In this document: positions 1 through 48,385 of the stretch, one piece after another
How positions within the stretch are numbered: the stretch's first letter is position 1
Layout: each line of letters opens with the position of its first letter
Source of the DNA: a virus
DNA length: 48,385 nt
Strand: one strand, 5' to 3'
IMG/VR virus record: IMGVR_UViG_3300010033_000002
Span: 1 to 48,385 of that record
The notes under the pieces: generated by a model
Database searches by the model: none
What the model was told of the DNA's origin: nothing
The model's input: only the letters and a program-made list of their open reading frames with translations
Translations under genes and position numbers: made by a program

Positions 1-123
1 GGAATATGAGTGGACTGCCACAATTGAATCTCAATGGGAGTCTTCAATATCAAGGACAACGGGCACAGGTCCTTGTGACCCAATATGTGAACAAGAACTA
101 TCAAACACGCCTGAAATTGAATA
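1..123. repeat. Terminal direct repeat, left copy (identical to 48263..48385)
   Basis: GGAATATGAGTGGACTGCC...CCTGAAATTGAATA is present at both window ends (123 nt, no mismatch seen by eye). It lies inside an open reading frame, so it most likely marks closure of a circular or circularly permuted assembly. Confidence 0.9.
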
Positions 124-547
124 TAACGCTAAATACGGCAGATTGAACGACAAAGTTCAATACTCCTTTGCTTTCTACGCAGCAAAGGGTACAAAGGACA
201 ACACTGTTTATGACGGTATATGTGGGTATAATTCACCCCCATTTGGAGGTAGGAATCAACTATCATCTTGTCAATTAGCGAATCCAAGCAATCAAACTGC
301 GTTCAATAACTGGTATGAGCAGTGCAATTTGCCAGGTGAGCGCACTGTTGTAGAAACGCTTCCCATAACAATAAAAGGTTTCATAGAAAAAGCGCCCGAT
401 GGCGTGGAGCCAAGGACGCTGAATCCATATGAACTGCCAGAAAATGTTGATATGGGCGCTGCGATATTAGATCTTTATAACACGGCCATGACTGCACATC
501 CTGACACGCCATTTATATTTGAATCTGATTTCTTGACCTTTATATAA
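1..547 (+). CDS. 3' part of the wrap-around distal tail/fibre-like gene (continuation of 46893..48385; unique part 124..547)
   Basis: The frame with codons at 2,5,8... is open from base 2 to the TAA at 545-547. It is the same frame as the ORF running off the right end once 48263 is mapped to 1. The listed ORF 143..547 is only the part after an internal TTG. Confidence 0.85.
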   Translation, partial: EYEWTATIESQWESSISRTTGTGPCDPICEQELSNTPEIEYNAKYGRLNDKVQYSFAFYAAKGTKDNTVYDGICGYNSPPFGGRNQLSSCQLANPSNQTAFNNWYEQCNLPGERTVVETLPITIKGFIEKAPDGVEPRTLNPYELPENVDMGAAILDLYNTAMTAHPDTPFIFESDFLTFI

Positions 548-617
548 AGCTCAAAAGAAGCACATAAAAAGTAAGCACGATTGCTGCTGAGTAAGCTGTG
601 GCCCTATAGTTAGTCAT
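540..617 (-). CDS. 25-aa hydrophobic micro-ORF (MTNYRATAYSAAIVLTFYVLLLSFI)
   Basis: AAGGAGGCAGACAATG gives a strong SD 5 nt before the ATG at 617. The product is a single TM-like peptide. It is below the ORF-track cutoff and its stop overlaps the convergent fibre-gene stop. Confidence 0.2.
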   Translation of the reverse strand: MTNYRATAYSAAIVLTFYVLLLSFI

Positions 618-925
618 TGTCTGCCTCCTTGAAAAAGTTTTCATAGTCTTCCTGGGTAAAGTCTTCCGGTAAATCCCCAAGGTTTTCATTATATTCAAGC
701 TGTCTTTTCAAGCCTGATTCATACCTTATCACATCTAATAACTGTTCGTCAACACTTATCCAACCTCTTGCCTGAGTTCAATTTCAAGGATGTCATACGG
801 TAGTCCCTTATTTGAAAATAGAGTCTTGGCTGATATTGGATACTCCTTTATAATGCCCTTTATAATTCGCCATGGTTGAGCCAATACTTTAACTGACCTT
901 ATGCGCTGTCTAAGAGTAAGAAGCA

Positions 926-1171
926 TTAATATACATACTCAACATGGAAATTTTGATCAGGCTTTAAGTATGAGCAAGGGTGTGTTTCGCCCAATACCCG
1001 AACAGATACGCAACGTTGTTCAGACATTGAATAATAAACCGTGGGTATTTCAATGTACATGTGTATACAGTAGGCAGCAAATACGCACACAGCAAAGAAC
1101 ATAACAACATTCAGCAGTAAGCATGCTGTCTTTTCATTTGTCCTGATTAATTGCAATTTCGTTCTCCTCAT
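926..1171 (-). CDS. Small membrane protein, start uncertain
   Basis: ORF with a hydrophobic segment (ACLLLNVVMFFAVCVFAAYCIHMYI). The annotated ATG overlaps the upstream gene by 38 nt and has a weak SD. Confidence 0.35.
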   Translation of the reverse strand: MRRTKLQLIRTNEKTACLLLNVVMFFAVCVFAAYCIHMYIEIPTVYYSMSEQRCVSVRVLGETHPCSYLKPDQNFHVEYVY

Positions 1172-1538
1172 CCCAATACTGTTTTAATACCTTTGCCGGT
1201 ATGGCTTTTAAAACCTCAATAGCATCATATATAGCGCGGTAAGTTGCACCATTGCAGTCGCATATACCATAACTAAGTCTGTGCTCTATTCTATCATGAA
1301 CAGTATCAGGCTCCTTTGAAAGCAGTTCTGCAACGCTGCTACGGTCCGCCAGACGACCGTTTATACGGAAGGTCGTACGTTCCCAATTTTTGCCTGTCTC
1401 CCGAGTGTGGCACACCGATATATAGCAGGATATCTTGTTGTCCCCATGCTGGTAATGTGTCTGCTTATTTGTTCGTCCATCCCAATGGTACACGTACTCC
1501 TGTCCCTGTGTTTTACGTAGTAAAGTTTCAAGATCCAT
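1134..1538 (-). CDS. Hypothetical protein (134 aa)
   Basis: Clean ORF with SD AGGAGCGTATAAAATG. No recognisable motif. Confidence 0.7.
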   Translation of the reverse strand: MDLETLLRKTQGQEYVYHWDGRTNKQTHYQHGDNKISCYISVCHTRETGKNWERTTFRINGRLADRSSVAELLSKEPDTVHDRIEHRLSYGICDCNGATYRAIYDAIEVLKAIPAKVLKQYWDEENEIAINQDK

Positions 1539-1604
1539 TTTATACGCTCCTATTAATGTTAAAACCTATACAACAGTATCAATCAAAATTGTATCTGTCA
1601 ACTA

Positions 1605-3527
1605 TTAATCTGCCTCTGACCAATTTTTACCAGACTTACTATCAACGAGCAATGGTACATCAAGTTTAACGGCGTTTTCCATTGTGTAGTTCATTTCTTC
1701 AACGGCTTCTAAGCCCTCTTTTGTGTCAGGTTCGCTTACGTCAAGCTCATCATGTACTGTTAGATGTGGTATCAGAGTTTCAAACAGACCTTTATTCCAG
1801 CATTGACGCATAGCTTCTTTCATAATATCAGCGGCAGAGCCCTGAATTAACCTGTTTGTCATACTGTGTAACTTCCTTGATGGATGTGTCCTTGCACGTC
1901 TACCTTTGATTGTGAATATGTAGCCTCTTTGACTGGCTACTGATGAAATAGCAGACCTTGTTGTTTTTATGTAAGGAGATTCTTTATGGTAGGTGTCCAT
2001 AAAGTGTTTAGATTCGTCCATGGTCCATCCAAATGTAGCAGCGGCAGTGGGAATACCCATGCCGTAAATTGCACCAAAGTTTAGACTCTTTGTGATCTTA
2101 CGGACGAATCCAGTTTTGTCCATGACCATTTGATGCCTATCCATTGTTGGGTCATCTATATACATTTGCCTTAATGCAACTGCTGCTGCTTCAGCATCCC
2201 TGTCTCTGTTGCCTGTGGCATAATGGGCTAATATCCTATACTCAACCTGAGAATAATCAGACCTGCGCCATTTGCAACCCTCTTCAGGGATAAATAAAGC
2301 GCGTATCATCTTACCCTTGACCTCTTTACCGTCAAAAGCTTGCATGCCTTCGTCCTCATCGTCATCCGCTTCTTTGGATGAAACCTGTTGAAGGTTGGGC
2401 TTAGAACAAGAGTAACGCCCTGATACAGTGCCGTATTTGTCTGTACGCAAAGGATGAAATGAACAATGCAACCGGCCCTTATAGATGAAATTAAGGTACG
2501 GTGCAAGGAAGAGGTCAATAGTAGTATTGTACTTTCTGTACTCCAATAAAACCTCTACTATTGGGTCATATTTTTTCATAGCCATTAAGGCTTTTTTATC
2601 AAGGTTTGGGTTGCCTTCCTTCTTACCATCTCTTAACATTTTCTCCGTTGGTGGTTTCCTGGGGTAGGGTATGCCTTTCCGGTCTAAAACCTTAGCCAGC
2701 TGAAAAGACGATGTGAAATTTATTTCGTAACCGGCCCATTTCGTGAGCTGTTCCTTAAGCTGATAGTGGCGCTCAGTGACGTACTGTATAGTATGCTTTA
2801 ATAAGGGTTCATCAATTCTAACACCTTGCCTATGCATTTTTACATACATGGGGATCAACTCCCTTTCCATGTCGTAAATCTGCAACAAGTTTTGTTGTTC
2901 AAGCTTAATTTTTTGAAACTTGAATATCTCTAAGGGTAACTCAACGTCTTTTATTGCGTACTCTGCTGCGACATTAGAGGGCATGCGCCATATGTTCTCT
3001 ATTGCTTTGCCTTTCCATCCTTGCTTTGCAGCATAATTCTCTAATACGTAGGTCTTTTTAGAGTCAAGACCGTACCCTTTGGCCAATCTATCAAGGGCAT
3101 AGGTCCTTTTATATTCATCAAGTAAAGGCTCAGCTATTTGTACGTCATGGAGACCCCCATTAACTGCCATTCCCATGGACTCTAAGCCTTCTACATCATA
3201 CTGTATATTTGCACCAAGTTTATCAGACTTTGTTTTTAAAACCTCTTCAGCTATGGCTAAGGACTCCTTGCCCATAGGTGTATCTGGTTTGATATCGGAG
3301 TGGTTAAAAGGCAAGTAAAATTTATTATGGGGGTCACTTGCTACGGCTAAACCGGTGACATAGGCGTCTCTATGGAATCCTGGTCCTTTTTCAAATAAGT
3401 CTGGGTCTTTACTCTCAATATCTATGGCTATCAAAGGTGCATTCAACACCTTTGAAACCATCTCATTAGTCGGAAGTTGATACGCTTTGTAAACAGGATT
3501 GTTTGTATCGCCAACATATATGGTCAT
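1605..3527 (-). CDS. Family A DNA polymerase with 3'-5' exonuclease domain
   Basis: ExoI-like IAIDIESKD; motif A DYSQVEYRILAHY; motif B KSLNFGAIYGMG; motif C LTVHDELD. Confidence 0.95.
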   Translation of the reverse strand: MTIYVGDTNNPVYKAYQLPTNEMVSKVLNAPLIAIDIESKDPDLFEKGPGFHRDAYVTGLAVASDPHNKFYLPFNHSDIKPDTPMGKESLAIAEEVLKTKSDKLGANIQYDVEGLESMGMAVNGGLHDVQIAEPLLDEYKRTYALDRLAKGYGLDSKKTYVLENYAAKQGWKGKAIENIWRMPSNVAAEYAIKDVELPLEIFKFQKIKLEQQNLLQIYDMERELIPMYVKMHRQGVRIDEPLLKHTIQYVTERHYQLKEQLTKWAGYEINFTSSFQLAKVLDRKGIPYPRKPPTEKMLRDGKKEGNPNLDKKALMAMKKYDPIVEVLLEYRKYNTTIDLFLAPYLNFIYKGRLHCSFHPLRTDKYGTVSGRYSCSKPNLQQVSSKEADDDEDEGMQAFDGKEVKGKMIRALFIPEEGCKWRRSDYSQVEYRILAHYATGNRDRDAEAAAVALRQMYIDDPTMDRHQMVMDKTGFVRKITKSLNFGAIYGMGIPTAAATFGWTMDESKHFMDTYHKESPYIKTTRSAISSVASQRGYIFTIKGRRARTHPSRKLHSMTNRLIQGSAADIMKEAMRQCWNKGLFETLIPHLTVHDELDVSEPDTKEGLEAVEEMNYTMENAVKLDVPLLVDSKSGKNWSEAD

Positions 3528-3779
3528 TTACTGTTTCCTCTGTCTTAGATTTTTGTAGTGTCTGGCCCAAAATATTTCTTTGCACCTATTGGTGCAGTAG
3601 CGTTTGTTGCTCTTAGATGTTTTTACAACCTTTCCACATGTGGGGCATGGGAAGGTATAAAGCTTTTTCTTTTTAAGGATAACTTTGTCACGGCATTTGT
3701 CGCAGGTCTTACGCGCCATATGGCCTAAGAATTTTTTACCGCACTCTTTACACCTTAACACTCTGTCGACTACTGGCAT
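3528..3779 (-). CDS. Small zinc-ribbon protein (four CxxC pairs)
   Basis: CKEC, CDKC, CPTC and CTNRC with a basic tail. Its stop abuts the polymerase start. Confidence 0.75.
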   Translation of the reverse strand: MPVVDRVLRCKECGKKFLGHMARKTCDKCRDKVILKKKKLYTFPCPTCGKVVKTSKSNKRYCTNRCKEIFWARHYKNLRQRKQ

Positions 3780-3809
3780 AACACCCCCTGTATAAAATCC
3801 ATTTTTTCA

Positions 3810-3915
3810 AAACCGTTAAATCAAGAAATGGGAGCACCGTAGCTTTTTTGCATACTCTTGGTTGCCTTTGAAACTTGCCCCACAGTGCCCCCAGTTCTTG
3901 ATTTAAGAGCGGTTT
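3810..3915. promoter_or_regulatory. Long imperfect inverted repeat in the leader upstream of the Zn-ribbon/PolA genes
   Basis: AAACCGTTAAATCAAGAA (3810-3827) pairs with TTCTTGATTTAAGAGCGGTTT (3895-3915). That is 6+12 bp with a 3-nt bulge and a 67-nt spacer. Confidence 0.4.
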
Positions 3916-3976
3916 ATTTTTCATAATAAATTCAGTTTTTTATAATTTCGTTTTATGGTCATGACTATTTAAAAAT

Positions 3977-4136
3977 AACACACTAATCTAATGTTAATAT
4001 ACATAACAAAATCAACAACATATAGGTTCAGCTTTTCTGAATGTAACCACATGCATAGCGTACAAACCTCCGTTAAACTCAAAATTTAAGCCCTTGAACG
4101 TGACTCGCTGTTTTATAGCTGTTATATGGCTATGAG
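3977..4136 (+). repeat. Copy A of a three-copy ~155-nt intergenic element (sense given for this copy)
   Basis: Aligns by eye with the reverse complements of 21611-21765 and 26761-26912. Shared blocks are ACACTAATCTAATGTTAATAT, AAAATCAACAACATAT.GGTTCAGCTTTTCTGA.TGT.ACC and GTTATAT.GC.ATG. Confidence 0.7.
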
Positions 4137-4156
4137 TTCCTTGGCACGTCATTTGC

Positions 4157-5527
4157 TTACACCATGAAATAATGCCCGGGGTAATGGTGCTGCGTAGAAG
4201 GTGCAAGAACAGTGAGCCTATTTTTAGCTCTTGTTACGGCTGTATATAGGCACCTTAATTCCGCATCAGGGTCAGACCTGTAGCCCTCATCAACTCTATT
4301 TGTCATACTCAGATCCAGTATAACATGGTCATTCTCTGACCCTTTACTGCTATGAAACGTTTCCAAAAGCACAGGTTTTTGTTTTATCCTGGGCATTGCA
4401 AGCTTGTAATAATTGGCATTATATTCAGGGGAAAGGGCAGTATACCAAGGTTTAGAGCTATGCATTTCGGGGAAATATGAAGAGTATTTAGACAACTCAT
4501 CAACGGACACTTTGCCCTCCTGGCATTGCTCATAGGTATGTATTCCCTTAACCAATTGTCGGTCTATGGACAATTTACCCTTATACCTATATGGGATACC
4601 CATGGAGTTTAAAGACTCTGCCATGCCTTGTAAAAGTCTGTTTGTACGACAAAGTACAAGCTCACCGCCTTCAATGGGGACATCGTTTAATGTAGCGTGG
4701 TTCTCAAAATGCCCCACTGCATCCCTTGGTGTATACTTTTTCTCCTTCCTTACAGATATATCTTTTGCAATCCGGCTTGCAATCTTGTGCACCGTAAAGG
4801 GGACTCTATAGCTATGGGTCAGGACTTTCTGTTTCCTTGAATATGCCAGAAAACGCTTTACATCTGCCCCTGCCCAGGCAAATACCGATTGATCATCATC
4901 CCCGGCTACATAGATCTTTTTAGCCTTGCCGAATAGCTTAGCCACAATACGCCATTGAAGTGGAGTGAGGTCTTGACCCTCATCAATAAACGCAACCTCA
5001 ACAGGCAAGGGTTTGCCATGTTTTTCATAGTTCAATAGTAAGTCGTCAAAGTCGATTATGCCTATCTGCTTTTTCATTTCAGCGTACTGAAACCTAACAA
5101 AGTCGAGCTTATTTTCGTCAACTTCTTGAGACAGGGCGTTGGCAAGTTTGTGGTTGTGTTTTTCCATTGATACAATATGCAAGTATATGTCATCACTGCA
5201 AGAAAAATCATCAGTATAATACCCGGTAAAATTGATGCCCGTCTTCTCTGATAGCTCCCTGTAATGGAACTTTGTTATGATGCTACTCCGGTCTGTTCCC
5301 ATAGCTTTAAAACAAAGAGAATGTATAGTTCTAAAGTGTTTAAGTCCATGGTCTGATAGTTTGTATTGTTTCTTAGCTCTTTGCGCTCCCTCATAAGTAC
5401 CTTGACGTGTAAAGGACGCAAAGGCAACTTTTGAAGCAAACCGGCCTTTTAGTTCCTTGCCTAACAGCTCCATTAAATAAGTTGTCTTGCCAGTACCAGG
5501 AGGTCCAAATATCATTTGTCGTCTCAA
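4157..5527 (-). CDS. UvrD/Rep-like superfamily 1 DNA helicase
   Basis: Walker A GPPGTGKTT; motif II FIDEGQDL; motif III VAGDDDQSVFAWAGA; motif IV SYRVP; motif V TFHSSKGSENDHVIL; motif VI LYTAVTRAKNRL. Confidence 0.9.
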   Translation of the reverse strand: MRRQMIFGPPGTGKTTYLMELLGKELKGRFASKVAFASFTRQGTYEGAQRAKKQYKLSDHGLKHFRTIHSLCFKAMGTDRSSIITKFHYRELSEKTGINFTGYYTDDFSCSDDIYLHIVSMEKHNHKLANALSQEVDENKLDFVRFQYAEMKKQIGIIDFDDLLLNYEKHGKPLPVEVAFIDEGQDLTPLQWRIVAKLFGKAKKIYVAGDDDQSVFAWAGADVKRFLAYSRKQKVLTHSYRVPFTVHKIASRIAKDISVRKEKKYTPRDAVGHFENHATLNDVPIEGGELVLCRTNRLLQGMAESLNSMGIPYRYKGKLSIDRQLVKGIHTYEQCQEGKVSVDELSKYSSYFPEMHSSKPWYTALSPEYNANYYKLAMPRIKQKPVLLETFHSSKGSENDHVILDLSMTNRVDEGYRSDPDAELRCLYTAVTRAKNRLTVLAPSTQHHYPGHYFMV

Positions 5528-7095
5528 AACTTGCTTTCTCCTTTGTAGTCTATGGGGACTTGCTCAATCTTTTCCTCATCCTTGCCCCTAAGCTTTATGG
5601 CTATGCCATTTTTCTGCAAAGTTTTTAAGGGGATGTACCAACCTCTGTTGCTTTGACCTATTTCCGGCATTCTGAGCTTTTTAGAACTGTCTGCCCCCAT
5701 TTCACGTAGCAACTTGTGATGCATAGACTTCGGCCAACTTCTAAACATACCTGATTTTTCCAAGTGTTCTAAAAGCTTAGAACCTTTAAACCACATATTA
5801 TCTTTGTCATCTTGCCATACTAAACCCTCTTCAATTGCACTTGGTATAGCTGCTTTCCTGGTGCTAAAAAATTCCTCAACCTTGCCCAACCATAGAGAAT
5901 CTCCAGACATATCGTCTGATGTACTTTCTTCTACAACAACGGAATTCAATGCCCTGTTTAATATTTCACTCCAAGCAGCATCTTTAAGCCTGCAAGGTAC
6001 ATGATGTAGGTATCTCAGGCACAGCTCACGAAACTTGCCCTGATTCATTAATTCTGTTTCGGTATAAAAGAACATATCAACACCGTTTATTGTCCACTTA
6101 TAATAGGGTTGTGAGCACACAACTTGTACAAGTCTTTCAAAGGACAAATCACTGACATTTCCAGCACCTTTGCCATAGTGCCTGAGCTTACATAGGTCTT
6201 TGTCGCAGCACTCTTTTAAAGTTCCATCTGAACATTGATAACTGTATTCGCCTTTTTTATGTGAGGATATAACCGTATTTTCAAGTTCCCCTGGATCTAT
6301 GGGGAAGTCTATCTTAGAGTTCAATGTTTGTAGCTTGTTACCAAAGTCATCCCCAAACCTGGCCTTTAAATATACAGCACAGTTGAAGAGAAAACTGTTT
6401 CGCCCACCTTTATCAGGGCCACCCTGTAAATAGAGCGCTTGCAAGCATGGAGGAGCCTCTGACAAGGGTATATGCTCAAGTGCCTTGGTCAGCTCTTTGA
6501 GTGTGACACGATTGAGCATAGCTGTCTCTATGGCTTCTTCTATTGCCATAGGGGAGCCGTCTAAACTATAGGCATATCGCGCAGTGTTTTTATAATTAAA
6601 GTAGGGTATGTTTATGTAATTCCCTGTGCCTATCAATCTTGTTTGCTTAGGGAATACTTCAGTGTCTTTAGGTAAACCTAATATTACACGTATTTGCTGT
6701 ATTAAGGGCACTGCTTTTTCAGCAAGCGTATCTTCAGAGAAAAAGCAATATAAATGCAATCCACCTGACTTGCTCCGAAATCCCATCAAGGGCAGTTGTG
6801 CCCTTTTGAGGATCTTTAAATATGTAACAGGGTTTAAAGGGTATACGTCAACGTCTATTGCGGCAAACCGTATGTTATGGTTTTTGTCAATAGGTACAAT
6901 ACCGATGGATTCCGCGCCGTGTATATGCTTCAGGTAATGCTCAAGTAAAAGAGGTTCAGTCTTGGTAAAGGATTTGCCTTTAGCTTTTTCTCCTGCTTTA
7001 AAAGGTCCTTTATCAGGAACATGCACCCCTCTTACTGAGTTATTACCCCGGAACAACTCCGCAAAGGCGTCGGCGAATTTCCGGGCGAAGGTCAT
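5524..7095 (-). CDS. Archaeo-eukaryotic-type primase-polymerase (PrimPol) with PriCT-like domain
   Basis: AEP motifs: AAIDVDVY (DxD) and FRSKSGGLHLYCFF (sGGxH). The downstream segment GGRNSFLFNCAVYLKARFG resembles a primase C-terminal domain. Confidence 0.8.
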   Translation of the reverse strand: MTFARKFADAFAELFRGNNSVRGVHVPDKGPFKAGEKAKGKSFTKTEPLLLEHYLKHIHGAESIGIVPIDKNHNIRFAAIDVDVYPLNPVTYLKILKRAQLPLMGFRSKSGGLHLYCFFSEDTLAEKAVPLIQQIRVILGLPKDTEVFPKQTRLIGTGNYINIPYFNYKNTARYAYSLDGSPMAIEEAIETAMLNRVTLKELTKALEHIPLSEAPPCLQALYLQGGPDKGGRNSFLFNCAVYLKARFGDDFGNKLQTLNSKIDFPIDPGELENTVISSHKKGEYSYQCSDGTLKECCDKDLCKLRHYGKGAGNVSDLSFERLVQVVCSQPYYKWTINGVDMFFYTETELMNQGKFRELCLRYLHHVPCRLKDAAWSEILNRALNSVVVEESTSDDMSGDSLWLGKVEEFFSTRKAAIPSAIEEGLVWQDDKDNMWFKGSKLLEHLEKSGMFRSWPKSMHHKLLREMGADSSKKLRMPEIGQSNRGWYIPLKTLQKNGIAIKLRGKDEEKIEQVPIDYKGESKF

Positions 7096-7757
7096 TATCT
7101 TGTCCTGTTGTTGGAGAAGGTGAAAAGGTAGTCTTGATACAAATCATTGTCATGCAGGTAGGCAACCAAATCGTGGACGGCCTGAGACAACTGTGCCCCA
7201 ATATACCGCATGTCAGATTCACTGTGTTCAATTGGGATTTCATAGGTGTCAACAAGTTCCTTTCTGTCCTCACCTGCCCATTCTGCAACAAGGTATTTAA
7301 AGAATGTTTTGCCAGTCAGATATGGGTACAAACGATGTTGCCAGCCTTTTTTATACTTCTGTTCGCCTTTGTAATTAATAGTTGTCTTGATGTCATAAAT
7401 TCTGTCATCAAATTCAACATCCATTTTGCCATAGAATACAACGTTATATTCCCCTATCTGCAATTCCTTCTTGCAAACCTGTTGAAACTTGCCGCCTATG
7501 CATGCAGTCGCAATTTTGTTGAAGTGTTTTGACCCTTCAGTAACTTCCTTAAGCCCTTCAAACTCGGCGATTTGTGCGAATTTTTGCACCTCATCTTCAA
7601 AGGCATTACCCCATTGCACCCATTCGGGCATTTTGCCATATTCACGGCGTATGGTCTGTATGAAACCGGCCTCCGCTCTTTCCTTCCATGATGGTGGGGC
7701 GTTCTTGGCGAATTCCAATTTGTCTAATAAAGTCGGGGTTATCAAGTGTGTAGTCAT
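7095..7757 (-). CDS. PD-(D/E)XK family nuclease (phage exonuclease-like)
   Basis: GKMDVEFDDRIYDIKTT (D...D-x-K core) and QHRLY (QhxxY). There is a strong SD (AAAGGAGTTTTTAATG) at 7757. Confidence 0.7.
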   Translation of the reverse strand: MTTHLITPTLLDKLEFAKNAPPSWKERAEAGFIQTIRREYGKMPEWVQWGNAFEDEVQKFAQIAEFEGLKEVTEGSKHFNKIATACIGGKFQQVCKKELQIGEYNVVFYGKMDVEFDDRIYDIKTTINYKGEQKYKKGWQHRLYPYLTGKTFFKYLVAEWAGEDRKELVDTYEIPIEHSESDMRYIGAQLSQAVHDLVAYLHDNDLYQDYLFTFSNNRTR

Positions 7758-8133
7758 TAAAAACTCCTTTTAGTATAGCCACTTGATCTCTGTGGCCCAC
7801 AGCAAGCATATAATTAAGTTTTAAAGTCTGTGCGCGTTTCATGTAGGGCAGTTGTCCAGGTTGCCATTTGAGGTTGTCAAGCACAGACATAAGTCTATTC
7901 ACTTTTAGCATTTTACACTCTATAAACCAGTATTCCGCGCGTCGGAGTAACAGAACATCAGGGGTGCCATTTTGGTCCATATTCTCGATGTTATGGAACT
8001 TCCATCCCAATGGCCTTGACACATTTTTAATCAAGGCTTCAAGGGTTGTTTCACGCTTTAATGGGGACCTTAGCCTGAAAACTTCACAGGCTAAGGTATT
8101 TCCCATCAGGTCATAGGTTTGTTTGAATGTCAA
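7642..8133 (-). CDS. VRR-NUC / Holliday-junction-resolvase-like nuclease
   Basis: GTPDVLLL ... YWFIECKM ... WQPGQLPYM fits the D...ExK...Q pattern of VRR-NUC. The last 116 nt overlap the next gene out of frame. Confidence 0.65.
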   Translation of the reverse strand: MTFKQTYDLMGNTLACEVFRLRSPLKRETTLEALIKNVSRPLGWKFHNIENMDQNGTPDVLLLRRAEYWFIECKMLKVNRLMSVLDNLKWQPGQLPYMKRAQTLKLNYMLAVGHRDQVAILKGVFNDYTLDNPDFIRQIGIRQERPTIMEGKSGGRFHTDHTP

Positions 8134-8918
8134 AAGTTAGCTTTACCGGGATCTGTGCCGCCGGACGTGTTGGCACTTTCAGGAGCTTCAAGTAATGCAA
8201 GGTCAAGTGATTTATTGGGCAGTTCTTTGCGCTCTTCCACAACGTGGGTTAGGAGGTCAGGTGTAACAAACTGGTTAAATGTTATGTTGATACCCTCCCA
8301 TGAACCTTTATCGTTTGATTCTTCTGTGGTTTCAAGGTTCCAGACCATGAAATATGGCAAAGCCTTTGTGGTCTTTCCGGGTATAACGGTCCTGGTAAGA
8401 TTCATATTCAGTTTTTTGGCCTGTTTAAGTTGTGTTGATGTGAAACTGAACACGCACACACCGTCCTCAAGGTAGTCAGGAAACAGGACATAATAGACGT
8501 ATGTGTCCTGATATTCATTTCCTGTTGCCCTTGATACAAGCTTGCCCAGGTCATTACGGAACAGTTCACCACTGAACTGCATTTTTTCAATGAGTTCGGC
8601 GGCATGGGCATCGACGTACCCGCCCCTGTTTGGTTTCCATTCGATGTAATACCGCTCGAATTTGCCTACAACGAATCGCAAGGGTTTTTCGTAAACCCGT
8701 CCTGTTATCGTGTTTACGATATCGCCTTCGTCAAGTTCAGGGTCAAAATCCGCTGACCGCTTGTCAAGCTGAGGGCTGAGTTTCTGCATGATCCTCACAA
8801 ATGGGATTGCCATTGTGTCCATGTTCAGGTCCTCAAAGCCTGAATCTTCTCCCATAAGTTCGTTGAAGTGGTCAAAGTTGACTTGGGTTTCTTTCTTGTC
8901 TGCTTTTGCTTTTGCCAT
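8130..8918 (-). CDS. Conserved replication-module protein, function unknown (possible ssDNA-binding or annealing role)
   Basis: 262-aa ORF in the slot held by SSB-like proteins in PolA/SNF2/VRR-NUC phage modules. I could not recognise an OB-fold signature. It ends in ...GKANF. Confidence 0.75.
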   Translation of the reverse strand: MAKAKADKKETQVNFDHFNELMGEDSGFEDLNMDTMAIPFVRIMQKLSPQLDKRSADFDPELDEGDIVNTITGRVYEKPLRFVVGKFERYYIEWKPNRGGYVDAHAAELIEKMQFSGELFRNDLGKLVSRATGNEYQDTYVYYVLFPDYLEDGVCVFSFTSTQLKQAKKLNMNLTRTVIPGKTTKALPYFMVWNLETTEESNDKGSWEGINITFNQFVTPDLLTHVVEERKELPNKSLDLALLEAPESANTSGGTDPGKANF

Positions 8919-8919
8919 G

Positions 8920-9237
8920 TTATTCTCCTTTAGTTGGTATAGTCAGGCCAAGCTGCTTTTCACGCATGGCCTGTATAGCGATTTGGTTTGTTATAAACAC
9001 CACTTTGTCAAGGTTTATTTGTAGGCTATTGACTTTTGGTTGAGCCATGAGATCATCGTAGAGAGCGTAGAGATTTTCAAGACGGTCTCCAAGTCTTACG
9101 CCATAAGAATTTTCCGCAATAGAGGCATGAGTAATAGTTATGAGTCTGTCCTTCCGATTAGCACTTTCGTGCACTTTACCACTGATTGCAGTGCCATTAT
9201 CCATGACAAACATAGTGAATATCTCATGTAAAAACAT
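8920..9237 (-). CDS. Hypothetical protein (105 aa; start moved to the internal ATG)
   Basis: TAAGGAGGGCTCAATG gives a strong SD for the ATG at 9237 (MFLHEIF...). The longer listed ORF (to 9396) would overlap a better small gene in another frame. Confidence 0.6.
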   Translation of the reverse strand: MFLHEIFTMFVMDNGTAISGKVHESANRKDRLITITHASIAENSYGVRLGDRLENLYALYDDLMAQPKVNSLQINLDKVVFITNQIAIQAMREKQLGLTIPTKGE

Positions 9238-9247
9238 TGAGCCCTCC

Positions 9248-9412
9248 TTACCTCTTGCACACATGGTAGTGTTTTTCTCTATAATCCATATCTTTCTTGC
9301 ATTTGGGGCAAGTCCAAATAAAATAGTCAGCATCTGAATCTCGTATTTCTTCAGATGATATGCCCCAATTTTCATTCTCCAGCAAGTCCCAGTCACTTTC
9401 TGTATAGGGCAT
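9248..9412 (-). CDS. 54-aa zinc-ribbon-like protein (not in ORF track)
   Basis: TAGGAGGTCCCATG start. Product: MPYTESDWDLLENENWGISSEEIRDSDADYFIWTCPKCKKDMDYREKHYHVCKR, containing CPKC...HxxC. Its stop overlaps the SD of the next gene. Confidence 0.55.
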   Translation of the reverse strand: MPYTESDWDLLENENWGISSEEIRDSDADYFIWTCPKCKKDMDYREKHYHVCKR

Positions 9413-9420
9413 GGGACCTC

Positions 9421-9996
9421 CTACTTGACCGTGGTTTTGTTAAGCTGGAATACTGTAATCATATCCTCATCCAGTTCAGCTAAGGACATTTCAGCCTCTG
9501 TTTTGCCGTTAATGCCACATAGTTCTCTGATATATTTCGCCAATGTGGCAGGATGTACTTTCATGTCAACCCTTGTTTCAATGCCAAAGTTTTCAGCCAT
9601 GTGCACAATGATCTTAGACAAGATCTCTTTGGGAAGCTTGCCCATAACCATAGTGCTGTTGATGATTGATGAATCACCCCTGTCATTTACGAAGTCCTGA
9701 AACTTTGCCATGTCTTTAATAGAGCAGGACACATCCTCTTTGTATTCCACTGTCTTGCCGTTTGTGAGCTTCACAGACTTCAAACCGACACCCATTAGGG
9801 CCTCCGGTATCATGGTTTGGGAAATGGTGTTGAGTTCCTTTTTTATTTCCTTTGCATGAGCCTCCGCCGCTTTATGCTGCTCTTTAAGTTCCAAGAACTT
9901 TTCTGCAAGGGTTGCAATACGCGCTAAGGCATCGCTTTTGTCCTGGGATTCAAGTTCGGTGTTTAAATGCTCTTCAAGATAATTGAAATCGTTCAT
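9421..9996 (-). CDS. Coiled-coil protein, Gp157/Gam-like architecture (function uncertain)
   Basis: N-terminal coiled coil (LAEKFLELKEQHKAAEAHAKEIKKEL) followed by GLKSVKLTNGKTVEYKEDV. This layout resembles siphovirus Gp157 / Mu Gam-type proteins. Confidence 0.7.
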   Translation of the reverse strand: MNDFNYLEEHLNTELESQDKSDALARIATLAEKFLELKEQHKAAEAHAKEIKKELNTISQTMIPEALMGVGLKSVKLTNGKTVEYKEDVSCSIKDMAKFQDFVNDRGDSSIINSTMVMGKLPKEILSKIIVHMAENFGIETRVDMKVHPATLAKYIRELCGINGKTEAEMSLAELDEDMITVFQLNKTTVK

Positions 9997-10005
9997 ATTA
10001 CCCCT

Positions 10006-11646
10006 TTACACTTTAAAAATGTCATTAATACTTACGTCCACGAAACAACTGTTTAAGTCTTTCCCTTGTCTGAGTACGTCTAAAACCCTCCTTTCAGTTG
10101 GTATATCACATAATAAGTCCTTATATACTGGGTTACTGGCTGTACCTATCCTGTGGGAACGGTCTTCAGCCTGTAATCTTGCCTCTGTTCTGTAGTTTCT
10201 TGAATACCAGTATTGCAGCAAAGCACCCTGTAAATTAAGCCCGTAACCGCCTACAGTGGGGTTACTTACAAGGCATTGAAATTCACCGGCCTTGAACTGT
10301 TTAACCTTGTCATTGTCAGATTCAGGGTCTGTAGAGTTGACACCATAAAGAGCCTTACAAGTTGTGACCTTTGACAGTTCCTCATAAAGCAACTCTATTT
10401 CTGGCCTAAACACAGCCCAAACGATAAATTGTTGGTTACCGACTTCTGGCACACTTTCTACAAGGTGTTGTAACTTGTAGTTTGTACCCTTGATTTTTGT
10501 TGGTTCGAACTTGCCTTCTATGTCAGTGTGATGTGCAACAAATCCGCCGCAGATCTGCAAGACTCTCATACTTAACAAGGCCCTAACCTCTATAGTCAGT
10601 TCGTGCTCGTCAAAGGTTGTCATAGAGTATTTTTTAAGGTCCTTTATAAGGCGTTTTTGCTCAGGATTAAGGGGCAATGTGATTGTTTCATAGATTTTTT
10701 CAGGAAGGTCTAAGCAGTCTTCTTTGCTTGCAGAAAAGGTCACAGGTGCTATCTTTTCCTGCAAGCGTCTAAGATTCTTGTGGGCGATAAGTTCGTCAGA
10801 GCTTGCAATCAAATGGAAATCCTCAGCGCTTAAACCGTATTGGTCACGTATGGCCGCTGCCCTGTATGTATCAATCTGCCCATTCTCACAGGCGTTTTTT
10901 ATCGCAGTCTGGACCTTTTTATGGTATACGGGGTCTATGACATCAAGTCTTGATACAAGACGCCCTTTGCGCTCAAATGTCTTCTTGACCATTACAGTGT
11001 GCTCTTTTTGAAATGCAGTATATGTACATTTCATATAACCCTTGTTAAGGAACTCATACAAAGACCACAAGTCGGCTGGCCTCTTTGCTGCCGGTGTGCC
11101 TGTGATTATACACCGACAGCAGGAGCTAAGCTGTCTTCTAAGCTTGAAAAGGTTTCTGACAGTTTTTGTTCCAGGGTTTTTGATTCGGCTGGCCTCATCG
11201 ACTATGATCATAAGTTTCTCAGGATTGCCGTTGCAAAACCTGTGCACAAGTTCGGAACCTGCGTCCCTTGCAAAGGACTCTATATTGATTGTAAAAACCA
11301 TTGTAGAGGGTTCAGTTTTAGCCCGCATCATGAATAGGTCAAGGTCCCTTATGTAGCTCTTCTTTTTATTCTTTGCAAAGTAAGAGAATCCCACCCATGG
11401 CAAAGGATAATGGGCAGGGAATTGCTCATCTACCCATTGGGGATGCACAGCGTTAAGGGTTATGACTACAACTCTATTAAGGCCAAACAACAGGTTTTTA
11501 TAGCCTATGATATCAATTGCAGTCTTAGACTTTCCTAAACCCATGTCTTCCAAAAGTGCAAAGTACTGCGCATCTTTAAGCTTGTCGTAGGCCTCTTGCT
11601 GATGCGTGTAGGGCTTTGTTTTTGGCACATAATAAGGGGCACTCAT
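10006..11646 (-). CDS. SNF2-family helicase/ATPase
   Basis: Motif I LEDMGLGKSKT; motif II IIVDEASRIKN; motif III ITGTPAAKRPADLWSLYEFL; motif V GGYGLNLQGA; motif VI QAEDRSHRIGT. Confidence 0.93.
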   Translation of the reverse strand: MSAPYYVPKTKPYTHQQEAYDKLKDAQYFALLEDMGLGKSKTAIDIIGYKNLLFGLNRVVVITLNAVHPQWVDEQFPAHYPLPWVGFSYFAKNKKKSYIRDLDLFMMRAKTEPSTMVFTINIESFARDAGSELVHRFCNGNPEKLMIIVDEASRIKNPGTKTVRNLFKLRRQLSSCCRCIITGTPAAKRPADLWSLYEFLNKGYMKCTYTAFQKEHTVMVKKTFERKGRLVSRLDVIDPVYHKKVQTAIKNACENGQIDTYRAAAIRDQYGLSAEDFHLIASSDELIAHKNLRRLQEKIAPVTFSASKEDCLDLPEKIYETITLPLNPEQKRLIKDLKKYSMTTFDEHELTIEVRALLSMRVLQICGGFVAHHTDIEGKFEPTKIKGTNYKLQHLVESVPEVGNQQFIVWAVFRPEIELLYEELSKVTTCKALYGVNSTDPESDNDKVKQFKAGEFQCLVSNPTVGGYGLNLQGALLQYWYSRNYRTEARLQAEDRSHRIGTASNPVYKDLLCDIPTERRVLDVLRQGKDLNSCFVDVSINDIFKV

Positions 11647-11939
11647 CTGTTCACCTCATGGGGGTTTATTAAGTCCAATATGTCCTCTAACTTGCCACAT
11701 ATTTTATCCATACCCTTTTCAATGTCCTGCAACCTGGCATACATTGTATCATGACGCTTAAGGACATCAGGATCAGGATATAACAGCTTTGCTGATTCCG
11801 GCACTTTCCATTTACCATTCACCTTTTCAGCACCTGTTATTTTCCCGTTGTGAATTTGGGCATAAATGTGGTTAGGTGCTTTGCCTGTCATACGTGCAAA
11901 GTCATACACTGACATAAGGTTGTCTTGTTTGTTGCTCAT
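11643..11939 (-). CDS. Small putative helix-turn-helix DNA-binding protein
   Basis: MSVYDFARMTGKAPNHIYAQIHNGKI resembles excisionase/MerR-type HTH proteins. Confidence 0.5.
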   Translation of the reverse strand: MSNKQDNLMSVYDFARMTGKAPNHIYAQIHNGKITGAEKVNGKWKVPESAKLLYPDPDVLKRHDTMYARLQDIEKGMDKICGKLEDILDLINPHEVNR

Positions 11940-11942
11940 ACA

Positions 11943-12836
11943 TTAATCCTTTTCAATTGTGTGCCAGTTTTTATGCACATGTCTTAGTATGCCCCTGTAT
12001 TCAGTTTCAAGGGCTTCTCTTTCATGCCATTTGTCCCAATCAATGTACTTTTCTATATGGTGTTCAACGATATTTCTCATTTTCATTGGGTCAAGGGCAT
12101 CGAGTTCCCAAGAGTCATTTCCGAATTTTTTGATATACATCCATGACCGCGTGTCGGTAATCTTGGCAGGGGCAGGGGGAGGGTTAAAAGCCTGTACTTG
12201 ATCCATGTTTAATGCTATACGCTCCACCTTGCAATAGTTGCCGAACAGGTGTTGCCGGTCCTCAATGTCCCTGGTCATGTCAACGCCTGATGGGTCATGG
12301 TCTCCAAGGTAGATCAAAATTGTGTCTTGACCACGTGTCTTTTTATAGTGTTTAAAACGCTCTTTTGCCTTCCACATGGCGGACTGACTGTTGTAACCCT
12401 TGCAAGCCAAGTAGGGTACATCAAGCTTTAAGCAAGGGCTACTAATAACGCTCATTAAGGCATCTTTTTCTATCCACACTTCAACACGTTGCTCCTGGGT
12501 TTGCCACATGGACATGTAAAACCCTTGCATGGCATCAAAAATAGCCTCACCTGGATTATCATAGTGCCTCACAGCATGTACCTGTCTTACGGTGTCCTCT
12601 ATGGCTGTCCAATCTACCATACCGGCCAAACGTGCTTTTGATAAAATGCTGCCCAAACGTTTGTAACTGCGCATATTGTTTTCGATCAAATCACGGGCAA
12701 CGAACTGATAATATAACTGCCGTAAAGTCAGTGTTATATTGTAGCCTTGATATTCGTTTATGATGCTGTTTGCCTGGGCTATGACGCCTATTGATGAGCG
12801 GTTGAACCTGTGGCCTATGAATGCTTCACGTGTCAT
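11943..12836 (-). CDS. Topoisomerase VI subunit A / Spo11-like 'mini-A' protein (winged helix + Toprim)
   Basis: TLRQLYYQFV matches the catalytic-Tyr motif context. VEVWIEKDAL matches the Toprim Glu motif (VEKdav). ACKGY and YLGDHDPSGVDM match the D.DP.G Toprim acidic cluster. Confidence 0.6.
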   Translation of the reverse strand: MTREAFIGHRFNRSSIGVIAQANSIINEYQGYNITLTLRQLYYQFVARDLIENNMRSYKRLGSILSKARLAGMVDWTAIEDTVRQVHAVRHYDNPGEAIFDAMQGFYMSMWQTQEQRVEVWIEKDALMSVISSPCLKLDVPYLACKGYNSQSAMWKAKERFKHYKKTRGQDTILIYLGDHDPSGVDMTRDIEDRQHLFGNYCKVERIALNMDQVQAFNPPPAPAKITDTRSWMYIKKFGNDSWELDALDPMKMRNIVEHHIEKYIDWDKWHEREALETEYRGILRHVHKNWHTIEKD

Positions 12837-12845
12837 TGTTGCCTC

Positions 12846-13307
12846 CTAATCGTTCATTAACTTTTTAATGTACACAGGCGAGTGTGGAGAGCATTGGTTT
12901 TTCCACTCACCGTCAATAAAATCAATTTCACCAGCGTATACCCTTTTTCCATGGGTTGTGTAACCCTGTTCACCTGGGCAATGGGTTGTCAAAGAACCTT
13001 CTATAAGTCCACAGTCTTTACATACAAACAACCCGCTGTCGCATATTGGGCAGTAGAATTCAGCGCAATTTTCATGTTTAATTGGCGTATGTTCTTTTGG
13101 TAAAACCCCACCTTCAACAGAGGTTTTGAAATCTTTGTAAATTTCAGGGTAGCGCGCCTTAAACTCTGCCTCTGCAATAAACCTATGCTTAAAGTAACCA
13201 TCGCCCATTCCTGTATCTTCCTCTATGATATGATAATGCCCTCCCCAACCGGATTTTATAACACTTATTGCGAATGAATTAAATGTGTAATACTTATGAA
13301 GTTTCAT
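12846..13307 (-). CDS. Cys-rich hypothetical protein
   Basis: CAEFYCPICDSGLFVCKDCG...HCPGE. Clean ORF. Confidence 0.7.
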   Translation of the reverse strand: MKLHKYYTFNSFAISVIKSGWGGHYHIIEEDTGMGDGYFKHRFIAEAEFKARYPEIYKDFKTSVEGGVLPKEHTPIKHENCAEFYCPICDSGLFVCKDCGLIEGSLTTHCPGEQGYTTHGKRVYAGEIDFIDGEWKNQCSPHSPVYIKKLMND

Positions 13308-13319
13308 AGTCTTATCCCC

Positions 13320-14564
13320 TTAAAACTTGACGTTTGTAATGTCTTCAAACTCCATGTAGCAGTCTGACTCGTTCTTATCAGACCTGAAACCGAGGTCCCA
13401 GTTGACCCTTGCATGCATCAGGCGTCTGTTTTTGCCGGACAACTCCTGCCCATCAACAATGAGCACCTTTCCAAGGTAAGCTTCTTTGTCATATGTTAAA
13501 CGGTTGCGCATGTCAAGAGGCATACTTGTAACTGTTGCAATGTGGTGAGGTTTTTCTGATATGTTGGTGTTTACTGCAAGTTCTATGCCGCCTATAAGGC
13601 CCTCTTTGCTCCACTCAGGTGTGTCAATGTAGCCTGTGATAAAAGCGTCGATATCGTCGCCTACGTCGCCAGACATACGCCGTTTGACCTTAACCTGATT
13701 ATCACGATGCCTGGCACCAGGTACGTACAACCCTTCAGAGTTCTTGAGTATGATACCTTCACAACCTGCTTTCCACAACTGGTTACAAAATCGTTTCTTT
13801 CCTGATGTAACCATATGTGAGGTGTTAAATTGGTTATGCACAAGGATGTTTTCAACGGCATAGGCAGTATCAGATTTTCTCGTTCTGTGGTAAAGCTTTG
13901 AGTTTTCTACAATAGTATCAAAGCAGTAAAACTCAATCCTGACATTCCCTGGTATCTGCAATTCCCGTGCCCTGTTAACGCTTGAACCAATAATGTTTTG
14001 GACGGCTTCAAGTGTATTGGATGACATACGGCCATCAAGGCCCTCAACGCTGGCCTTGCAAATGACCTCACAGTCCACGATAAAGTTGACACTGCTTTGT
14101 GACCTTGGTTCAAATTCAGACAGGGGTATGTCAATAGGCAAAATAGATCCTGCTTTGAGCATGATATGCTCTGTATAATCTTTGGGCAAAAAGTCAGTTG
14201 TGGACAGGTTTCCGCCCCAGGCCATGAAGCTGTGCTTTTTTCCGTCATTGATGTAGGTCAAACGCATGCGCCAACCGTTGTATTTCTCTTCTGCAATCCA
14301 TCCGTTGTTATCTTCCCACATTTCCTGTTGCTGTTCGGGCCGTAATTTGTCGTACTGAAAGGCCTTCATTGGGGGATATTTACGTATCAGTTCAAGGTGT
14401 TTGAGCTGGTGTTCGTTATACTCCCTTGTGGGAGTATAATGCGTACCAAGGGCATATTCAAGGTCCCTTGCTACTATCCTGCGGTTCCTTCCGGTCCCAT
14501 ACTCAGGAAGTTTTACGCCTTCTTTTTCCATAAGGGCTATCAGTTTAGTCGTTGTAAGTCTCAT
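13320..14564 (-). CDS. lig: ATP-dependent DNA ligase
   Basis: Motif I AEEKYNGWR (KxxG adenylation Lys); motif III FIVDCEVI; motif IIIa EFYCFD; motif IV CEGIILKN; motif V NQVKVKRR. Confidence 0.85.
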   Translation of the reverse strand: MRLTTTKLIALMEKEGVKLPEYGTGRNRRIVARDLEYALGTHYTPTREYNEHQLKHLELIRKYPPMKAFQYDKLRPEQQQEMWEDNNGWIAEEKYNGWRMRLTYINDGKKHSFMAWGGNLSTTDFLPKDYTEHIMLKAGSILPIDIPLSEFEPRSQSSVNFIVDCEVICKASVEGLDGRMSSNTLEAVQNIIGSSVNRARELQIPGNVRIEFYCFDTIVENSKLYHRTRKSDTAYAVENILVHNQFNTSHMVTSGKKRFCNQLWKAGCEGIILKNSEGLYVPGARHRDNQVKVKRRMSGDVGDDIDAFITGYIDTPEWSKEGLIGGIELAVNTNISEKPHHIATVTSMPLDMRNRLTYDKEAYLGKVLIVDGQELSGKNRRLMHARVNWDLGFRSDKNESDCYMEFEDITNVKF

Positions 14565-14827
14565 TTTGCGCTCCTTCTCTTAGATTTTGATGGTAGTTTA
14601 TTGCCCTGATCGTCTCTGTATTCAACATTATACAACCAAAGGGGCGTTTGACACTTTATACAGTGGGTCTGATGACCTAATTGGTAGTCCCTATCATCAA
14701 GGGTTGTATCACAATCGGGGCATACCCAAAACCTTTGTTTGTCAATCACTGCCGGTAAGGGCTTACGTTCAACAAGGTTATTTAATGGCTCCATAGGCTC
14801 AAACATTGTTTTAATAAAGTCAAACAT
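14561..14827 (-). CDS. Small zinc-ribbon protein (start moved to the internal ATG)
   Basis: TAAGGAGTGGCCTATG places an SD before MFDFIKT.... Contains CPDC...CIKC. Confidence 0.6.
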   Translation of the reverse strand: MFDFIKTMFEPMEPLNNLVERKPLPAVIDKQRFWVCPDCDTTLDDRDYQLGHQTHCIKCQTPLWLYNVEYRDDQGNKLPSKSKRRSAK

Positions 14828-14837
14828 AGGCCACTCC

Positions 14838-15443
14838 TTAAAAAGGTATCTCATCATCAAATTCAAAGGGGTCTGTTGCAAACATCCGGGCATAGTACTG
14901 TATCAAGTCCTGTCGTTGATCATGCTGGTTAAACAAGTAACCCGCTCTTGACGAGTCCTTGAGTTGTTGCGAACTGTCAATCAGGCCTTCATCTATATCA
15001 AGACCAACCAACATAGAAACAGCGCTTTCAAAATGGCCTATTTCAAAGGCCAAATCAGTGCGGTTGGTGATAGGTGTTTCGTCATTTGGATTGTGATTTT
15101 CATAGCCGAACCTTAGTACCTTGCATATGGTTTTTATGACCTCAGAACTTTCTTCCGCAAGTATTGCAAGCCTTTCAATTTCACCCGGTGTAAGAGCTGG
15201 TAAAGAGTTCTTATGCCAGTTTTGTATTGTTCTAAACCATTCCATGCGCTTTAACGCATGGTTTACAATTGGTTTAGGCGCAACATGCCACTCCCCGCAG
15301 GTGAATTCCAGGCCACCATTAGAAATGGCGTAAAGAGTTGCGTCGTCAAGTTCATATCCGCAACATTGATCTGTTAACTGATCTCCACTGCCGCCACAAA
15401 CTTTACAAACCCTTGTGCCAGCTAAAAATATATGCTCAGTCAT
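14838..15443 (-). CDS. MazG-like (all-alpha NTP pyrophosphohydrolase-like) protein with N-terminal Cys cluster and SSB-type acidic C-terminal tip
   Basis: Start at the ATG of ATGACTGA, which overlaps the upstream stop, with GAAGGAGA upstream. LAILAEESSEVIKTICKVL and DLAFEIGHFESAVSMLVGLDID resemble the MazG EExxE/ExxD helices. The protein ends ...DPFEFDDEIPF*. Confidence 0.55.
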   Translation of the reverse strand: MTEHIFLAGTRVCKVCGGSGDQLTDQCCGYELDDATLYAISNGGLEFTCGEWHVAPKPIVNHALKRMEWFRTIQNWHKNSLPALTPGEIERLAILAEESSEVIKTICKVLRFGYENHNPNDETPITNRTDLAFEIGHFESAVSMLVGLDIDEGLIDSSQQLKDSSRAGYLFNQHDQRQDLIQYYARMFATDPFEFDDEIPF

Positions 15444-15627
15444 TTTGTTTAATCTCCTTCTTTTTGAATATTGTACCGATAGTCTCGCCATCTGCCCATT
15501 CTTTACCCTGCAACATTGCAGACAGTTTAACACGCATTTTGGCTTTTGATAACTCCCTGTTGGCCTTGTAACATGACTCTGCAAGAGATTTCATGGCGTC
15601 AGGATTGTAACGTCTATTCAGGGTCAT
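15436..15627 (-). CDS. Hypothetical small basic protein
   Basis: 63-aa ORF, translationally coupled on both sides. Confidence 0.5.
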   Translation of the reverse strand: MTLNRRYNPDAMKSLAESCYKANRELSKAKMRVKLSAMLQGKEWADGETIGTIFKKKEIKQND

Positions 15628-16024
15628 TGTCTTCTCCGTCTGTTTCAGTAGGGGTGTATAAGGCTTCTACACGTTCTTCCAAGTCTCTGGCGTCGAATTC
15701 GAACATATCAAGCTGTTGAGATAAGTTCAAGTGTTCTTCAAACCGGCCATATACAGCTGTCCAAAAGGCCCATTTTCCACGAATGTTCATTTCAAATCGT
15801 GCCATTTGCAACTTGTCTTCTGTATACCAGTCTGTTGACTCAAAAGTTTCACAAGCACGGCAAGGGTACAAATGTGACGTATGCTTAGTAATATGCGCAA
15901 TGCATATAGAATCTTCCATGAGGATATCCATACAAGAATCAAATGGCAAGTAATCGGGATCATGTATCATGTTAATGGCAAGCTGATTACATATGCGGTT
16001 GTATCTGATGTTATCCATTGTCAA
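15614..16024 (-). CDS. Hypothetical protein with acidic C-terminus
   Basis: Clean ORF. No recognised motif. Confidence 0.65.
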   Translation of the reverse strand: MTMDNIRYNRICNQLAINMIHDPDYLPFDSCMDILMEDSICIAHITKHTSHLYPCRACETFESTDWYTEDKLQMARFEMNIRGKWAFWTAVYGRFEEHLNLSQQLDMFEFDARDLEERVEALYTPTETDGEDNDPE

Positions 16025-16661
16025 CCCCTTTCCTGGGTTTAGACCATGTTGAGTTGATATACTTTAGCACAAGCAAAGCCAAATCTGCGCAAGGGTAAGT
16101 CAACCACTCGCTATAAAAGCTGGAAAACAAGGTACATTGCATGGTCCTTTTGCCGAGTTTTGAGTGATCGAAATCATTGCTATTCCATCTGACTGGGCAT
16201 TTCCGGCAATCGTTATCGGCATAATGGCATGCCGGATTTTTGAAGTCAAGACCGAATAAACCCCCATATCCGTGAAGCTCACATGCCCGGCGTTGTATAT
16301 CCATTGACAACCGTATAAGCTTAGGAACAGATATATCAAGGGTGTCAAGGTTGCTGTATGTGTCAGCTATTGTACCCCAAATAGATATCATAACCTTTTT
16401 AAGTACGCCCTTTGGCGTGTCTTTCTTGACTGGTTTAATGTCCCAGTGCCTGTAGCAAACGCCACATTCGACTGTAGGACGGTTTACACAAATGAATGCA
16501 TGGCCGTTAAGGCCCTGGCAAGACAGCCCTTTAACACCTGCACATTTAGTCAATGGGCTATGATCAAACGGCGCGGCACCTTCCAAGTCGTTCTCAATGT
16601 CGTCTGCAAGGTTTTTCAACTGCTGCTGAGTAAACTTCTTAGTAGGGTAATCAATGATCAT
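16011..16661 (-). CDS. Cys-rich protein, distant fourth member of the CPLC/CxxCP paralog family
   Basis: ISIWGTIADTY ... ACHYADNDCRKCPV ... C..F..FY ... DLALLVLKYIN parallels the pattern in 17164-18885. SD is AAAGGAGCGCAAAATG. Confidence 0.7.
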   Translation of the reverse strand: MIIDYPTKKFTQQQLKNLADDIENDLEGAAPFDHSPLTKCAGVKGLSCQGLNGHAFICVNRPTVECGVCYRHWDIKPVKKDTPKGVLKKVMISIWGTIADTYSNLDTLDISVPKLIRLSMDIQRRACELHGYGGLFGLDFKNPACHYADNDCRKCPVRWNSNDFDHSKLGKRTMQCTLFSSFYSEWLTYPCADLALLVLKYINSTWSKPRKGVDNG

Positions 16662-16672
16662 TTTGCGCTCCT

Positions 16673-16969
16673 TTAATATTTAAGTTCAGCATCATATTCT
16701 GTTATCAAGCCGAATGCATCTATGTAAAATTTCTTATCCTGGACGCCGAATCTCACAACCTTGTGATCCATCGACAGCTTTTCCCAATCGTCACGTACCA
16801 TGTCTTCAACAAGGAATGTTTTTATCTCAATCTGGTCTTTCTCAGGTATGATTTTAGCGGCAACCATAATGCCAGGCATGGTGTTTGTGATTGAAATGCA
16901 AGTTCCGTTAGGTGCGTTTGTACGAGTTGTATAGGCCAGGTTACAGTTTTTGAAAGGGTCAGTAAACAT
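16673..16969 (-). CDS. Hypothetical protein (98 aa)
   Basis: Clean ORF. TAAATG junction with the upstream reading frame. Confidence 0.65.
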   Translation of the reverse strand: MFTDPFKNCNLAYTTRTNAPNGTCISITNTMPGIMVAAKIIPEKDQIEIKTFLVEDMVRDDWEKLSMDHKVVRFGVQDKKFYIDAFGLITEYDAELKY

Positions 16970-17164
16970 TTAACCCCCTATGCCCATTAAAAGGCCTGTT
17001 ATGATCATCGGTATGGTGCCGTATAATACAAAGTCTGAAAAGGATTTGTACCCTTCTACCTTGCCATCAAGCAGCATGTCAAGGTAAATTGAGTACATAA
17101 CGCAGGCTGACAAACCCTATATACCCAGTAGACCTATAACTTTCATTATACCGTCCATTATCAT
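16970..17164 (-). pseudogene. 64-codon two-TM membrane-protein frame interrupted by one in-frame TAG
   Basis: AAGGAGACTACTAATG start at 17164. The frame exactly fills the gap to 16970 and reads MIMDGIMKVIGLLGI*GLSACVMYSIYLDMLLDGKVEGYKSFSDFVLYGTIPMIITGLLMGIGG*. The TAG is at 17117-17119. Confidence 0.4.
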
Positions 17165-17640
17165 TAGTAGTCTCCTTTGTATATTTGTTTGATGCACCAG
17201 CGCCTGACATCGAGTAGGAACTTTACTTCAAGCAAAGCTATTTGTCTAATTGTGTTGTATTCCACGTGGGCGGAGCCTAATGGGAACAGTTTAACACGTA
17301 AAATTTGACGTAGTTCATCGTTGTAACTGGTATAAGGTGTATCTCTACATGTACGTTTACCTGTATATTCTTTTATGGGACAAAAGCGGCAATAGAACTC
17401 TCTACGGACTATAGTTTTAAAACGTTCGCCTACATATGAAGGGTGAAATAGGTGGCATAATGGGCATGAATCCATGCCTGCCTGTTCTGGATATGTGGCT
17501 GTGCTTCTTTTTATCCAAGTCTTTATACTTTTGTTAAGGGCAATCATTGTATTAGGCGTCGGGGTATAGCTTTTGTTAGCCCTTATGTCTGTAGTAAAGG
17601 CTATTCTTAAAGCTGTTTCCATATGGTCAAGTGGAGGCAT
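17164..17640 (-). CDS. CPLC/CxxCP Cys-rich paralog 1
   Basis: SIKTWIKRSTATYP...CPLC...CRFCPI...C.DTPYTSY...EVKFLLDVRRWCIK. Confidence 0.8.
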   Translation of the reverse strand: MPPLDHMETALRIAFTTDIRANKSYTPTPNTMIALNKSIKTWIKRSTATYPEQAGMDSCPLCHLFHPSYVGERFKTIVRREFYCRFCPIKEYTGKRTCRDTPYTSYNDELRQILRVKLFPLGSAHVEYNTIRQIALLEVKFLLDVRRWCIKQIYKGDY

Positions 17641-17641
17641 A

Positions 17642-18220
17642 TCAGGCTCCTATTCCGTAATAAATTTTGATTAACCTACGCCGGATCTCAAGCAACAATT
17701 CAAGCATTTCAAGGGCTTCTTTTCGGCATTGGGTGAAAAGAGGGAAGAATTTGTAGCTGTCAAGGCCTTTCAAGTGTTCCTTTGTTATGGGCATGATATC
17801 ATTGTGTATATTGGGATCTACATCGTCAAGATGAGGCTCATAGACCATAGTGTTTATACTTTTATAACCTATCCTTAGAGTGTGGATGTAATTGGAATAC
17901 GGGGTGAATTCACAACCGCCCATATCGGTAAACTTGGCAATAGGGCAGTTTGGGCAATTTATATGCCCAGTGACTTTGTTGGTGAAATACACACAGAGGG
18001 GGCAGTCTTCTGATTTATGGAACTTAGGCCAGGTAGCAATTGAGTAACGTTTCCAGACCTTGATTGACTCATTTAAGGGTTTGAATAACTTATGAATGGA
18101 CTGTTTTACTGTCAGTGTTGAAAGGTCTGTAATAGTGAACCGTACATAGCCGCTATTCACACTTTCTTCTGCATCGGCGAAATCGAGAAAAGCTAAGTCT
18201 CTTACAATATAATCACTCAT
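17642..18220 (-). CDS. CPLC/CxxCP Cys-rich paralog 2
   Basis: SIKVWKRYSIATWP...CPLC...CPNCPI...CEFTPYSNY...EMLELLLEIRRRLIK. Confidence 0.8.
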   Translation of the reverse strand: MSDYIVRDLAFLDFADAEESVNSGYVRFTITDLSTLTVKQSIHKLFKPLNESIKVWKRYSIATWPKFHKSEDCPLCVYFTNKVTGHINCPNCPIAKFTDMGGCEFTPYSNYIHTLRIGYKSINTMVYEPHLDDVDPNIHNDIMPITKEHLKGLDSYKFFPLFTQCRKEALEMLELLLEIRRRLIKIYYGIGA

Positions 18221-18231
18221 AATGTGCTCCT

Positions 18232-18885
18232 TTAAAGGGTTTTAATGACCTTGTTTCTTATGTTGATCAAGAATTGTACTTCATCAACTGCGTGTTTCCG
18301 GGCTTCACTGAATATTTGGTAGGGGTGTTTTGATTCTGGTAAATGATAAAATGCAGTGTCTGAGGCTATGTGGTGTGATGCTGCATAACGTCTGCACGGG
18401 GTCTCTCCACATGTGTCGCCTGTTACCTTATATATTATGCAACGATTGCAGTAGTTGCTTGCAATACAAAGAGGGCATAAGTATGTCGAACTTGGTAAAG
18501 GGTAAAATGCGGTCGTGCGATCAAGCCACATGCTTATAGTTGTATTCAATAAATGTACATTTTTATAACGTCTTAAACCAGGGCTGCGCAAAATAGTGTC
18601 AACCTGTGCTATAACTTCTCTTTCAGCTTTTCTTTCGGAACCTGCGATTAGGCACTGTACTATACGTGTATGTTTAATGCAGTTGTACTTAAAATATTCT
18701 AAACGCCTTTTAAGCTCATGATAATAGCATTTAAAGGCTTCTATGTACACTTTACATTCATGGTACACGGCGTAGACTGTTACATAGTCAGTCAGTGTTT
18801 GCCTGTATTCAACAAAACCTACTGTTTTACACGGTTTTGTATGCCTTATGACCATTTCGTATGATTCTTCTTTGGCAAGTTTCAT
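18232..18885 (-). CDS. CPLC/CxxCP Cys-rich paralog 3
   Basis: TISMWLDRTTAFYP...CPLC...CNRCII...CGETPC..Y...EVQFLINIRNKVIK. Confidence 0.8.
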   Translation of the reverse strand: MKLAKEESYEMVIRHTKPCKTVGFVEYRQTLTDYVTVYAVYHECKVYIEAFKCYYHELKRRLEYFKYNCIKHTRIVQCLIAGSERKAEREVIAQVDTILRSPGLRRYKNVHLLNTTISMWLDRTTAFYPLPSSTYLCPLCIASNYCNRCIIYKVTGDTCGETPCRRYAASHHIASDTAFYHLPESKHPYQIFSEARKHAVDEVQFLINIRNKVIKTL

Positions 18886-18897
18886 TATGTGCGCTCC

Positions 18898-19104
18898 TTA
18901 GTCTAAGGTTTCTATTGCATATGAGTCCTCAAACAATTCCACCTTGTCCATTGGGATGTCGAAAAGCTCCCCGTTTAAATCAAGTGTTACCTTGTTCGGA
19001 AAGAGTTCCTTGATAGGGAAGTTTGACCCGGCGGTGTATGTACCATAAGAACGTTTTAAGTCTTCTTTGATCCTGGCTTTTGTCTCAATTACTCTTGTTC
19101 TCAT
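18898..19104 (-). CDS. Hypothetical protein (68 aa)
   Basis: SD GGGAGCGCACAATG. Clean ORF. Confidence 0.6.
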   Translation of the reverse strand: MRTRVIETKARIKEDLKRSYGTYTAGSNFPIKELFPNKVTLDLNGELFDIPMDKVELFEDSYAIETLD

Positions 19105-19517
19105 TGTGCGCTCCCACTCTTTTCAATGTCAGCTTCATACATGGTCTTTATAAGTTCATCTACGTTCTTATATATTGACGTAGTTATTACAAACTTTAAA
19201 CCCCGGGGTATTGCCAATGTAATGACCTTACAAAACCTCATCAAAGACTTTTGACAAGTAACTGTTGGTAGGTCTGACAGGCTTGAGATAGTTGTGGGGT
19301 CTATGGAAAAGTGCTTGCAAGTGCTTTTAATAACATGAATAATATCATGTGCAGAATGTAAGTTCTTACAGGGTATATGTAGACTGCCTTCATTTATAAA
19401 TATAACGACCTTGAATGATTCTATATTTTGCAAGGGTGCTGTAACTATAGCTAAAACAGCATTTCCTACACATGTAGAATAAAGACATTGGGCCTTTTTG
19501 TTGTTGTCTGTTCTCAT
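19101..19517 (-). CDS. Hypothetical protein (138 aa)
   Basis: Preceded by the conserved 31-nt leader. Clean ORF. Confidence 0.7.
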   Translation of the reverse strand: MRTDNNKKAQCLYSTCVGNAVLAIVTAPLQNIESFKVVIFINEGSLHIPCKNLHSAHDIIHVIKSTCKHFSIDPTTISSLSDLPTVTCQKSLMRFCKVITLAIPRGLKFVITTSIYKNVDELIKTMYEADIEKSGSAQ

Positions 19518-19548
19518 TGTGCGCTCCTGTGTCGTGGTTGACCTTAAG
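19518..19548 (-). promoter_or_regulatory. Conserved 31-nt translation-initiation leader, copy 1
   Basis: Minus strand CTTAAGGTCAACCACGACACAGGAGCGCACA, followed by ATG. It matches 20005-20035 at 28 of 31 positions. Confidence 0.6.
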
Positions 19549-20005
19549 CGTGCCTCAGTTTGTTGGCAAGATTGGTGATATGCTTAGCTTCTGCTTTAGA
19601 TGGTGTCCAACTTGTATACAAGTCTGATTGGACTTTTTTAGCCTTAACATATTCGGGCAGAGGTTTGCACCAATCGAAACCTTTTTCACTCAGCAAACTT
19701 CGTATTATATCTGCCTGTTTTTTAGACACAAAGCCTCTTGTGGAGTATTGCTTGACTACAGATGAGTAAAACCTTTTTCTAAACTCTGAACGAAATTTGA
19801 CAGCCTTATAGCACTTAATAAACAATTCCATCATTGGTGCTGTCATGGCACCATAATAGGCGTTGCGTCTATCATCATCACAAATAAAAACTTTCCATAG
19901 GGCTTTTCTATAAACCTTTCGACAAGAAAAGCCTATTCCATCGGGGTTGTCATCTGATATTGCTGCCCCACAAATGCAGCATCTTCTTCCCTCAAATGTT
20001 TCCAT
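19544..20005 (-). CDS. First early-arm gene; Cys-containing hypothetical protein
   Basis: CCICG...SC near the N-terminus. Preceded by the conserved leader and a sigma70-like promoter. Confidence 0.75.
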   Translation of the reverse strand: METFEGRRCCICGAAISDDNPDGIGFSCRKVYRKALWKVFICDDDRRNAYYGAMTAPMMELFIKCYKAVKFRSEFRKRFYSSVVKQYSTRGFVSKKQADIIRSLLSEKGFDWCKPLPEYVKAKKVQSDLYTSWTPSKAEAKHITNLANKLRHA

Positions 20006-20035
20006 GTGCGCTCCTTTGTTGTGGTTGACCTTAAT
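20005..20035 (-). promoter_or_regulatory. Conserved 31-nt translation-initiation leader, copy 2
   Basis: Minus strand ATTAAGGTCAACCACAACAAAGGAGCGCACA, followed by TG of the start codon. Confidence 0.6.
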
Positions 20036-20049
20036 TGCTGTACATGATC

Positions 20050-20078
20050 AAGATACCAAGGCCTGGAAGGCCTGTCAA
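20050..20078 (-). promoter_or_regulatory. Sigma70-like promoter for the leftward early operon
   Basis: Minus strand TTGACA (20078-20073), a 17-nt spacer, then TATCTT (20055-20050). It sits about 40 nt upstream of the ATG at 20005. Confidence 0.55.
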
Positions 20079-20598
20079 GGTTTTTATTACTATTTTTAAT
20101 ATTTTGGGGATCACTGATATATCAGAGGCTAAGATGCCCTATTGACAAGGGTTTCAGGCCGTGGTGCTTGTAAGTGCTTGATATGATTGGAATAACCAAT
20201 GGGCAAGGCTGAGTGTTTTCCGAACGCTTGTTCAGGGTGTTCCATGATGTGGACTTTGGCGTGGAAAATGTTTCATAGGAGGCCTGTCAATAGTAAAGAT
20301 GTTAAAAAGTGTAAATTTCATGTAACATTGGCTTAGTGCTACCCCTGTTACGTTTTTGTAGAATATTCTACACTTTTTTAATAAGGGCCTGATATTGTTA
20401 TATATTGTTTACACTTTTGGGTTTTTGTTTTCAAGTTGTTGATATTACAAGGTAATCTGCTGTTCCGCCGCGCATGTTACCGAGATCATTGTATATATTT
20501 TTAAGTCCATGATATTATTGAGATTAACAGTGTTAGGGGACAGGTAACAATGTTTATGTCATTTGTGTCACGCCGGAAACCCTTGAGGCTGTAGGCGC

Positions 20599-20623
20599 GG
20601 GACAAAGTTCCGGACATGACACG
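20599..20623. repeat. Left arm of the 25-bp inverted repeat
   Basis: GGGACAAAGTTCCGGACATGACACG. The reverse complement of 20787-20811 is GGGACAAAATGCCGGACATGACACG, matching at 23 of 25 positions. Confidence 0.85.
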
Positions 20624-20786
20624 ATTCTGAGAGAAAAGTATTTTTTAGATTAGCAAGTGTTTATTAATATACAACGTTTACAGAGGTGAACACTGTTATT
20701 TTGGTCGTAAGTTACTGATATAATTGGCGATCCGAACTGATGTCTGATATATCAGATTTCAGCGATTTTTCGCGCTTTTTCTGGGC

Positions 20787-20811
20787 CGTGTCATGTCCGG
20801 CATTTTGTCCC
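20787..20811. repeat. Right arm of the 25-bp inverted repeat
   Basis: CGTGTCATGTCCGGCATTTTGTCCC, 163 nt from the left arm. Confidence 0.85.
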
Positions 20812-21279
20812 GGCCCTTTATCCATGCATGTTTCACGCGCTTGCGCTGAGGACACGAAAAAAGTTTTGGCACTTTTGTCTGGATCGTTAGTTATATCAAT
20901 AGGTTGTATGAACATTGAGTAAATTCAAGCACATAGGCACGAACAACCCAATATAACTTGTAATATCAATGACTTACGTTAAAATATACATGTGCGTGAG
21001 TATAACTAACTATATCAGTAACTTGTGGCATAACGGTTTTGAAAATAGAGATTTTGTAACGGTCATTTGGTACCACGTTCGTAACATTTCATACCACATT
21101 GTGGCAGTACCCCATCAAGCAAGAAGTGTGCCGACTGAACGACCATTCATAAAATCGCCAAGATCCGCTTGTGCCAGGGCTTTCCACGATTGGGGATATA
21201 TAACCAATGAACGGGCATTCATTTTTGGGTCATTATGACACATCATGTAACTTTTGATTAGATCTTGGAGGATTTAAAG

Positions 21280-21313
21280 AATGTGAGCCTAGATCTTACA
21301 CCAGGCTCACATT
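21280..21313. other. Perfect 11-bp stem-loop
   Basis: AATGTGAGCCT - 12-nt loop - AGGCTCACATT. There is no flanking U-tract. It is preceded by GGAGGATTTAAAGAATGTGA, an SD followed by a start-stop pair. Confidence 0.5.
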
Positions 21314-21338
21314 GAGGGAGGGTTATAAAAAGGTTGGG

Positions 21339-21437
21339 ATGCTTGATCTGATTCTTGTCTTATTAGTTCATGGTCTGTGTCTTTTCACCATCAACCTCAG
21401 TCCATGTCGCTGTGACTGTTCCGGTATCGTCGTGTAG
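21339..21437 (+). CDS. 32-aa hydrophobic Cys-tailed micro-ORF (speculative)
   Basis: Product MLDLILVLLVHGLCLFTINLSPCRCDCSGIVV. The SD is weak (AAAAGGTTGGG). It sits just downstream of the 21280-21313 hairpin. Confidence 0.15.
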   Translation: MLDLILVLLVHGLCLFTINLSPCRCDCSGIVV

Positions 21438-21610
21438 TTTTTGCACTTCCTTGGATCATTTGCCCATGATGTCATGTAGCAAGCCTGGTGATATCCATAC
21501 AGATGATGAGGACAGGAAGTGTTTTCACATTCGGGTATTCTATAGTTAAGTCATTGTTTTCTCCATACATTTAACTAATGTTAAGCAACAACCGTGCCAA
21601 CAAGCACAGA

Positions 21611-21765
21611 GCTAAAACATGGCTACATAACATCACATCAACGACAAAGGCCTAAACTTTCGTTTTAAGAGAGTTTAGGCCTTTGTCGGTACGGTAACAC
21701 TCAGAAAAGCTGAACCGATATGTTGTTGATTTTACTAACGATACTAACGTTAGATTAGTGTTAAC
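21611..21765 (-). repeat. Copy D of the three-copy intergenic element
   Basis: Its reverse complement begins TTAACACTAATCTAACGTTAGTAT...AAAATCAACAACATATCGGTTCAGCTTTTCTGAGTGTTACC and ends ...GTTATGTAGCCATG. It starts 4 nt after the endolysin stop. Confidence 0.7.
21641..21687 (-). terminator. Perfect 17-bp hairpin downstream of the endolysin unit (probable terminator)
   Basis: CGACAAAGGCCTAAACT - 13-nt loop - AGTTTAGGCCTTTGTCG. On the minus strand it is followed by TTGATGTGATGTT, which is only moderately U-rich. Confidence 0.55.
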
Positions 21766-21768
21766 TAT

Positions 21769-22320
21769 TCAAAAGTTTTTGCCACCTGAAAGGAAGCGCA
21801 TAATCCAGCCTGAAAGGAAGCGCCTATTGCTGTAGAGCTTGTCAAGACGGGCACGGGAATCTTTCATGCATAGAGTGTTGTAGCGTTTTATCAAAGCAAA
21901 TGCAAAGTAATAATACAAGTCACATGCTTCGTTAGTTTCAAGAGCGTTTATAGCCTCTATGCTTTTAGGACCAATGGAACCATCAACTTTAACTCCAATC
22001 TCTTTTTGTAGACTTTTTACAGGCCATGATACACCCATGTTGACAACACTGGTGAAGAGCAAGCTGGCTAAGTCCTGGTAATTAATGTCGTCGCCTTTTA
22101 TTCTGTTCCAGAATTCTGTACGGTAAAGAGCCTTGACATGATCATTGGCAAGGGTATTATCTCCAGGACCTACGACATACTCCCATCCCTCCCATTCAGG
22201 GAAAGCTTTCATGGATATACCAGCATAGGTAAGACCTCCTTTGTCTGTGGGGTCATCAACGAGCTTATACCCACCTTCAAGTTCCATGAGTAAGTTAAAG
22301 CACGGTTCAAAGTCTGCCAT
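21769..22320 (-). CDS. Endolysin: GH108-type muramidase with C-terminal peptidoglycan-binding domain
   Basis: LMELEGGYKLVDDPTDKGGLTYAGIS is the GH108 EGGY...D.GG.T.GI signature. VKVDGSIGPKSIEAINAL is PG_binding_3-like. Confidence 0.88.
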   Translation of the reverse strand: MADFEPCFNLLMELEGGYKLVDDPTDKGGLTYAGISMKAFPEWEGWEYVVGPGDNTLANDHVKALYRTEFWNRIKGDDINYQDLASLLFTSVVNMGVSWPVKSLQKEIGVKVDGSIGPKSIEAINALETNEACDLYYYFAFALIKRYNTLCMKDSRARLDKLYSNRRFLSGWIMRFLSGGKNF

Positions 22321-22321
22321 G

Positions 22322-22609
22322 TTATTCTCCTTTATCTTCCAGGGTTGACAGAAGGATTTCTACTTTCTTTAAATAGTCCGAGACATTTAAATCATTACAC
22401 TGTTTAAGTGATGCTATAGCATGTAAAACGGTAAACTCCGTGGTGTAATCAAATACTTTCTCCATGACCATATCCTGAATAAACGAAATACAGCTATCAT
22501 AATCATTTGATGTTAAGGCATAGGAGTCCCTCATTATATGGACAAGCTTAACCCTAAACTGAATAATACTTATAAGCAGTTTGTTTTTATGACTTGCTGC
22601 GGTACTCAT
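22322..22609 (-). CDS. Hypothetical protein (95 aa; start moved to the SD-supported ATG)
   Basis: AAAGGAGTGTTTATG at 22609. No TM segment, so it is not an obvious holin. Confidence 0.6.
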   Translation of the reverse strand: MSTAASHKNKLLISIIQFRVKLVHIMRDSYALTSNDYDSCISFIQDMVMEKVFDYTTEFTVLHAIASLKQCNDLNVSDYLKKVEILLSTLEDKGE

Positions 22610-22682
22610 AAACACTCCTTTATTAAAGATAGTTTGAGGCATACACAAACTGTATACCTCAAACTGTTACATCTGTCAATAG

Positions 22683-22877
22683 CTATTGCGAAGGCTTATC
22701 AGCAGGACCTGAATTATCCTTAAACTTCACAGCGAATTTAGGCAAAGGCAATACACGTTCATTCACAGCACCGAAATCGACACGGTTGATGTCAAACCAA
22801 AAGTTGTCATGCAGTTTGTCATTTGAAGCAGGCGGAGTAATAAGAACTTGAACACAACCATACAGGTCATATGACAC
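22683..22877 (-). CDS. Doubtful 64-aa ORF with GTG start
   Basis: Only a GTG start with a weak SD. The upstream in-frame sequence is open for 17 more codons with no start codon. Confidence 0.3.
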   Translation of the reverse strand: MSYDLYGCVQVLITPPASNDKLHDNFWFDINRVDFGAVNERVLPLPKFAVKFKDNSGPADKPSQ

Positions 22878-22937
22878 AGAGGCTACAACACCTTTGATAT
22901 AAACGTTATCGTTGTCTGCTGTGCCCTAAATAAAGAA

Positions 22938-22967
22938 CCCCCTGGTGGGAGCGCATCCACCAGGGGG
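22938..22967 (-). terminator. Rho-independent terminator of the GC-rich gene (possibly bidirectional)
   Basis: CCCCCTGGTGG - 8-nt loop - CCACCAGGGGG. On the minus strand it is followed by TTCTTTATTT, and on the plus strand by TTT. Confidence 0.7.
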
Positions 22968-23098
22968 TTTAAGTGCCGGAGCCTGCAAGTTATCGGGTGA
23001 TCGCTCCCAACCTGCGCATGGGGCGTCCGGCAGTCAAGCACCCGGCATAGGGCCGGGTGACGCGCCGGGAAGGCTGGTCAAACCTTCCGGACAGTCGT

Positions 23099-23635
23099 TC
23101 AGGAAGACTTCTTTTCAGCGGCCTTGCGGGCAGCTTCGTCGGGATCGTAGCCTTTCCAGGCTGCCGGTGCAACAGCGCCGGAGCCGACCCTTGTCCACGT
23201 TTCGGTTTCAACATCAAAGTCGATCCACAGACGTTCAGTTTTTTCACAGTTTTTAAGGGCATAGCCGACTTTACGCCGTGTCTCGGAACGTCCCCATTTC
23301 TTCAGCATGAACAGGTCCATTTCCGTAATGGTGGCACCGTCTTCAGGGAAGATTTCAGCAAGTTCACCGTTCATGGTATTGGTGCCGCCGGACCTGGTAA
23401 TAACGCCAAGGCGTTTCATTGCCGTCTGGACATCCTCGGGCAGGGCCTTGTATTCGGGGGATTCTGATGCAATAAACTTGGCAATGGTGTTCTTTGCCGC
23501 GCTGATCTCTGCGCGGGATTTTTTGGCCGCTTCTTTACGCTTGGCGTCGGCTTCTGACTTGGCTTCATTGGCCGCGATTTCTTCCGGGGAAAGCTCCAGT
23601 GTTTCCTCTGCTACTGCTTTTTTCTTACTTGCCAT
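23099..23635 (-). CDS. GC-rich 'moron' gene: Lys/Ala/Glu-rich N-terminus, unknown function
   Basis: 178-aa ORF with SD AAAGGAGAGACAAATG. Hand count of 23101-23160 gives 35/60 G+C, against 27/60 for 1681-1740. It has its own promoter-like TTGACA (23722-23717) and its own terminator. Confidence 0.8.
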   Translation of the reverse strand: MASKKKAVAEETLELSPEEIAANEAKSEADAKRKEAAKKSRAEISAAKNTIAKFIASESPEYKALPEDVQTAMKRLGVITRSGGTNTMNGELAEIFPEDGATITEMDLFMLKKWGRSETRRKVGYALKNCEKTERLWIDFDVETETWTRVGSGAVAPAAWKGYDPDEAARKAAEKKSS

Positions 23636-23692
23636 TTGTCTCTCCTTTGTCTGGCTGTTAATATCACCGGGTGATTCCCGGCCTGATATTTA

Positions 23693-23711
23693 TAACCTAT
23701 ATCATAGGTTA
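23693..23711. promoter_or_regulatory. Operator-like palindrome in the promoter region of 23099..23635
   Basis: TAACCTAT-ATC-ATAGGTTA (8-bp arms), lying between TTGACA and the gene. Nearby, ATATCA-CCGGGTGATTCCCGG-CC-TGATAT occupies 23661-23689. Confidence 0.45.
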
Positions 23712-23726
23712 CGTGATGTCAAGTAT

Positions 23727-23810
23727 TTATTTGATTTTGTTCATAATATTGTCTGTGGCTGCATTGTAGCTATCAATAGCTTCTTGTGCCAATTGGGCAT
23801 GTCCGGGCAT
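23727..23810 (-). CDS. 27-aa micro-ORF with strong SD (speculative)
   Basis: AAGGAGTAACCAATG. Product MPGHAQLAQEAIDSYNAATDNIMNKIK. Below the ORF-track cutoff. Confidence 0.25.
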   Translation of the reverse strand: MPGHAQLAQEAIDSYNAATDNIMNKIK

Positions 23811-23894
23811 TGGTTACTCCTTATAAATAGTATCTGTTACAGATATAGGCCAACCAATAACACATGTCAAGTATCCATTTGTGGCAGTCCCATT

Positions 23895-23993
23895 AAAATT
23901 TCCATTTTTAAGAACCGTTAAATAGCCCAAATTTTAATTTTCAGAGGACCTGAGTATTAGGGGCAGCATTAGAACATCGGCTCTTAAATCGAA
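23895..23993 (+). promoter_or_regulatory. Late-operon upstream region sharing boxes with 3794-3915
   Basis: AAAATTTCCATTTTTAAGAACCGTTAAATA (23895-23924) resembles AAAATCCATTTTTTCAAAACCGTTAAATC (3794-3822). CGGCTCTTAAATCGAA (23978-23993) resembles the reverse complement of 3895-3915. Confidence 0.45.
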
Positions 23994-24106
23994 TATTTTC
24001 AGAATGTGACTATTATGTAACTATTTTATAGCCACACTGCACAATTTATACCACATGTCAACGATAAACTATTGCAAAGCCTGATTTAATGGTGTAAACT
24101 GTATGC

Positions 24107-24682
24107 ATGGATGCTCTACGTGAAAAATTGGATAGGCTGATTTATCTTGCGTCTGAGTCTCCCTTGTCTGCTGAGGGGGAGCGCGCGGACGAGCTTAATG
24201 CTGAAGTCCGCGCGCTTTTCCCGCTCTTTGACCCCGATAAATCTCACAACGACGAAAAACTAAATGACTATTTCCTTGACGTGTATGGGCACCGCAGGAG
24301 TATTGGTTTGCAAGTATCAGAAGCAGCACAGATGGAAGAGATATCCGGTACGCTAATGTCAATGATGCTACAGGGTGAGGGCCTTAGCCTTGAAAGATTT
24401 GTTGAACTTGCAAAGCGGGAGGTATCCGCCATAGCAACATTCAAGCGCACCAATCTTGAGGCCATAGAAGACCACATCCAGGGCAAGCATAAAGACAGCT
24501 GGAGAGCTGCCATAGCCCTCCTTGAAAAAGTACTGCCTGCACAGTACGGACAACCTCTTGATCTCACTGGAAATGACGAAGAGTCAGAAGTCATCACAGA
24601 AGAAATGTCAGGCAAAGAATCAGGCAATGCGTTTGCAGAGTTCATTAATGGAGTGAATGAAGATGCAGACAACCAAGGTTAA
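24107..24682 (+). CDS. terS: Terminase small subunit (probable)
   Basis: It lies immediately upstream of and overlapping TerL. SWRAAIALLEKVLPAQYG resembles the W.AA.WLLER..P..YG small-terminase motif. Confidence 0.6.
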   Translation: MDALREKLDRLIYLASESPLSAEGERADELNAEVRALFPLFDPDKSHNDEKLNDYFLDVYGHRRSIGLQVSEAAQMEEISGTLMSMMLQGEGLSLERFVELAKREVSAIATFKRTNLEAIEDHIQGKHKDSWRAAIALLEKVLPAQYGQPLDLTGNDEESEVITEEMSGKESGNAFAEFINGVNEDADNQG

Positions 24683-26306
24683 ATGGCCTCCTGATTTCAC
24701 AAAGGAATGGCAACGTAGAGAGACCATATTTAAAAGGCTACGCAATAGCAGAGAACTACAAGCAAGCGCAAAAGCCTACTACGCTGAACGTCCCATTCAA
24801 TTCATATGCGATTTCGGTGTTATCTATGAACCAAGAAACGCTATGAAACAAGCACCCACTTTAATGCCCTTTATGCTGTTTGACAGGCAAAAGGATTTCA
24901 TAACCTTTGTAATGGCCGCATTATATAAAGGCGCAAATGGCCTGTGTGAAAAGTCAAGGGATGTAGGCGCTACATGGCTTTCAGCATGGCTCTCAATATA
25001 CCTGTGGGCATTTGTTCCTGGCTCAAGTGTGGGATGGGGCAGCAAGAAAGCAAAGACCGTTGATACATTAGGCGATCCTGGATCGCTCTTTGAAAAGCTC
25101 AGGATAGGTATCAAGTACCTGCCCTATTGGTTCTTGCCCAAAGGGTGGGACTCAGACAAGCACTCTTTTTACATGAAGATAATCAACCCTGAAACAGGGT
25201 CAACAATCATAGGTGAAGCAGGTAAAAACATTGGGCGTGGGGGCCGTACGTCCATATACTTTAAGGATGAGTCAGCACACTACGAACACGCAGAGTCAAT
25301 AGAGGCCGCACTGTTAGCAAACACTGATGTCCAGATCGATATATCCTCAGTCAATACAATAGGGGGAGTGTTTCACAGAAAGAAACAATCGGGTGTTGTC
25401 TGGAGCAAAGACAAAGACCTTGTTAAAGACGCCACTAACATTTTCATATTTGATTGGCGTGACCACCCTGGTAAGGACCAAAAGTGGTACGATGAGAAAA
25501 GACAAAAGTCTAAGAACGAAGGTATATTGCACGTGTTCGCACGTGAGGTTGACAGGGACTACTCAGCCACATCATTAGGTATTGTCATACCACAAATATG
25601 GGTTAAGGCCGCGATAGATGCTCATAAAGCGATAGGTTTCGATTGTGAAGACGATATAAGCATATCAGGGCTTGACGTTGCAGATGGCGGCTTGGACATG
25701 AATTCCCATGCCAACCGTAAAGGGGTTATACTGCGCCATTGTTCTACATGGTCAGAAGTAGCAGAGGACACTGGAGAAACCGCAAGGATTGCTATATCAG
25801 AAGCTCAAGAGCTTGGAGCAACAGAACTACAGTACGATTCTATAGGCGTAGGGTCTGGTATCAAAGCCGAAGCTAACAGACTCAAAAAAGAAGGCGTGCT
25901 AAAAGAGTCTTCAGGGCTTAGCGTTGTTGCATGGAATGCTGCGAATGACCCATCAGACCCCTACGACTACGTTATACCTGATGATGATTCTTCGCCTACT
26001 AATAAAGAATTCTATGCCAACCTTAAAGCACAAGGTTGGTGGATGTTAAGAAGACGTTTTGAAAAGACTTATAAGGCAGTAGTGAAGGGAGTCAAGTATC
26101 CATACGACGAACTTATCAGCATATCATCTGAACTTGATAGATTGCACGAAATCACAGCACAGTTGTCACAACCCACATACAGTCATGACGGTGTTAAAAA
26201 GCTACTTATAAATAAGACTCCCGACGGCATGTCGTCCCCTAATGATGGTGATGCCATTATGATGTGTTACCACCCAGTCATTGAAGAGGAAATCTTAGTG
26301 TCATGA
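24657..26306 (+). CDS. terL: Terminase large subunit
   Basis: EKSRDVGATWLS is a P-loop-like segment. SIYFKDESAH is Walker B-like. SGLDVADGGLD is the nuclease-domain acidic motif. Size and position fit TerL. Confidence 0.85.
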   Translation: MKMQTTKVKWPPDFTKEWQRRETIFKRLRNSRELQASAKAYYAERPIQFICDFGVIYEPRNAMKQAPTLMPFMLFDRQKDFITFVMAALYKGANGLCEKSRDVGATWLSAWLSIYLWAFVPGSSVGWGSKKAKTVDTLGDPGSLFEKLRIGIKYLPYWFLPKGWDSDKHSFYMKIINPETGSTIIGEAGKNIGRGGRTSIYFKDESAHYEHAESIEAALLANTDVQIDISSVNTIGGVFHRKKQSGVVWSKDKDLVKDATNIFIFDWRDHPGKDQKWYDEKRQKSKNEGILHVFAREVDRDYSATSLGIVIPQIWVKAAIDAHKAIGFDCEDDISISGLDVADGGLDMNSHANRKGVILRHCSTWSEVAEDTGETARIAISEAQELGATELQYDSIGVGSGIKAEANRLKKEGVLKESSGLSVVAWNAANDPSDPYDYVIPDDDSSPTNKEFYANLKAQGWWMLRRRFEKTYKAVVKGVKYPYDELISISSELDRLHEITAQLSQPTYSHDGVKKLLINKTPDGMSSPNDGDAIMMCYHPVIEEEILVS

Positions 26307-26740
26307 TGGACGCGCAACACGTATTGCTCATAATAACGGTGTTGTTTTTGATACTGCAATTCTTGTACCAAGCGTGGTCAAAGAACCAGACACAGAAGGT
26401 ACTTGACTCACACATAGCGCACACTGAGAAAGTTATTAAAGCAAACCAGGAACAAAGTAATGTAATACTCCGCTCAATTGAGGCAGGCGTAAATAGGTTT
26501 GACGAACCTGTTGAACTTACTAAGCGTACATATGGTGTGGTGAGAGAATTAAAAGCCATGCATGAAATACGTGATGAGGACGGGCGACCATTATGGTATA
26601 TGCCAAAGGAAGTTATACAAACTCAGCGTGAACTTGTGCAACTAACAATGACCGTAGCAACAACACAAGAAAAGTTAACGCTTCTTTTGGAACGCCAAGA
26701 AATACATATTAGCTCAATCAAAGAGGGCAGATGCAATTGA
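26303..26740 (+). CDS. N-terminally membrane-anchored coiled-coil protein (i-spanin-like or antiholin-like topology)
   Basis: ATGA overlap with TerL. TM segment VLLIITVLFLILQFLY is followed by a helical, charged region. Confidence 0.7.
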   Translation: MMDAQHVLLIITVLFLILQFLYQAWSKNQTQKVLDSHIAHTEKVIKANQEQSNVILRSIEAGVNRFDEPVELTKRTYGVVRELKAMHEIRDEDGRPLWYMPKEVIQTQRELVQLTMTVATTQEKLTLLLERQEIHISSIKEGRCN

Positions 26741-26760
26741 CATGCCAGTCGTGATTAAAG

Positions 26761-26912
26761 CTAAGTCATGGCTATATTATAACAAATCCCGTTTAAGGGG
26801 GTAAATTTAGCGTTTAACAAAGGTTAGTGCCACATGCGTATGTTTACATTGGAAAAGTCTGAATCAATATGTTACTGATTTGATTGAGCATATTAACATT
26901 AGATAAGTGTAC
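26761..26912 (-). repeat. Copy C of the three-copy intergenic element
   Basis: Its reverse complement begins GTACACTTATCTAATGTTAATAT...AAATCAGTAACATATTGATTCAGACTTTTCCAATGTAAAC and ends ...GTTATAATATAGCCATGAC. On the plus strand, ATATTAACATTAGATAAGTGT ends 35 nt before the ATG at 26946. Confidence 0.7.
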
Positions 26913-26945
26913 GATAATTAAAAATAATTAAGTAAGGAGAGTGTT

Positions 26946-27287
26946 ATGGCAGTTGTAGCGTTAAACAGACGTAGAGATGGCAAGCCCGGAGGGACATTAA
27001 GGTTGTTAACAACGGCGGCAGCAGGCATGTCTGATGCTGTTCAGATTTTCAGTTTGCCATCAGGCAAGTGCATAACTGTTACCCTGATGCCATCAACGAG
27101 TACTGCAAAGGTACAGTTTTCCACCAGCCCTGATGAACTTGTAGAGAATGACACAGCCAATTGGCACGACTGGGCAGCAGGGGATGTTACTGCCACAACT
27201 ACGTCGGCTTTTGCCTCACAGGTGACTGCGTTGCGGTCTGTGGTGGTTTCTGGTACTGCCGACATTATAATGGAGGTTGTAGTGTGA
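26946..27287 (+). CDS. Small beta-rich protein, distant paralog of 36706..37098
   Basis: SD AAGGAGAGTGTTATG. STAKVQFSTSPDE...W.DW parallels FTAKLQHSPDNSTWTD in the head-proximal gene. Confidence 0.75.
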   Translation: MAVVALNRRRDGKPGGTLRLLTTAAAGMSDAVQIFSLPSGKCITVTLMPSTSTAKVQFSTSPDELVENDTANWHDWAAGDVTATTTSAFASQVTALRSVVVSGTADIIMEVVV

Positions 27288-27460
27288 GCCTTGAAAATGC
27301 ATTAGAAATAACCTTAGAGCAAAGCCTTGAAACAGGTTTAGAACAAAAATACTCAGGCTCAACCCCTACACCCCGCCCGAGTCCATGGATACTTGAAACA
27401 GGTAGATGGAATGATGATGGCATATGGGTTGATACAGAGACTTGGAGGGACACACCATGA
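27284..27460 (+). CDS. 58-aa Trp-rich small protein (GTG start)
   Basis: GGAGG lies 7 nt upstream of the GTG at 27284. GTGTGA overlaps the upstream stop, and its own stop overlaps the next ATG (ATGA). Confidence 0.45.
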   Translation: MSLENALEITLEQSLETGLEQKYSGSTPTPRPSPWILETGRWNDDGIWVDTETWRDTP

Positions 27461-30400
27461 AACGCGCTTTACTTGCACTAACATTTTTACTTTTGCTGTG
27501 CTCAAATGCTTACGCAATTGACGCTATTCAGCCCAATGAAACCGGGCTTTCAGCACGAACAAAAATCAATGAAGCTTTTGGAGACATAACAGACCTTAAA
27601 GCTACAGCACCGACCACAGAACAAAAAACTATCCTGGGCTATCTGACTGATGAGACGGATGTTGTTAACTCATCCAAGGCTTTCAGGTTTCCACCTGGTA
27701 CTGTATATGTAGGTCAGACAGGTGTTAATACTGCTGTAATGGCACTTGGTGTCAGGAATGATCACACCGGTGATACCAGCATAGTTATTGCACAGGATTA
27801 CACAGGCACAGGGTTTGAAAATGCCTATGTTTACAGAACTGTAGCAGCAGATACAGTACCGTTGAATGATCCGGCAGGAACTGATGTTGCAAACACAGCG
27901 CAGTTTACAGCAACGACAACTGCTGATGAACTTATCCATACCGTAACAGTTGCAACAAATCAAGCTGATACAGCCGTAACATTTGATGTTACCTTAAGGC
28001 TTAACAGCCATACGGGCATGGAGATATTTGAGTTTGCAGGGAACTTGACCACTGATGCCACAGGACTTGCAACACTAAATCTCAGGACGAGCGGAAACCC
28101 TGTTATTGTTGATAACGCCACAACACTCTATGTCACTATCAATTGCTCAGGCATGTTAGGCCGTACAGTGGGTATGTCTTTTGTACCCAACTTGACTATT
28201 CACAGGGTACAGCTTGCCAGGAGTGACATAACAACTGCTGACAATATAATCACGCAACTTCAAGCCAAGACAGGCGATGACAGGTTAGATGCATCGGCCA
28301 TAAAGAACCTGCCTTCTACTGGTGCATACCTTACAAGCACAAGAGTTCCGACCGGTGTAGTATCAGGAACATGGACACAGGTTGATTTCAACGGTGTTCA
28401 CTTCCTGGCAGATAATACAGTAACAACATTTGCCGCCGGAGCCGCTGCCACTTTTGGCAGCGACACATTCTTCGCCGTTACCAACAATAACACGGCTAAT
28501 ATCACGTTTGATCTCAGCGCTCATGCTGCCACATTCAGTGGCAGTGAAAGTGGAAATACGGACACGATAAACGCCGGTACGACTACTGTGTACTATCATG
28601 ATAACGGCAGTCTTGCTCCGATATCCAATTACAATGAGGCCACAGGCACGGGTGGCGCAAGTGGAGACCATCCCGTGGTGCTCACCAGGGACACACCATC
28701 ATTGGCTGACCTTGGAACAATAGCCGGTGAAAGTGTCGGGGACAATTCGGGCTTATGGCTTGTAGCAAGTGACCAGATCTCAAGCATTGAAACAAACGTT
28801 GATAGCAGTATTATGATAAGGTCTTTGCGCTCAGGTATACTTGATGCCAATGGCGCGGAGATATCCACAACGGCTGTGCAGAAATCGGGTGTGATACTTG
28901 CAGGTGGTACAGTTGTAAGAGTGTTTAGCGCTACTGATTTGCGTGTAGTGTCAGGTCCTCTTATGGCAGCAGGTTCAAGGTATCCCGATATACCTGTCGT
29001 AACGTCGCCTTTAAGCCTTGTTGGTAATCAGATCATATATAACACCTATCGTAACCGCACCCTTGTATTGTCTGATTCCACAGGCACATTTTCTGTGTAC
29101 CTACCAAGTCTGCAAAATGCTCTTGACTTGTCATACCTGGATCGTAACGACGTATTTGCTTTTCGTAATGACACACCTAATGATGCTGTGTTTCGTATCA
29201 GGACCTTTCAGGTTGGTACATTTTTCAGCAGCGGAGGGCAAACTATAGACCTCAGCGCAGGCCAAACCCTTGTTGTTTCTCCTGCGCCGTCTGGTGCAGT
29301 ATGGCAGGTTTTAGCACTGGGTCAAAATTCCGATATAAACACTGAAACAATTACACTGAATACGGACTGGTATAGAGATGAAGCCGACGCCACAGCGGCA
29401 GACAATAGTGTCAGGTTACATTACAATCAGACAATTGAAAGTGGACTTGTCAGGGACCACATACTTGTAGACGATACAGGGCACACCAACAATCCGATAT
29501 CACTGAGATTTCAGCATAGGAATGTACAGGATGATATTGCTTGGATTCAGTGGTGGACAACCTGGGATTCAAGCGTACCCTCGTTAGGAGGCACCGTTGA
29601 AGAGATTGAAGCCAATATACCAACTGCATTGACCTATATAAACAGCAACATCGCATCTGGATTTGACTTTGAAATAGCCGCGCCTGACAGTGTATTGTCA
29701 ATACAGAGCATCGGATGGATATCAGGTAATGAGGTCAGGATCACGTTACACTCTGCCTTTATATCTCCAAGTTTCACAGTAAATCATCCTGTCAGGATAA
29801 ATGGAGCCACAAACAGTGTTCATAATGGCGTGTTTCTTATTGACAGCATTGGTACAACAGGAAGTAACATAACCATACATATTACTAATCCCGGTGTCAC
29901 TGATGGCACTACTGACGAGACAGCCGGTGGTTTTGTTGATGTTCCGGTTTATGCTGATGTTGTGTTTATCTCAAATGACCTCAGACAGGTGAATTTTAAC
30001 CTGTATAAAGACAGCGCAAGGACGAGTTTATGGACCACTATAAACTCCGATTGGTTTGACCCTGAGCACACTGGCGGGTCAAGTGTGTTGTCCATAGGCT
30101 ACAATACTGACATTCAGACACTTGGTTCTCAACTTGCCTTGCAAGACGATGCCGGGGACTGGTTTTCTGTTAAGGGTGGTCCACGCAATACGGTTGGCCT
30201 GCTGGATAACAGAACAAGCTATGTCAGTTCAGGGGTGTACACAAATCCGAGCCATGAGGTTATAAACATTGACACTCTTGGCATAGGCACATTTTATATA
30301 CCTGAGCACCCCAACCACCTTGAACCAGGAGAATCAAGAGTATATAGGATTCATGCCTACTCTACAAACGGAGGAAATGACACCACTGTGACGGCAGGCT

Positions 30401-31041
30401 CAATAGGCCAGCCCATAACATTTGACGAAGGTTTTCTTGGATTTGATATACTGCCTGGTAACTTTGGCGTATTCGAGCTTTACAATGATGGCACAACAAG
30501 TGGCGTCAGGATACTGTCGCCTGTAAGTAAATCCTCATCATCAACCACGTTGTACACTACGGCATCAGAGGCCAGTGTGGCTAACACTGACCCATTACCC
30601 ATGTCGTTTATTGACTTAATCAGCTCACAAAATGAGGACATAAACAGCAGGTTTTTTGCATTTGGGAGTCCGGCTGATTCTATCAACATGAGGGCAAATG
30701 CGGATTATACATTTGTGGGGTCTGTTGAAGTGTTGTTTAACGGTACAGAGGGTACAGGTATGCTATTTGTCCCTGTGACTCTGATGCCCATAATCAATGG
30801 TGATGACAAGGAGGAATTTGCCCATACTGTGAGTTTGGTCTTTTCAAGGAATGGTCAGACAGGTAGCTCAGCACCTAAGTTTTCACACACTTTGAAGGTA
30901 GCTTTTGAATGGCAGGGCAGTGTGAATGATACGCTATTTTACGATGTAAGGTTCGGAACATTTCCGGCAGGTTATGACCGGAGTGATATACAGGTTAGAA
31001 ACTGGAAGTTTTCCCAAACTGCGGAACTTAATTTAGACTAA
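27457..31041 (+). CDS. Giant (1194 aa) Thr/Ser/Asn/Gly-rich fibre/adhesin-like protein with a Sec-type signal peptide
   Basis: The start is chosen at the ATGA-coupled ATG. The N-terminus MKRALLALTFLLLLCSNAYA|ID is a canonical n-h-c signal ending in AxA. SARTKINEAFGDITDL resembles N-terminal motifs of phage fibres. Confidence 0.8.
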   Translation: MKRALLALTFLLLLCSNAYAIDAIQPNETGLSARTKINEAFGDITDLKATAPTTEQKTILGYLTDETDVVNSSKAFRFPPGTVYVGQTGVNTAVMALGVRNDHTGDTSIVIAQDYTGTGFENAYVYRTVAADTVPLNDPAGTDVANTAQFTATTTADELIHTVTVATNQADTAVTFDVTLRLNSHTGMEIFEFAGNLTTDATGLATLNLRTSGNPVIVDNATTLYVTINCSGMLGRTVGMSFVPNLTIHRVQLARSDITTADNIITQLQAKTGDDRLDASAIKNLPSTGAYLTSTRVPTGVVSGTWTQVDFNGVHFLADNTVTTFAAGAAATFGSDTFFAVTNNNTANITFDLSAHAATFSGSESGNTDTINAGTTTVYYHDNGSLAPISNYNEATGTGGASGDHPVVLTRDTPSLADLGTIAGESVGDNSGLWLVASDQISSIETNVDSSIMIRSLRSGILDANGAEISTTAVQKSGVILAGGTVVRVFSATDLRVVSGPLMAAGSRYPDIPVVTSPLSLVGNQIIYNTYRNRTLVLSDSTGTFSVYLPSLQNALDLSYLDRNDVFAFRNDTPNDAVFRIRTFQVGTFFSSGGQTIDLSAGQTLVVSPAPSGAVWQVLALGQNSDINTETITLNTDWYRDEADATAADNSVRLHYNQTIESGLVRDHILVDDTGHTNNPISLRFQHRNVQDDIAWIQWWTTWDSSVPSLGGTVEEIEANIPTALTYINSNIASGFDFEIAAPDSVLSIQSIGWISGNEVRITLHSAFISPSFTVNHPVRINGATNSVHNGVFLIDSIGTTGSNITIHITNPGVTDGTTDETAGGFVDVPVYADVVFISNDLRQVNFNLYKDSARTSLWTTINSDWFDPEHTGGSSVLSIGYNTDIQTLGSQLALQDDAGDWFSVKGGPRNTVGLLDNRTSYVSSGVYTNPSHEVINIDTLGIGTFYIPEHPNHLEPGESRVYRIHAYSTNGGNDTTVTAGSIGQPITFDEGFLGFDILPGNFGVFELYNDGTTSGVRILSPVSKSSSSTTLYTTASEASVANTDPLPMSFIDLISSQNEDINSRFFAFGSPADSINMRANADYTFVGSVEVLFNGTEGTGMLFVPVTLMPIINGDDKEEFAHTVSLVFSRNGQTGSSAPKFSHTLKVAFEWQGSVNDTLFYDVRFGTFPAGYDRSDIQVRNWKFSQTAELNLD

Positions 31042-31051
31042 GGAGGCAGAC

Positions 31052-31399
31052 ATGATTAAACGTTTTATGAACCCTATTACAGTATTCGTGGTTATATTTT
31101 CACTGCTGGTGTTAACGTACATTTCCGTTGCAGAACAGCCAAGGGCTAAGGGCCAGTTTGTTCAGGCTGGTATGATATGCCTGTACCCAACAAACGGTGT
31201 AAGCGTATATTCACATGATGGTACATTGTCCCTTGACACTGTTTACTTGCAATCTGAATATCCTGTATTGTTCCAGGTTATTGGCACGGATTACAATGAT
31301 GCATCTAAAGGCGATGATCCATTGACGCAGTTTCGCACTCCGCCTGCGAGTGACTTCCCAGCCTTGCCTGGCAATGCAGAATGGAGGATACGCTTTTGA
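31052..31399 (+). CDS. Signal-peptide/anchor protein with phage tail-collar (MdpB-like) domain
   Basis: PITVFVVIFSLLVLTYISVA|EQ is a hydrophobic leader. SEYPVLFQVIGTDYND...TQFRTPP resembles the Collar-domain core yP.LF..iG..YG...F.lP. Confidence 0.6.
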   Translation: MIKRFMNPITVFVVIFSLLVLTYISVAEQPRAKGQFVQAGMICLYPTNGVSVYSHDGTLSLDTVYLQSEYPVLFQVIGTDYNDASKGDDPLTQFRTPPASDFPALPGNAEWRIRF

Positions 31400-31596
31400 A
31401 TAAGCTACAGATGTCAACAACGGCAGGTATCGGCGGAGTAGTTGCGGCCCTTGGCATGGTCTCTGATTTGTTCGTGGGCTACAACGTATCGGAGTTATGG
31501 CAGGCTATATTGACCATACCAATATCGGAGGCCATGACCGCATTTTCCATGCTGGCCGCGTCCATTTTTGCCGTGCTTTTTAATGAGGAAAAATAA
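31381..31596 (+). CDS. Small two-TM protein (holin-like); start uncertain
   Basis: TM segments GIGGVVAALGMVSDLFV and AMTAFSMLAASIFAVLF. An alternative start is at 31411. No clear SD. Confidence 0.45.
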   Translation: MEDTLLNKLQMSTTAGIGGVVAALGMVSDLFVGYNVSELWQAILTIPISEAMTAFSMLAASIFAVLFNEEK

Positions 31597-31661
31597 CAAT
31601 AAAACATTGATTTTATTCCAGATTTCTGATAACTATATTAATATACCCGGAGGAAATCCCA

Positions 31662-32186
31662 ATGCTTAAACGCCATATCGAATATGTACAGTTCCAAGGC
31701 ATCAGCACCATGTCAAAGCTGATTAAAAAATGGACACGCGACAATGATTCTCATTCAGCGGTGCTGGATCGTGAACGCATGTCACATGAACAACTCATTG
31801 AGCAATGGCCTCATGAAGGAGGGTTTAAAAGCTGGATGGACTACAATTCCTTTAGCCCTGGACACACAACGGGCACACCTTATCAGGTGTGGAGTCTAAA
31901 GGTGGAACCCCACGTCTATGACTATGTTATGGGCAAATACCGGGAATCAGCAGACAACAAGAAGCCCTACGACTGGTCAGGCATTAAGGCCTTTGCTCTT
32001 AAAGGTGAGGATAACCCCGAACAGACATTTTGCTCTGAGGAAATGTCAACACATCTCATCCAGGCCATGGCTAATGAAGGTCAGGATCATTGGAGCCTCA
32101 TTGACCCGGCTGTAGTTCATCCAGGCTACTGGAGAAACATACTCATTGCAATGGGCGCACAGCCTACCATTAAGGGTGTCGTATGA
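31662..32186 (+). CDS. Permuted NlpC/P60-superfamily (YiiX-like) cell-wall peptidase or amidase (probable)
   Basis: SD GGAGGA. MSKLIKKWTRDNDSHSAVL supplies the His first, then YDWSGI...FCSEEMSTHLIQA supplies the Cys. This order fits the circularly permuted papain-like fold. Confidence 0.5.
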   Translation: MLKRHIEYVQFQGISTMSKLIKKWTRDNDSHSAVLDRERMSHEQLIEQWPHEGGFKSWMDYNSFSPGHTTGTPYQVWSLKVEPHVYDYVMGKYRESADNKKPYDWSGIKAFALKGEDNPEQTFCSEEMSTHLIQAMANEGQDHWSLIDPAVVHPGYWRNILIAMGAQPTIKGVV

Positions 32187-34129
32187 ACTTGTTCCAAAGA
32201 CTGAACCCTTTTACCGGATTCCGTAACCTTGCAAGCGCAATGGTTATTAGTCGTGATCGCCCACGGAATCCGGTTTTCTCAGAAATGAGTATCAGGCGAG
32301 CTGTTAAGGAAGGTTACAAAGAAAACAGTTGGGTTTATAGGTCCATCTTTCTAAAGAGTAAAGCAGCAGGCGCAGTTGCATGGAGCATTGTTGATGGTGA
32401 GGGTACGAAACTTCCTGACCATAGACTAACAACGTTGATAAACCGGCCCAATCCTTTTGTGTCTAAACAGGAGTTGTTTGAGCTTATAACCTCCTGGCTT
32501 GAGCTTTCTGGAAACTCTTATCTCAAACGTGCTGATAGCAATGGCTTAACGCAGGAGTTGTGGCCTGTATCGCCTGATAGACTCCGGCCTGTACCCACAA
32601 CTGACGTGGAAAAGTGGGTTGAAGGGTATAACCTTGACAATAAAAAAAGGCCTGGTGGTGGACCTGAAATAACATACCAGCCTGAAGAGGTCATACACCA
32701 TAAATATTTAAACCCTGCAAATCCTATCATTGGTATTGGCCCTCTTGAAGTCCTGTCAAAAACCGTAGACGTTGACAACGAGCAACGAAACTTCAACATG
32801 AGGACCACACAGAATCGCGGCGTTGTTGATGGCGTGTTTATGTTTAAACGTAAGTTCTCAAGCTTGTCAGAAAGCGACGCTGTGTCAGACAGGATAAACG
32901 AAAAGTTTGGTGGGAAACGGTCCTTTGGTGTACTGGGTAATGAAGCCTCTTATCAAAGGGTTGCATTAACACCTGCTGAAATGGACTTCATTCAATCGAG
33001 GCGCTCTAACAGAGAAGAGATCTTTATCTGTTTTGGTGTACCCCCTGTTTATGCTGGTGTTATGGAAGCGGCTACTTTCAACAATTATAGAACATCAGAG
33101 TTAACCTTTTGGTTTGGGACAATGTTGTTTCTTTTGGATGATTTGCGGGACACTTTGAATTTTGCCTTTGCAGAAGAGTTGAGGCCGGGTGAAAGGTTTG
33201 CATATGACATAAGCAATATCCAGGCCATACGCGAAGCTATGTTAGACAGGACGGAAGTGGCCCAACAATTGTATGACATGGGTGTACCTTTCGATCAATT
33301 GAACAGAGTGTTCGAATTGGGTTTTGAGGAGTTTCCAGGTTGGGGTGATCCAAACCCGAGACGAGCAAGAGAGACCGTTACAACGCCCACAGAGGAAAGA
33401 GAGTCAAATAGTGTCAAGACCGAAAAGCGCCAACAGTCGAAACCCATTGAGTTTCGTATATCAGGCGAAGCACTAAGAGACGCCATAGAGGAAAACGCCA
33501 ATGATAACCAGGGCGTTATAGCTGACTTGTTTCAAACACAACAGGATGCTGTATTTGAGGCTCTAAACAACAACATTGATACAGACGTACGTGCAGTACT
33601 CGACAACTCTGTAGACCTGTTTATGGACAGGTTAAATACATTTTACGTGCAAACGGGCGTAATGTTCGGGCAACAAACTGAAGTCGAGACACGACAGAGC
33701 GTTGAAGAGTTAACGGCAGAGATTGAAAACTACCTTGATGAAGAAAGGGTCTTGCTTAATGAAGTTGCCAATATCAATGCAACTACTGCTGAAAAGATTG
33801 TAAACCAGGTAAGAAGTGCCCTTGAATCGGGAGCCAATATATCCACGCTCCAGCAAGCCATAATAGACACGGGTATACTGAGTGAGGTTAGAGCCTTAGG
33901 TCTTGCAAGGACAATAAGCGCTAATGCTGCCAACCTGGGGCAACTCAGAAGCGCGGCATTGAACGGGGCAAACGAAAAGACCTGGATCACAGCAGCAAGT
34001 GATGTCAGGGAGACCCATCAAGACCTTGACCAGGTTACTATCAGTCTTAACGATACTTTCAATGTAGGCGGAACAAGGGCGGAATATCCCGCTGCAAATA
34101 ACTTGCCCCCTGCCGAGCGTATGAATTGA
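32183..34129 (+). CDS. Portal protein (HK97 family) fused to a Mu F / SPP1 gp7-like minor head domain
   Basis: Portal segments: ELITSWLELSGNSYLKR and GVPPVYAGVMEAATFNNYRTSELTFW. C-terminal segment WITAASDVRETHQDLDQV...FNVGG..AEYPAANNLPPAE resembles the MuF core. Confidence 0.85.
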   Translation: MNLFQRLNPFTGFRNLASAMVISRDRPRNPVFSEMSIRRAVKEGYKENSWVYRSIFLKSKAAGAVAWSIVDGEGTKLPDHRLTTLINRPNPFVSKQELFELITSWLELSGNSYLKRADSNGLTQELWPVSPDRLRPVPTTDVEKWVEGYNLDNKKRPGGGPEITYQPEEVIHHKYLNPANPIIGIGPLEVLSKTVDVDNEQRNFNMRTTQNRGVVDGVFMFKRKFSSLSESDAVSDRINEKFGGKRSFGVLGNEASYQRVALTPAEMDFIQSRRSNREEIFICFGVPPVYAGVMEAATFNNYRTSELTFWFGTMLFLLDDLRDTLNFAFAEELRPGERFAYDISNIQAIREAMLDRTEVAQQLYDMGVPFDQLNRVFELGFEEFPGWGDPNPRRARETVTTPTEERESNSVKTEKRQQSKPIEFRISGEALRDAIEENANDNQGVIADLFQTQQDAVFEALNNNIDTDVRAVLDNSVDLFMDRLNTFYVQTGVMFGQQTEVETRQSVEELTAEIENYLDEERVLLNEVANINATTAEKIVNQVRSALESGANISTLQQAIIDTGILSEVRALGLARTISANAANLGQLRSAALNGANEKTWITAASDVRETHQDLDQVTISLNDTFNVGGTRAEYPAANNLPPAERMN

Positions 34130-34176
34130 CGGTGTACTTTATTGTATAGCATAGGTGATGCTTAAAGGAGAATAAC

Positions 34177-35253
34177 ATGACAAAGGCAGAGGGCAAGAAA
34201 GAAGACAAAAGAGAACATTTCTCAGGCGGCAAGATCCTTGAAGTTAGGGAGTCCGACGGTGAAGGGCAGGGCATTGTAACGGCGTACCTTACAAAATGGG
34301 ATACCGTCGACAGCTACAGGACAATGTTTAAACGCGGTTCTTTTGAACGGTCATTCCGTGAAAAAGGCCCTGAAGGCCTCCGGCTGATATTCAACCATGA
34401 CCAACTCGCAGGAAAAATTACAGAGGTCAGGGAGGACGACTATGGTCCCCGTGCAACTGTCAAGTTTAACCTTGGCACTACGGCAGGCCGTGATGCTTAT
34501 GAGCACGTAAGACATGGTGATGTGGACTGCTTTTCATTTGGTTTCAACACGATTGATGACAGATGGAATGCAGGGGTCAGAGAAATAACGGACATTGATT
34601 TATTTGAGTGCGGCCCGGTTGTGTTCCAGGCAAATGATGATGCCAAGATAACAGGCGTTAGGGCAACAGACTTTGCAGAAACTCAAAGGATAAGGGAGCT
34701 TAATGGTAGAGGCTGGCAGCTTCTTTACTCCCTTGAGGTCACACTTGATGATATCTACTTTCAGGGGCGTGAAGTTGCGCCTGATACTATTATAACACAG
34801 GTTGACACTGCCATAGCAGAGTTCCACAGTCAATATATGGAGTGGATAAGGGAATACTACGGATTCTTTGAAGAACGTTCAGATGGTAATCTTGAAAACA
34901 CTCGTAACGCCCTCCGTACTGAAGTAAGGAACATGGACACAGAGGCCCTTGTTAAAAATTCATCCCTCACACAGGATGAAGTGGATACCATGGTTAAAGG
35001 TGACTTGCTCAATCGTGAAGGTAGAACAAAGCTAAAAGAAGCAGACGAAAAGTTATACAAAGTTCATCAGCAGACACGTTCAGCAGCCATTGAACAATTG
35101 TGTGATGAGCTTCGCATGGGTGATTTCAACACAGGTGAAAAAGATCGAGTACAAGCCTTGTTGGCCCTGTCTGAACCCCCAACAAATCAACTTGCTGGCC
35201 TTGTCGGTTTTGTCAAGGACTTACGCAAAAACATTAACAGAGGAAAGGAGTAA
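34177..35253 (+). CDS. Prohead protease (HK97-type) with C-terminal scaffold-like region
   Basis: AYLTKWDTVDSYRTMFKRGSFERS, LIFNHD and DCFSFGF follow the prohead-protease pattern. The C-terminal half is helical and charged. Confidence 0.8.
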   Translation: MTKAEGKKEDKREHFSGGKILEVRESDGEGQGIVTAYLTKWDTVDSYRTMFKRGSFERSFREKGPEGLRLIFNHDQLAGKITEVREDDYGPRATVKFNLGTTAGRDAYEHVRHGDVDCFSFGFNTIDDRWNAGVREITDIDLFECGPVVFQANDDAKITGVRATDFAETQRIRELNGRGWQLLYSLEVTLDDIYFQGREVAPDTIITQVDTAIAEFHSQYMEWIREYYGFFEERSDGNLENTRNALRTEVRNMDTEALVKNSSLTQDEVDTMVKGDLLNREGRTKLKEADEKLYKVHQQTRSAAIEQLCDELRMGDFNTGEKDRVQALLALSEPPTNQLAGLVGFVKDLRKNINRGKE

Positions 35254-35256
35254 CAA

Positions 35257-36483
35257 ATGGCGACAACAGAGGAGTTAATCAAACAGGTACAGGGCGAACT
35301 TGGCAAAACGTTTGAAGAGTTCAAGAAAGCCAATGATCAGTCCATTCAGGAAGCGGAAAAGCGCGGCGGGGAAGCCCTGGCAGAAACTGAGTCCAAAGTC
35401 ACAGCGCTTAACGACAAGCTTAGCGAGCTGACAAAGGAACTCAGAAGCTTAGAAACAAAGAAAAACCGCCCTGCGAAAACAACCGATGGTGAAGGCGGCG
35501 AAGAACTGACACCAGAAAAAGAACTCAGATCAAAGGCCTATGAAAAGTATATCCGATTCGGCGTCGGCGAAACCGGGCGTACCCACTTCGCTGAGGAAGA
35601 GCTAAGGGCACTTTCGGGTACTTCTGATGCTGACGGAAACTTCCTGGTCCCTGATGAGTTCGAAACCACAATCATCATGAACGCTTTCAACCTCGCAGTA
35701 CTGCGGCCCTTGGTACAGGTTGGTACCACTTCAAGGGACAATGTTAAACTGGGTGCCCTGTCAAAACCAATTGTTGGGTGGGGTTCACGGGGACTGTCTG
35801 TCTCTGACCAGCAGTTGAACACAGGTGGGGTACAGATCCCAATCAAAAATGTAAGGGCACTGGCCCTGCTGTCCAATGATACCCTTGATGACTCGGCGGC
35901 AGATGTCATGGGTGAACTTGAAAGCGGTTTTGAACTGGCAGTTGCAGAAGCTGAAGACGACGGATTCATAGCGGGCACAAACCCGGATGAGCCCTCAGGA
36001 ATCTTGGCAAACACAAGTGTGTTGGCAAATGTTACAAACACCGGGGTCGCAAACGCCATTGCAGATGGCAGCAACAATGGTTTTGACGCCCTGAGCCAAA
36101 TGGTTTACGCACTGAACTCCACATACAGGCGCAACGCATACTTTGCCATGAATTCACAGACAGAAGGTGCATATCGTCGACTGAAAGACAGTGACGGGCG
36201 TTACCTGTGGGATACGGCACTTGATACAGCAGGTTCCCCGACACTTTACGGAAGACCCGTTGTCAACCCCGAAGGTATGCCGGATGTAGCAGCGAATGCC
36301 TACCCCGTATTGTTCGGGGACTTCAGAAGTGGTTACAAAGTACGCGACCGCTCCGGCCTGGTTATCCAGCGCCTTGTTGAACGTTATGCCGAGTTTGATC
36401 AGACTGGTTTTCTGCTGAAAAAACGCGTTGGTGGAAACGTATGCCTGCCGGAAGCTTTCAGGGTGCTGAGAGTTGCGGCATAA
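35257..36483 (+). CDS. Major capsid protein, HK97 fold, with N-terminal coiled-coil delta-like region
   Basis: The coiled coil runs to about residue 70. GNFLVPDEFETTIIMNAFNLAVLRPLV is typical of HK97-family capsids. The gene follows the protease. Confidence 0.88.
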   Translation: MATTEELIKQVQGELGKTFEEFKKANDQSIQEAEKRGGEALAETESKVTALNDKLSELTKELRSLETKKNRPAKTTDGEGGEELTPEKELRSKAYEKYIRFGVGETGRTHFAEEELRALSGTSDADGNFLVPDEFETTIIMNAFNLAVLRPLVQVGTTSRDNVKLGALSKPIVGWGSRGLSVSDQQLNTGGVQIPIKNVRALALLSNDTLDDSAADVMGELESGFELAVAEAEDDGFIAGTNPDEPSGILANTSVLANVTNTGVANAIADGSNNGFDALSQMVYALNSTYRRNAYFAMNSQTEGAYRRLKDSDGRYLWDTALDTAGSPTLYGRPVVNPEGMPDVAANAYPVLFGDFRSGYKVRDRSGLVIQRLVERYAEFDQTGFLLKKRVGGNVCLPEAFRVLRVAA

Positions 36484-36498
36484 AAAAGGGGGCTAACA

Positions 36499-36693
36499 AT
36501 GCTAATCAAAATGCTTGAAGACTGCCCTGTATCAACAACCGGTATCAATAAACTTGACTGGGTTAAGGGTGAAAAGTATGAAGCACCGGAAGAACTGGCA
36601 GCAAATCTCATTGAAGCCAAACTTGCGGCAGAGGTCAAGAACGTAACCAAACCCAAAGAACGGGCAGCAAAAGCGCCCAAAGAAAAATCATAA
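36499..36693 (+). CDS. Small head-module protein (64 aa)
   Basis: SD AAGGGGG. Lys/Ala-rich C-terminus. Confidence 0.55.
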   Translation: MLIKMLEDCPVSTTGINKLDWVKGEKYEAPEELAANLIEAKLAAEVKNVTKPKERAAKAPKEKS

Positions 36694-36705
36694 GGAGGCA
36701 ACACC

Positions 36706-37098
36706 ATGAAAAATGACCCCGGCTCAAGTTACGCAATTTCCAGCGTTAGGGCTGCGGCATCTGTTACGGCCAGCACTGTACAGACGACAGCCATTGACCA
36801 CAAAGACAGACAAACCGCCACATACCTGATTGACGTGGGTACGTTTGCAACGTCCTTTACTGCCAAACTCCAGCATTCCCCTGACAACTCCACCTGGACC
36901 GATGAGGTTGCAGGAGCCGGTAACACCCTTACAGGTACACTTACCGGTGCCGGAACACTTGAATTTGATGTACCCAATCCCAGGGCCAGATATACACGCC
37001 TTGAAATCGTCCTTGGTGGCACCTGTGTGTTCTCCGTTTCCGCCGTTGCAGGCCCTCTTCTGAATGTGGAACCGGCAGCAACTACCCTTGTAACTTAA
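36706..37098 (+). CDS. Putative head decoration or head-fibre beta-sandwich protein
   Basis: SD TAAGGAGG. Position is directly after the capsid gene. LQHSPDNSTWTD resembles a jelly-roll carbohydrate-binding-type strand. Confidence 0.55.
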   Translation: MKNDPGSSYAISSVRAAASVTASTVQTTAIDHKDRQTATYLIDVGTFATSFTAKLQHSPDNSTWTDEVAGAGNTLTGTLTGAGTLEFDVPNPRARYTRLEIVLGGTCVFSVSAVAGPLLNVEPAATTLVT

Positions 37099-37105
37099 TA
37101 AAGCA

Positions 37106-37139
37106 GCATGTGGCACAGCATTAATGCTGTGCCACATGC
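37106..37139 (+). terminator. 34-nt perfect palindrome (hairpin) after the head genes
   Basis: GCATGTGGCACAGCATT|AATGCTGTGCCACATGC. It has no U-tract, so it may be an attenuator or stability element rather than a strong terminator. It explains the mirror-image MWHSINAVPHA ORFs on both strands. Confidence 0.5.
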
Positions 37140-37149
37140 AGGAGCAATC

Positions 37150-37707
37150 ATGCCCATTGAACTGGTATCTTTTACTGACATAAAAAACCTTATCGGCTTA
37201 GAAGATGCAAGCATTTCAGACTACCCTGGATTACAGGTTATCTTAAACAGACTCCTGCATTCTTTTCAAACCGAACTTGGCCGGGAATTTGAAAGGGTTG
37301 AAAGGACCGAGACACACTTTATAAACGCTACCCCCACTCGGATGATACCACTTAAGGGTCTACCTGTTCAAAGTGTCTCACAAATTGAAGTCTTTGAGGA
37401 AAACATATCAGGGTCTACGTTGTTGGGGTCTACTTATCACACAACTGAGTACGGTATTAGGTTGTTTGATGCGTACAGAAACACAAGAGTAGTGGTTACA
37501 TATACAGGTGGACTCGCTGACATTTCTGAAGAGCCGGCAATAAACTCTGCAGCTATTTACCAGCTTGCCTATGAGTTTGACCAGAAAGACCAGATAGGAG
37601 CGGAGTCTTTCACATCGGAGGGCGGCAGGGTCGACAGACCTCCTTTGGGCCTGTTGGCCGAAACGGTTAGAATGTTGCAATCTTCATACCATCCTTTGAA
37701 GCTTTAA
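37150..37707 (+). CDS. Head-tail connector (gp6-like) protein
   Basis: Start moved to the SD-supported ATG (GGAGCAATCATG). VSFTDIKNLIGLEDASISD matches the N-terminal pattern of head-tail connector proteins. Confidence 0.65.
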   Translation: MPIELVSFTDIKNLIGLEDASISDYPGLQVILNRLLHSFQTELGREFERVERTETHFINATPTRMIPLKGLPVQSVSQIEVFEENISGSTLLGSTYHTTEYGIRLFDAYRNTRVVVTYTGGLADISEEPAINSAAIYQLAYEFDQKDQIGAESFTSEGGRVDRPPLGLLAETVRMLQSSYHPLKL

Positions 37708-37722
37708 ATAGAGGTTATCTGA

Positions 37723-38319
37723 GTGGCTGAGATACAAGTTGAAATACAAGGCGCTGATGAGGTTCAAACATTTTTGGACCGCATGCCCGATTCACTGTTT
37801 GTTTCGACACGTCAGATATTCAGACGGGCTGTATTTAGAGCTGCAAACAAGGTAAAACAAAATGCAACAGGAGTCTTGAATGTCAGAACGGGAACCTTGA
37901 GAAGGGCAATTGATTCTGAAGTTACGGGAAACAGTATCAAGACTCTTGTTGCATCTCTCTTTGTAAGGTCAGTAGTTAGCGGACAATCCTTGATCTACGC
38001 CACAACACATGAATACGGTGCAACTATAACAGCTAAAAATGCCTATAGAGGCGTACCTGGTGGCCCTTATCTAAACATACCCTCAGACGAAAACAGGACC
38101 CCGGCAGGAGTTCAGAGACGTACTGCGCGGCAAGTGTTTATGGCAAGAGGATATATAAGCGGGAGAACTGTATATTCAGAAGACGACATACCCATGTTTT
38201 ATCTTGTCAAGTCCGTGACTATACCCGCAAGGTTAGGAATGAGAGAAGCCGCCGACGAAGAAGTGCCCACCATTCTTGAAGAACTTAGGGCCTTAACTGA
38301 AAGTGACTTAGGAGGATAA
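37723..38319 (+). CDS. HK97 gp10-like head-tail joining / tail-completion protein
   Basis: GTG start. NVRTGTLRRAIDSEV matches the tG.Lr.si motif of the gp10 family. Confidence 0.6.
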   Translation: MAEIQVEIQGADEVQTFLDRMPDSLFVSTRQIFRRAVFRAANKVKQNATGVLNVRTGTLRRAIDSEVTGNSIKTLVASLFVRSVVSGQSLIYATTHEYGATITAKNAYRGVPGGPYLNIPSDENRTPAGVQRRTARQVFMARGYISGRTVYSEDDIPMFYLVKSVTIPARLGMREAADEEVPTILEELRALTESDLGG

Positions 38320-38796
38320 ATGGTAGACCCTATAAATAAAGGCGTATTTGACAAGGTGGAAGAGCGTATTAGGTTAATAACCGTCGCCAATGGCTACGCC
38401 TTTGATGTAGGTAAAATACGTCGTGCCAGCCTGTCCCCTTTTAAAGGTCGTGACTTACCTGCTGCAAACTTTTGGGCCACTAACCTGGGCAATACAGTCT
38501 CTCAGTACACCATTGATGAAAGGTCACTGTCTTTAATGATAGAGTTCCACGATAAAACAAGGGATGAACCTTTTGTTGATGTATGCGACAGAATGGCAAA
38601 GGCCCTTGTAACGGCAATGAACAGGAGCCCAGCAGAACCAAGGCCAGAGGACGAACAAGACCAGACATTAGGTGGAGTTGCTGACAATGTGATATTCAAC
38701 GGATATGACTATCAAATAGGCCAGGACCAAAACCCTTTTTGTGCAATACTTGCGCAGTTTACTATAATCTATAGCTCAGACATAAACACCTTATAA
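38320..38796 (+). CDS. Neck / tail-terminator candidate (by position)
   Basis: Clean ORF between the gp10-like and major tail genes. Confidence 0.5.
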   Translation: MVDPINKGVFDKVEERIRLITVANGYAFDVGKIRRASLSPFKGRDLPAANFWATNLGNTVSQYTIDERSLSLMIEFHDKTRDEPFVDVCDRMAKALVTAMNRSPAEPRPEDEQDQTLGGVADNVIFNGYDYQIGQDQNPFCAILAQFTIIYSSDINTL

Positions 38797-38809
38797 CGGA
38801 GGAAAACAA

Positions 38810-39829
38810 ATGGCTACCAGTAAAAACGGACGCTTATTCTTTGAAAGCGGCCAAACCTTTTTTGATTACACGGCAATGACCGATAGTGGAGACGGCACAG
38901 TTTACAACCTGTCTGCTGCACCTGTGTTTTCCGGTCGTTCTGGATTTGAACCCATTGTGCGCCCAAACGGCATTGTTACAGGTCGGAACCTCCTTTCAGC
39001 TTCAAGTACTAATGATACCGTCGATGTCAGCGCGTTTACGGCCTATTCAGCCGGAACGGAATACTCCGTATCTGCAACTACCGCAACAATAACACGCCCT
39101 GCCGGGAATGTTTCCAAGGTCAATTCTATTACCATGGATGACTCTGGAGCCATTGCCGTTCTTGCCGGAACTGACGGAGCAACGGCCAACTTTTCGGAGA
39201 CAAGGGGTGCGGCAGGTGGACCGCCTGAAATCCCCGCCGACTCTGTAGAGATTGGACAGGTCAGGGTTGCAACGTCAACTGCTGGTGCAATCGGTGCTGC
39301 TGAGATCTTCCAGGTTGTTGGAACACATGCAGAACGTTATGATCTTCCGGCATTTACTATCAATAACATAGGTACAGGTCTTGCCGCTGAAACGCCTGCC
39401 AAGACAAACGCCTTTGTTGAATTCGCCGACGCACTCCCGACCATTCATGCCTCAGCGTCAAGGAAGCGTGTTTACATCCGTTACAACGCCCCGATTTATG
39501 CCCAGGTAGCAAGGGCCTTCGACTATGTACCTGCCGAGAATACCCAGGCCATTACCTCGCAGCAGTATTACGACGGCACAGTCGGTTCCGTGTCAACGAC
39601 ACTGGGACAGGGCAGTTTCTCCGCTCTGACAGACGACAATATCACTGACACAATTATTGGTCTTAGGGATCAGTTGTTGACCTTTCAATTCTTCCCCGAC
39701 AAAAATAAAACGGCTTACTCCTTGACTCAGGGGACAATGGGCGTTGCCCGTACATTCCCGGTAGACAATCAGAATCAGGCAGATATCACAATTTCGGCGG
39801 AAGTTGCAAGCGCGGACTTTTCCGGTTAA
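38810..39829 (+). CDS. Major tail (tube) protein candidate
   Basis: SD GGAGGA. It lies immediately upstream of the G/G-T chaperone pair and is followed by a hairpin, as expected for a highly expressed structural gene. Confidence 0.6.
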   Translation: MATSKNGRLFFESGQTFFDYTAMTDSGDGTVYNLSAAPVFSGRSGFEPIVRPNGIVTGRNLLSASSTNDTVDVSAFTAYSAGTEYSVSATTATITRPAGNVSKVNSITMDDSGAIAVLAGTDGATANFSETRGAAGGPPEIPADSVEIGQVRVATSTAGAIGAAEIFQVVGTHAERYDLPAFTINNIGTGLAAETPAKTNAFVEFADALPTIHASASRKRVYIRYNAPIYAQVARAFDYVPAENTQAITSQQYYDGTVGSVSTTLGQGSFSALTDDNITDTIIGLRDQLLTFQFFPDKNKTAYSLTQGTMGVARTFPVDNQNQADITISAEVASADFSG

Positions 39830-39841
39830 CCCTTAATTAAA

Positions 39842-39860
39842 GGGGGTGCATTGCACCCCC
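39842..39860 (+). terminator. 8-bp GC-rich stem-loop after the major tail gene
   Basis: GGGGGTGC-ATT-GCACCCCC. No U-tract, so it may be an attenuator or stability element. Confidence 0.4.
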
Positions 39861-39874
39861 TGGAGACAGCAGAC

Positions 39875-40315
39875 ATGACTTTCAACCAAGACCAATTTAT
39901 GAACACCCAGTTCAAAGACAGGACCAAAGACGTAAGTGTGCCAGAACTTTCCAAGTTCTTTAAGAAAGGTACCAAGAAAAAAGACATGGTGTGGACTGTA
40001 AAGAACCTGGGAGCCAATGAAATTGCCAAGGCCAATGAGGCGCTTAAAAACAGTCAAGACCTGGGAAGCCTGCTTTCAAGCTTGGCATCCAATAACTCAT
40101 CTGAAAAGGTTGACGCTATCAAGCAAGCCATGGGTCTTTCTGACGACGTGCCAGGCGAAGTTATACGGCGCATGACACTCTTGACATGCGGGTCTGTAAA
40201 GCCGGAGTGCTCCCATGAACTTGCCGTAAAGCTCAGTACCGTACATTCTACTGTGTTTTACCGGCTTACAAATGAAATACTGTCCCTCACTGGGGAGGGC
40301 AGTGTGGGGGAGTAG
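39875..40315 (+). CDS. Tail assembly chaperone (gpG-like)
   Basis: Start moved to the ATG with GGAGA 9 nt upstream. Position is directly before the tape measure gene. It ends ...GEGSVGE*. Confidence 0.7.
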   Translation: MTFNQDQFMNTQFKDRTKDVSVPELSKFFKKGTKKKDMVWTVKNLGANEIAKANEALKNSQDLGSLLSSLASNNSSEKVDAIKQAMGLSDDVPGEVIRRMTLLTCGSVKPECSHELAVKLSTVHSTVFYRLTNEILSLTGEGSVGE

Positions 40316-40512
40316 AAGCCCTGTGGGCTGACAAAGGTGTGGTAACATCCTTACACCTTGCCCACAACTGGGGCAAACCCCTATTTGAAATAAGGCCTGA
40401 TTTGTTCCCACATGGCAGGTTAACGCCATTAGAGGTTGCACTATGGGATAAGTATTTAAATCACTTAAGTGAACTAAAAAAGGCACAGAAAACCAATGCC
40501 AAGAGACGTTAA
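40306..40512 (+). CDS. -1 frame extension giving the G-T fusion chaperone
   Basis: The -1 frame is open from 40276 to the TAA at 40510-40512. It reads GGVEALWADKGVVTSLHLAHNWGKPLFEIRPDLFPHGRLTPLEVALWDKYLNHLSELKKAQKTNAKRR. A run of 5 G (40306-40310) sits just before the zero-frame TAG. Confidence 0.65.
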   Translation, partial: GGVEALWADKGVVTSLHLAHNWGKPLFEIRPDLFPHGRLTPLEVALWDKYLNHLSELKKAQKTNAKRR

Positions 40513-43111
40513 CAAAACAATTGATATTATATTTGCCGGGGTCGATAACGTGTCTCAGGTTATTGACGATATTGGTAACAATGTCAATAACTTTGGCTCA
40601 GGCCTGCAAGATATATCTCAGCCTTTTCAGGATGTAACGGCGGCAGTGCTTGCAATTGACGCTGCCCTTATTGGCCTTGTTGCTACTGGAGTTGTAGTAT
40701 CCGCTGACTTAGAGTCTCAAAATAGACGCCTTCAAAATGCACTTGGCTTGCCTGCCGCTGAAGCGGAGCGATTTGGCGAAATAGCTGAACGAGTTTATAC
40801 CACAGGTTTTGCTGAAGATTTAGCAGGGGCATTTGACGCAGTTAGGTCAGCACAGCAAAGATTTAGTGATGCTACAGAGGGTGACTTGGAACGCATTGTA
40901 ACAAGTGCCCTACGCCTTGAAGAGATCTTTGGTGTTGGTTATAATGAGAGTCTTGCAGCTGCAAGGACCTTGACACAAAACTTTGGCATAACTTCACAAC
41001 AGGCGTTTGACTTTATAGCATCTGGATATCAAAGAGGCCTGGACGGTGCAGGTGATTTCCTTGAGTCAATAAATGAGTTTTCCGTTCAATTCTCTCAGGG
41101 TGGAGCGGATGCAGGTCAGTTTTTCTCTGTCCTTGAAACTGGTTTTGCGGAAGGATTCCTTGGAACGGATCGTGCAGCAGACGCTTTCAAAGAATTCAGA
41201 ATCAGGATACAAGACGGGTCACAAACAACGGCAGATGCCCTAAACCAAATAGGCCTTGGGCAACCCTTTATAGACAGCTTAAGCCGTGGTGAAACGACAG
41301 CCATACAGGCTTTTAACACTGTTATTGAAAGGCTCAGGGCAACTACAGATTCCTCAGTACAGCTACAGGCCGGTGTCGGGCTTATAGGTACCCAATTTGA
41401 GGACCTTGGCACGGATGCCGCGTTAGCCCTCAACACTGCCGCTGTGCAGTTGGACGACCTGTCAGGTAGCCTAACGGACTTAGGCGAAGATGAATTCGGG
41501 CGCAGGATAACAGCCGCATTTAGGTCAGCTTTGACAGCAGTAGGTAACCTTCCAGTATTTGATGAGCTGCGAAATAACATAGCTAACATTGCGTCCGATG
41601 TAGGCATAAACCTTGCTACAGTGATTGCAGAGATAGACACGACAGCCATTGAAGCACAGGCTGGTGAGCTGTTTAACATCTTTGCAGACTTTTTTAACCA
41701 GGCTGAGCTGGACTTGACTACCATAGAGGGCGCACAGAATGCCATTGATATCATTGTGCAAAGTATTGAATCAATGATCAATGTTACTACCGGATTGTCC
41801 GAAATAGCCCTGCCATTGCTTGGAACACTCATTGATACAGTCAATACATTCAACGAACTTGAGCCAAGTTCTCAACAACTGTTAGGCAACATATTAGCTA
41901 TAGGGTCAGCATTTGGTACCCTTGGAACTGTGTTTACAGTTGGCGGCAGTTTGCTTAGTGGTATAAGCGCAATAGCCGGGGCATTTTCCGGCACTGGGCT
42001 ATTAGCCACAGGACTGAGCGCAATTGTAGCATTACTGACAGGACCGTTAGGCTTGGCAGTTGCTCTTGCTGGTGTCACTGCCGCTGTAACTGGTTTTTCT
42101 TATGCCCAATTGGAAGAGGAAAACGAACGTATACGTGCAAGCTTGAGAGAGACAACTGAGCGTATAAACGCCATAGGTGAACAAGTTCAAGCCCTACCCG
42201 CCACGGTCAGCACTATAGAGGTATTTGCCCTTGTTGAGGCAGGACAACTTGAACAGGCTCAAGCTCTTGTAACTGAATTAACAGCCCAGGCCTACGAGAC
42301 TGAACTCGTTGCCACTGCCGAAACAGACGAGTTCTTAGCTTATATTGACGCCTTATCCAACATTCCTGAGTCAAGACAGACCGAGTTATTAGCTCTGATA
42401 AATGAGGGCAGCGTTGAAGAAATAGAGGCCTTTTTGGCCGGTATAGACGGCTCAGAGGCTACTGTGACAGTTGGTGCGAATGTAGATCAAGACTCTTTAA
42501 ACAACGCCACTGAAACTCTTGAATTCTTTGTTGAGGGTGAACGCAGGACAATAGAAGTGCCCATTGAGGCCCTTGGCGCAGACAGGGTTACAGAAGAAGT
42601 TAACCAACTTACAGCACCTAAATTGCTTGAGATACAAGTTCAGGGAGAGATTGACCAGGAAATTGCCCGTATTGAAACCAATGCAGAGACCTTGCAATCT
42701 GCTTTTCAATACCGCGCAACTGTTGACACTGCACAGATTGAAGCACAAACTGCCCGTATACAATCGGCATTTGATTCCGTCAATGCCTCTATATCATCCA
42801 CTGGTGATGTCATAGCCTCAGCACTTGGTGGTGCGGAATCAAGCAGTTTCCAGGTTAGACAGGAGTCACTTGATATACTTAATCAAGAACAGGAGCTAAG
42901 AGAACAGTCTTTTGCTTTGCAAGAGCGCCTTACAAACGCACAAATAGAAAGCTTAGAAGCACGTACAGATGCATTACGCTCAGGTGAATCAGTGATCACC
43001 ATCGAGTCGACAGGACTTGAGCCAGCCCTTGAGCTTATAATGTTTGAAATCATACAAAGGGTGCAGGTAAGAGCAAACGAAAACGCTTCAGAATTTCTGT
43101 TAGGACTATAA
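40496..43111 (+). CDS. Tape measure protein
   Basis: 871 aa, helical and Ala/Leu/Glu-rich. The central Gly/Ala hydrophobic block is GSLLSGISAIAGAFSGTGLLATGLSAIVALLTGPLGLAVALAGVTAAVTGF. It follows G/G-T. Confidence 0.9.
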   Translation: MPRDVNKTIDIIFAGVDNVSQVIDDIGNNVNNFGSGLQDISQPFQDVTAAVLAIDAALIGLVATGVVVSADLESQNRRLQNALGLPAAEAERFGEIAERVYTTGFAEDLAGAFDAVRSAQQRFSDATEGDLERIVTSALRLEEIFGVGYNESLAAARTLTQNFGITSQQAFDFIASGYQRGLDGAGDFLESINEFSVQFSQGGADAGQFFSVLETGFAEGFLGTDRAADAFKEFRIRIQDGSQTTADALNQIGLGQPFIDSLSRGETTAIQAFNTVIERLRATTDSSVQLQAGVGLIGTQFEDLGTDAALALNTAAVQLDDLSGSLTDLGEDEFGRRITAAFRSALTAVGNLPVFDELRNNIANIASDVGINLATVIAEIDTTAIEAQAGELFNIFADFFNQAELDLTTIEGAQNAIDIIVQSIESMINVTTGLSEIALPLLGTLIDTVNTFNELEPSSQQLLGNILAIGSAFGTLGTVFTVGGSLLSGISAIAGAFSGTGLLATGLSAIVALLTGPLGLAVALAGVTAAVTGFSYAQLEEENERIRASLRETTERINAIGEQVQALPATVSTIEVFALVEAGQLEQAQALVTELTAQAYETELVATAETDEFLAYIDALSNIPESRQTELLALINEGSVEEIEAFLAGIDGSEATVTVGANVDQDSLNNATETLEFFVEGERRTIEVPIEALGADRVTEEVNQLTAPKLLEIQVQGEIDQEIARIETNAETLQSAFQYRATVDTAQIEAQTARIQSAFDSVNASISSTGDVIASALGGAESSSFQVRQESLDILNQEQELREQSFALQERLTNAQIESLEARTDALRSGESVITIESTGLEPALELIMFEIIQRVQVRANENASEFLLGL

Positions 43112-43112
43112 C

Positions 43113-43457
43113 ATGTTTTTTCTATCGTCAGCAGAGGCAAACACAGGAAGGACAATAAGCATACCTGCAAGCCGTGATACTGAGGTTAACAGAAACACTG
43201 CAAGGGTCAGCCGTGAAAGGGCTTTAAACGGTAAAACTATAATTGTGCATTCAGGAGCCTTTGAAACTGACAGAACCGTGCAACTGTCTGGAAGAGTCAC
43301 AAGGGCGCAAGAGGCCATTTTATGGCAGATGTTTAACAATGATAGGACCATTGTGCTGTGTTATGACACAAGTTGTTTCCTTGCCGCTATGCAGGAGCTT
43401 AGAACAGACGGCGGGGAACTACTAATAGTATTGTATTTGAGTGAAAAAGATAACTAA
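43113..43457 (+). CDS. Minor tail protein (lambda gpM-like position and size)
   Basis: 114-aa ORF directly after the tape measure gene. Confidence 0.5.
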   Translation: MFFLSSAEANTGRTISIPASRDTEVNRNTARVSRERALNGKTIIVHSGAFETDRTVQLSGRVTRAQEAILWQMFNNDRTIVLCYDTSCFLAAMQELRTDGGELLIVLYLSEKDN

Positions 43458-43473
43458 TAATAAGGAGTAAAAC

Positions 43474-43905
43474 ATGGCCATTGTAGCAACACTTTCAAAT
43501 CATTTCAAGTTCCAGTTGGTGAGTAAACAGATTGATTTCGCAAATGACACTTTCAAAATTATTCTCATGAATACGTCCTTTGCATTTGATCCTGACACCC
43601 ATGCTACGCTTGCAGACGTTACAAGCAATCAGCTTGCATCAGGCAATGGGTACACTCAAAATGACAGGTCTTTGGCTGGTGTAACAGTTATTGAAGACGA
43701 CGCAAACGACCGCGCAAGAGTGCAGTGGACAAATGTAACCTGGACTGCCACAGGTGGGTCAATAGGTCCAACTGGTGCAGCGATTATTTATGATGACACG
43801 ACAACTGACGATACCGTGGTTGGTGCCATTGATTTTGGCACCGATTATACCATTGCAGATGGCTCAAGTTTGCAGTTCCAGAACCTGGCTTTTAACAGCA
43901 ACTGA
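43474..43905 (+). CDS. Distal tail protein, unknown function
   Basis: SD AAGGAG. Clean 143-aa ORF. Confidence 0.6.
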   Translation: MAIVATLSNHFKFQLVSKQIDFANDTFKIILMNTSFAFDPDTHATLADVTSNQLASGNGYTQNDRSLAGVTVIEDDANDRARVQWTNVTWTATGGSIGPTGAAIIYDDTTTDDTVVGAIDFGTDYTIADGSSLQFQNLAFNSN

Positions 43906-43917
43906 TAAGGGGGTCTT

Positions 43918-44934
43918 ATGGCTTACGCCGTATTAAATGAGACAACCTACACAAGTAAATCTGACTTGTTTATAGCCTTTCGAGACTTCTTATCGAGTAC
44001 AGGAACACACAACGGTACAGGTATAGGTTGGACTGTACATGATTCATCCTATGCCGTTGACTCTGCTAACCCCCAGTTAAACGACTGGGTAGTATTCCAG
44101 ACTAATGGCGAAAATGGCGATGCACCTTTTTACTTCAGATTTGAATGGACAAGTGGTAATTTTAGGTTGTCATGTGGTACTTTCTGGAATAGTACTACTA
44201 ATTCTTTCGGGTCTATAGTCATGTCTAACTTGTTTCCATTCACATCAGCGGATGCACTTACAGAGTTTGTAATGGAGATTGGCGGAGATCTGGACCAAGC
44301 CATAGTATGGTATAGGGACAGTGTGGCAACGAGTAATAGGTTTGGGTTTACTTTTGGTCGGTATACGGCTATGCAGGGATGGTCTACAGGTGTTGTTAGT
44401 ACTACATCGACTGTTTCGTCTGGCACTGACATAGCTATAACATTTGACCAGGCTTTACCCTCTGATTGGGCTGTAGGTATAGATATTACACTATGGTCAG
44501 GTGATGGCAATGTTGCCCAATGGGCCGAGATTAAAACTATTAATTCAGGAACAAATACCATAACGGCCGATATCACAAATACCATGACCGGTACACCAAT
44601 AAGGGCTTCACGTCATCTGGGTTTCGGTTGCAGTAGTAGTAGGAATCCTATAAGTTTAAACTTGATGTTTGGCTTAACCGGCGTAATTAATAACTCCCTA
44701 TCTGCCAGATCGTTTTATAATGCCTTTAGTGGCTCAGGCATAAACCCCAATCCTTTAGATGGTAGTTTTGCACTGTTTCCCTTTATATTAGGTGGTACAG
44801 GGGGTTGGGTTCTGCTTAAGCATGTGCTGGGAGGGCCTAATTTGGGTACGAGTGTCATTGCTAATGGTGACGTGCTGAACGATGGTACTGACACTTGGAA
44901 AAGATACTCTTCACTGTTCTATTGGAGACAATAA
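43918..44934 (+). CDS. Distal tail/baseplate protein, unknown function
   Basis: SD AAGGGGG. Clean 338-aa ORF. Confidence 0.6.
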   Translation: MAYAVLNETTYTSKSDLFIAFRDFLSSTGTHNGTGIGWTVHDSSYAVDSANPQLNDWVVFQTNGENGDAPFYFRFEWTSGNFRLSCGTFWNSTTNSFGSIVMSNLFPFTSADALTEFVMEIGGDLDQAIVWYRDSVATSNRFGFTFGRYTAMQGWSTGVVSTTSTVSSGTDIAITFDQALPSDWAVGIDITLWSGDGNVAQWAEIKTINSGTNTITADITNTMTGTPIRASRHLGFGCSSSRNPISLNLMFGLTGVINNSLSARSFYNAFSGSGINPNPLDGSFALFPFILGGTGGWVLLKHVLGGPNLGTSVIANGDVLNDGTDTWKRYSSLFYWRQ

Positions 44935-44935
44935 C

Positions 44936-45226
44936 ATGGCTGAGCATCCCGCAACAAGGATAGCCCTTTTTGGTCCTGGAGTGAAACCAGCGGTATTTAA
45001 CGTTGTAACTATATCAGGAACAGTTCAATCCGTTGGAGTCCCTGCCGAACGGGATCTAATCATATTCAGGAATACTAACTATACTCCACACAGGACAGGG
45101 ACCTCAGACCCGACCACAGGCGCTTACTCTATCGATGCAAACGGAGGTCCTAACGATGAGTTCATAGTGTTAGCGATAGGCGGACCTGGTGAAAATGATG
45201 CCGTGTTTGGTAACATAACTATGTAG
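44936..45226 (+). CDS. Small tail protein (96 aa; start moved to the ATG after the upstream stop)
   Basis: TAACATGG junction. Product begins MAEHPATRIALFGPGV.... Confidence 0.55.
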   Translation: MAEHPATRIALFGPGVKPAVFNVVTISGTVQSVGVPAERDLIIFRNTNYTPHRTGTSDPTTGAYSIDANGGPNDEFIVLAIGGPGENDAVFGNITM

Positions 45227-45234
45227 GTGTACAC

Positions 45235-46893
45235 ATGGCTTACACTCCACCCTTAAGTAATGCTGTCAACTTTGATTTTGGCACAGGCTACACGGCTCCT
45301 TCAAGGAATAACGTAAATTTTAACCTTGGTGGTGCCGTTGTAATTGAGTTGGATGTACCTGCCCTTGAGACTAATGCAAGCATAGACACAGAGATATTAT
45401 GGTATAGAGAACTTGAAGCACTTGAGAATGTTAGTAGCCTTGGATTTCCCGACTTTTTTATAACTGTCCTTGTCACTGAACATCATATTGACAGTACTCT
45501 TGTGGGCAATGCTGTGCCAAGGCTCCGTTTTCCTGACTTGCAGAACTTCAACACGCTGTTTTTAGAGTTCATAAATGAAGTTCCTCAAGGCGTAACGCCT
45601 GTTTCACCCAGACCTTTTGAACTATCAAATACCCTTTCTGAGCCTGCGATCCTTCAAAGACTTAATGATATAGAGTTAAGCACAACTGCAACACTTGCAG
45701 AAGAGGTTTTAATATTTGCTAACGGCACAGCTCAAAGGGAACTTGTACCCTTTGAATCTTTAGCCTCTTTAGAGGTAATGATAAGTAACACTCTAAGTCC
45801 CGATGCTTTTGAAAACACTTACACAATAGACCTTCTTGCCATAGTGATGTTCCCTGTTGGTGATCAGTACACGGTTGTACCTGAGTTTAACCTTGAATTC
45901 TCATTGGCTGAAGACTTTTTTGCTACAAGCATAGTTGTTGCGGATGACCTGTCCATCAACAATACTCTTGAACTCGGTTCAATCTATGCGGGGGCGTTAA
46001 TAGTTGATTCCTCCTTGACTCTTTTAAACAGCATAGAAGCTGCTATTTTCCCTGTTATATTGTTAACAGAATTTAACAGCTCAGATTCCATTGACGTTGA
46101 TATCCAGCCGCAGTTATTTTTACCCGGCCTTGCCTCATTATCCACGCTTGACGCTGATATATTTGACGGTGAAGTGGTGCAAGTTGAACCTCTTGAAACG
46201 CGCGGTATAATCGAAACAGATCTCCTTTTAACAGTTGAACTCTTGCCCCTTAGTACAATTGGACAATTGGACATCAGCACTATATCCGAGTTCATTGGTG
46301 CCCCGGCGTTGAACGTTTCAAGTGCATTGGAAGTAGAAAATATAAGGCTCTTCAACTTTGATAATTCCCTTATATTTTACTACTGTGTATTGACAGGAAC
46401 TGAGAATGGTCTGTCTGATATAGAGCTGGATATCAGTACTTTTCAGACAAGGCAAAGAAATAACACACCCTCTTTCCTTTCTGCAACTGTTATAGGTACA
46501 GCAAGGGCAGAGGAAATCGCTGCACGTTCAGATGGGCAGCTACAGATATTCATGGGCTACAGGATCGATGAGGCTACAGAATTCAGGCGCATAATAGCTG
46601 AGTCTTCACTTGATCAAGTGGACCAGTTTGAAGGACCTTTCTCACAGTCCATTGTACTTACTGGATATGAAGAGAGATCATTTACAGCTAAGACTATAAC
46701 ATTGCAGAACCCCATATTCTACTCTTTATCGGGGGGAAATAAACACTACAGGTTTGCAACGCCTGAAATAACTCTTAATGCTGGTGATACTGTTATAGTG
46801 GATAGTGACCAACTTACAGTAGACACAATAACAATCTATATCAAAAACTTAGAAACAGGGCCATTTAGTACTATGGAGATTACAGGTACATAA
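45235..46893 (+). CDS. Distal tail/fibre-associated protein (552 aa)
   Basis: Clean ORF. Its stop overlaps the next start (TAATG). Confidence 0.65.
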   Translation: MAYTPPLSNAVNFDFGTGYTAPSRNNVNFNLGGAVVIELDVPALETNASIDTEILWYRELEALENVSSLGFPDFFITVLVTEHHIDSTLVGNAVPRLRFPDLQNFNTLFLEFINEVPQGVTPVSPRPFELSNTLSEPAILQRLNDIELSTTATLAEEVLIFANGTAQRELVPFESLASLEVMISNTLSPDAFENTYTIDLLAIVMFPVGDQYTVVPEFNLEFSLAEDFFATSIVVADDLSINNTLELGSIYAGALIVDSSLTLLNSIEAAIFPVILLTEFNSSDSIDVDIQPQLFLPGLASLSTLDADIFDGEVVQVEPLETRGIIETDLLLTVELLPLSTIGQLDISTISEFIGAPALNVSSALEVENIRLFNFDNSLIFYYCVLTGTENGLSDIELDISTFQTRQRNNTPSFLSATVIGTARAEEIAARSDGQLQIFMGYRIDEATEFRRIIAESSLDQVDQFEGPFSQSIVLTGYEERSFTAKTITLQNPIFYSLSGGNKHYRFATPEITLNAGDTVIVDSDQLTVDTITIYIKNLETGPFSTMEITGT

Positions 46894-48385
46894 TGGGCAG
46901 AGGGAATATCATATCAGGCGGCACAGGTGGGCTGTATACTGTTGAATTGGAATTCAATAATCAATCCATACTGTTCTATATCCAACAGGTTCAGGTTGCA
47001 ATAGACCGGCTTAACGCGCTTATACCTACCCTTGAAGAAGGTAGCAGGGCCAGGAATATAGCCGTGTTGCAAAAGTTGTCTTTCGAAAAGCGTATACAGT
47101 TGTTAAACGCCAGACTGCCGAGCAATGAAACTGTAACTGCTTGGTGTGCAGATCTTACAGAAGACTTGTCAGGACAGGTAGCGACACTGGAAATTCCCGG
47201 TGAAAAAGGTATAGTACAAATTGCACCAGGGTTTTTTGATAATGCAGCATGGACACCCCAGGATGGCCTTTTAAAATCAACCATGGCCCAAAATCCACCA
47301 CAAGCCTACTATAATTTAGCTCTGTTGCCTGCCTGGCAAAAATGGAGACCCACATATAGGCATGGCTCTATAACACGCTTAGACGGCGATATATGCGATT
47401 TAACGGTTGACACAACAGCATCCAGTCAACAAGGTCTAAACATCAATCAGACACCTACACTTGAAAACGTGAACATTGAGTATATGACGTGCAATGGTGC
47501 AGCATTTGAAGTTGGCGACAGCGTGTTAATTGAGTTTATGCAGCAGGATTGGGCACAGCCAAAAGTCATAGGGTTTAAGGACAGCCCAAGGCCCTGTATA
47601 GGGCTGTTTATAATTATCACATTCGGAGCTTATGTAACAGTTTGGGATGTGGAAAACAATCAAGTGGCCGACTCCGCCACTAACAACCAGGGCGATCCCG
47701 TAGTATTTCCTGCACTTGCTGATGATATAGTCGATTGGGCAAGCCAGTTCAAGGTTGTAGGCAGCAATTCTTTTACTGATAAATTAGGCTTTCGTCAGGT
47801 AACGGGAACTTTCCTTGATAGCACTGTAACATCGACACCTACAAGCAACCCTAATATACGCTGTATTAATATAGTTTCCACGAGTAATAATCAACCTCCG
47901 CCTTATGAGCTTGTTGATAATCTTGGAGAAGAAGAGCAACAACCGGAGTGGACAGGTTCTGGCAATGCCTGTAGCGATAACATCACAAGGGAACGCTCAG
48001 GTACTTCCACTGCCACTCTCTTGGCACCAACAGGCGGCCAAGGACTACCTACTCCTATTCTAAGGTCAGTGCAAAACTTCCCAAACCGTGAACGCTCTTT
48101 TGCATTACAAGTTGAAACTCACATTGACTATGAGGAATACTTTTGTGCAAACAGGGGTGAGCCTCTATGCTGTGGTCCAGCTTGCAAGAGCCTTGATGTA
48201 TTCTCACAAGTGTATTTTGAAAGAAACACATACACTTTGAAAAGTCCTTTTAGTGACTTGTCGGAATATGAGTGGACTGCCACAATTGAATCTCAATGGG
48301 AGTCTTCAATATCAAGGACAACGGGCACAGGTCCTTGTGACCCAATATGTGAACAAGAACTATCAAACACGCCTGAAATTGAATA
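46893..48385 (+). CDS. 5' part of the wrap-around distal tail/fibre-like gene (total about 638 aa, with 124..547)
   Basis: I translated this frame by hand from the ATG at 46893 (MGRGNIISGGTGGLYTVELEF...) to the window end and found no stop. The ORF track omits it because it has no stop inside the window. The C-terminal third is Cys-rich. Confidence 0.85.
   Translation, partial: MGRGNIISGGTGGLYTVELEFNNQSILFYIQQVQVAIDRLNALIPTLEEGSRARNIAVLQKLSFEKRIQLLNARLPSNETVTAWCADLTEDLSGQVATLEIPGEKGIVQIAPGFFDNAAWTPQDGLLKSTMAQNPPQAYYNLALLPAWQKWRPTYRHGSITRLDGDICDLTVDTTASSQQGLNINQTPTLENVNIEYMTCNGAAFEVGDSVLIEFMQQDWAQPKVIGFKDSPRPCIGLFIIITFGAYVTVWDVENNQVADSATNNQGDPVVFPALADDIVDWASQFKVVGSNSFTDKLGFRQVTGTFLDSTVTSTPTSNPNIRCINIVSTSNNQPPPYELVDNLGEEEQQPEWTGSGNACSDNITRERSGTSTATLLAPTGGQGLPTPILRSVQNFPNRERSFALQVETHIDYEEYFCANRGEPLCCGPACKSLDVFSQVYFERNTYTLKSPFSDLSEYEWTATIESQWESSISRTTGTGPCDPICEQELSNTPEIE
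48263..48385. repeat. Terminal direct repeat, right copy (identical to 1..123)
   Basis: Same 123-nt string as 1..123. Confidence 0.9.

Follow-up and report, generated by a model that had tools for sequence, protein, structure and literature searches.

A putative non-coding boundary cassette present in three copies in a compact Pam3-like phage genome

A repeated element in the gaps of a tightly packed genome

The window, that is, the whole stretch of 48,385 nt that was analyzed, represents the complete genome (~48.26 kb) of an uncultivated Pam3-like phage, and its ends overlap by 123 nt. The genes are tightly packed: nearly all of them overlap or abut, and true non-coding DNA accounts for ~3.2 kb, or 6.7% of the genome. 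Three of its few non-coding gaps are taken up by copies of one intergenic element, named A, D and C (Table 1). The element occupies two gaps within long co-directional gene arrays, and a third array is ended by it.

The existence of a three-copy intergenic repeat, proposed in an earlier note on this DNA, was confirmed by a full-length alignment of all three copies (MAFFT, mean column identity 77%). Self-blastn of the window gave 75% identity over 141 nt for A and C (E 2.4e-18) and 85.5% over 69 nt for A and D (E 1.3e-15); the 123-nt terminal overlap aside, these are the strongest dispersed repeats in the window. An nhmmer profile matched exactly these three copies, with E values of 1e-52 to 1e-57, and no other noteworthy sequence. 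The length of ~155 nt given in the earlier note turned out to be too short, since the limits of Smith-Waterman alignments define an element of ~180 nt (A-D, 4159..3980 versus 21582..21761, 72% identity; A-C, 74%; D-C, 70%). Likewise, the ~20-nt gap said to follow the upstream stop codons at copies A and C disappeared, because the homology reaches the helicase stop in A and runs over the stop of a 145-aa ORF in C. The first 9 nt of copy C lie within this ORF (stop counted) and include its TGA stop codon (26738-26740). Next to copy A, weak AT-rich similarity goes on to ~3959.

As first written, the element runs antisense to its flanking genes at A and C, and only at D does it have the sense of the neighboring gene (endolysin). 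The gene-sense reading used here places A on the minus strand and C and D on the plus strand. Placement of A and C is stereotyped: the homology begins at or over the upstream stop codon and ends 35-65 nt before the next ORF (35 in C, 55 in A). Read in gene sense, the layout consists of the upstream stop, a 5-bp stem-loop, a central hairpin, a 40-nt block (block 2), a 21-nt box (box 1), an AT-rich leader and the next gene. The genes downstream of the copies are not paralogues, and the idea of a duplicated gene cassette was therefore discarded. Another assembly of this phage, Logan SRR5215458, shows 100% identity and hence provides no information on microdiversity. Given the compactness of the genome, the retention of three times 180 nt at 70-74% identity argues for a function.

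Table 1. Copies of the repeated element, their component segments and related sites (positions in the window)
Feature	Positions	Strand	Sequence	Remarks
Copy A	3980..4159	-		From helicase stop codon TAA (4157-4159) to end of box 1
Copy D	21582..21761	+		Between ORF-poor region 20006-21590 and endolysin stop (21769); inverted relative to endolysin gene
Copy C	26732..26926	+		Ends ~20 nt before ATG (26946) of 113-aa gene
Small 5' stem-loop	4116..4132	-	AGCYA...TRGCT	5 bp; common to all three copies; loop in A inverted relative to C and D
Central hairpin, copy A	4066..4101	-		Weak, G-U-rich; 3' arm contains GGAGG
Central hairpin, copy D	21642..21688	+		17 perfect pairs; 20 with one G-U on plus strand
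Central hairpin region, copy C	26788..26831	+		-11.3 kcal/mol, z -1.3; -7.2 kcal/mol on other strand
Block 2, copy A	4008..4048	-	GGTTACATTCAGAAAAGCTGAACCTATATGTTGTTGATTTT	88% identity to D, 72% to C
Block 2, copy D	21693..21733	+		88% identity to A
Block 2, copy C	26842..26882	+		72% identity to A
Box 1, copy A	3980..4000	-	ATATTAACATTAGATTAGTGT; core TTAACATTAG	Best-conserved segment, 78-87% pairwise
Box 1, copy D	21741..21761	+	ATACTAACGTTAGATTAGTGT; core CTAACGTTAG	Core is a perfect 10-bp palindrome
Box 1, copy C	26890..26910	+	ATATTAACATTAGATAAGTGT	Matched at 17 of 19 positions by solitary extra box 1
Solitary extra box 1	21566..21584	-	TTAACATTAGTTAAATGTA	Inverted; abuts 5' end of copy D
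Solitary box core	1553..1562	-	TTAACATTAA	In gap between PolA gene and next gene; directly upstream of SD of gene 1134-1538
14-codon ORF, copy A	4012..4056	-	MHVVTFRKAEPICC	GGAGG 10 nt upstream
14-codon ORF, copy C	26834..26878	+	MRMFTLEKSESICY	SD-like AAAGG 10 nt upstream

Conservation is blocky and includes a box confined to non-coding DNA

Pairwise identity is highest in box 1 (78-87%) and block 2 (67-88%), lower in the center (54-68%) and ~50% in the flanks. The similarity is also mosaic, copy A resembling D in block 2 and C in the center.

Box 1 is 21 nt long and has a palindromic core, TTAACRTTAG. The core 8-mer TAACRTTA is present at five sites in the genome, all of them non-coding, where 0.5 sites are expected in non-coding DNA (none of 2000 simulations reached five); for coding DNA 2.9 sites are expected and none was observed (P = 0.055). 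Four of the five sites have an asymmetric box, and the three sites with a clear downstream gene have it in the direction of local transcription. Two of the sites are solitary. The one that abuts copy D shares 17 of 19 positions with the box 1 sequence of copy C (shuffle p ~0.003). The core near the PolA gene is linked more weakly to the element, since the match is limited to a 10-mer; the gap downstream of PolA was also considered as kin of the 3' part of the element, and this was rejected because the similarity is not significant beyond the 10-mer. In agreement with the earlier note, the box of copy C ends 35 nt before the ATG at 26946. Being short, partly palindromic and present only in non-coding DNA, box 1 may constitute an operator or another regulator-binding site.

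A consensus scan revealed no sigma-70 promoter common to the three copies in either orientation; there was no site on the gene-sense strand of A, and only non-homologous sites in C. Promoters fitted by hand in both senses had 19-nt spacers or poor hexamers (2-4 of 6 positions). A reading of TGCTTA as resembling a T4 MotA box does not fit all copies, and neither does a reading of box 1 as a -35 or -10 element. Pfam and/or PHROGs scans of 35 ORFs yielded neither a phage RNA polymerase nor a sigma factor, and the sole regulator candidate is a weak match, a 98-aa HTH protein (11643-11939). Other small phage proteins are an 83-aa Zn-ribbon protein (3528-3779) and a 178-aa protein (23099-23635). With neither a shared sigma-70-type promoter nor a phage RNA polymerase or sigma factor, a specific middle or late promoter is no more than a candidate.

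Relatives lack the element and differ at the junctions of copies A and C

Blastn of the region of copy A against 50,697 phage records gave no match, and the regions of copies D and C gave only chance-level matches inside coding genes of unrelated phages. Exact and degenerate pattern scans of IMG/VR, JGI metagenomes and GTDB (185,579 species genomes), which demand exact matches so that diverged copies could be missed, produced a few chance matches to the pattern alone. Homologues of the element, which the earlier note had proposed to look for in databases, were thus not found in any collection searched. Two 40-aa cluster members tried as relatives proved to be unrelated.

The nearest relatives (L001, L002 and L009) lack the element and have no dispersed repeats themselves. 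The earlier note had named absence from related phages as a result that would refute the element; the element is indeed absent from the closest ones, but at 54-58% amino acid identity this makes a weak test. Its absence from the relatives and from all collections scanned means that phylogenetic support is lacking, and three sequences offer little power.

In a coarse comparison with these same relatives, copies A and C lie at synteny break-points. At the position of A the relatives carry a ThyA-dCMP-deaminase gene and a 72-aa gene. The 113-aa gene downstream of C, together with a 174-aa gene further along the module, is located after the tail-fibre gene in the relatives. One relative also has a gap, of 180 nt and containing a hairpin, at the corresponding junction before the PolA operon. 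With relatives this distant, differences are found at many junctions, and co-location with insertions and deletions is therefore weak evidence.

These data bear on the possibility that the copies are functionless relics, in which case an ordinary intergenic region (3' UTR plus 5' leader) would have been duplicated during module rearrangement and would now be decaying. The pairwise identity of only 70-74%, the absence from relatives and the location of A and C at rearranged junctions are all consistent with it, as are the insignificant folds of A and C and the broken micro-ORF of D described below; the mosaic similarity (A-D in block 2, A-C in the center) could reflect old recombination. However, in so compact a genome 540 nt of junk should disappear quickly. 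Moreover, conservation is uneven and centers on box 1 and block 2, the box core recurs as solitary copies in non-coding DNA only, and the hairpin shows compensatory changes (see below). We consider the relic explanation unlikely.

The central hairpin and the possibility of a structured RNA

The perfect 17-bp hairpin reported earlier for copy D is present, and if one G-U pair is allowed it is 20 bp long on the plus strand. The plus strand folds with -34.7 kcal/mol (z -9.7), the minus strand with -29.4 kcal/mol. The hairpin of copy A reaches -10.5 kcal/mol (z -0.7) and -4.2 kcal/mol on the other strand. G-U pairs make the central hairpin of every copy more stable on the gene-sense strand, by 4-6 kcal/mol, and the RNAalifold consensus is likewise better on that strand (-13.8 versus -5.4 kcal/mol). 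Nine pairs show changes on both sides, versus 4.4 in shuffles (2 of 500 shuffles reach nine), this structure having been derived from and tested on the same three sequences; six of the nine fall within the 16-pair central helix. The compensatory changes suggest that the central hairpin has been kept to some extent in structure though it varies in sequence.

Whole-element folds of A and C are no better than those of shuffles (z +1.1 to -0.1; A +1.1, C 0.05). A covariance search of Rfam 15 gave no match at the gathering score and, when matches up to E <= 1 were accepted, nothing beyond generic hairpin similarity to miRNA and sRNA models. A tRNA search was negative as well. A scan for intrinsic terminators did not call the central hairpin in any copy, and in D it called only the end stems 21609-21592 and 21735-21753. 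The central hairpins are not followed by a U tract: the tails in D read GGUACGG (plus) and GUUGAUG (minus), and there is no U run in A or C. Canonical terminators are present elsewhere in the window, for instance at 22969-22936. Other perfect intergenic hairpins that lack a U tract are located at 3816-3906 and 37106-37139.

The element might accordingly function as RNA transcribed in gene sense, acting in cis or as a small RNA, for example as a site for RNase III or other processing, a 3'-end stabilizer, an antitermination element or an antisense regulator. In this RNA reading the transcript of copy D would be antisense to the endolysin mRNA. Besides the strand preference of the consensus and of the G-U pairs and the excess of compensatory pairs, the perfect 20-bp duplex of D would, judging from general knowledge of the enzyme, suit RNase III, and the further U-tract-less hairpins between genes fit as well. 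Against these points stand the whole-element z scores of A and C and the values of only -0.7 and -1.3 for their central hairpins, the lack of an Rfam family match even with E <= 1 included, and the absence of convincing structure from box 1 and block 2, which are the best-conserved parts. A structured RNA, an sRNA or an antitermination element, all candidates in the earlier note, is thus weakly supported at best: the compensatory changes in the central hairpin speak for it, but the Rfam result and the shuffle-like folds of A and C do not. We regard an RNA of this kind as distinctly unlikely.

Mobile element, replication site or peptide gene

A dispersed repeat of ~180 nt has the right size for a MITE-like, non-autonomous mobile element with three intergenic insertions, and absence from the relatives would be expected of it. 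Copy D is in addition bracketed by inverted 19-21-nt boxes (21566-21584 and 21741-21761), and small hairpins are present near both ends of the element. However, A and C have one box only, their other end abutting a stop codon, and no target-site duplication was seen when the flanks were read by eye. No transposase, integrase or homing-endonuclease match was obtained among the 35 ORFs scanned, exact-pattern scans of the 185,579 species genomes, the JGI metagenomes and IMG/VR revealed no host-genome copies, and the copies are too diverged for recent transposition. Insertion of a mobile element is therefore quite improbable.

Alternatively, the copies may have a polar role in replication, for instance as sites of single-strand initiation or of priming by the AEP primase-polymerase of the phage, and be oriented with a fork that leaves an origin at 17-21.5 kb. 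One rule would then fit all three orientations, the better-folding strand being minus in A, to the left of the putative origin, and plus in D and C, to its right. The cumulative GC skew has its minimum at 16.8 kb, stays on a low plateau to ~24 kb and reaches its maximum at 47.8 kb; copy D adjoins an ORF-poor region (20006-21590) that is rich in palindromes and repeats; and the phage encodes its own AEP primase (5524-7095) and helicase. Only copy D, however, separates this rule from transcription polarity, which amounts to a 50% coincidence, and the trough in the skew is so wide that it does not position D with respect to an origin. The hairpins of A and C are weak, and no likeness to known ssi or pas sites was seen, as judged without a curated set. 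A replication role of this type appears very improbable.

The coordinates and peptides of the 14-codon micro-ORFs of copies A and C given in the earlier note are correct, as is the GGAGG upstream of that in A; also correct is that D keeps the frame without a start codon, and in D the frame moreover contains an in-frame TAG. The idea that this ORF is translated, as a member of a small gene family or as a leader peptide forming the functional part of the element, draws on the aligned ATG column, stop and SD-like sequence (GGAGG or AAAGG, 10 nt upstream) shared by A and C and on the overlap with conserved block 2, but it is hardly tenable in view of the state of D, of A-C substitutions that show no third-position bias (4, 2 and 4 at codon positions 1, 2 and 3), of a peptide identity (6 of 14) that is no higher than that predicted from 69% nucleotide identity under neutrality, and of the lack of a terminator or alternative pairing downstream that would make an attenuator. 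The leader-peptide proposal is accordingly not supported, and neither 14-codon ORF is likely to represent a conserved gene. The opposite strand has a 32-codon ORF, which was rejected too because it is interrupted in C.

A boundary cassette as the preferred explanation

Our preferred reading, to which we assign a probability of about 0.4, is that the element is a putative lineage-specific, non-coding boundary cassette with cis-regulatory and recombination functions, and not a peptide gene or a folded RNA. It would be analogous to, without being a member of, the promoter-early stem-loop (PeSL) cassettes of T4-type phages (Arbiol et al. 2010, PMC2839356; Comeau et al. 2014, PMC4122927). A module-boundary or PeSL-like cassette was one of several possibilities listed in the earlier note; the gaps, stop codons and synteny breaks are compatible with it, but no sigma-70-type site is shared by the copies.

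According to this model, a cassette of ~180 nt would have been copied to three gene-block junctions of the compact Pam3-like genome. The hairpin would act on the upstream transcript, in 3'-end formation, processing or protection, and at the convergent junction of copy D it could form a strong bidirectional block. Block 2 and box 1 would together be a DNA recognition site, either an operator or promoter-proximal, for a phage or host factor, and this site would gate expression of the downstream module. As a repeated sequence, the cassette might also have served as substrate for the recombination that reshuffled the modules. The repeat and its exact placement, the blocky conservation, the compensatory changes, the restriction of the box to non-coding DNA and the synteny breaks are observed; that the element binds a factor or acts as a promoter, that its RNA is processed and that it takes part in recombination are inferred. 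Several observations go against the cassette: no sigma-70-like promoter is shared, no clear phage regulator was detected, A and C fold like shuffles, the hairpins have no U tract, and the element is absent from the relatives and collections scanned. Furthermore, copy D is inverted relative to the endolysin gene, and its box therefore points antisense into endolysin, unless an unannotated rightward transcript exists.

A bolder version, for which we see only a small chance, combines two variants: the element could be a polar, strand-specific cis element whose orientation follows replication and not transcription (e.g. a loading or priming site for the AEP primase-helicase), or it could be a self-propagating regulatory cassette whose box is recognized by an as yet unrecognized phage transcription factor. 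If true, this would be a previously undescribed class of polar cis element in Pam3-like phages.

As it stands, with one genome and no relatives carrying it, the element is a well-documented curiosity and not a discovery. Pam3-like phages are widespread, uncultivated small myophages, and the 21-nt intergenic box offers a handle for finding a regulator and for delimiting transcription units.

Comparison with known systems

In PeSL cassettes a stem-loop lies upstream of a regulatory sequence, an SD and a start codon, and the cassettes adjoin insertions and deletions (PMC4122927). The boundary cassette proposed here and PeSLs are both repeated composite intergenic elements in which a stem-loop is followed by a conserved regulatory segment, an SD and the start of the next gene. 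Both are found next to insertions, deletions or displaced genes relative to related genomes, and roles in regulation and as recombination substrates have been proposed for both. PeSLs are defined, however, by a sigma-70-like promoter (-35/N17/-10), and none is common to the present copies. The stem-loop occupies the same place in all copies here, but whereas that of D is a perfect 17-20 bp (z -9.7), those of A and C are weak (z -0.7 and -1.3), albeit with compensatory changes. PeSLs are also shorter and occur in dozens of copies in T4-like genomes of 160-250 kb, versus three copies of ~180 nt in a 48-kb Pam3-like phage. Unlike PeSLs, the present element has one copy inverted relative to the neighboring gene, and it has no sequence similarity to them.

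T7-like phages have intergenic RNase III sites, which are often paired with a conserved 20-23-nt recognition box (a promoter). These sites share with the present element the existence of a family of mutually similar hairpins between operon genes, the lack of a U tract and the pairing with a box. They differ in that no phage RNA polymerase was detected among the ORFs scanned here, that only the duplex of D is long enough for RNase III, and that A and C are not significantly structured.

The stoperators of cluster A mycobacteriophages are 13-14 bp sites, present in 20-35 copies, that are bound by the known repressor of a temperate phage. Like box 1, they are short conserved sequences found at several sites and only between genes. 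Box 1, in contrast, is embedded in a 180-nt repeat, and no repressor or integrase was identified in the present phage.

Lambdoid boundary sequences at gene junctions are shared between different genomes, whereas the present element is repeated within one genome and found in no other. The hallmarks of MITEs, inverted repeats at both ends of all copies and target duplications, are not seen here, as only copy D is bracketed. What the present element does have in common with lambdoid boundary sequences and with MITE-like/MPME elements is that all of them are short, lie at module junctions, may mediate exchange and are distributed patchily among relatives. Should the cassette take part in module exchange as well, the PeSL concept, in which mobile regulatory cassettes drive the shuffling of modules, would apply outside the T4-type phages and to genomes of far smaller size.

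A three-copy non-coding element

The three non-coding stretches that the earlier note had aligned by eye do align (MAFFT, mean column identity 77%), and exactly three copies were found with an nhmmer profile. The repeat surpasses the rest of the window in self-blastn (E = 2.4e-18 for copies A and C, 1.3e-15 for A and D); the terminal overlap aside, no other dispersed repeat in the window scored as well. Local alignment gave pairwise identities of 70-74% and an extent of ~180 nt, longer than originally reported (~155 nt). The details then read from the sequence (micro-ORFs, GGAGG, 17-bp hairpin, TTAAAC repeats and the 35-nt distance) are right; the sense in which the element was written is antisense to the flanking genes of copies A and C. 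Below, "gene sense" is the direction of those genes.

Positions of the copies of the element and of an additional box 1
Feature	Position	Strand or sense	Basis
Copy A	4159..3980	minus	local alignment
Copy D	21582..21761	plus	local alignment
Copy C	~26732..26926	plus	local alignment
Box 1 copy, 19 nt	21566-21584	inverted	17/19 vs box of copy C, p ~0.003

The window, whose terminal 123 nt (1-123 and 48263-48385) are identical, is therefore a complete, circularly assembled genome of ~48.26 kb (~48,262 nt), circular or terminally redundant. An independent Logan assembly from another sample (SRR5215458) matches it at 100% identity across 21 kb, copies C and D included. The genes form two arms, one on the minus strand extending from ~23.6 kb to the window start and the other on the plus strand between 24.1 and 46.9 kb. 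Pfam and PHROGs matches comprise UvrD-type and SNF2 helicases, an AEP primase, PolA, a ligase, a GH108 endolysin, the two terminase subunits and proteins like Pam3 gp33 and gp34; the genes for portal, protease and capsid were assigned via Pfam labels on sequences L008 and L009 plus synteny. PolA is only ~34% identical to that of the nearest isolated phages, and the nearest metagenomic relatives, which are collinear with the window, reach 54% identity in the helicase and 58% in the terminase. This is a very compact genome, with ~3.2 kb of true non-coding DNA; the apparent gaps at 16969-17164 and 27287-27442 hold short ORFs.

Placement of the copies

Within the two long co-directional gene arrays, copies A and C have no counterpart of similar size among non-coding inserts. 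Between the helicase gene and the conserved Zn-ribbon/PolA pair, where copy A lies, the relatives instead encode a fused thymidylate-synthase/dCMP-deaminase (ThyA-dCMP deaminase) and a 72-aa protein. The regions compared were 3925-4156 of the window, 11380-13063 of relative L001 and 11387-12598 of L002; no ORF at that position of the window matches the fused gene. Downstream of copy C, the module at 26946-32186 (genes of 113, 58, 1194, 115, 66 and 174 aa, the 1194-aa protein having a signal-peptide-like N-terminus) is rearranged with respect to the relatives, in which the portal gene closely follows the terminase block and homologues of the 113-aa and 174-aa genes come after the tail-fibre gene. 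Since the 113-aa gene is displaced there, its junction with the 145-aa gene is new. None of the genes downstream of the copies is a paralogue of another.

Copy D lies at the end of the lysis block, next to an ORF-poor 1.6-kb region (20006-21590). This region holds perfect palindromes at 20357-20372 (TGTAGAATATTCTACA) and 20743-20756 (TCTGATATATCAGA), a 31-nt inverted repeat (20593-20623/20787-20817), numerous TGATAT motifs and a good sigma-70-like site on the minus strand facing the replication genes (TTGACA-17-TATCTT, 20078-20050). It is a candidate for an origin or an early control region.

Anatomy of the element and the box core

In gene sense, homology starts with the helicase stop codon in copy A (TAAGCAA...) and 9 nt inside the 145-aa ORF in copy C; the TGA of that ORF is matched in the alignment by a non-coding TGA of copy A. 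There follow a 5-bp stem-loop (AGCYA...TRGCT, its loop inverted in A), a variable spacer, a central hairpin, block 2 (GGTTACATTCAGAAAAGCTGAACCTATATGTTGTTGATTTT), 8 variable bases, box 1 (ATAYTAACRTTAGATWAGTGT) and an AT-rich stretch. Between pairs of copies, box 1 is 78-87% identical and block 2 67-88%; identity falls to 54-68% for the centre and to ~50% beyond the ends.

Five genomic sites carry the box core TAACRTTA: one in each copy, plus those at 21576 and 1554. None of them is coding. First-order Markov simulation predicted 0.5 sites in non-coding DNA, and five were reached in none of 2000 runs; in coding DNA 2.9 were expected and none was observed (P = 0.055). The core of copy D is a perfect 10-bp palindrome. 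The additional box abuts the 5' end of D, which therefore is the only copy bracketed by inverted boxes. This pattern would suit a protein-recognition site on DNA. The match at 1553-1562 (minus strand, TTTTAACATTAATAGGAG) is limited to the 10-mer; it immediately precedes the SD sequence of gene 1134-1538, the one following PolA. This site looks similar, in both sequence and placement, to the "epsilon" enhancer of translation of T7 gene 10, which has UUAACUUUA ahead of the SD sequence.

Other short repeats were noted. The repeat ATTTAACGGTTYTKAAAA(A)TGGA, with a 15-nt exact match, has three non-coding sites (3791-3821 and 23896-23923, minus; 21031-21058, plus). Two adjacent genes have 93% identical 30-nt translation-initiation regions (19518-19547 and 20005-20034), and GGAGCGCACAATGAGAACA (14556, 19096, 19509) is exact at two gene starts and 79% identical at the third. 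ATGTCAA(G/C)(T/G)AT occurs three times on the plus strand (23713, 23865, 24056) in the control region from which the two gene arms diverge; these are possible regulator-binding sites or -35-like elements.

Promoter signals and RNA structure

In consensus scans the copies shared no sigma-70-like site, whichever sense was read, and manual fits gave only 19-nt spacers or poor hexamers. A phage RNA polymerase or sigma factor was not matched among the 35 ORFs scanned (11 by Pfam only, 8 by PHROGs only, 16 by both), a set that covers only a minority of the structural ORFs. Because of these two results, promoter activity of the element is something we can only infer.

Neither strand of A or C, folded as a whole copy, was more stable than shuffled sequence (z = +1.1, 0.05, 0.4 and -0.1); whole-copy D (z = -6.2) owes its score to its hairpin. 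The RNAalifold consensus reached -13.8 kcal/mol on the gene-sense strand versus -5.4 on the other. In the former, nine pairs were changed on both sides versus 4.4 in column shuffles (at least nine in 2/500), six of them within the 16-pair central helix; this test used three sequences only, the structure being derived from the same three. Owing to G-U pairs, the central region of each copy is more stable by 4-6 kcal/mol on the gene-sense strand. Together these folds give a hint, not proof, that a hairpin is maintained at the central position and that it is the gene-sense strand that matters. No U tract follows the central hairpin in any copy; canonical terminators are present elsewhere in the phage (22969-22936).

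Two other hairpins were observed. One (3816-3906, minus strand) is situated between copy A and the Zn-ribbon gene; its 25-nt arms are 88% complementary around a 41-nt loop, and the region has z = -4.8. It falls within a 58-aa ORF (3748-3924) that has no homologue in the relatives and is probably not a gene. The other, a perfect 34-nt palindrome (37106-37139, 17-bp stem, no U tract), separates two structural genes. Directly after it come AGGAG and an ATG at 37150, suggesting an error in the annotated start (37108).

Interpretation

We tentatively read the element as a cis-regulatory boundary cassette (probability about 0.4), because it is kept in a compact genome with a stereotyped placement from stop codon to leader, its conservation is blocky, its box is confined to non-coding DNA and its hairpin appears structurally maintained. 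Its repetition probably also fed module rearrangement. The main weaknesses of this reading are that D is inverted, that promoter or terminator signals are not identifiable and that the element is seen in one genome only: phage records, IMG/VR, JGI metagenomes and GTDB genomes gave no match, agreement in the few hits being restricted to the search pattern itself, and the nearest relatives lack both the element and any dispersed repeats of their own. That the copies are a neutral relic is unlikely. Less probable is a processing or small RNA, for which Rfam gave no match, and a MITE-like element is less so again. A replication-polar site, with A on one strand and C and D on the other, is very improbable.

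A leader peptide is the least credible alternative. Of the 14-codon micro-ORF proposed earlier, the start column, SD-like motif and stop are indeed common to A and C, but D has no start codon and an in-frame TAG. Differences between A and C by codon position (4, 2 and 4) show no bias, and the peptide identity (6/14) is that expected from 69% nucleotide identity; we do not consider the micro-ORF a conserved gene.

Returning to the boundary cassette, a sigma-70 promoter defines the promoter-early stem-loop (PeSL) cassettes of T4-type phages (PMC4122927). Since no such promoter common to the copies was found, we have not classed the element as a PeSL, although PeSLs are its closest analogue (PMC4122927).

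Follow-up and report, generated by a model that had tools for sequence, protein, structure and literature searches.

Why a phage MazG-like protein should end in a peptide of the kind that forms the C-terminal tip of bacterial SSB is the question raised by this locus, which lies in a window (the whole stretch of DNA that was analyzed) of 48,385 nucleotides comprising positions 1 to 48,385 of IMG/VR record IMGVR_UViG_3300010033_000002. The SSB tip is the central signal by which genome-maintenance proteins are recruited in bacteria, with an interactome that takes in ExoI, RecQ, PriA, chi, RecO, RecJ, Ung, and DnaG, and it has been studied almost wholly as a property of SSB. The gene encoding the MazG-like protein (Table 1) has an ATG start codon, read from the sequence at 15441-15443 on the minus strand, and this start overlaps the end of an upstream 63-aa open reading frame (15436-15627), suggesting operon-style coupling.

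Table 1. Features of the MazG-like gene and its protein, and of the replication genes that share its window.
Feature	Position (nt)	Strand	Remarks
MazG-like protein gene with SSB-type tip	14838..15443	minus	201 aa plus TAA stop, complete
Shine-Dalgarno AAGGAG	15454..15459	minus	10 nt 5′ of the ATG of the MazG-like gene
Cys-rich N-terminal region, aa 1-55	15279..15443	minus	without detectable homologs
MazG-type all-alpha NTP pyrophosphohydrolase core, aa 78-173	14925..15212	minus	from homology and structure model
C-terminal extension, aa 174-201, HDQRQDLIQYYARMFATDPFEFDDEIPF	14841..14924	minus	lineage-specific
SSB-type tip FEFDDEIPF, aa 193-201	14841..14867	minus	C-terminal end of the MazG-like protein
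C-terminal peptide of the MazG-like protein, TDPFEFDDEIPF			P200 and F201 in the tip
PolA	1605-3527
Helicases	4157-5527 and 10006-11646
Primase	5524-7095
gp34-like candidate non-canonical SSB	8130-8918		family called SSB by one annotator
ATP-dependent ligase	13320-14564

The tail was first described in a sequence-only reading as DPFEFDDEIPF followed by a stop, and the same codons were recovered when the minus strand, which that reading had not named as the coding strand, was read (reverse complement of 14838-14873: GAC CCC TTT GAA TTT GAT GAT GAG ATA CCT TTT TAA). All of the sequence determinants of the SSB C-terminal motif (SSB-Ct) are present: the chain ends in Phe, preceded by Pro at -2 and Ile at -3 and by Glu, Asp, and Asp at -4 to -6. 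Such a tip is far beyond chance: based on the amino-acid composition of the window itself, a C-terminus of the form [DE]3[IL]PF is expected with a probability of 5e-7 per protein (∼4e-5 for ∼75 genes) and an exact FDDEIPF C-terminus with a probability of 1e-9 per protein. It is also the sole acidic tail ending in PF among the stop-to-stop open reading frames of ≥50 aa in all six frames of the window. The identical gene and its flanks were recovered with 0 mismatches from two public assemblies that may share one data origin, Logan SRR5215458 and ENA ERZ27245420, and the gene is thus not a one-off assembly error.

Upstream of the tail, the protein was found to be built around a MazG-type core. 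The helices originally likened to those of MazG-type enzymes, LAEESSEVIKTICKVL (aa 94-109) and DLAFEIGHFESAVSML (aa 129-144), are both present, and the MazG fold, proposed at that stage as something to be confirmed, was borne out by sequence and structure comparisons alike. PHROG 4856 (“nucleoside triphosphate pyrophosphohydrolase”) matched the protein over aa 89-148 (E=7.4e-10), and 1227 homologs were recruited at E≤1e-3, every match falling within aa ∼78-176. No Pfam or NCBIfam model matched the protein itself in direct scans; two of the homologs (P0002 and P0031) scored above the cut-off of Pfam MazG PF03819, and many others carry precomputed PF03819 matches. An AlphaFold2 model based on a multiple sequence alignment placed helices at aa 85-111, 126-144, and 151-165 with pLDDT of 92-98, and a structure search of BFVD returned six matches at E<1e-3, with MazG matches at E 4e-5 to 1e-3, including a “MazG putative catalytic core” with an rmsd of 1.5 Å over 82 columns. 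The family profile matched Bacillus subtilis YpjD (2gta) at E=0.009, and the top PDB structure matches, DCTPP1, DR2231, and YpjD, are all all-alpha NTP-PPases, but the matches are weak (E 0.2-1.7). A single-sequence AlphaFold2 model was discarded (pLDDT 37), as were mandelate racemase-type enzymes from a direct PDB sequence search, which were chance matches (E∼0.25), and PHROG 889 and PHROG 12840 (E=0.24).

The residues kept in the core are E89, R90, E96, E97, E100, K107, R110, G112, N126, E133, G135, and D148. All family-invariant or near-invariant residues are retained among them, including EExxE (E96, E97, E100), E133, D148, K107, and R110, and the alignment shows both the metal-binding acidic residues and the basic triphosphate-binding residues of the MazG family to be conserved. 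The Asp of the classical MazG ExxD motif is replaced by His136, as it is in most of 20 aligned subfamily members. The protein is predicted to be a catalytically competent NTP pyrophosphohydrolase, and its intact active site makes a functional enzyme more likely than a protein that is purely a scaffold.

The Cys cluster reported at the N-terminus was likewise present, comprising CKVCGGSG, a CxxCxGxG motif at aa 13-20 (nt 15384-15407), and CCG at aa 26-28 (the Cys pair at aa 26-27), together with C49/H53. This region was modeled with low confidence, and neither homologs, by homolog search, nor a confident structure were found for the N-terminal 55-78 residues. Within the MazG subfamily, seven further proteins also bear CxxC or CxxCxGxG modules, and one family member (P0083) matched the Pfam DnaJ_CXXCXGXG model below its cut-off. 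A 2301-aa protein (P0003) that aligned to aa 19-60 in 21 stretches was rejected as a homolog of the Cys-rich region; it is a repetitive protein and the match an artefact.

The MazG-like protein is not an SSB. Pfam, PHROG, and PDB gave no SSB match for it, and no OB fold was seen among the fold matches, the confident part of the model being all-alpha and the N-terminal 78 aa having no confident structure; nor did it match HMMs derived from 48 canonical and 27 gp2.5-like SSBs or from other tip-bearing clusters. The original observation that it has no OB-fold signature thus extends to HMMs, databases, and the structure model. The accompanying claim that the genome has no canonical SSB held in that none was found among the open reading frames of the window with canonical, gp2.5-like, and tip-bearing SSB HMMs or with PHROG, Pfam, and NCBIfam, but it must be qualified by the candidate non-canonical SSB listed in Table 1, in whose family every member has a flexible C-terminal tail closed by Phe. 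The MazG-like gene belongs to the replication module: the ATP-dependent ligase lies two genes downstream of it, and PolA, the primase, and the two helicases share its strand block. Another product of the phage is homologous to Pam3 gp33 (DUF7307), a protein described in the annotation of the Pam3 record as an inhibitor of host nucleases. The nearest isolates, at 35-49% identity, are Pam3, Pan1, and phages of Rhizobium, Stenotrophomonas, and Vibrio; a near DNA match was not found among phages, and no tRNAs were found in the window.

In the alignment, members of the MazG family end 0-7 residues past a conserved YLHHQ, which is aligned with YLFNQ at the end of the core of the protein studied here; beyond this point the latter continues for another 28 residues, forming a helix and then the tip. 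The helix is predicted at aa 173-187 with pLDDT ∼70 and is followed by coil at aa 188-200 with pLDDT ∼62, without homologs to inform the model there. In SSBs the tip follows a linker of ∼50 disordered residues; no long disordered linker of that kind was found within the 28 residues after the core, 15 of which are predicted to be helical, and the linker to the tip is short, with ∼5 coil residues after the helix. Given this short linker and a tail model confidence of only ∼62-70, the accessibility of the tip is uncertain.

A similar tip was found on none of the ∼340 MazG family members examined, which are only distantly related to the protein (core identity ≤55%). Orthologs were absent from 15 billion proteins, from 5.8 billion clusters and 1.84 billion representatives, and from IMG/VR; a word-indexed homolog search and a single-protein locus search returned solely the MazG-like protein itself. 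The sequence-only reading had singled out the lack of an acidic IPF tip in homologs as evidence against its proposal, and the tip is indeed missing from all ∼340; however, these relatives are distant and none is an ortholog. Absence from distant relatives, together with the lack of an ortholog, shows a lineage-specific addition and does not imply that the tip is without function. As judged from these sequence comparisons, the tip is a late addition to the MazG core, although selection on it is not demonstrable because there is neither an ortholog nor a tipped family member.

The same peptide was abundant outside the MazG family. Canonical SSBs of 52 bacterial species, most of them Alphaproteobacteria, truly end in EFDDEIPF, and canonical SSBs account for 52 of the 63 bacterial open reading frames with this ending; among 118 viral open reading frames ending in FDDEIPF, 48 are canonical SSBs and 27 are gp2.5-like. 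In a quick census, the same tips were also found at the ends of non-SSB proteins, specifically Cas4-type exonucleases, an SF2 helicase, a HerA-like ATPase, and an Abi_C protein, and of the small third open reading frames of IS21-type transposons, and the grafting recurs on >20 unrelated protein families. The tail had initially been handled as a unique case, a view that does not survive the finding that many phage and bacterial non-SSB proteins carry the same tip. None of the 236 viral open reading frames ending in FDDEIPF or FDDDIPF contains a MazG core.

The occurrence of the same tips on many non-SSB proteins indicates that the tip behaves as a portable docking module, and its presence on DNA-acting enzymes (Cas4-domain exonucleases, SF2 helicase, HerA-like ATPase) fits a module for recruitment. 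These carriers, the Abi_C protein, and the IS21 open reading frames suggest a general and largely undescribed phenomenon; no paper was found in the literature on SSB-Ct-like tips carried by enzymes, nor any that joins SSB-Ct with MazG. The pairing of a MazG enzyme with an SSB docking tail is new.

The explanation put forward here, tentatively, is that the MazG enzyme is tethered through its SSB-type tip to replisome or repair proteins that bind SSB tips. The tip would have been acquired from a proteobacterial SSB docking peptide, on a short helical extension, in one phage lineage; its terminal Phe with the free carboxylate, Pro, Ile, and acidic run would insert into the pockets used by the host SSB tip. 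It may bind partners of host SSB, replication proteins of the phage itself that have become adapted to host SSB, or members of both groups, and the enzyme would in this way be placed at replication forks, hydrolyzing unwanted (d)NTPs beside the polymerase. Because MazG-type enzymes oligomerize obligately, two to four tips would be presented, as by the SSB tetramer. The MazG core with its retained residues and supported fold, the agreement of the tip with real SSB tips far beyond chance, the location in a replication module, the adjacency of MazG and ligase in Pbunavirus NH-4, the tip-bearing DNA enzymes, and the precedent of T7 gp4 (described below) count in favor of tethering. Against it weigh the lack of any ortholog or tipped relative, the short linker with its low model confidence, the failure of the protein itself to reach a Pfam model, and His136 in place of the classical Asp, common though this is in the subfamily. 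For tethering we infer, rather than observe, an accessible and binding tip, its partner(s), the substrate of the enzyme, and its oligomeric assembly. A broader proposal, speculative and somewhat unlikely as a whole, is that phages and transposons graft the SSB tip as a portable module that gives entry to the host SSB interactome, the MazG-like protein being the first known nucleotide-pool enzyme wired to the fork in this way and its oligomer possibly also competing with SSB for host nucleases and helicases.

The main rival to tethering, judged unlikely, is a decoy. An oligomer presenting several tips would occupy the SSB-tip pockets of ExoI, RecJ, RecQ, Ung, PriA, or defense components that read SSB, so that host proteins would be uncoupled from SSB-coated ssDNA and phage DNA intermediates protected, with MazG activity being secondary or independent. 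Because the tip matches natural SSB tips exactly, it can be expected to compete with them for their pockets, and a short linker suits a soluble competitor as well as it does a tether; weak support comes from the homolog of Pam3 gp33, a nuclease inhibitor by annotation alone. Tipped phage proteins have also been implicated in ExoI interference and in the triggering of defense, as with Bas52_0087, which ends in FDDDIPF, in the DRT10 system (bioRxiv 10.64898/2026.04.29.721553). However, the MazG catalytic residues are all retained, which is needless for a pure decoy, and the tip is otherwise carried by DNA enzymes, to which recruitment, and not blocking, would be of use. The affinities between SSB tips and their partners are also weak, in the micromolar range, so a decoy would have to be very abundant.

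Less probable still, the tip may be directed at free host SSB itself, at ssDNA-SSB assemblies or condensates, or at the gp34-like candidate SSB, or may act within its own protein as a pseudo-substrate that binds the basic, NTP-binding side of the MazG domain and inhibits it. The conserved K107 and R110 line the MazG active site and could attract an acidic tail, and the tail lies near the core in the model; however, nothing points to a fold-back, model confidence in the tail is low, and the absence of acidic tails from other MazG family members means that autoinhibition is not a trait of the family. As for targeting of SSB, the interaction between tip and OB fold is weak and is displaced by ssDNA, which weighs against it, although the intramolecular binding of the E. 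coli SSB tip to its own OB fold is documented (PMC3936761).

It is also improbable that the tail is a relic, in which the 3′ end of a neighboring SSB gene became joined to the MazG gene by deletion and was kept in one recent lineage without a selected function. One of 80 viral loci of the family (L207), identified with a 21-sequence core alignment, has a MazG family gene followed directly by a canonical SSB gene ending in GEDVPF, making such a fusion route plausible; the architecture is a singleton, and the phage has no canonical SSB, as expected after loss. Residues 174-192, however, are unlike an SSB linker, being helical and without enrichment in Gly/Pro/Gln, the reading frame, stop codon, and exact consensus are all intact, and recurrence of the grafting on so many unrelated families argues that such fusions are kept because they work.

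Finally, it is very improbable that the MazG-like protein is itself an SSB-like hub of the phage in which the Cys-rich module binds ssDNA (T4 gp32 being a zinc-containing ssDNA-binding protein) and the tip has its ordinary SSB role, as the lack of a canonical SSB in the window and an N-terminus without homologs or confident structure would allow, since neither an OB fold nor a known ssDNA-binding domain was detected in it, the open reading frame at 8130-8918 is a better SSB candidate, and Zn-ribbon modules also occur on further small MazG proteins without a tip.

If tethering and the wider use of the tip are true, mobile elements reuse the SSB signal as a means of bringing any activity to the fork, or of jamming the hub, and phages that have a polymerase of their own can link sanitation of the dNTP pool physically to replication.

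The comparison with known systems begins with SSB itself. FEFDDEIPF is the same as the tip of E. coli SSB (...MDFDDDIPF) at six of nine positions, with two conservative changes, whereas the protein that bears it has neither the OB fold nor the long Gly/Pro/Gln linker of bacterial SSBs and is an enzyme. Host-type tips also occur on SSB-like proteins of phages (gp2.5-like, DUF669-like, and DUF3127, and Bas52_0087 with FDDDIPF), which share the ending in the host SSB tip, FDDEIPF being carried by the gp2.5-like and several other ssDNA-binding families; these are ssDNA binders doing the job of SSB, unlike the MazG-like protein, an enzyme without a detectable ssDNA-binding fold.

With other phage MazG proteins (PHROG 4856, PF03819, cyanophage MazG, and the Pbunavirus “MazG-like pyrophosphatase”), it shares the helical core, the EExxE motif, and the small size. 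Those proteins are likewise encoded in DNA-metabolism modules, adjoining the ligase in Pbunavirus NH-4, but the ∼340 relatives examined end at YLHHQ without an acidic tip. NH-4 gp51 (“MazG-like”) was rejected as a member of the same subfamily (hhalign probability 2%) and belongs to another MazG subfamily, and because it is not detectably related, the synteny of MazG and ligase is functional rather than orthologous.

In concept, the tip resembles the beta-clamp-binding motif QL[SD]LF, a short motif grafted onto many enzymes that brings them to the fork, and the T4 dNTP-synthetase complex, which is coupled to the replisome through gp32; motif and hub protein differ in these cases, and no sequence relationship is implied. 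A precedent is T7 gp4, a helicase-primase whose acidic, Phe-terminated tail binds gp5 where the gp2.5 tail is modeled (PDB 6P7E; PMC12339929). Like the MazG-like protein, gp4 is a non-SSB replication enzyme with an SSB-like acidic Phe tail, and it uses the SSB docking site. The T7 tails (DTDF, DGDF) are a phage-specific code carried in gp4 by a helicase, whereas the tail described here copies the host-type [DE]3-I-P-F and is carried by a nucleotide hydrolase.

The MazG-like protein ending in FEFDDEIPF, a tip of the type by which bacterial single-strand DNA-binding proteins (SSBs; E. coli ...MDFDDDIPF) dock replication and repair proteins, is encoded by a minus-strand gene with an AAGGAG site 10 nt 5′ of its ATG and a start that overlaps the preceding 63-aa ORF (15436-15627) by 8 nt. 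All the motifs quoted in the sequence-only reading were found in its product, and an identical protein with identical flanks (0 mismatches) is present in two public assemblies. Among all window ORFs ≥50 aa in a six-frame scan, it alone had an acidic tail ending in PF; from the window's amino acid frequencies, a [DE]3[IL]PF C-terminus would arise by chance at 5e-7 per protein, or ~4e-5 per genome of this size, and the exact heptapeptide FDDEIPF at ~1e-9 per protein. The SSB-type tip on this protein is real and not a chance occurrence. The 63-aa ORF separates the gene from ORF 15614-16024 (minus strand), two genes upstream, which has a strongly acidic tail (...TETDGEDNDPE) with the terminal aromatic absent and gave no homologs in PHROG, Pfam or NCBIfam.

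Residues 89-148 match PHROG 4856, a nucleoside triphosphate pyrophosphohydrolase family (E=7e-10), and exhaustive HMMER searching of 1.84 billion cluster representatives recruited 1227 homologs, all aligned to residues ~78-176 and, for most of the 150 listed, 95-160 aa long. Members of the family pass the PF03819 (Pfam MazG) cut-off and bear the JGI name 'NTP pyrophosphatase (non-canonical NTP hydrolase)', and the family profile matched YpjD, a MazG-type protein of B. subtilis. All family residues that are invariant or nearly so are retained (E89, R90, E96, E97, E100, K107, R110, G112, N126, E133, G135, and D148). AlphaFold2 with the family alignment gave a helical core at pLDDT 92-98, for which Foldseek returned viral MazG catalytic cores (E 4e-5 to 1e-3, one at an rmsd of 1.5 Å) and, from the PDB, weak matches headed by DCTPP1, DR2231, and YpjD; none of these fold matches resembled an OB fold. 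The model, the fold matches, and PHROG 4856 thus bear out the MazG-like fold without an OB fold proposed from sequence; we therefore regard the core as a MazG-type enzyme that is probably active.

Family members end 0-7 residues past a conserved YLHHQ, which here reads YLFNQ (169-173) and is followed by 28 additional residues, HDQRQDLIQYYARMFATDPFEFDDEIPF, predicted to form a helix at 173-187 (pLDDT ~70) and then coil (pLDDT ~62). That homologs might share the acidic IPF tip was not borne out, with a comparable tip in 0/263 family proteins and 0/80 further viral family genes. Because none of these family members has such a tip, and no whole-protein ortholog was found in protein collections that included the 1.84 billion cluster representatives, the tip is considered a lineage-specific addition. 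The N-terminal ~55 residues are Cys-rich, with CKVCGGSG conforming to the CxxCxGxG motif of DnaJ-type zinc fingers; this region yielded no true homologs, the single apparent one being a repeat artefact. Since CxxC or CxxCxGxG modules are also found at the N or C terminus of seven other subfamily members (P0031, P0083, P0139, P0085, P0090, P0093, and P0191), the zinc module is recurrent in this MazG subfamily.

The tip contains every known sequence determinant of an SSB C-terminus, namely a final Phe, Pro at −2, Ile at −3, and an acidic triplet. When one genome from each of 185,579 prokaryotic species was scanned for EFDDEIPF-stop, 66 loci were recovered, mostly from Alphaproteobacteria (Hyphomonadaceae, Paracoccus, Rhodobiaceae, OCS116, and Rickettsiales) and some from Gammaproteobacteria; canonical SSBs made up 52 of the 63 ORFs with this ending, so the tip reproduces a proteobacterial SSB tip exactly. 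The match also gives a hint that the host belongs to the Pseudomonadota.

In IMG/VR, FDDEIPF-TAA terminates at least 118 ORFs in at least 20 BLAST clusters, including at least 48 canonical SSBs, at least 27 gp2.5-like SSBs, DUF669-like SSBs, several small proteins, several function-unknown families, and the Cas4-domain exonucleases of loci L088 and L073 (PHROG 1990, E=1.5e-96). FDDDIPF-TAA likewise terminates at least 118 ORFs of viral contigs in at least 30 clusters (at least 51 canonical SSBs plus at least 28 further clusters), among them a Cas4-type exonuclease (L358) and an SF2 helicase (L303; Helicase_C, E=5e-15). Non-SSB carriers in bacterial genomes included a HerA-like DUF87 ATPase (L129), an Abi_C protein (L150), DUF3127, and proteins of 66-67 aa, two of which end exactly in FEFDDEIPF. 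The genes for these small proteins lie directly 3′ of a transposase gene and an ATPase gene belonging to IS21-type or related elements (Mu-transposase C-terminal domain plus IstB_IS21, or an rve-integrase/AAA_22 pair), and they could be transposon accessory proteins that dock onto the SSB interactome. The tip is carried by many unrelated proteins and so acts like a portable module. None of the 236 viral tip-bearing ORFs found (both endings) has a MazG core, so the pairing is new as a combination, both parts being already known; no paper was found that describes an SSB tip on MazG or on any other enzyme. The proposed architecture of a MazG-type core with an SSB-type tip was thus right, as judged by PHROG 4856, the model, and the identity of the tip to SSB tips.

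Features of the window and tip-bearing small proteins of bacterial genomes
Feature	Position	Strand	Remarks
PolA-type polymerase	1605-3527	minus	
Small ORF	3528-3779	minus	weak HNH-endonuclease similarity
Dda/RecD-like helicase	4157-5527	minus	
Primase	5524-7095	minus	
PD-(D/E)XK nuclease	7095-7757	minus	weak, under Pfam cut-off
Pam3 gp34-like protein	8130-8918	minus	Pfam Pam3_Gp34 PF23977, PHROG 2402
Pam3 gp33-like protein	9421-9996	minus	
Second helicase	10006-11646	minus	
PHROG 6247 protein ('DNA topoisomerase')	11943-12836	minus	
ATP-dependent ligase	13320-14564	minus	
MazG-like gene with SSB-type tip	14838-15443	minus	ATG start, 201 aa, C-terminus ...ARMFATDPFEFDDEIPF, then stop
Large terminase	24657-26306	plus-strand half	sole gene identified there
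66-67-aa tip proteins	L173:1010-1213, L153:2765-2965, L155:239-442, L136:3579-3782		four different bacterial MAGs

At ~48.4 kb, the window represents all or nearly all of a metagenome-derived phage genome; none of 50,697 phage records matched its DNA closely, and no tRNA genes were found. Its minus-strand half is a DNA-metabolism module in which the ligase lies two genes downstream of the MazG-like gene; the plus-strand half is largely unannotated and presumed structural. The large terminase shares 49% identity with those of Pseudanabaena phage Pam3 and Rhizobium phages, and the polymerase ~34% with those of phages infecting cyanobacteria and Proteobacteria. Except for the MazG-like gene, 14561-20005 is functionally dark. 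Small CxxC-pair-rich ORFs resembling zinc ribbons occur in the replication module (12846-13307, 14561-14827, 16011-16661, and 17164-17640, all minus), with no PHROG match for any, no Pfam match for 12846-13307 or 16011-16661, and no NCBIfam match for 16011-16661.

The lack of a canonical SSB noted from sequence held, in that window ORFs matched no HMMs of canonical SSBs, gp2.5-like SSBs, or other tip-bearing clusters, and PHROG, Pfam, and NCBIfam gave no SSB; however, the gp34-like protein is a candidate for a non-canonical SSB or annealing role. Homologs of it occur in 489 records of phages, Yuavirus and Pbunavirus among them, and one (Yuavirus PAC9) is annotated as an SSB. All four gp34-like members read have a Gly/acidic-rich tail whose last residue is Phe (GKANF in the window protein; GGGKPVF, GGKPVF, and ATEAEEF in the other three), although this tail is not the bacterial tip. 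The flanking gp33-like protein is labeled 'host-nuclease inhibitor' in the Pam3 record.

We tentatively favor, at somewhat under an even chance, a MazG-type enzyme tethered via its tip to proteins that recognize the host SSB tip, because the active site is intact, the context is a replication module, the tip is exactly host-type, other DNA enzymes carry it, and in T7 the helicase-primase and SSB tails use one docking site on the polymerase (PMC12339929). The tip would dock the active enzyme onto host SSB partners or phage replication enzymes, and unwanted (d)NTPs would then be hydrolyzed at the replication fork. The main rival, a multivalent decoy that titrates host SSB partners, seems unlikely. 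Among lesser possibilities, the tip may be a neutral fusion relic; at one of 80 viral loci (L207:933-1659), a gene of this small MazG subfamily slightly overlaps the canonical SSB gene directly following it, which ends in GEDVPF, and this arrangement suggests a possible route for SSB-tail capture by deletion. Alternatively, SSB itself may be the target of the tip, the tip may be autoinhibitory, or the protein may be an SSB-like hub acting via its N-terminal module. The functional reading, which draws on the sequence of a single lineage, is plausible.

The case is of broader interest in that the grafting of SSB tips onto mobile-element proteins other than SSBs appears to be general. Host-type tips have already been described on phage SSB-like proteins, e.g., Bas52_0087 (bioRxiv 10.64898/2026.04.29.721553). 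Pam3 (L122), the nearest isolate by terminase, encodes, at 36598-42186 of its record, two NTP pyrophosphohydrolases and thymidine-hypermodification genes (aGPT-Pplase1/2, Nmad5, and a thymidylate-synthase homolog); modification genes of this kind were not recognized among the annotated ORFs of the window. In Pseudomonas phage NH-4 (L191), a MazG-like pyrophosphatase gene (2933-3487) adjoins a DNA ligase gene (3542 onwards), a MazG-ligase neighborhood that the window shares. The MazG proteins of the two phages have no detectable relation (hhalign probability 2%).

Follow-up and report, generated by a model that had tools for sequence, protein, structure and literature searches.

A concentric quasi-palindrome in an uncultured siphovirus consists of opposed arrays of IHF-like boxes and most likely serves as a DNA-bending control or origin site rather than an invertible promoter

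The window analysed here, a stretch of 48,385 nucleotides that makes up IMG/VR record IMGVR_UViG_3300010033_000002, is a circular assembly representing the 48,262-bp genome of a lytic siphovirus. The feature under study lies in a non-coding spacer of 1,763 bp (20006-21768), which extends from the stop codon of the endolysin gene on one side to the start of the first early gene on the other; the equivalent gaps in related phages measure 0.66-1.86 kb. No open reading frame with a Shine-Dalgarno sequence was found in the spacer, and stop-codon recoding is ruled out as the cause of this, as every one of the six frames holds all three stop types. A sigma-70-type early promoter (20078-20050, minus strand; TTGACA-17-TATCTT with a TG) precedes the first early gene by about 40 nt, and the sequence surrounding it is kept in two of the related phages (L133 and L134). 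The product of this gene, a protein of 153 aa, has no match in Pfam, the PDB or Foldseek (predicted fold pLDDT 86). Its homologues were tried as a guide to the box family described below and were uninformative, being found in unrelated phages that have their own, different repeat boxes. At the distal bound of the spacer the endolysin gene is followed by a strong hairpin (21642-21688), which is probably a bidirectional terminator. A scan for local RNA structure revealed nothing striking besides this hairpin and the arm regions of the palindrome, and a search for tandem repeats returned trivial ones only. Strong use of Shine-Dalgarno sequences, together with a GH108 endolysin, suggests a Gram-negative host that uses such sequences. 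No gene for IHF or HU was found in the phage.

Within 20171-21025 the spacer contains eight copies of a box, AAGTnnnTGATAT, six of them exact and two degenerate (20172-21024); only one further exact copy occurs elsewhere in the 48 kb. On the opposite strand AAGTnnnTGATAT corresponds to the IHF consensus WATCARNNNNTTR; as read in the window the box is TATCARNNNNTTR, which agrees with the consensus for Escherichia coli IHF. Seven of the eight boxes match WATCARNNNNTTR perfectly and the remaining one has a single mismatch. The window as a whole has 15 perfect matches, 7 of them within 855 bp, whereas 100 shuffles of the window gave a mean of 5.7 per whole 48 kb. The box family has the consensus AATnA-WWWCAR-NNNN-TTR, and its boxes are asymmetric and about 25 bp long; those of the window are irregularly spaced (49-211 bp). 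Five of them are oriented towards the early genes and three in the opposite direction, and they therefore form two opposed arrays.

Relatives of the phage were found through its ligase, and a sequence model (R1) was built from 22 of their boxes, with the window excluded. When R1 was run on both strands of the 48 kb, the six best matches were boxes of the window, each on the correct strand. Box 1 (TATCAAGCACTTA, 20171-20183, minus strand; R1 20167-20191(-), E 0.0039) belongs to the proximal array, lies closest to the early promoter and matches WATCARNNNNTTR perfectly. The left arm of the palindrome carries box 2 (TATCAGGCCCTTA, 20382-20394, minus strand; arm box A), which is also a perfect match and aligns with 21013-21025, box 3 (TATCAACAACTTG, 20432-20444, minus strand; arm box B; R1 20425-20452(-), E 0.0055), which is near-identical to boxes of L140 and L138, and box 4 (TATCATGGACTTA, 20502-20514, minus strand; arm box C; R1 20495-20521(-), E 0.02), which has the one consensus mismatch. 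The central box 5 (TATCAGTAACTTA, 20708-20720, minus strand; R1 20701-20726(-), E 0.0015) is the top R1 match of the whole window, and its reverse complement is TGATATAAT. The boxes of the right arm are on the plus strand and comprise box 6 (TATCAATAGGTTG, 20894-20906; arm box C'; R1 20888-20909(+), E 0.22), which is directly followed by ATGAACA, as are boxes in L140 and L138, box 7 (TATCAATGACTTA, 20964-20976; arm box B'; R1 20957-20983(+), E 0.0032) and box 8 (TATCAGTAACTTG, 21013-21025; arm box A'; R1 21011-21029(+), E 1.3).

The earlier note had described this region as a concentric imperfect palindrome. Its coordinates and matches proved correct throughout on recheck, and the symmetry exceeds chance. 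In the inner pair, 20599-20623 agrees with the reverse complement of 20787-20811 at 23 of 25 positions, and the match can be extended to 31 nt at 87% identity (20593-20623 and 20787-20817), leaving 163 nt between the arms; the left arm contains AAGTTCCGG and two GGACA repeats, and the right arm pairs with it. As noted before, this pair is GC-rich in an AT-rich context, with 61% GC compared with 40% over the spacer as a whole and 34% in the core. Within the core the left half is AT-rich (27-32% GC), as are, to an equal degree, two segments of the arms. The inner and outer pairs do share a centre (20705 and 20704). The outer pair, TTGATATTACAAG at 20439-20451 and its reverse complement at 20957-20969, and a third pair, AAGTTACTGATATA at 20709-20722 and 21011-21024, are perfect as reported, but neither is an independent repeat: the members of both are copies of the AAGTnnnTGATAT box, the outer pair being carried by boxes 3 and 7 and the right member of the third pair by box 8. 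Similarly, the 163-bp core (20624-20786) does contain TGATATAAT (20716-20724) and the palindrome CTGATATATCAG (20744-20755), but TGATATAAT, previously taken for a promoter element, is the central copy of the box. The 12-bp palindrome CTGATATATCAG has two perfect copies in the 48 kb, both inside the spacer, the second of which (20114-20125) is located between box 1 and the early promoter and is a candidate operator.

The symmetry extends beyond the GC-rich pair. When that pair is left out, the outer arms keep the same alignment register with a local alignment score of 38, against 21-22 +/- 3.2 (maximum 34) for a null of 500 shuffles and 960 other windows of the genome. Over their full length the arms (20383-20623 and 20787-21024) align at 58% identity with small indels only, and their box spacings are collinear (50/70 and 49/70 bp), giving a quasi-palindrome with a total span of 640 bp in this phage. 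The gaps between boxes are enriched in a GTTCCG motif in the window, L133, L134 and L138. The quasi-palindrome is a lineage-specific inverted duplication of the box array, including its GC-rich sub-box, of which the boxes alone stayed conserved, and its concentric form is the outcome of this.

A search for the same boxes in related genomes had been proposed, and at least seven distantly related, uncultured phages proved to carry the box family, in opposed arrays and in a spacer between terS and the early genes. The window has eight boxes and the relatives have three to eight, and polarity is shared: in the window, L133, L134, L138 and L140 the distal boxes point away from the early genes and the proximal ones towards them. 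R1 also matches boxes in L139 and L142, neither of which was used to build it, and gave nothing below E 0.19 on 80 kb of control loci. No clear boxes are present in L137, L141 and L143 within the DNA fetched, and MW202621, a distant cultured or annotated relative, has no box cluster. With the spacer as query, megablast and blastn returned no match among 50,697 phage records, a search with a 41-nt consensus box found chance matches only, and no close relatives were found when two flanking proteins were used as queries in IMG/VR. A motif-pair scan of IMG/VR was set aside, as its more than 119 loci were mostly chance matches, coding tandem repeats and an unrelated palindromic element.

The boxes of the relatives are mostly one base off the strict IHF consensus (TTTCAA, TTACAG, AAACAG), and the conserved positions of the family exceed those that IHF is known to read. 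The A/T tracts of the boxes are on the TTR side and not 5' of WATCAR. Strong IHF sites such as lambda H' have an A/T-rich tract upstream of WATCAR, and such a tract is absent from many natural IHF sites.

In the most likely reading the feature is a cis-acting site of DNA bending that serves as a control element or an origin; it is not read as an invertible promoter. Symmetric binding by a protein and an origin-type structure were among the earlier suggestions, and both fit what is observed, since the repeats are conserved boxes of a protein-binding type in two opposed arrays. The boxes would be bound by a DNA-bending protein, either an IHF-type protein of the host or a conserved protein of the phage whose recognition frame is similar, and binding would compact some 850 bp into a nucleoprotein complex folded around the AT-rich, GC-clamped core, in which the inner GC-rich pair may serve as a second class of binding site rather than as a crossover site. 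We give roughly even chances to the proposal that this complex marks the replication origin of the phage and also acts from upstream as an enhancer of the adjacent sigma-70 early promoter (20078-20050). The canonical early promoter adjoins the proximal array, and iteron origins are recognised by several copies of a specific repeat of about 20 bp in non-coding DNA, as supplied by the eight boxes of the window; DnaA boxes are not enriched. The cumulative GC skew has its minimum at 16,843 and a broad trough (16.8-24.5 kb) that includes the site, a signal confounded by gene orientation. Candidate initiators are an AEP-type primase and the conserved early proteins.

A wider proposal, which we regard as unlikely, is that the boxes constitute a hitherto undescribed family of polar cis-elements whose reader is a conserved protein of the phages and not host IHF. 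The opposed arrays would then set direction around a central initiation point, much as Ter or KOPS sites set direction around a terminus, and would define the origin or packaging start for a whole clade of uncultured PolA/AEP-primase siphoviruses, the quasi-palindrome being a recent doubling.

It is likewise possible, if improbable, that the boxes serve transcriptional control only, as upstream activator or bending sites each directed towards its promoter (the early one and an ancestral one on the terS side), with the CTGATATATCAG palindromes as operators. In the relatives the boxes are oriented in line with the divergent operons on either side, and a gap of 30-100 bp separates the end of the proximal array from the predicted early promoter downstream in the window, L133 and L134; the restriction of both CTGATATATCAG copies to the spacer is in keeping with operators. 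Lambda pL and Mu Pe are examples of promoters activated by IHF sites that lie upstream of them. However, five to eight boxes over 600-900 bp are far above what is known from IHF-activated promoters, and the distal array of the window now faces no gene, yet is retained as part of the conserved inverted duplication. The position of the spacer next to terS in most relatives suits a pac or cos site as well as it does divergent promoters.

The main alternative to an origin and enhancer role is a packaging recognition site, which we consider quite unlikely. In a site of the pac or cosB type the boxes, with or without the GTTCCG sub-boxes, would be bound by the small terminase and a bending protein, and the arrays would flank the packaging start. 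In six relatives (L135, L136, L138, L141, L142 and L143) the spacer is directly upstream of terS, the usual place for pac or cos; the large subunit of L136 is of the Terminase_3 type, and the circular assembly is compatible with headful packaging. Inverted TerS sites are arranged around an IHF bend in lambda cosB. Against this, the spacer of the window is about 2.3-4 kb from terS with three intervening genes, the TerS proteins are only 32-43% identical though the boxes are well conserved, and L135 has the terS-adjacent gap without the boxes.

A long structured RNA, also suggested earlier, would be a non-coding transcript that starts from one of the -10-like sequences associated with the boxes, has a length of about 230-300 nt and is closed by the long GC-rich stem. 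The stem does fold: region 20540-20850 reaches -110.6 kcal/mol on the plus strand (z -6.1) and -92.9 kcal/mol on the minus strand (z -5.3), values that would be expected of any inverted repeat, and, of the two mismatches between the arms, one can pair as G-U on the plus strand. Rfam gave no match to this structure even at E<5 and none at gathering score over the window, with two chance-level matches (E 0.4-0.8) in other parts of the spacer; the right arm is not followed by a convincing terminator, and the core has no strong local structure. The central repeats of the relatives have another sequence and spacing, so that no covariation test is possible. Such an RNA is therefore at best weakly supported, and we consider it very unlikely. 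Cruciform extrusion with a 163-bp loop is unlikely from the general kinetics of cruciforms.

An invertible promoter switch, the first of the earlier suggestions, is not supported. A recombinase would invert 20624-20786 between the GC-rich repeats of 25-31 bp and so flip a promoter at TGATATAAT, and the 31-nt inverted repeat does flank a segment with a -10-like sequence. The absence of a recognisable recombinase, which the earlier note had itself remarked on, was borne out, as neither a tyrosine nor a serine recombinase was found among the approximately 50 ORFs scanned with Pfam or PHROGs; a host enzyme could act instead. The Logan SRR5215458 and ENA ERZ27245420 assemblies, possibly not independent samples, are identical and show one orientation. 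The inverted symmetry continues for about 240 bp beyond the supposed crossover sites. Moreover, the -10-like element reads into no gene in either orientation: transcription from it would run rightward through about 1 kb of non-coding DNA to the terminator, or leftward through about 700 bp of spacer that already has a promoter of its own. TGATATAAT is a member of the box family, and the family is not conserved as an extended -10 would be. Across the box copies TGATAT and the flanking Y/R positions are invariant, including positions not critical for sigma-70, while the T at -7 that the sigma-70 pattern TGnTAnnnT calls for, along with T-12 and A-11, is found in only 5/9 copies; on the same strand the homologous boxes of the relatives read TGAAATCAT, TGTAATTAC or TGTTTTTAT, none of which is a -10 element. 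Inversion is thus extremely unlikely. A single repeated binding box can mimic both a "perfect" -10 and several "independent" inverted repeats, and caution is warranted when such features are found together. A remnant of a mobile element (MITE or IS fragment) inserted in the spacer is hardly credible, as the MITE-like size of 225 bp and GC-rich terminal repeats of 25-31 bp in an AT-rich context are offset by the lack of a visible target-site duplication flanking the arms or of a second copy in the window, by single-arm matches only (23-28 nt, mostly inside coding sequence of acidobacterial-type contigs) in viral, genome and metagenome collections, by symmetry that goes on outside the supposed element, and by an arm motif common to the relatives.

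The phase-variation account is therefore dropped in favour of a testable box family with fixed polarity in the main control region of an uncultured phage clade. If the boxes are IHF sites, they would suggest a proteobacterial-type host and dependence of early development on a host factor; if instead a phage protein reads them, they would represent an origin or packaging signal of a new kind. In both cases they provide an annotation landmark for the boundary between early and late genes in these genomes.

Several known systems share parts of this layout. Promoter inversions of the fimS, hin/gin and Bacteroides types likewise have a short inverted repeat flanking a segment of a few hundred bp with a -10-like sequence. 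In contrast to these, the locus described here has no recombinase, no second orientation has been seen and no gene lies downstream either way, inverted repeats are present in the flanks too, and the "promoter" belongs to a family of binding boxes. The injection-stop (iss) region of phage T5 contains long inverted repeats with paired DnaA boxes, in a layout that its relatives have kept while diverging in their coding regions (bioRxiv 10.1101/866236). Its sequence is unrelated to that of our spacer, in which the host-factor motif is IHF-like instead of DnaA, and there is no sign here of two-step injection or of terminal repeats; the T5 mechanism is itself hypothetical. The pSC101 origin and the R6K gamma origin combine repeats of about 20 bp, sites for bending proteins, an AT-rich segment and inverted repeats in one non-coding region adjoining replication genes, as does the spacer. 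Their iterons, however, form direct arrays with a spacing of about 22 bp, as opposed to the irregular 49-211 bp of the opposed arrays, and here DnaA boxes are not enriched and the initiators are candidates only. The cosB (R3-I1-R2-R1) and attP (H1/H2/H') sites of lambda differ in having one to three sites over about 200 bp, compared with five to eight boxes over 600-900 bp; here there is no integrase, the boxes have conserved positions beyond the IHF consensus, and binding is predicted from sequence. The lambda sites nevertheless have in common with the boxes the use of asymmetric sites matching WATCARNNNNTTR, the opposite orientation of specific protein sites across a bend and, as far as the relatives are concerned, a non-coding location near terS, the site in the window being about 3 kb from that gene.

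The concentric palindrome at 20439-20969 is, from comparison of its two arms and of related phages, an inverted duplication, specific to this lineage, of one part of a conserved array of putative protein-binding boxes. The coordinates and matches reported in the earlier note were all correct on rechecking. The inner repeats (20599-20623 and 20787-20811) match at 23 of 25 positions and extend to 31 nt at 87%, while the outer 13-mers (20439-20451 and 20957-20969) and a third pair of 14-mers (20709-20722 and 21011-21024) are perfect inverted repeats. The proposed common centre is borne out, with computed centres at 20705 and 20704 and a core of 163 bp (20624-20786), as is the GC-rich character of the inner pair in an AT-rich context (arms 61% GC, core 34%). 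The concentric arrangement is not due to chance: when the GC-rich pair is left out, the outer arms still align in register with a local score of 38, whereas 500 shuffles and 960 windows of the genome gave 21-22 +/- 3.2 with a maximum of 34. Aligned over their 241 and 238 nt, the arms share 58% identity with only small indels. Their conservation is concentrated in islands, namely three equally spaced boxes per arm (at 50/70 bp in the left arm and 49/70 bp in the right one), the GC-rich pair, and an island reading TGTC...GAAAC. The collinearity of these islands and the overall identity of the arms indicate one large, diverged inverted duplication (20383-20623 versus 20787-21024). The AT-rich left flank also contains a perfect 16-bp palindrome, TGTAGAATATTCTACA (20357-20372), nested in an imperfect 23-nt inverted repeat (20305-20327 and 20396-20418).

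The outer pair, the third pair and the extended -10 had been listed as separate elements; their sequences are as described, but all are copies of a single box, AAGTnnnTGATAT. Within 20172-21024 this box occurs six times exactly and twice in degenerate form; the rest of the 48 kb has one exact copy. Read on the opposite strand the box becomes TATCARNNNNTTR and so matches the classical IHF consensus WATCARNNNNTTR. The window contains 15 perfect matches to this consensus, seven of them inside 855 bp; 100 shuffles of the window gave a mean of 5.7 across all 48 kb. All nine copies keep the R that flanks TTR, though it was absent from the search pattern. The way the copies are conserved is not that of a sigma-70 -10 element, the reading given to the "perfect extended -10": the critical -7 T occurs in only five of the nine copies, whereas the positions that would be -13 and -10 do not vary. 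In the IHF orientation, five boxes on the minus strand (20183, 20394, 20444, 20514 and 20720) face the early genes and three on the plus strand (20894, 20964 and 21013) face away from them, giving two opposed arrays. Two further perfect IHF-consensus matches, at 26862-26874 and 31600-31612, fall in the late-gene region, where each occupies a short intergenic gap immediately ahead of a plus-strand gene.

The assembly is circular, since the first 123 nt of the window are identical to the last (1-123 and 48263-48385), and its unit length is 48,262 bp. It represents a tailed phage, whose plus strand encodes, from 24.1 kb, a tape-measure protein, HK97-type capsid, portal and terminase; a 1,199-aa ORF between the large terminase and portal genes (27442-31041) has no Pfam or PHROG matches. 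The early and replication genes form a block on the minus strand, running from 23.6 kb to 1.6 kb, and encode a family A DNA polymerase, UvrD- and SNF2-type helicases, an AEP-type primase, an ATP-dependent ligase and Pam3 gp33/gp34-like proteins. Strong AAGGAG ribosome-binding sites precede the genes of the window, a search of which returned no tRNA genes, and neither an RNA polymerase nor an HU/IHF gene was found among its ~50 ORFs. The palindrome lies in a gap of 1,763 bp (20006-21768) flanked by the stop of a GH108 endolysin gene and by the start of the first early gene; the two genes are on the minus strand. This gap has no ORF preceded by a ribosome-binding site, and all three stop codons are present in each of its six frames. 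A strong hairpin with a near-perfect 16-bp stem (21642-21688; z -8 to -9 on both strands) directly past the endolysin stop is probably a bidirectional terminator closing the lysis cassette. At the other end, a canonical sigma-70 promoter (TTGACA-17-TATCTT with TG; 20078-20050, minus strand) is predicted ~40 nt ahead of the first early gene. Its surroundings are conserved in three phages (window 20040-20110, L133 3690-3760 and L134 1550-1600), AGTAA(A/T)AAACC being followed by TTGACA in the window or CTTTACTT in the other two. The 12-bp palindrome CTGATATATCAG, a candidate operator for a dimeric regulator, has only two copies in the 48 kb, one between the early promoter and the first box (20114-20125) and one within the core (20744-20755).

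No close relatives of the window phage were found, DNA searches of phage records giving no matches. The best match to the large terminase in a large protein collection is 58-59% identical, and the window's own proteins occur on two contigs, both identical to the window and in the same orientation. Searches with the ligase led to uncultured phages that share the order of the replication genes, and in several of them a long non-coding gap precedes the early genes (1.86 kb in L133, 0.66 kb in L134, 1.8 kb in L136, 1.5 kb in L138, at least 0.96 kb in L140 and ~1.07 kb in L142). A search for the boxes in related genomes, as the earlier note had suggested, revealed homologous boxes in these gaps, of the form AATnA-WWWCAR-NNNN-TTR and including near-identical examples (AATCAATGACTTA in L138 versus TATCAATGACTTA in the window, and TTTCAACAACTTA in L140 versus TATCAACAACTTG). 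A sequence-only model built from 22 boxes of the relatives alone, leaving out those of the window against circularity, was run over both strands of the whole window; its six best matches there are boxes, each on the expected strand (E 0.0015 to 0.22). This model also detects boxes in L139 and L142, neither among its training loci, and gave nothing below E 0.19 on control loci totalling 80 kb. In the loci used for training, all matches but three are confined to the gaps, and two of these three fall in a second L140 gap. Different boxes were encountered in unrelated phages that each encode a homologue of the 153-aa product of the first early gene: GTATATACTCTTATATA, repeated in both orientations, in a non-coding region of L004 (1166-2438), and arrays of AAATCTCAA in one of L007 (5037-5485). 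Another phage contig with such a homologue, L005, carries an IS605 OrfB/TnpB (Cas12f-like) gene (7515-8699).

Box polarity is uniform wherever it is readable (the window, L133, L134, L138 and L140), distal boxes pointing away from the early genes and proximal boxes towards them. Close to the switch in polarity there is a short inverted repeat or hairpin, the sequence and spacing of which differ among phages, with arms of 13 bp and a spacer of 72 nt in L134, 24 and 143 nt in L133, and 31 and 163 nt in the window. Where the window has TGATAT, the relatives have TGAAAT, TGTAAT or TGTTTT on the same strand, so the promoter reading fails there. A second short motif, RAGTTCCG(G/T), which forms part of the GC-rich inner arm, is 4- to 6-fold enriched in the gaps of the window (20462, 20607 and 21418), L133 (2913-3372), L134 (1329-1373) and L138 (3930-4215). 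That the boxes exist, cluster, are conserved and follow a polarity is established, and a box family and polarity rule conserved across an uncultured phage clade are now directly testable. On an unrelated viral contig (IMGVR_UViG_3300007177_000009), sigma-54-like TGGCAC-N5-TTGC sequences, each followed by a perfect ~66-nt palindrome, recur about every kilobase on one strand.

Besides the origin role preferred below, the arrays may have one of two other functions. They could serve purely as a transcriptional enhancer for divergent promoters, as the relatives' box polarity follows the flanking operons. Alternatively the region could be a packaging site: in six relatives (L135, L136, L138, L141, L142 and L143) the gap is directly between the small terminase gene, terS, and the early operon, with a p178 homologue downstream. 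Against this, a p178-p95-endolysin block (21769-23635, minus strand) separates terS from the gap in the window, a difference in placement that indicates rearrangement. The structured RNA envisaged in the earlier note is possible only trivially, the region folding as any inverted repeat would; there are no Rfam matches in the window, a clear terminator was not found and the pairing is not conserved in relatives. Inversion of the core as a promoter switch is disfavoured for five reasons: a search of the ~50 ORFs showed no recombinase, as had already been remarked, both assemblies show a single orientation, the -10-like element would have no gene in front of it whichever way the core is turned, this element belongs to the binding-box family, and the symmetry runs far past the proposed crossover points. 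A MITE is also unlikely: no target duplication is present, and neither the rest of the window nor the collections searched contain a further copy.

We prefer a replication origin that would also enhance the early promoter, because the boxes are multiple in the manner of iterons, the core is AT-rich, the site adjoins the replication genes within the trough of the GC skew, and the window has kept both arrays although no operon lies in front of its distal one. GC skew and DnaA-box counts do not discriminate among origin, packaging and transcriptional roles. Symmetric protein binding or an origin-type structure, also among the earlier proposals, fits the conserved opposed arrays. A DNA-bending protein may bind the boxes and, once bound, would fold the region around the AT-rich, GC-clamped core. 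Candidates are a host IHF-type protein, in view of the exact consensus that the window carries, or a phage protein that is conserved and uses the same CAR-N4-TTR frame. Three points tell against simply assigning the boxes to IHF: those of relatives are usually one base off the strict consensus, the A/T tract is on the TTR side, and extra flanking positions are conserved.

The iss region of phage T5 is a 1.66-kb untranslated, repeat-rich segment whose long inverted repeats bear paired boxes for a host factor (DnaA), a layout kept among T5 relatives (bioRxiv 10.1101/866236). The layout of the window region is similar. In its working mode the region may be likened to the IHF-organised phage sites cosB and attP of lambda, and to the iteron origins of pSC101 and R6K gamma, which use IHF. 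Membership in none of these is demonstrated, the likeness to cosB/attP and the iteron origins being one of working mode and that to T5 iss one of layout.

What the first reader, a model, noticed from the sequence alone, without database searches (positions are those of the whole stretch)
27457..31399. Two consecutive phage proteins carry classical Sec-type leaders, including a 1194-aa fibre-like protein
The giant ORF begins MKRALLALTFLLLLCSNAYA|IDAIQ. This has a basic n-region, a hydrophobic core and an AxA cleavage motif. The next ORF begins MIKRFMNPITVFVVIFSLLVLTYISVA|EQ and continues into a tail-collar-like core (SEYPVLFQVIGTDY...FRTPP). Virion proteins assemble in the cytoplasm, so cleavable export signals on fibre-like proteins are unexpected. 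The signals imply one of three things: export to the envelope of the infected cell (exclusion, adhesion, decoy or matrix functions), an unusual membrane-associated assembly route, or hydrophobic N-termini with a different role.
Basis: partly seen in the sequence, partly recalled or inferred. Interest (0 to 1): 0.65.

Follow-up and report, generated by a model that had tools for sequence, protein, structure and literature searches.

The report
Phage fibre pair with export leaders
A lytic-looking tailed phage carries a giant fibre protein and its small partner that, unlike about 40 known relatives, both begin with classic bacterial export signals, so this phage probably sends a virion-type fibre out of the cytoplasm; export has not been tested.

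Summary
ORF 27457..31041 (1194 aa) starts MKRALLALTFLLLLCSNAYA|IDAIQ. ORF 31052..31399 (115 aa) starts MIKRFMNPITVFVVIFSLLVLTYISVA|EQ. Both start codons have strong Shine-Dalgarno sites, and no credible downstream start exists.

The two genes form a conserved cassette: a giant fibre followed by an 86-92 aa partner related to the tail-collar domain. It occurs in at least 8 other metagenomic phage loci, in either head-module or tail-fibre positions.

None of 15 fibre homologues and none of about 24 partner homologues has a hydrophobic N-terminus. Every partner homologue starts within a few residues of the predicted SVA|EQ cleavage site. Both leaders are therefore additions specific to this lineage.

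The fibre model is mostly beta. It matches phage fibres and C1q/TNF-like knobs, and no enzyme fold matches well. The endolysin is GH108, so the host is probably Gram-negative.

Best reading: both proteins go through Sec and act together in the envelope. This resembles the Sec-exported Bdellovibrio MAT fibres. Export, cleavage and function are all inferred.

Rivals are attachment to the virion only after lysis, and an RcGTA-like hydrophobic docking peptide.

It is a single metagenomic genome with an unknown host. I rate it a new variant of a known kind, with moderately high interest.

The parts
27457..31041 (+). Giant fibre-like protein, 1194 aa. The variable N-terminal part covers residues 21 to about 300. 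The conserved core runs from about residue 300 to 1194.
   Evidence: ORF and translation. Fifteen homologues, all from metagenomes, cover about 74% of the query at the C-terminal end. The AF2 model has pLDDT 62.5 overall, mostly 70-89 (with several lower stretches) over residues 300-1194, and is nearly all beta. Foldseek matches phage fibre proteins and C1q/TNF-like knobs. There are no Pfam, PHROG or NCBIfam hits.
27457..27516 (+). Predicted Sec/SPase I signal peptide of the giant: MKRALLALTFLLLLCSNAYA, with cleavage predicted after Ala20.
   Evidence: The n/h/c anatomy and AxA motif are read from the sequence. Hydrophobicity is 3.05 against at most 1.48 in 15 homologues. The SD duplex is -9.8 kcal/mol and no usable downstream start exists. 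AF2 places a helix at residues 2-15.
30514..31038 (+). Approximate C-terminal all-beta knob, about residues 1020-1194, taken to be the part that matches C1q/TNF-like jelly rolls.
   Evidence: Foldseek against PDB finds EDA-A1, TNF, CD40L, C1q and BxpB, with TM-score 0.6-0.7 normalised to the target over about 170 columns. C1q-domain and collagen/C1q phage proteins appear in BFVD. The tool does not report the query range. The placement is inferred from the domain size and the strand pattern.
31052..31399 (+). Small partner protein, 115 aa. It is a divergent relative of the tail-collar domain and always lies directly after the fibre gene.
   Evidence: Homologues of 86-92 aa (one is a 195-aa fusion) follow the giant in L001-L004 and L007-L009, and a partner-family gene also lies in L005. 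Identity is 58-74%. Collar PF07484 scores 18 bits, below the cut-off. The family profile reaches multi-collar proteins. The best structural match is the cyanophage A-1(L) tail fibre 8kec, probability 0.97, E 0.04.
31052..31132 (+). N-terminal leader of the partner: MIKRFMNPITVFVVIFSLLVLTYISVA. It is either a cleavable signal peptide (SVA|EQ) or an N-in signal anchor.
   Evidence: In the alignments, all 13 (A2) and 11 (A4) homologues begin at window residue 26-28. In a search of 1.84 billion representative proteins, no family member carries a hydrophobic extension. The SD duplex is -12.0 kcal/mol. AF2 places a helix at residues 8-24.
27284..27460 (+). 58-aa ORF translationally coupled to the giant. 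It starts at a GTG preceded by GGAGG and ends in an ATGA overlap. It has five LExx repeats and then a Trp-rich tail, WILETGRWNDDGIWVDTETW. It may be a fibre adaptor and has no leader.
   Evidence: Sequence. SD duplex -10.5 kcal/mol. Its tail is conserved with a 50-aa ORF directly upstream of the giant homologue in L007 (blastp E 6e-10, tblastn 5e-7). The motif occurs only in these two loci. An independent gene caller also calls it.
26946..27287 (+). 113-aa ORF of unknown function, coupled to the 58-aa ORF by a GTGA overlap. It sits where small proteins (81-102 aa) sit in other loci. It has no leader.
   Evidence: It has no family hit and did not match the RcGTA spike-base model NF048002, although the equivalent L001 protein did. 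No significant relatives were found in the fetched loci or in PDB.
31381..31596 (+). 71-aa ORF with two moderately hydrophobic segments, overlapping the 3' end of the partner gene. Whether it belongs to the cassette is uncertain.
   Evidence: No counterpart exists after the partner gene in other loci. The public gene call gives a 66-aa product here.
26303..26740 (+). 145-aa ORF with an N-terminal transmembrane segment (residues about 7-26), first gene after the large terminase. Whether it belongs to the cassette is uncertain.
   Evidence: It has the highest N-terminal hydrophobicity in the window, 3.50, and a 19-residue window mean of 2.2. It has no meaningful family hit and no overlapping lipoprotein ORF.

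Best explanation
The two genes are one conserved fibre cassette. It consists of a large multi-domain fibre ending in a C1q/TNF-like knob and a small collar-type partner encoded immediately downstream. In all other phages found, both proteins lack leaders and are presumably made in the cytoplasm as virion fibres.

In this phage both proteins have gained N-terminal Sec-type leaders. The proposed mechanism is as follows. Both are made late, from the structural operon between the large terminase and the portal. Both are targeted to SecYEG of a Gram-negative host and translocated unfolded. The fibre's leader is cut after AYA20. The partner's leader is either cut after SVA27 or stays as an N-in membrane tether. 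The partner then meets the fibre in the periplasm, where it folds or caps it. This would explain why both had to acquire a leader.

The resulting complex acts in the cell envelope as a receptor-binding fibre and is not built into particles in the cytoplasm. Its most likely job is to bind the host's own surface receptor or glycan on the infected cell. That would give exclusion, protection of progeny from re-adsorption, or cell-cell adhesion, in the manner of the Sec-exported, surface-displayed MAT fibres of Bdellovibrio.

Shown: the leaders exist, the start codons are sound, the leaders are unique to this lineage, the genes are always paired, and the fold class is fibre-like. Inferred: export, cleavage, association in the periplasm, and the biological role.
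For: - Tripartite leaders sit on well-supported start codons.
- The leaders are lineage-specific. None of 15 fibre homologues and none of about 24 partner-family members has a hydrophobic N-terminus.
- Every partner homologue starts at window residue 26-28, essentially at the predicted SVA|EQ site, so the leader is a clean N-terminal add-on.
- The two genes are adjacent in every locus examined that carries the fibre gene, despite very different genomic positions, which argues that they work together. Two independent leader gains on two functionally linked genes are hard to explain without selection for a shared new location.
- An N-terminus with 2 positive charges followed by 11-19 uncharged hydrophobic residues is what SecA and SRP recognise (established Sec biology). 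The first 14 mature residues of the fibre are net acidic, which is compatible with export (sequence).
- The fold is fibre plus C1q/TNF-like knob, and no enzyme fold matches well.
- Fibres of about 1000 aa with a signal peptide and TNF-like tips are known to be exported and surface-displayed in a Gram-negative bacterium (PMC10769870).
- The host is probably diderm. The endolysin is GH108 plus PG_binding_3, and the hosts named in the summary of its phage relatives are all Gram-negative.
- The same sequence was recovered on two contigs.
Against: - No signal-peptide predictor and no experiment was available, so export is an inference.
- This is a single metagenomic genome with no close relative, so conservation of the leaders cannot be assessed.
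- The phage looks virulent. It has its own polymerase, primase, helicases and ligase, and no integrase was seen. The genes sit in the late operon, where exclusion functions are less obviously useful.
- The upstream 58-aa adaptor-like gene is retained and translationally coupled to the fibre but has no leader. This fits a fibre that still docks on a cytoplasmic virion part better than a free envelope protein.
- The phage has no other recognisable long fibre. The tail genes after the tape measure have no annotation, so the giant may be needed on the particle.
- The periplasm is not the cell surface. Reaching the outside would need a further step for which there is no evidence.
- The AF2 model is only moderately confident (pTM 0.32), and the N-terminal 290 residues are unmodelled.
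Confidence: 0.5

Rival explanations
1. Virion maturation outside the cytoplasm. Fibre and partner are exported and fold in the periplasm, but the fibre is still a virion part. After cleavage its N-terminus (IDAIQPNETGLSARTKIN...) docks onto the leaderless 58-aa adaptor, perhaps with the 113-aa protein, already sitting on capsids. This happens only when lysis mixes the two compartments.
For: The 58-aa ORF is conserved with the ORF directly upstream of the fibre homologue in L007, and is translationally coupled to the giant. The L007 fibre (P0014) starts MPRYQIANGESGLDVRTNLN. This resembles the window's mature N-terminus, so cleavage would regenerate a normal fibre N-terminus. In siphophage-like loci the cassette lies in the head module. 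In L001 it lies next to a spike-base protein of the RcGTA family. No other long fibre is recognisable in this phage.
Against: The searches made here found no tailed phage that adds a virion part outside the cytoplasm. Attachment would have to happen in the brief moment of lysis. The resemblance to the P0014 N-terminus is not statistically significant. No gain in disulphide capacity explains a periplasmic route, since the mature fibre has a single Cys.
Confidence: 0.22
2. The hydrophobic N-termini are assembly or docking elements, not export signals. The RcGTA head fibre binds the pentameric spike base through its N-terminal Ile/Leu-x repeats. Here the fibre's L6-x-L8-x-F10-x-L12-x-L14 could plug into a base or adaptor in the same way, and both proteins would stay cytoplasmic.
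For: RcGTA head fibre residues 2-10 (IALGLGLGL) bind hydrophobic pockets of the Rcc01079 pentamer (PMC7296036). The closest fibre homologue (L001) sits beside a protein that passes the spike_base model NF048002 (31.9 bits against a cut-off of 28). L001 also has a 40-aa ORF starting MAVCIAIGLML. The window's giant has hydrophobic residues at five alternating positions (sequence).
Against: Both leaders carry a basic n-region and a -3/-1 small-residue motif, which docking does not need. Their hydrophobic stretches (11 and 16-19 residues) are far longer and more hydrophobic than the Gly-rich RcGTA peptide, and would be captured by SRP or SecA. This reading does not explain why the partner gained a leader exactly at its ancestral start. 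The window's 113-aa protein does not match the spike-base model. No homologue, including those in head modules, uses such an N-terminus.
Confidence: 0.1
3. Accident or artefact. The leaders are non-functional recent N-terminal extensions, mis-assembled sequence, or the result of a wrong start call, and the proteins behave like their leaderless relatives.
For: Only one genome carries them. The public gene call of the partner in one copy starts at Met6 (110 aa).
Against: The strongest SD sites precede Met1 in both genes, and no alternative start avoids the hydrophobic segment without deleting conserved residues. The Met6 start still includes the hydrophobic stretch. The sequence was assembled on two contigs. 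Two independent extensions that both look like canonical leaders, on two adjacent interacting genes, are unlikely by chance: they are the only 2 of 208 ORFs that meet all three criteria. A strong export signal on a 1194-aa cytoplasmic structural protein would be harmful and would be removed by selection.
Confidence: 0.05

Closest known systems
Bdellovibrio bacteriovorus MAT (mosaic adhesive trimer) fibres (Caulton et al. 2024, PMC10769870)
   Same: These are proteins of about 1000 aa related to phage fibres. They have an N-terminal signal peptide, then a beta-rich N-terminal domain, then a long fibre, and several end in TNF-like tips. They are exported and displayed on the surface of a Gram-negative cell and bind surface glycans. 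This is the best analogy for how the window's giant would work.
   Different: MAT fibres are chromosomal genes of a predatory bacterium, not genes in a phage structural operon. Thirteen of the 21 carry an S74 chaperone-protease domain, which is absent here. They have no separate collar-type partner gene. No sequence relationship was detected. The conserved MAT N-terminal domain could not be compared.
RcGTA head spike: base protein Rcc01079 plus head fibre Rcc01080 (Bardy et al. 2020, PMC7296036)
   Same: A fibre encoded with a small base protein attaches to capsid vertices through a short hydrophobic N-terminal peptide and binds host capsule polysaccharide. The nearest fibre homologue (L001) lies beside a true spike_base family member. 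In siphophage-like loci the cassette sits in the head module.
   Different: The RcGTA fibre has 325 aa, and its docking peptide is 9 Gly/Leu residues with no basic n-region and no AxA motif. The window's 113-aa protein fails the spike_base model. No homology between Rcc01080 and the giant was shown.
Tail fibre plus downstream assembly or tip protein pairs (Mu gpS/Tfa, T4 gp37/gp38; from my own knowledge)
   Same: A long fibre gene is followed directly by a small gene whose product folds or caps the fibre tip. The top Foldseek match of the giant is 6o38, which the PDB titles 'Structure of a chaperone-substrate complex'. From memory, not checked here, I believe this entry is a phage tail fibre bound to its assembly protein. 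In Mu-like myophage loci the cassette occupies the tail-fibre position after the baseplate genes.
   Different: Those pairs are cytoplasmic and have no leaders. The partner here is a collar-type domain, not a Tfa or gp38 fold. TM-scores to 6o38 are low (0.06-0.14).
Phage-encoded envelope proteins with signal sequences: T5 Llp and Cor-type receptor blockers, T4 Imm/Sp (from my own knowledge); T4 antiholin RI with a cleavable signal peptide (PMC8385771)
   Same: These are phage proteins routed by Sec to the periplasm or outer membrane to act on receptors, DNA entry or lysis timing. They show that tailed phages do use host export for envelope functions.
   Different: They are small dedicated proteins (under about 100-200 aa), often lipoproteins and often early genes. 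None is a virion-type fibre. The giant has no lipobox.
Streptococcus mitis phage SM1 PblA/PblB (from my own knowledge)
   Same: These are phage tail-fibre-like proteins that also act on the host cell surface as adhesins.
   Different: They have no signal peptides. They reach the surface after phage-induced lysis and bind back to the cell wall. The host is Gram-positive and the phage is temperate.

Membership tests
Sec/SPase I signal peptide | Positively charged n-region in the first 2-8 residues | tested here: met
   The giant has MKR (+2) and the partner has MIKR (+2), read from the sequence.
Sec/SPase I signal peptide | Hydrophobic h-region of about 7-15 residues | tested here: met
   The giant's h-region is ALLALTFLLLL, 11 residues, with a best 10-residue Kyte-Doolittle mean of 3.05. 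The partner is a caveat: its uncharged stretch is 16-19 residues (mean 3.37), at or above the usual upper limit, so it may be a signal anchor instead.
Sec/SPase I signal peptide | Small neutral residues at -3 and -1 in a polar c-region, and no Pro at +1 | tested here: met
   The giant has A-Y-A|I after the polar stretch CSN. The partner has S-V-A|E but almost no polar c-region and no helix breaker.
Sec/SPase I signal peptide | Positive call by a trained predictor (SignalP, Phobius, DeepTMHMM) | not tested
Sec/SPase I signal peptide | Actual translocation and cleavage | not testable with these tools
   This needs PhoA or Bla fusions, cell fractionation, or N-terminal sequencing.
Bacterial lipoprotein (SPase II) signal | Lipobox [LVI][ASTVI][GAS]C | tested here: not met
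The partner's leader has no Cys (sequence).
Phage tail collar domain (Pfam PF07484) | Score at or above the Pfam gathering threshold | tested here: not met
   The score is 18 bits against a cut-off of 24, E 0.003, over residues 40-83. PHROG 38064 'tail collar protein' gives E 0.0047.
Phage tail collar domain (Pfam PF07484) | Profile-level and structural relationship to collar-domain proteins | tested here: inconclusive
   The family profile reaches multi-repeat proteins with the collar-like motif ..CDGS..Y..LF..IGT.YG.GDG..TF..P (P0040 at E 3e-9, others at 1e-5). The best Foldseek hit is the cyanophage A-1(L) tail fibre, probability 0.97 but E 0.04. This supports a divergent relative, not a proven member.
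RcGTA-type head spike (Rcc01079 base plus Rcc01080 fibre) | An adjacent small protein that matches the spike_base model NF048002 | tested here: not met
   The window's 113-aa and 58-aa proteins give no hit at E up to 0.1. The L001 84-aa protein passes with 31.9 bits against a cut-off of 28.
RcGTA-type head spike (Rcc01079 base plus Rcc01080 fibre) | Fibre N-terminus with five alternating Ile/Leu residues that bind the pentamer | tested here: inconclusive
   L6, L8, F10, L12 and L14 alternate in the giant, but they lie inside a canonical signal peptide, and the intervening residues are not small throughout (sequence).
Bdellovibrio MAT fibre superfamily | N-terminal signal peptide on a fibre of about 1000 aa | tested here: met
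   The family description is from PMC10769870.
Bdellovibrio MAT fibre superfamily | Conserved beta-rich domain of about 130 aa directly after the signal peptide | not tested
   No MAT N-terminal sequence was available. The window's residues 21-300 have no detectable homologues by the word-based search and are modelled at pLDDT below 50.
Bdellovibrio MAT fibre superfamily | Adhesive tip such as a TNF-like domain, or an S74 chaperone-protease | tested here: inconclusive
   TNF/C1q-like matches have TM-score 0.6-0.7 normalised to the target. No Pfam domain of any kind hit the giant, so no S74 domain was detected. No sequence match to the solved MAT tips was found in PDB.
Bdellovibrio MAT fibre superfamily | Intertwined trimer along the whole fibre | not testable with these tools
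   Only monomer prediction was available.

The most novel reading that the evidence does not exclude
A tailed phage finishes building its particle outside the cytoplasm. The giant fibre and its collar-type partner are exported by Sec and fold in the periplasm. After signal-peptide cleavage the fibre exposes a normal fibre N-terminus, which docks onto the leaderless 58-aa adaptor on capsids only when lysis mixes the compartments. This would be an extracytoplasmic step in Caudoviricetes virion assembly.
Probability: 0.2. Interest if true: 0.85.

Novelty: new variant of a known kind. Interest (0 to 1): 0.62.

Why it matters
Tailed-phage particles are thought to be built entirely in the cytoplasm, and fibre proteins are the standard example of leaderless structural proteins.

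Here a fibre and its dedicated partner have both acquired host export signals. For the partner, the signal sits exactly at the ancestral N-terminus. This is a natural experiment: a virion receptor-binding module appears to have been moved to the cell envelope.

If export is real, one of two things follows. Either the phage turns a structural fibre into an envelope-located or surface tool (receptor masking, exclusion, or sticking infected cells to new hosts). Or it adds a virion part after export. No example of either was found for tailed phages in the literature searched.

It would also show how phage fibres can become cellular adhesins such as the Bdellovibrio MAT family. A single step, gaining a leader on the fibre and on its folding partner, may be enough.

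In practice, the cassette is a compact test case that needs only two fusions and one proteomics run. It is also a possible template for secreting engineered receptor-binding proteins.

Tried and rejected
- **Downstream true start codon:** rejected. The SD energies favour 27457 and 31052, and the alternatives delete conserved residues.
- **Lipoprotein signal on the giant:** rejected, because there is no lipobox.
- **Depolymerase or beta-helix enzyme:** not supported. There is no Pfam, PHROG or NCBIfam hit. The model is multi-domain beta without a long beta-helix, and pectate-lyase-type matches have TM-scores of only 0.07-0.18.
- **Prophage moron or lysogenic conversion:** unlikely. The genome encodes its own DNA polymerase, primase, two helicases, ligase and topoisomerase. 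No integrase was seen among the proteins scanned.
- **Searches that found nothing:**
  - megablast and tblastn of the region against INPHARED phages;
  - PDB sequence searches with the giant, its profile and the 113-aa protein;
  - a word-based search with the giant's first 300 residues;
  - the genome-contig scan for the fibre family;
  - IMG/VR and metagenome scans, which added only 1 locus each for the partner (both leaderless over the matched region) and 3 distant partial fibre loci.
- **Cysteine content as a mark of periplasmic adaptation:** inconclusive. The mature giant has 1 Cys against 6 in its closest homologue, but the range among homologues is 0-7.
- **Promoter and terminator scan of 24000-34500:** counts are at the level of shuffled controls, so there is no evidence for a separate transcription unit.
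- **Tandem Repeats Finder:** did not detect the 12-nt periodicity behind the five LExx repeats.
- **145-aa transmembrane protein as an i-spanin with an embedded o-spanin:** no overlapping lipoprotein ORF was found.
- **Host identity:** not resolved. Relatives of the capsid, polymerase and tail proteins are only 30-45% identical. The only clue is that the hosts named in the summary of the endolysin's phage relatives are all Gram-negative.
- **Rfam:** no hits in the window.

Full report
**1. What is in the sequence**

The window is a phage genome of about 48.4 kb. The same sequence occurs on two public contigs of 48,403 and 48,385 nt. The one examined is rotated relative to the window, which suggests a complete circular or permuted genome.

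The minus-strand half encodes a replisome: family A DNA polymerase, primase, two helicases, ligase and topoisomerase. It also encodes a GH108 plus PG_binding_3 endolysin. The plus-strand half encodes small and large terminase, a portal-MuF fusion, protease, major capsid protein, connectors, a tail-tube-like protein, an 871-aa tape measure and five unannotated distal tail proteins. No integrase was seen among the proteins scanned, so the phage looks like a virulent siphophage.

The hosts named in the summary of the endolysin's phage relatives are all Gram-negative, so a diderm host is likely. Nothing closer than about 30-45% protein identity exists in the phage collection.

Seven genes lie between the large terminase (24657..26306) and the portal (32183..34129):
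- a 145-aa protein with an N-terminal transmembrane segment (26303..26740);
- a 113-aa protein (26946..27287);
- a 58-aa protein (27284..27460);
- the 1194-aa giant (27457..31041);
- the 115-aa protein (31052..31399);
- a 71-aa protein with two weakly hydrophobic segments (31381..31596);
- a 174-aa protein (31662..32186).

The 113-, 58- and 1194-aa genes overlap by GTGA and ATGA, which indicates translational coupling.

**2. Checking the observation**

The giant starts MKRALLALTFLLLLCSNAYA|IDAIQ. It has a basic n-region, an 11-residue h-region, a polar c-region and Ala at -3 and -1. It has no lipobox.

The partner starts MIKRFMNPITVFVVIFSLLVLTYISVA|EQ. It has a basic n-region and a longer uncharged stretch of 16-19 residues ending in SVA. 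It could therefore be a cleaved signal peptide or an uncleaved N-in anchor.

The start codons are sound. Predicted SD:anti-SD pairing is -9.8 kcal/mol for ATG 27457 and -12.0 kcal/mol for ATG 31052. Every alternative start either lies within or before the hydrophobic segment or removes conserved sequence. An independent public gene call agrees with these products.

Among 208 ORFs of at least 50 aa in the window, the three most hydrophobic N-termini all lie in this one gene cluster. Only the giant and the partner combine that hydrophobicity with a positive n-region and a -3/-1 motif.

I had no SignalP-type predictor. The leaders were judged by rules and by comparison with relatives.

**3. Comparative evidence**

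The giant has 15 homologues, all from metagenomes, on contigs of up to 61 kb, several of them phage-genome-sized. They share the C-terminal 880 or so residues (36-66% identity) and differ at the N-terminus, with lengths of 946-1561 aa. The 115-aa protein has homologues of 86-92 aa at 58-74% identity.

In all eight fetched loci that carry the fibre gene, the small gene follows the giant directly. In one locus it is a 195-aa fusion. A ninth short locus, L005, carries a partner-family gene, and the sequence upstream of it was not examined. The two genes are therefore one cassette.

The cassette's position varies:
- after Mu-like baseplate genes, in the tail-fibre position (L002, L008, L009);
- between the portal and the protease (L003, L007);
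- after the major capsid protein and beside a protein that passes the NCBIfam model for the RcGTA head-spike base (L001);
- in a small operon of its own next to the terminase (L004);
- between the terminase and the portal (this window).

It behaves as a mobile fibre module with exchangeable N-terminal docking parts.

No relative has a leader. The best N-terminal hydrophobicity is at most 1.48 in the 15 fibre homologues, against 3.05 here. It is at most 2.24 in about 24 partner-family members, against 3.37 here.

A profile search of 1.84 billion representative proteins found only 13 family members. All start at profile position 1, or carry short hydrophilic or Gly-rich extensions.

In the alignments, every partner homologue begins MxExPR(N/A)KGQF at window residue 26-28, essentially at the predicted SVA|EQ cleavage site. 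The window's 25-27 extra residues are therefore a clean N-terminal addition.

For the giant the argument is weaker but points the same way. The L007 homologue starts MPRYQIANGESGLDVRTNLN. The window's mature end is IDAIQPNETGLSARTKIN. The resemblance is not significant by BLAST. However, these are the only two loci that share the Trp-rich small ORF directly upstream of the fibre.

**4. What the proteins are**

The AF2 model of the giant has pLDDT 62.5 and pTM 0.32. Residues 1-290 are essentially unmodelled, and residues 300-1194 are mostly at pLDDT 70-89, with several lower stretches. The model is a string of beta domains.

Foldseek against PDB gives three kinds of match:
- a chaperone-substrate complex (6o38), which I believe from memory is a phage tail fibre with its assembly protein;
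- a baseplate component of Klebsiella phage KP1;
- many C1q/TNF-like jelly rolls, with TM-score 0.6-0.7 normalised to the target.

Foldseek against BFVD gives uncharacterised Caudovirales proteins, C1q-domain and collagen-like proteins, 'virion protein' and 'tail fiber protein'. No enzyme fold has good local support. The giant is a virion-type fibre with a globular C1q/TNF-like knob.

The partner is a divergent collar-type domain. Pfam Collar is below threshold. The family profile reaches multi-collar proteins. The best structural match is a cyanophage tail fibre.

**5. Mechanism**

Two linked proteins each gained a canonical leader, and in the partner it sits exactly at the ancestral N-terminus. 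The simplest reading is selection for a shared new location.

An N-terminus with two basic residues followed by 11-19 hydrophobic residues will be captured by SecA or SRP in a Gram-negative cell (established Sec biology). It is hard to see how a 1194-aa protein carrying it could stay cytoplasmic.

If the small protein is needed to fold or cap the fibre tip, as downstream fibre partners usually are, then exporting the fibre unfolded would require exporting the partner too. That is the pattern observed.

A precedent shows this is physically possible. Bdellovibrio MAT fibres are about 1000 aa, carry a signal peptide and a beta-rich N-terminal domain, and some have TNF-like tips. They are displayed on the surface of a Gram-negative cell (PMC10769870).

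I therefore put the probability of export at about 0.8.

What the exported complex does is inference. My preferred reading (about 0.5 overall) is an envelope-located receptor-binding complex. It would mask or bind the host's own receptor or glycan, or make infected cells adhesive.

The main rival (about 0.2) is that the fibre is still a virion part and joins capsid-bound adaptors at lysis. Two facts favour it. The leaderless 58-aa adaptor-like gene is retained and translationally coupled to the fibre. The phage has no other recognisable long fibre.

A third reading (about 0.1) takes the hydrophobic N-termini as docking peptides, as in the RcGTA head fibre, whose residues 2-10 (IALGLGLGL) bind the base pentamer (PMC7296036). 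Three points count against it:
- the basic n-regions and AxA/SVA motifs are not needed for docking;
- the hydrophobic stretches are much longer and more hydrophobic than the RcGTA peptide;
- it does not explain the partner's leader.

Artefact or accident is unlikely (about 0.05).

**6. Comparison with known systems, and novelty**

The cassette works most like a MAT fibre, but it is not a shown member of that family. No sequence relationship was detected, it has no S74 domain, and the MAT N-terminal domain could not be tested.

It is related in context to RcGTA-type head spikes and to fibre-plus-assembly-protein pairs. Neither of those carries leaders.

Phage proteins that do use Sec are small dedicated envelope proteins, not virion-type fibres. 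Examples are T4 RI (PMC8385771) and, from my own knowledge, T5 Llp, Cor and T4 Imm/Sp.

Five full-text searches found no tailed-phage fibre or tailspike with a Sec leader. That is absence of evidence in an incomplete library.

I classify the finding as a new variant of a known kind: a phage fibre cassette retargeted by leader acquisition.

**7. Limits**

- It is one metagenomic genome with an unknown host.
- No close relative is available to test conservation of the leaders.
- No predictor and no experiment was available.
- The structure model is of moderate quality and is a monomer only.
- The function after export is unknown.

The decisive tests are cheap: predictors, PhoA or Bla fusions, and virion or N-terminal proteomics.

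Noticed in passing
window 27284..27460 (+): A 58-aa ORF coupled to the giant has five in-register LExx repeats at its N-terminus (LENA LEIT LEQS LETG LEQK). It ends in a Trp-rich tail, WILETGRWNDDGIWVDTETW, shared with a 50-aa ORF directly upstream of the fibre homologue in L007. Five repeats would fit a five-fold capsid vertex, but this is speculation.
   Followed up: partly
window 20005..21769: A stretch of about 1.7 kb has no ORF longer than 90 aa and lies beside the GH108 endolysin gene. It is dense in inverted repeats (31-nt arms at 20593-20623 and 20787-20817; a 20-nt hairpin at 21642-21688) and TGATATATCAGA-like motifs. It has no Rfam hit. It may be an origin or a regulatory region.
   Followed up: partly
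window 26303..26740 (+) and 31381..31596 (+): Two further membrane-type proteins flank the cassette. One is a 145-aa protein with an N-terminal transmembrane segment. The other is a 71-aa protein with two weak hydrophobic segments that overlaps the end of the partner gene. No holin or spanin lies next to the distant endolysin, so these may be lysis proteins or accessory parts of the exported cassette.
   Followed up: partly
window 32183..34129 (+): The portal protein is fused to a Mu-F-like head morphogenesis domain (Phage_portal at residues 50-368, Phage_Mu_F at residues 538-628). The L003 locus has the same fusion.
   Followed up: no
L001 9609..10001: In the locus of the closest fibre homologue, an 84-aa protein passes the RcGTA spike_base model. 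A 40-aa ORF starting MAVCIAIGLML follows it and ends exactly where the fibre gene starts, in another reading frame. Its alternating hydrophobic residues resemble the RcGTA head-fibre docking peptide. It could be a separate adaptor, or a frameshifted N-terminus of the fibre.
   Followed up: partly
L002 8197..12925: In this Mu-like myophage locus the fibre is split into two genes of 599 and 974 aa. The first carries the N-terminal module that is fused to the fibre in P0010 and P0015. This shows how modular the family is.
   Followed up: no
window 31662..32186 (+): A 174-aa protein just before the portal gene has no credible family hit; its only match is a weak, short PHROG hit (E 0.0017) to an unrelated enoyl-CoA hydratase family. 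It contains a ..FCSEE.. motif and several His residues, which might suggest a small peptidase or amidase. This was not tested.
   Followed up: no
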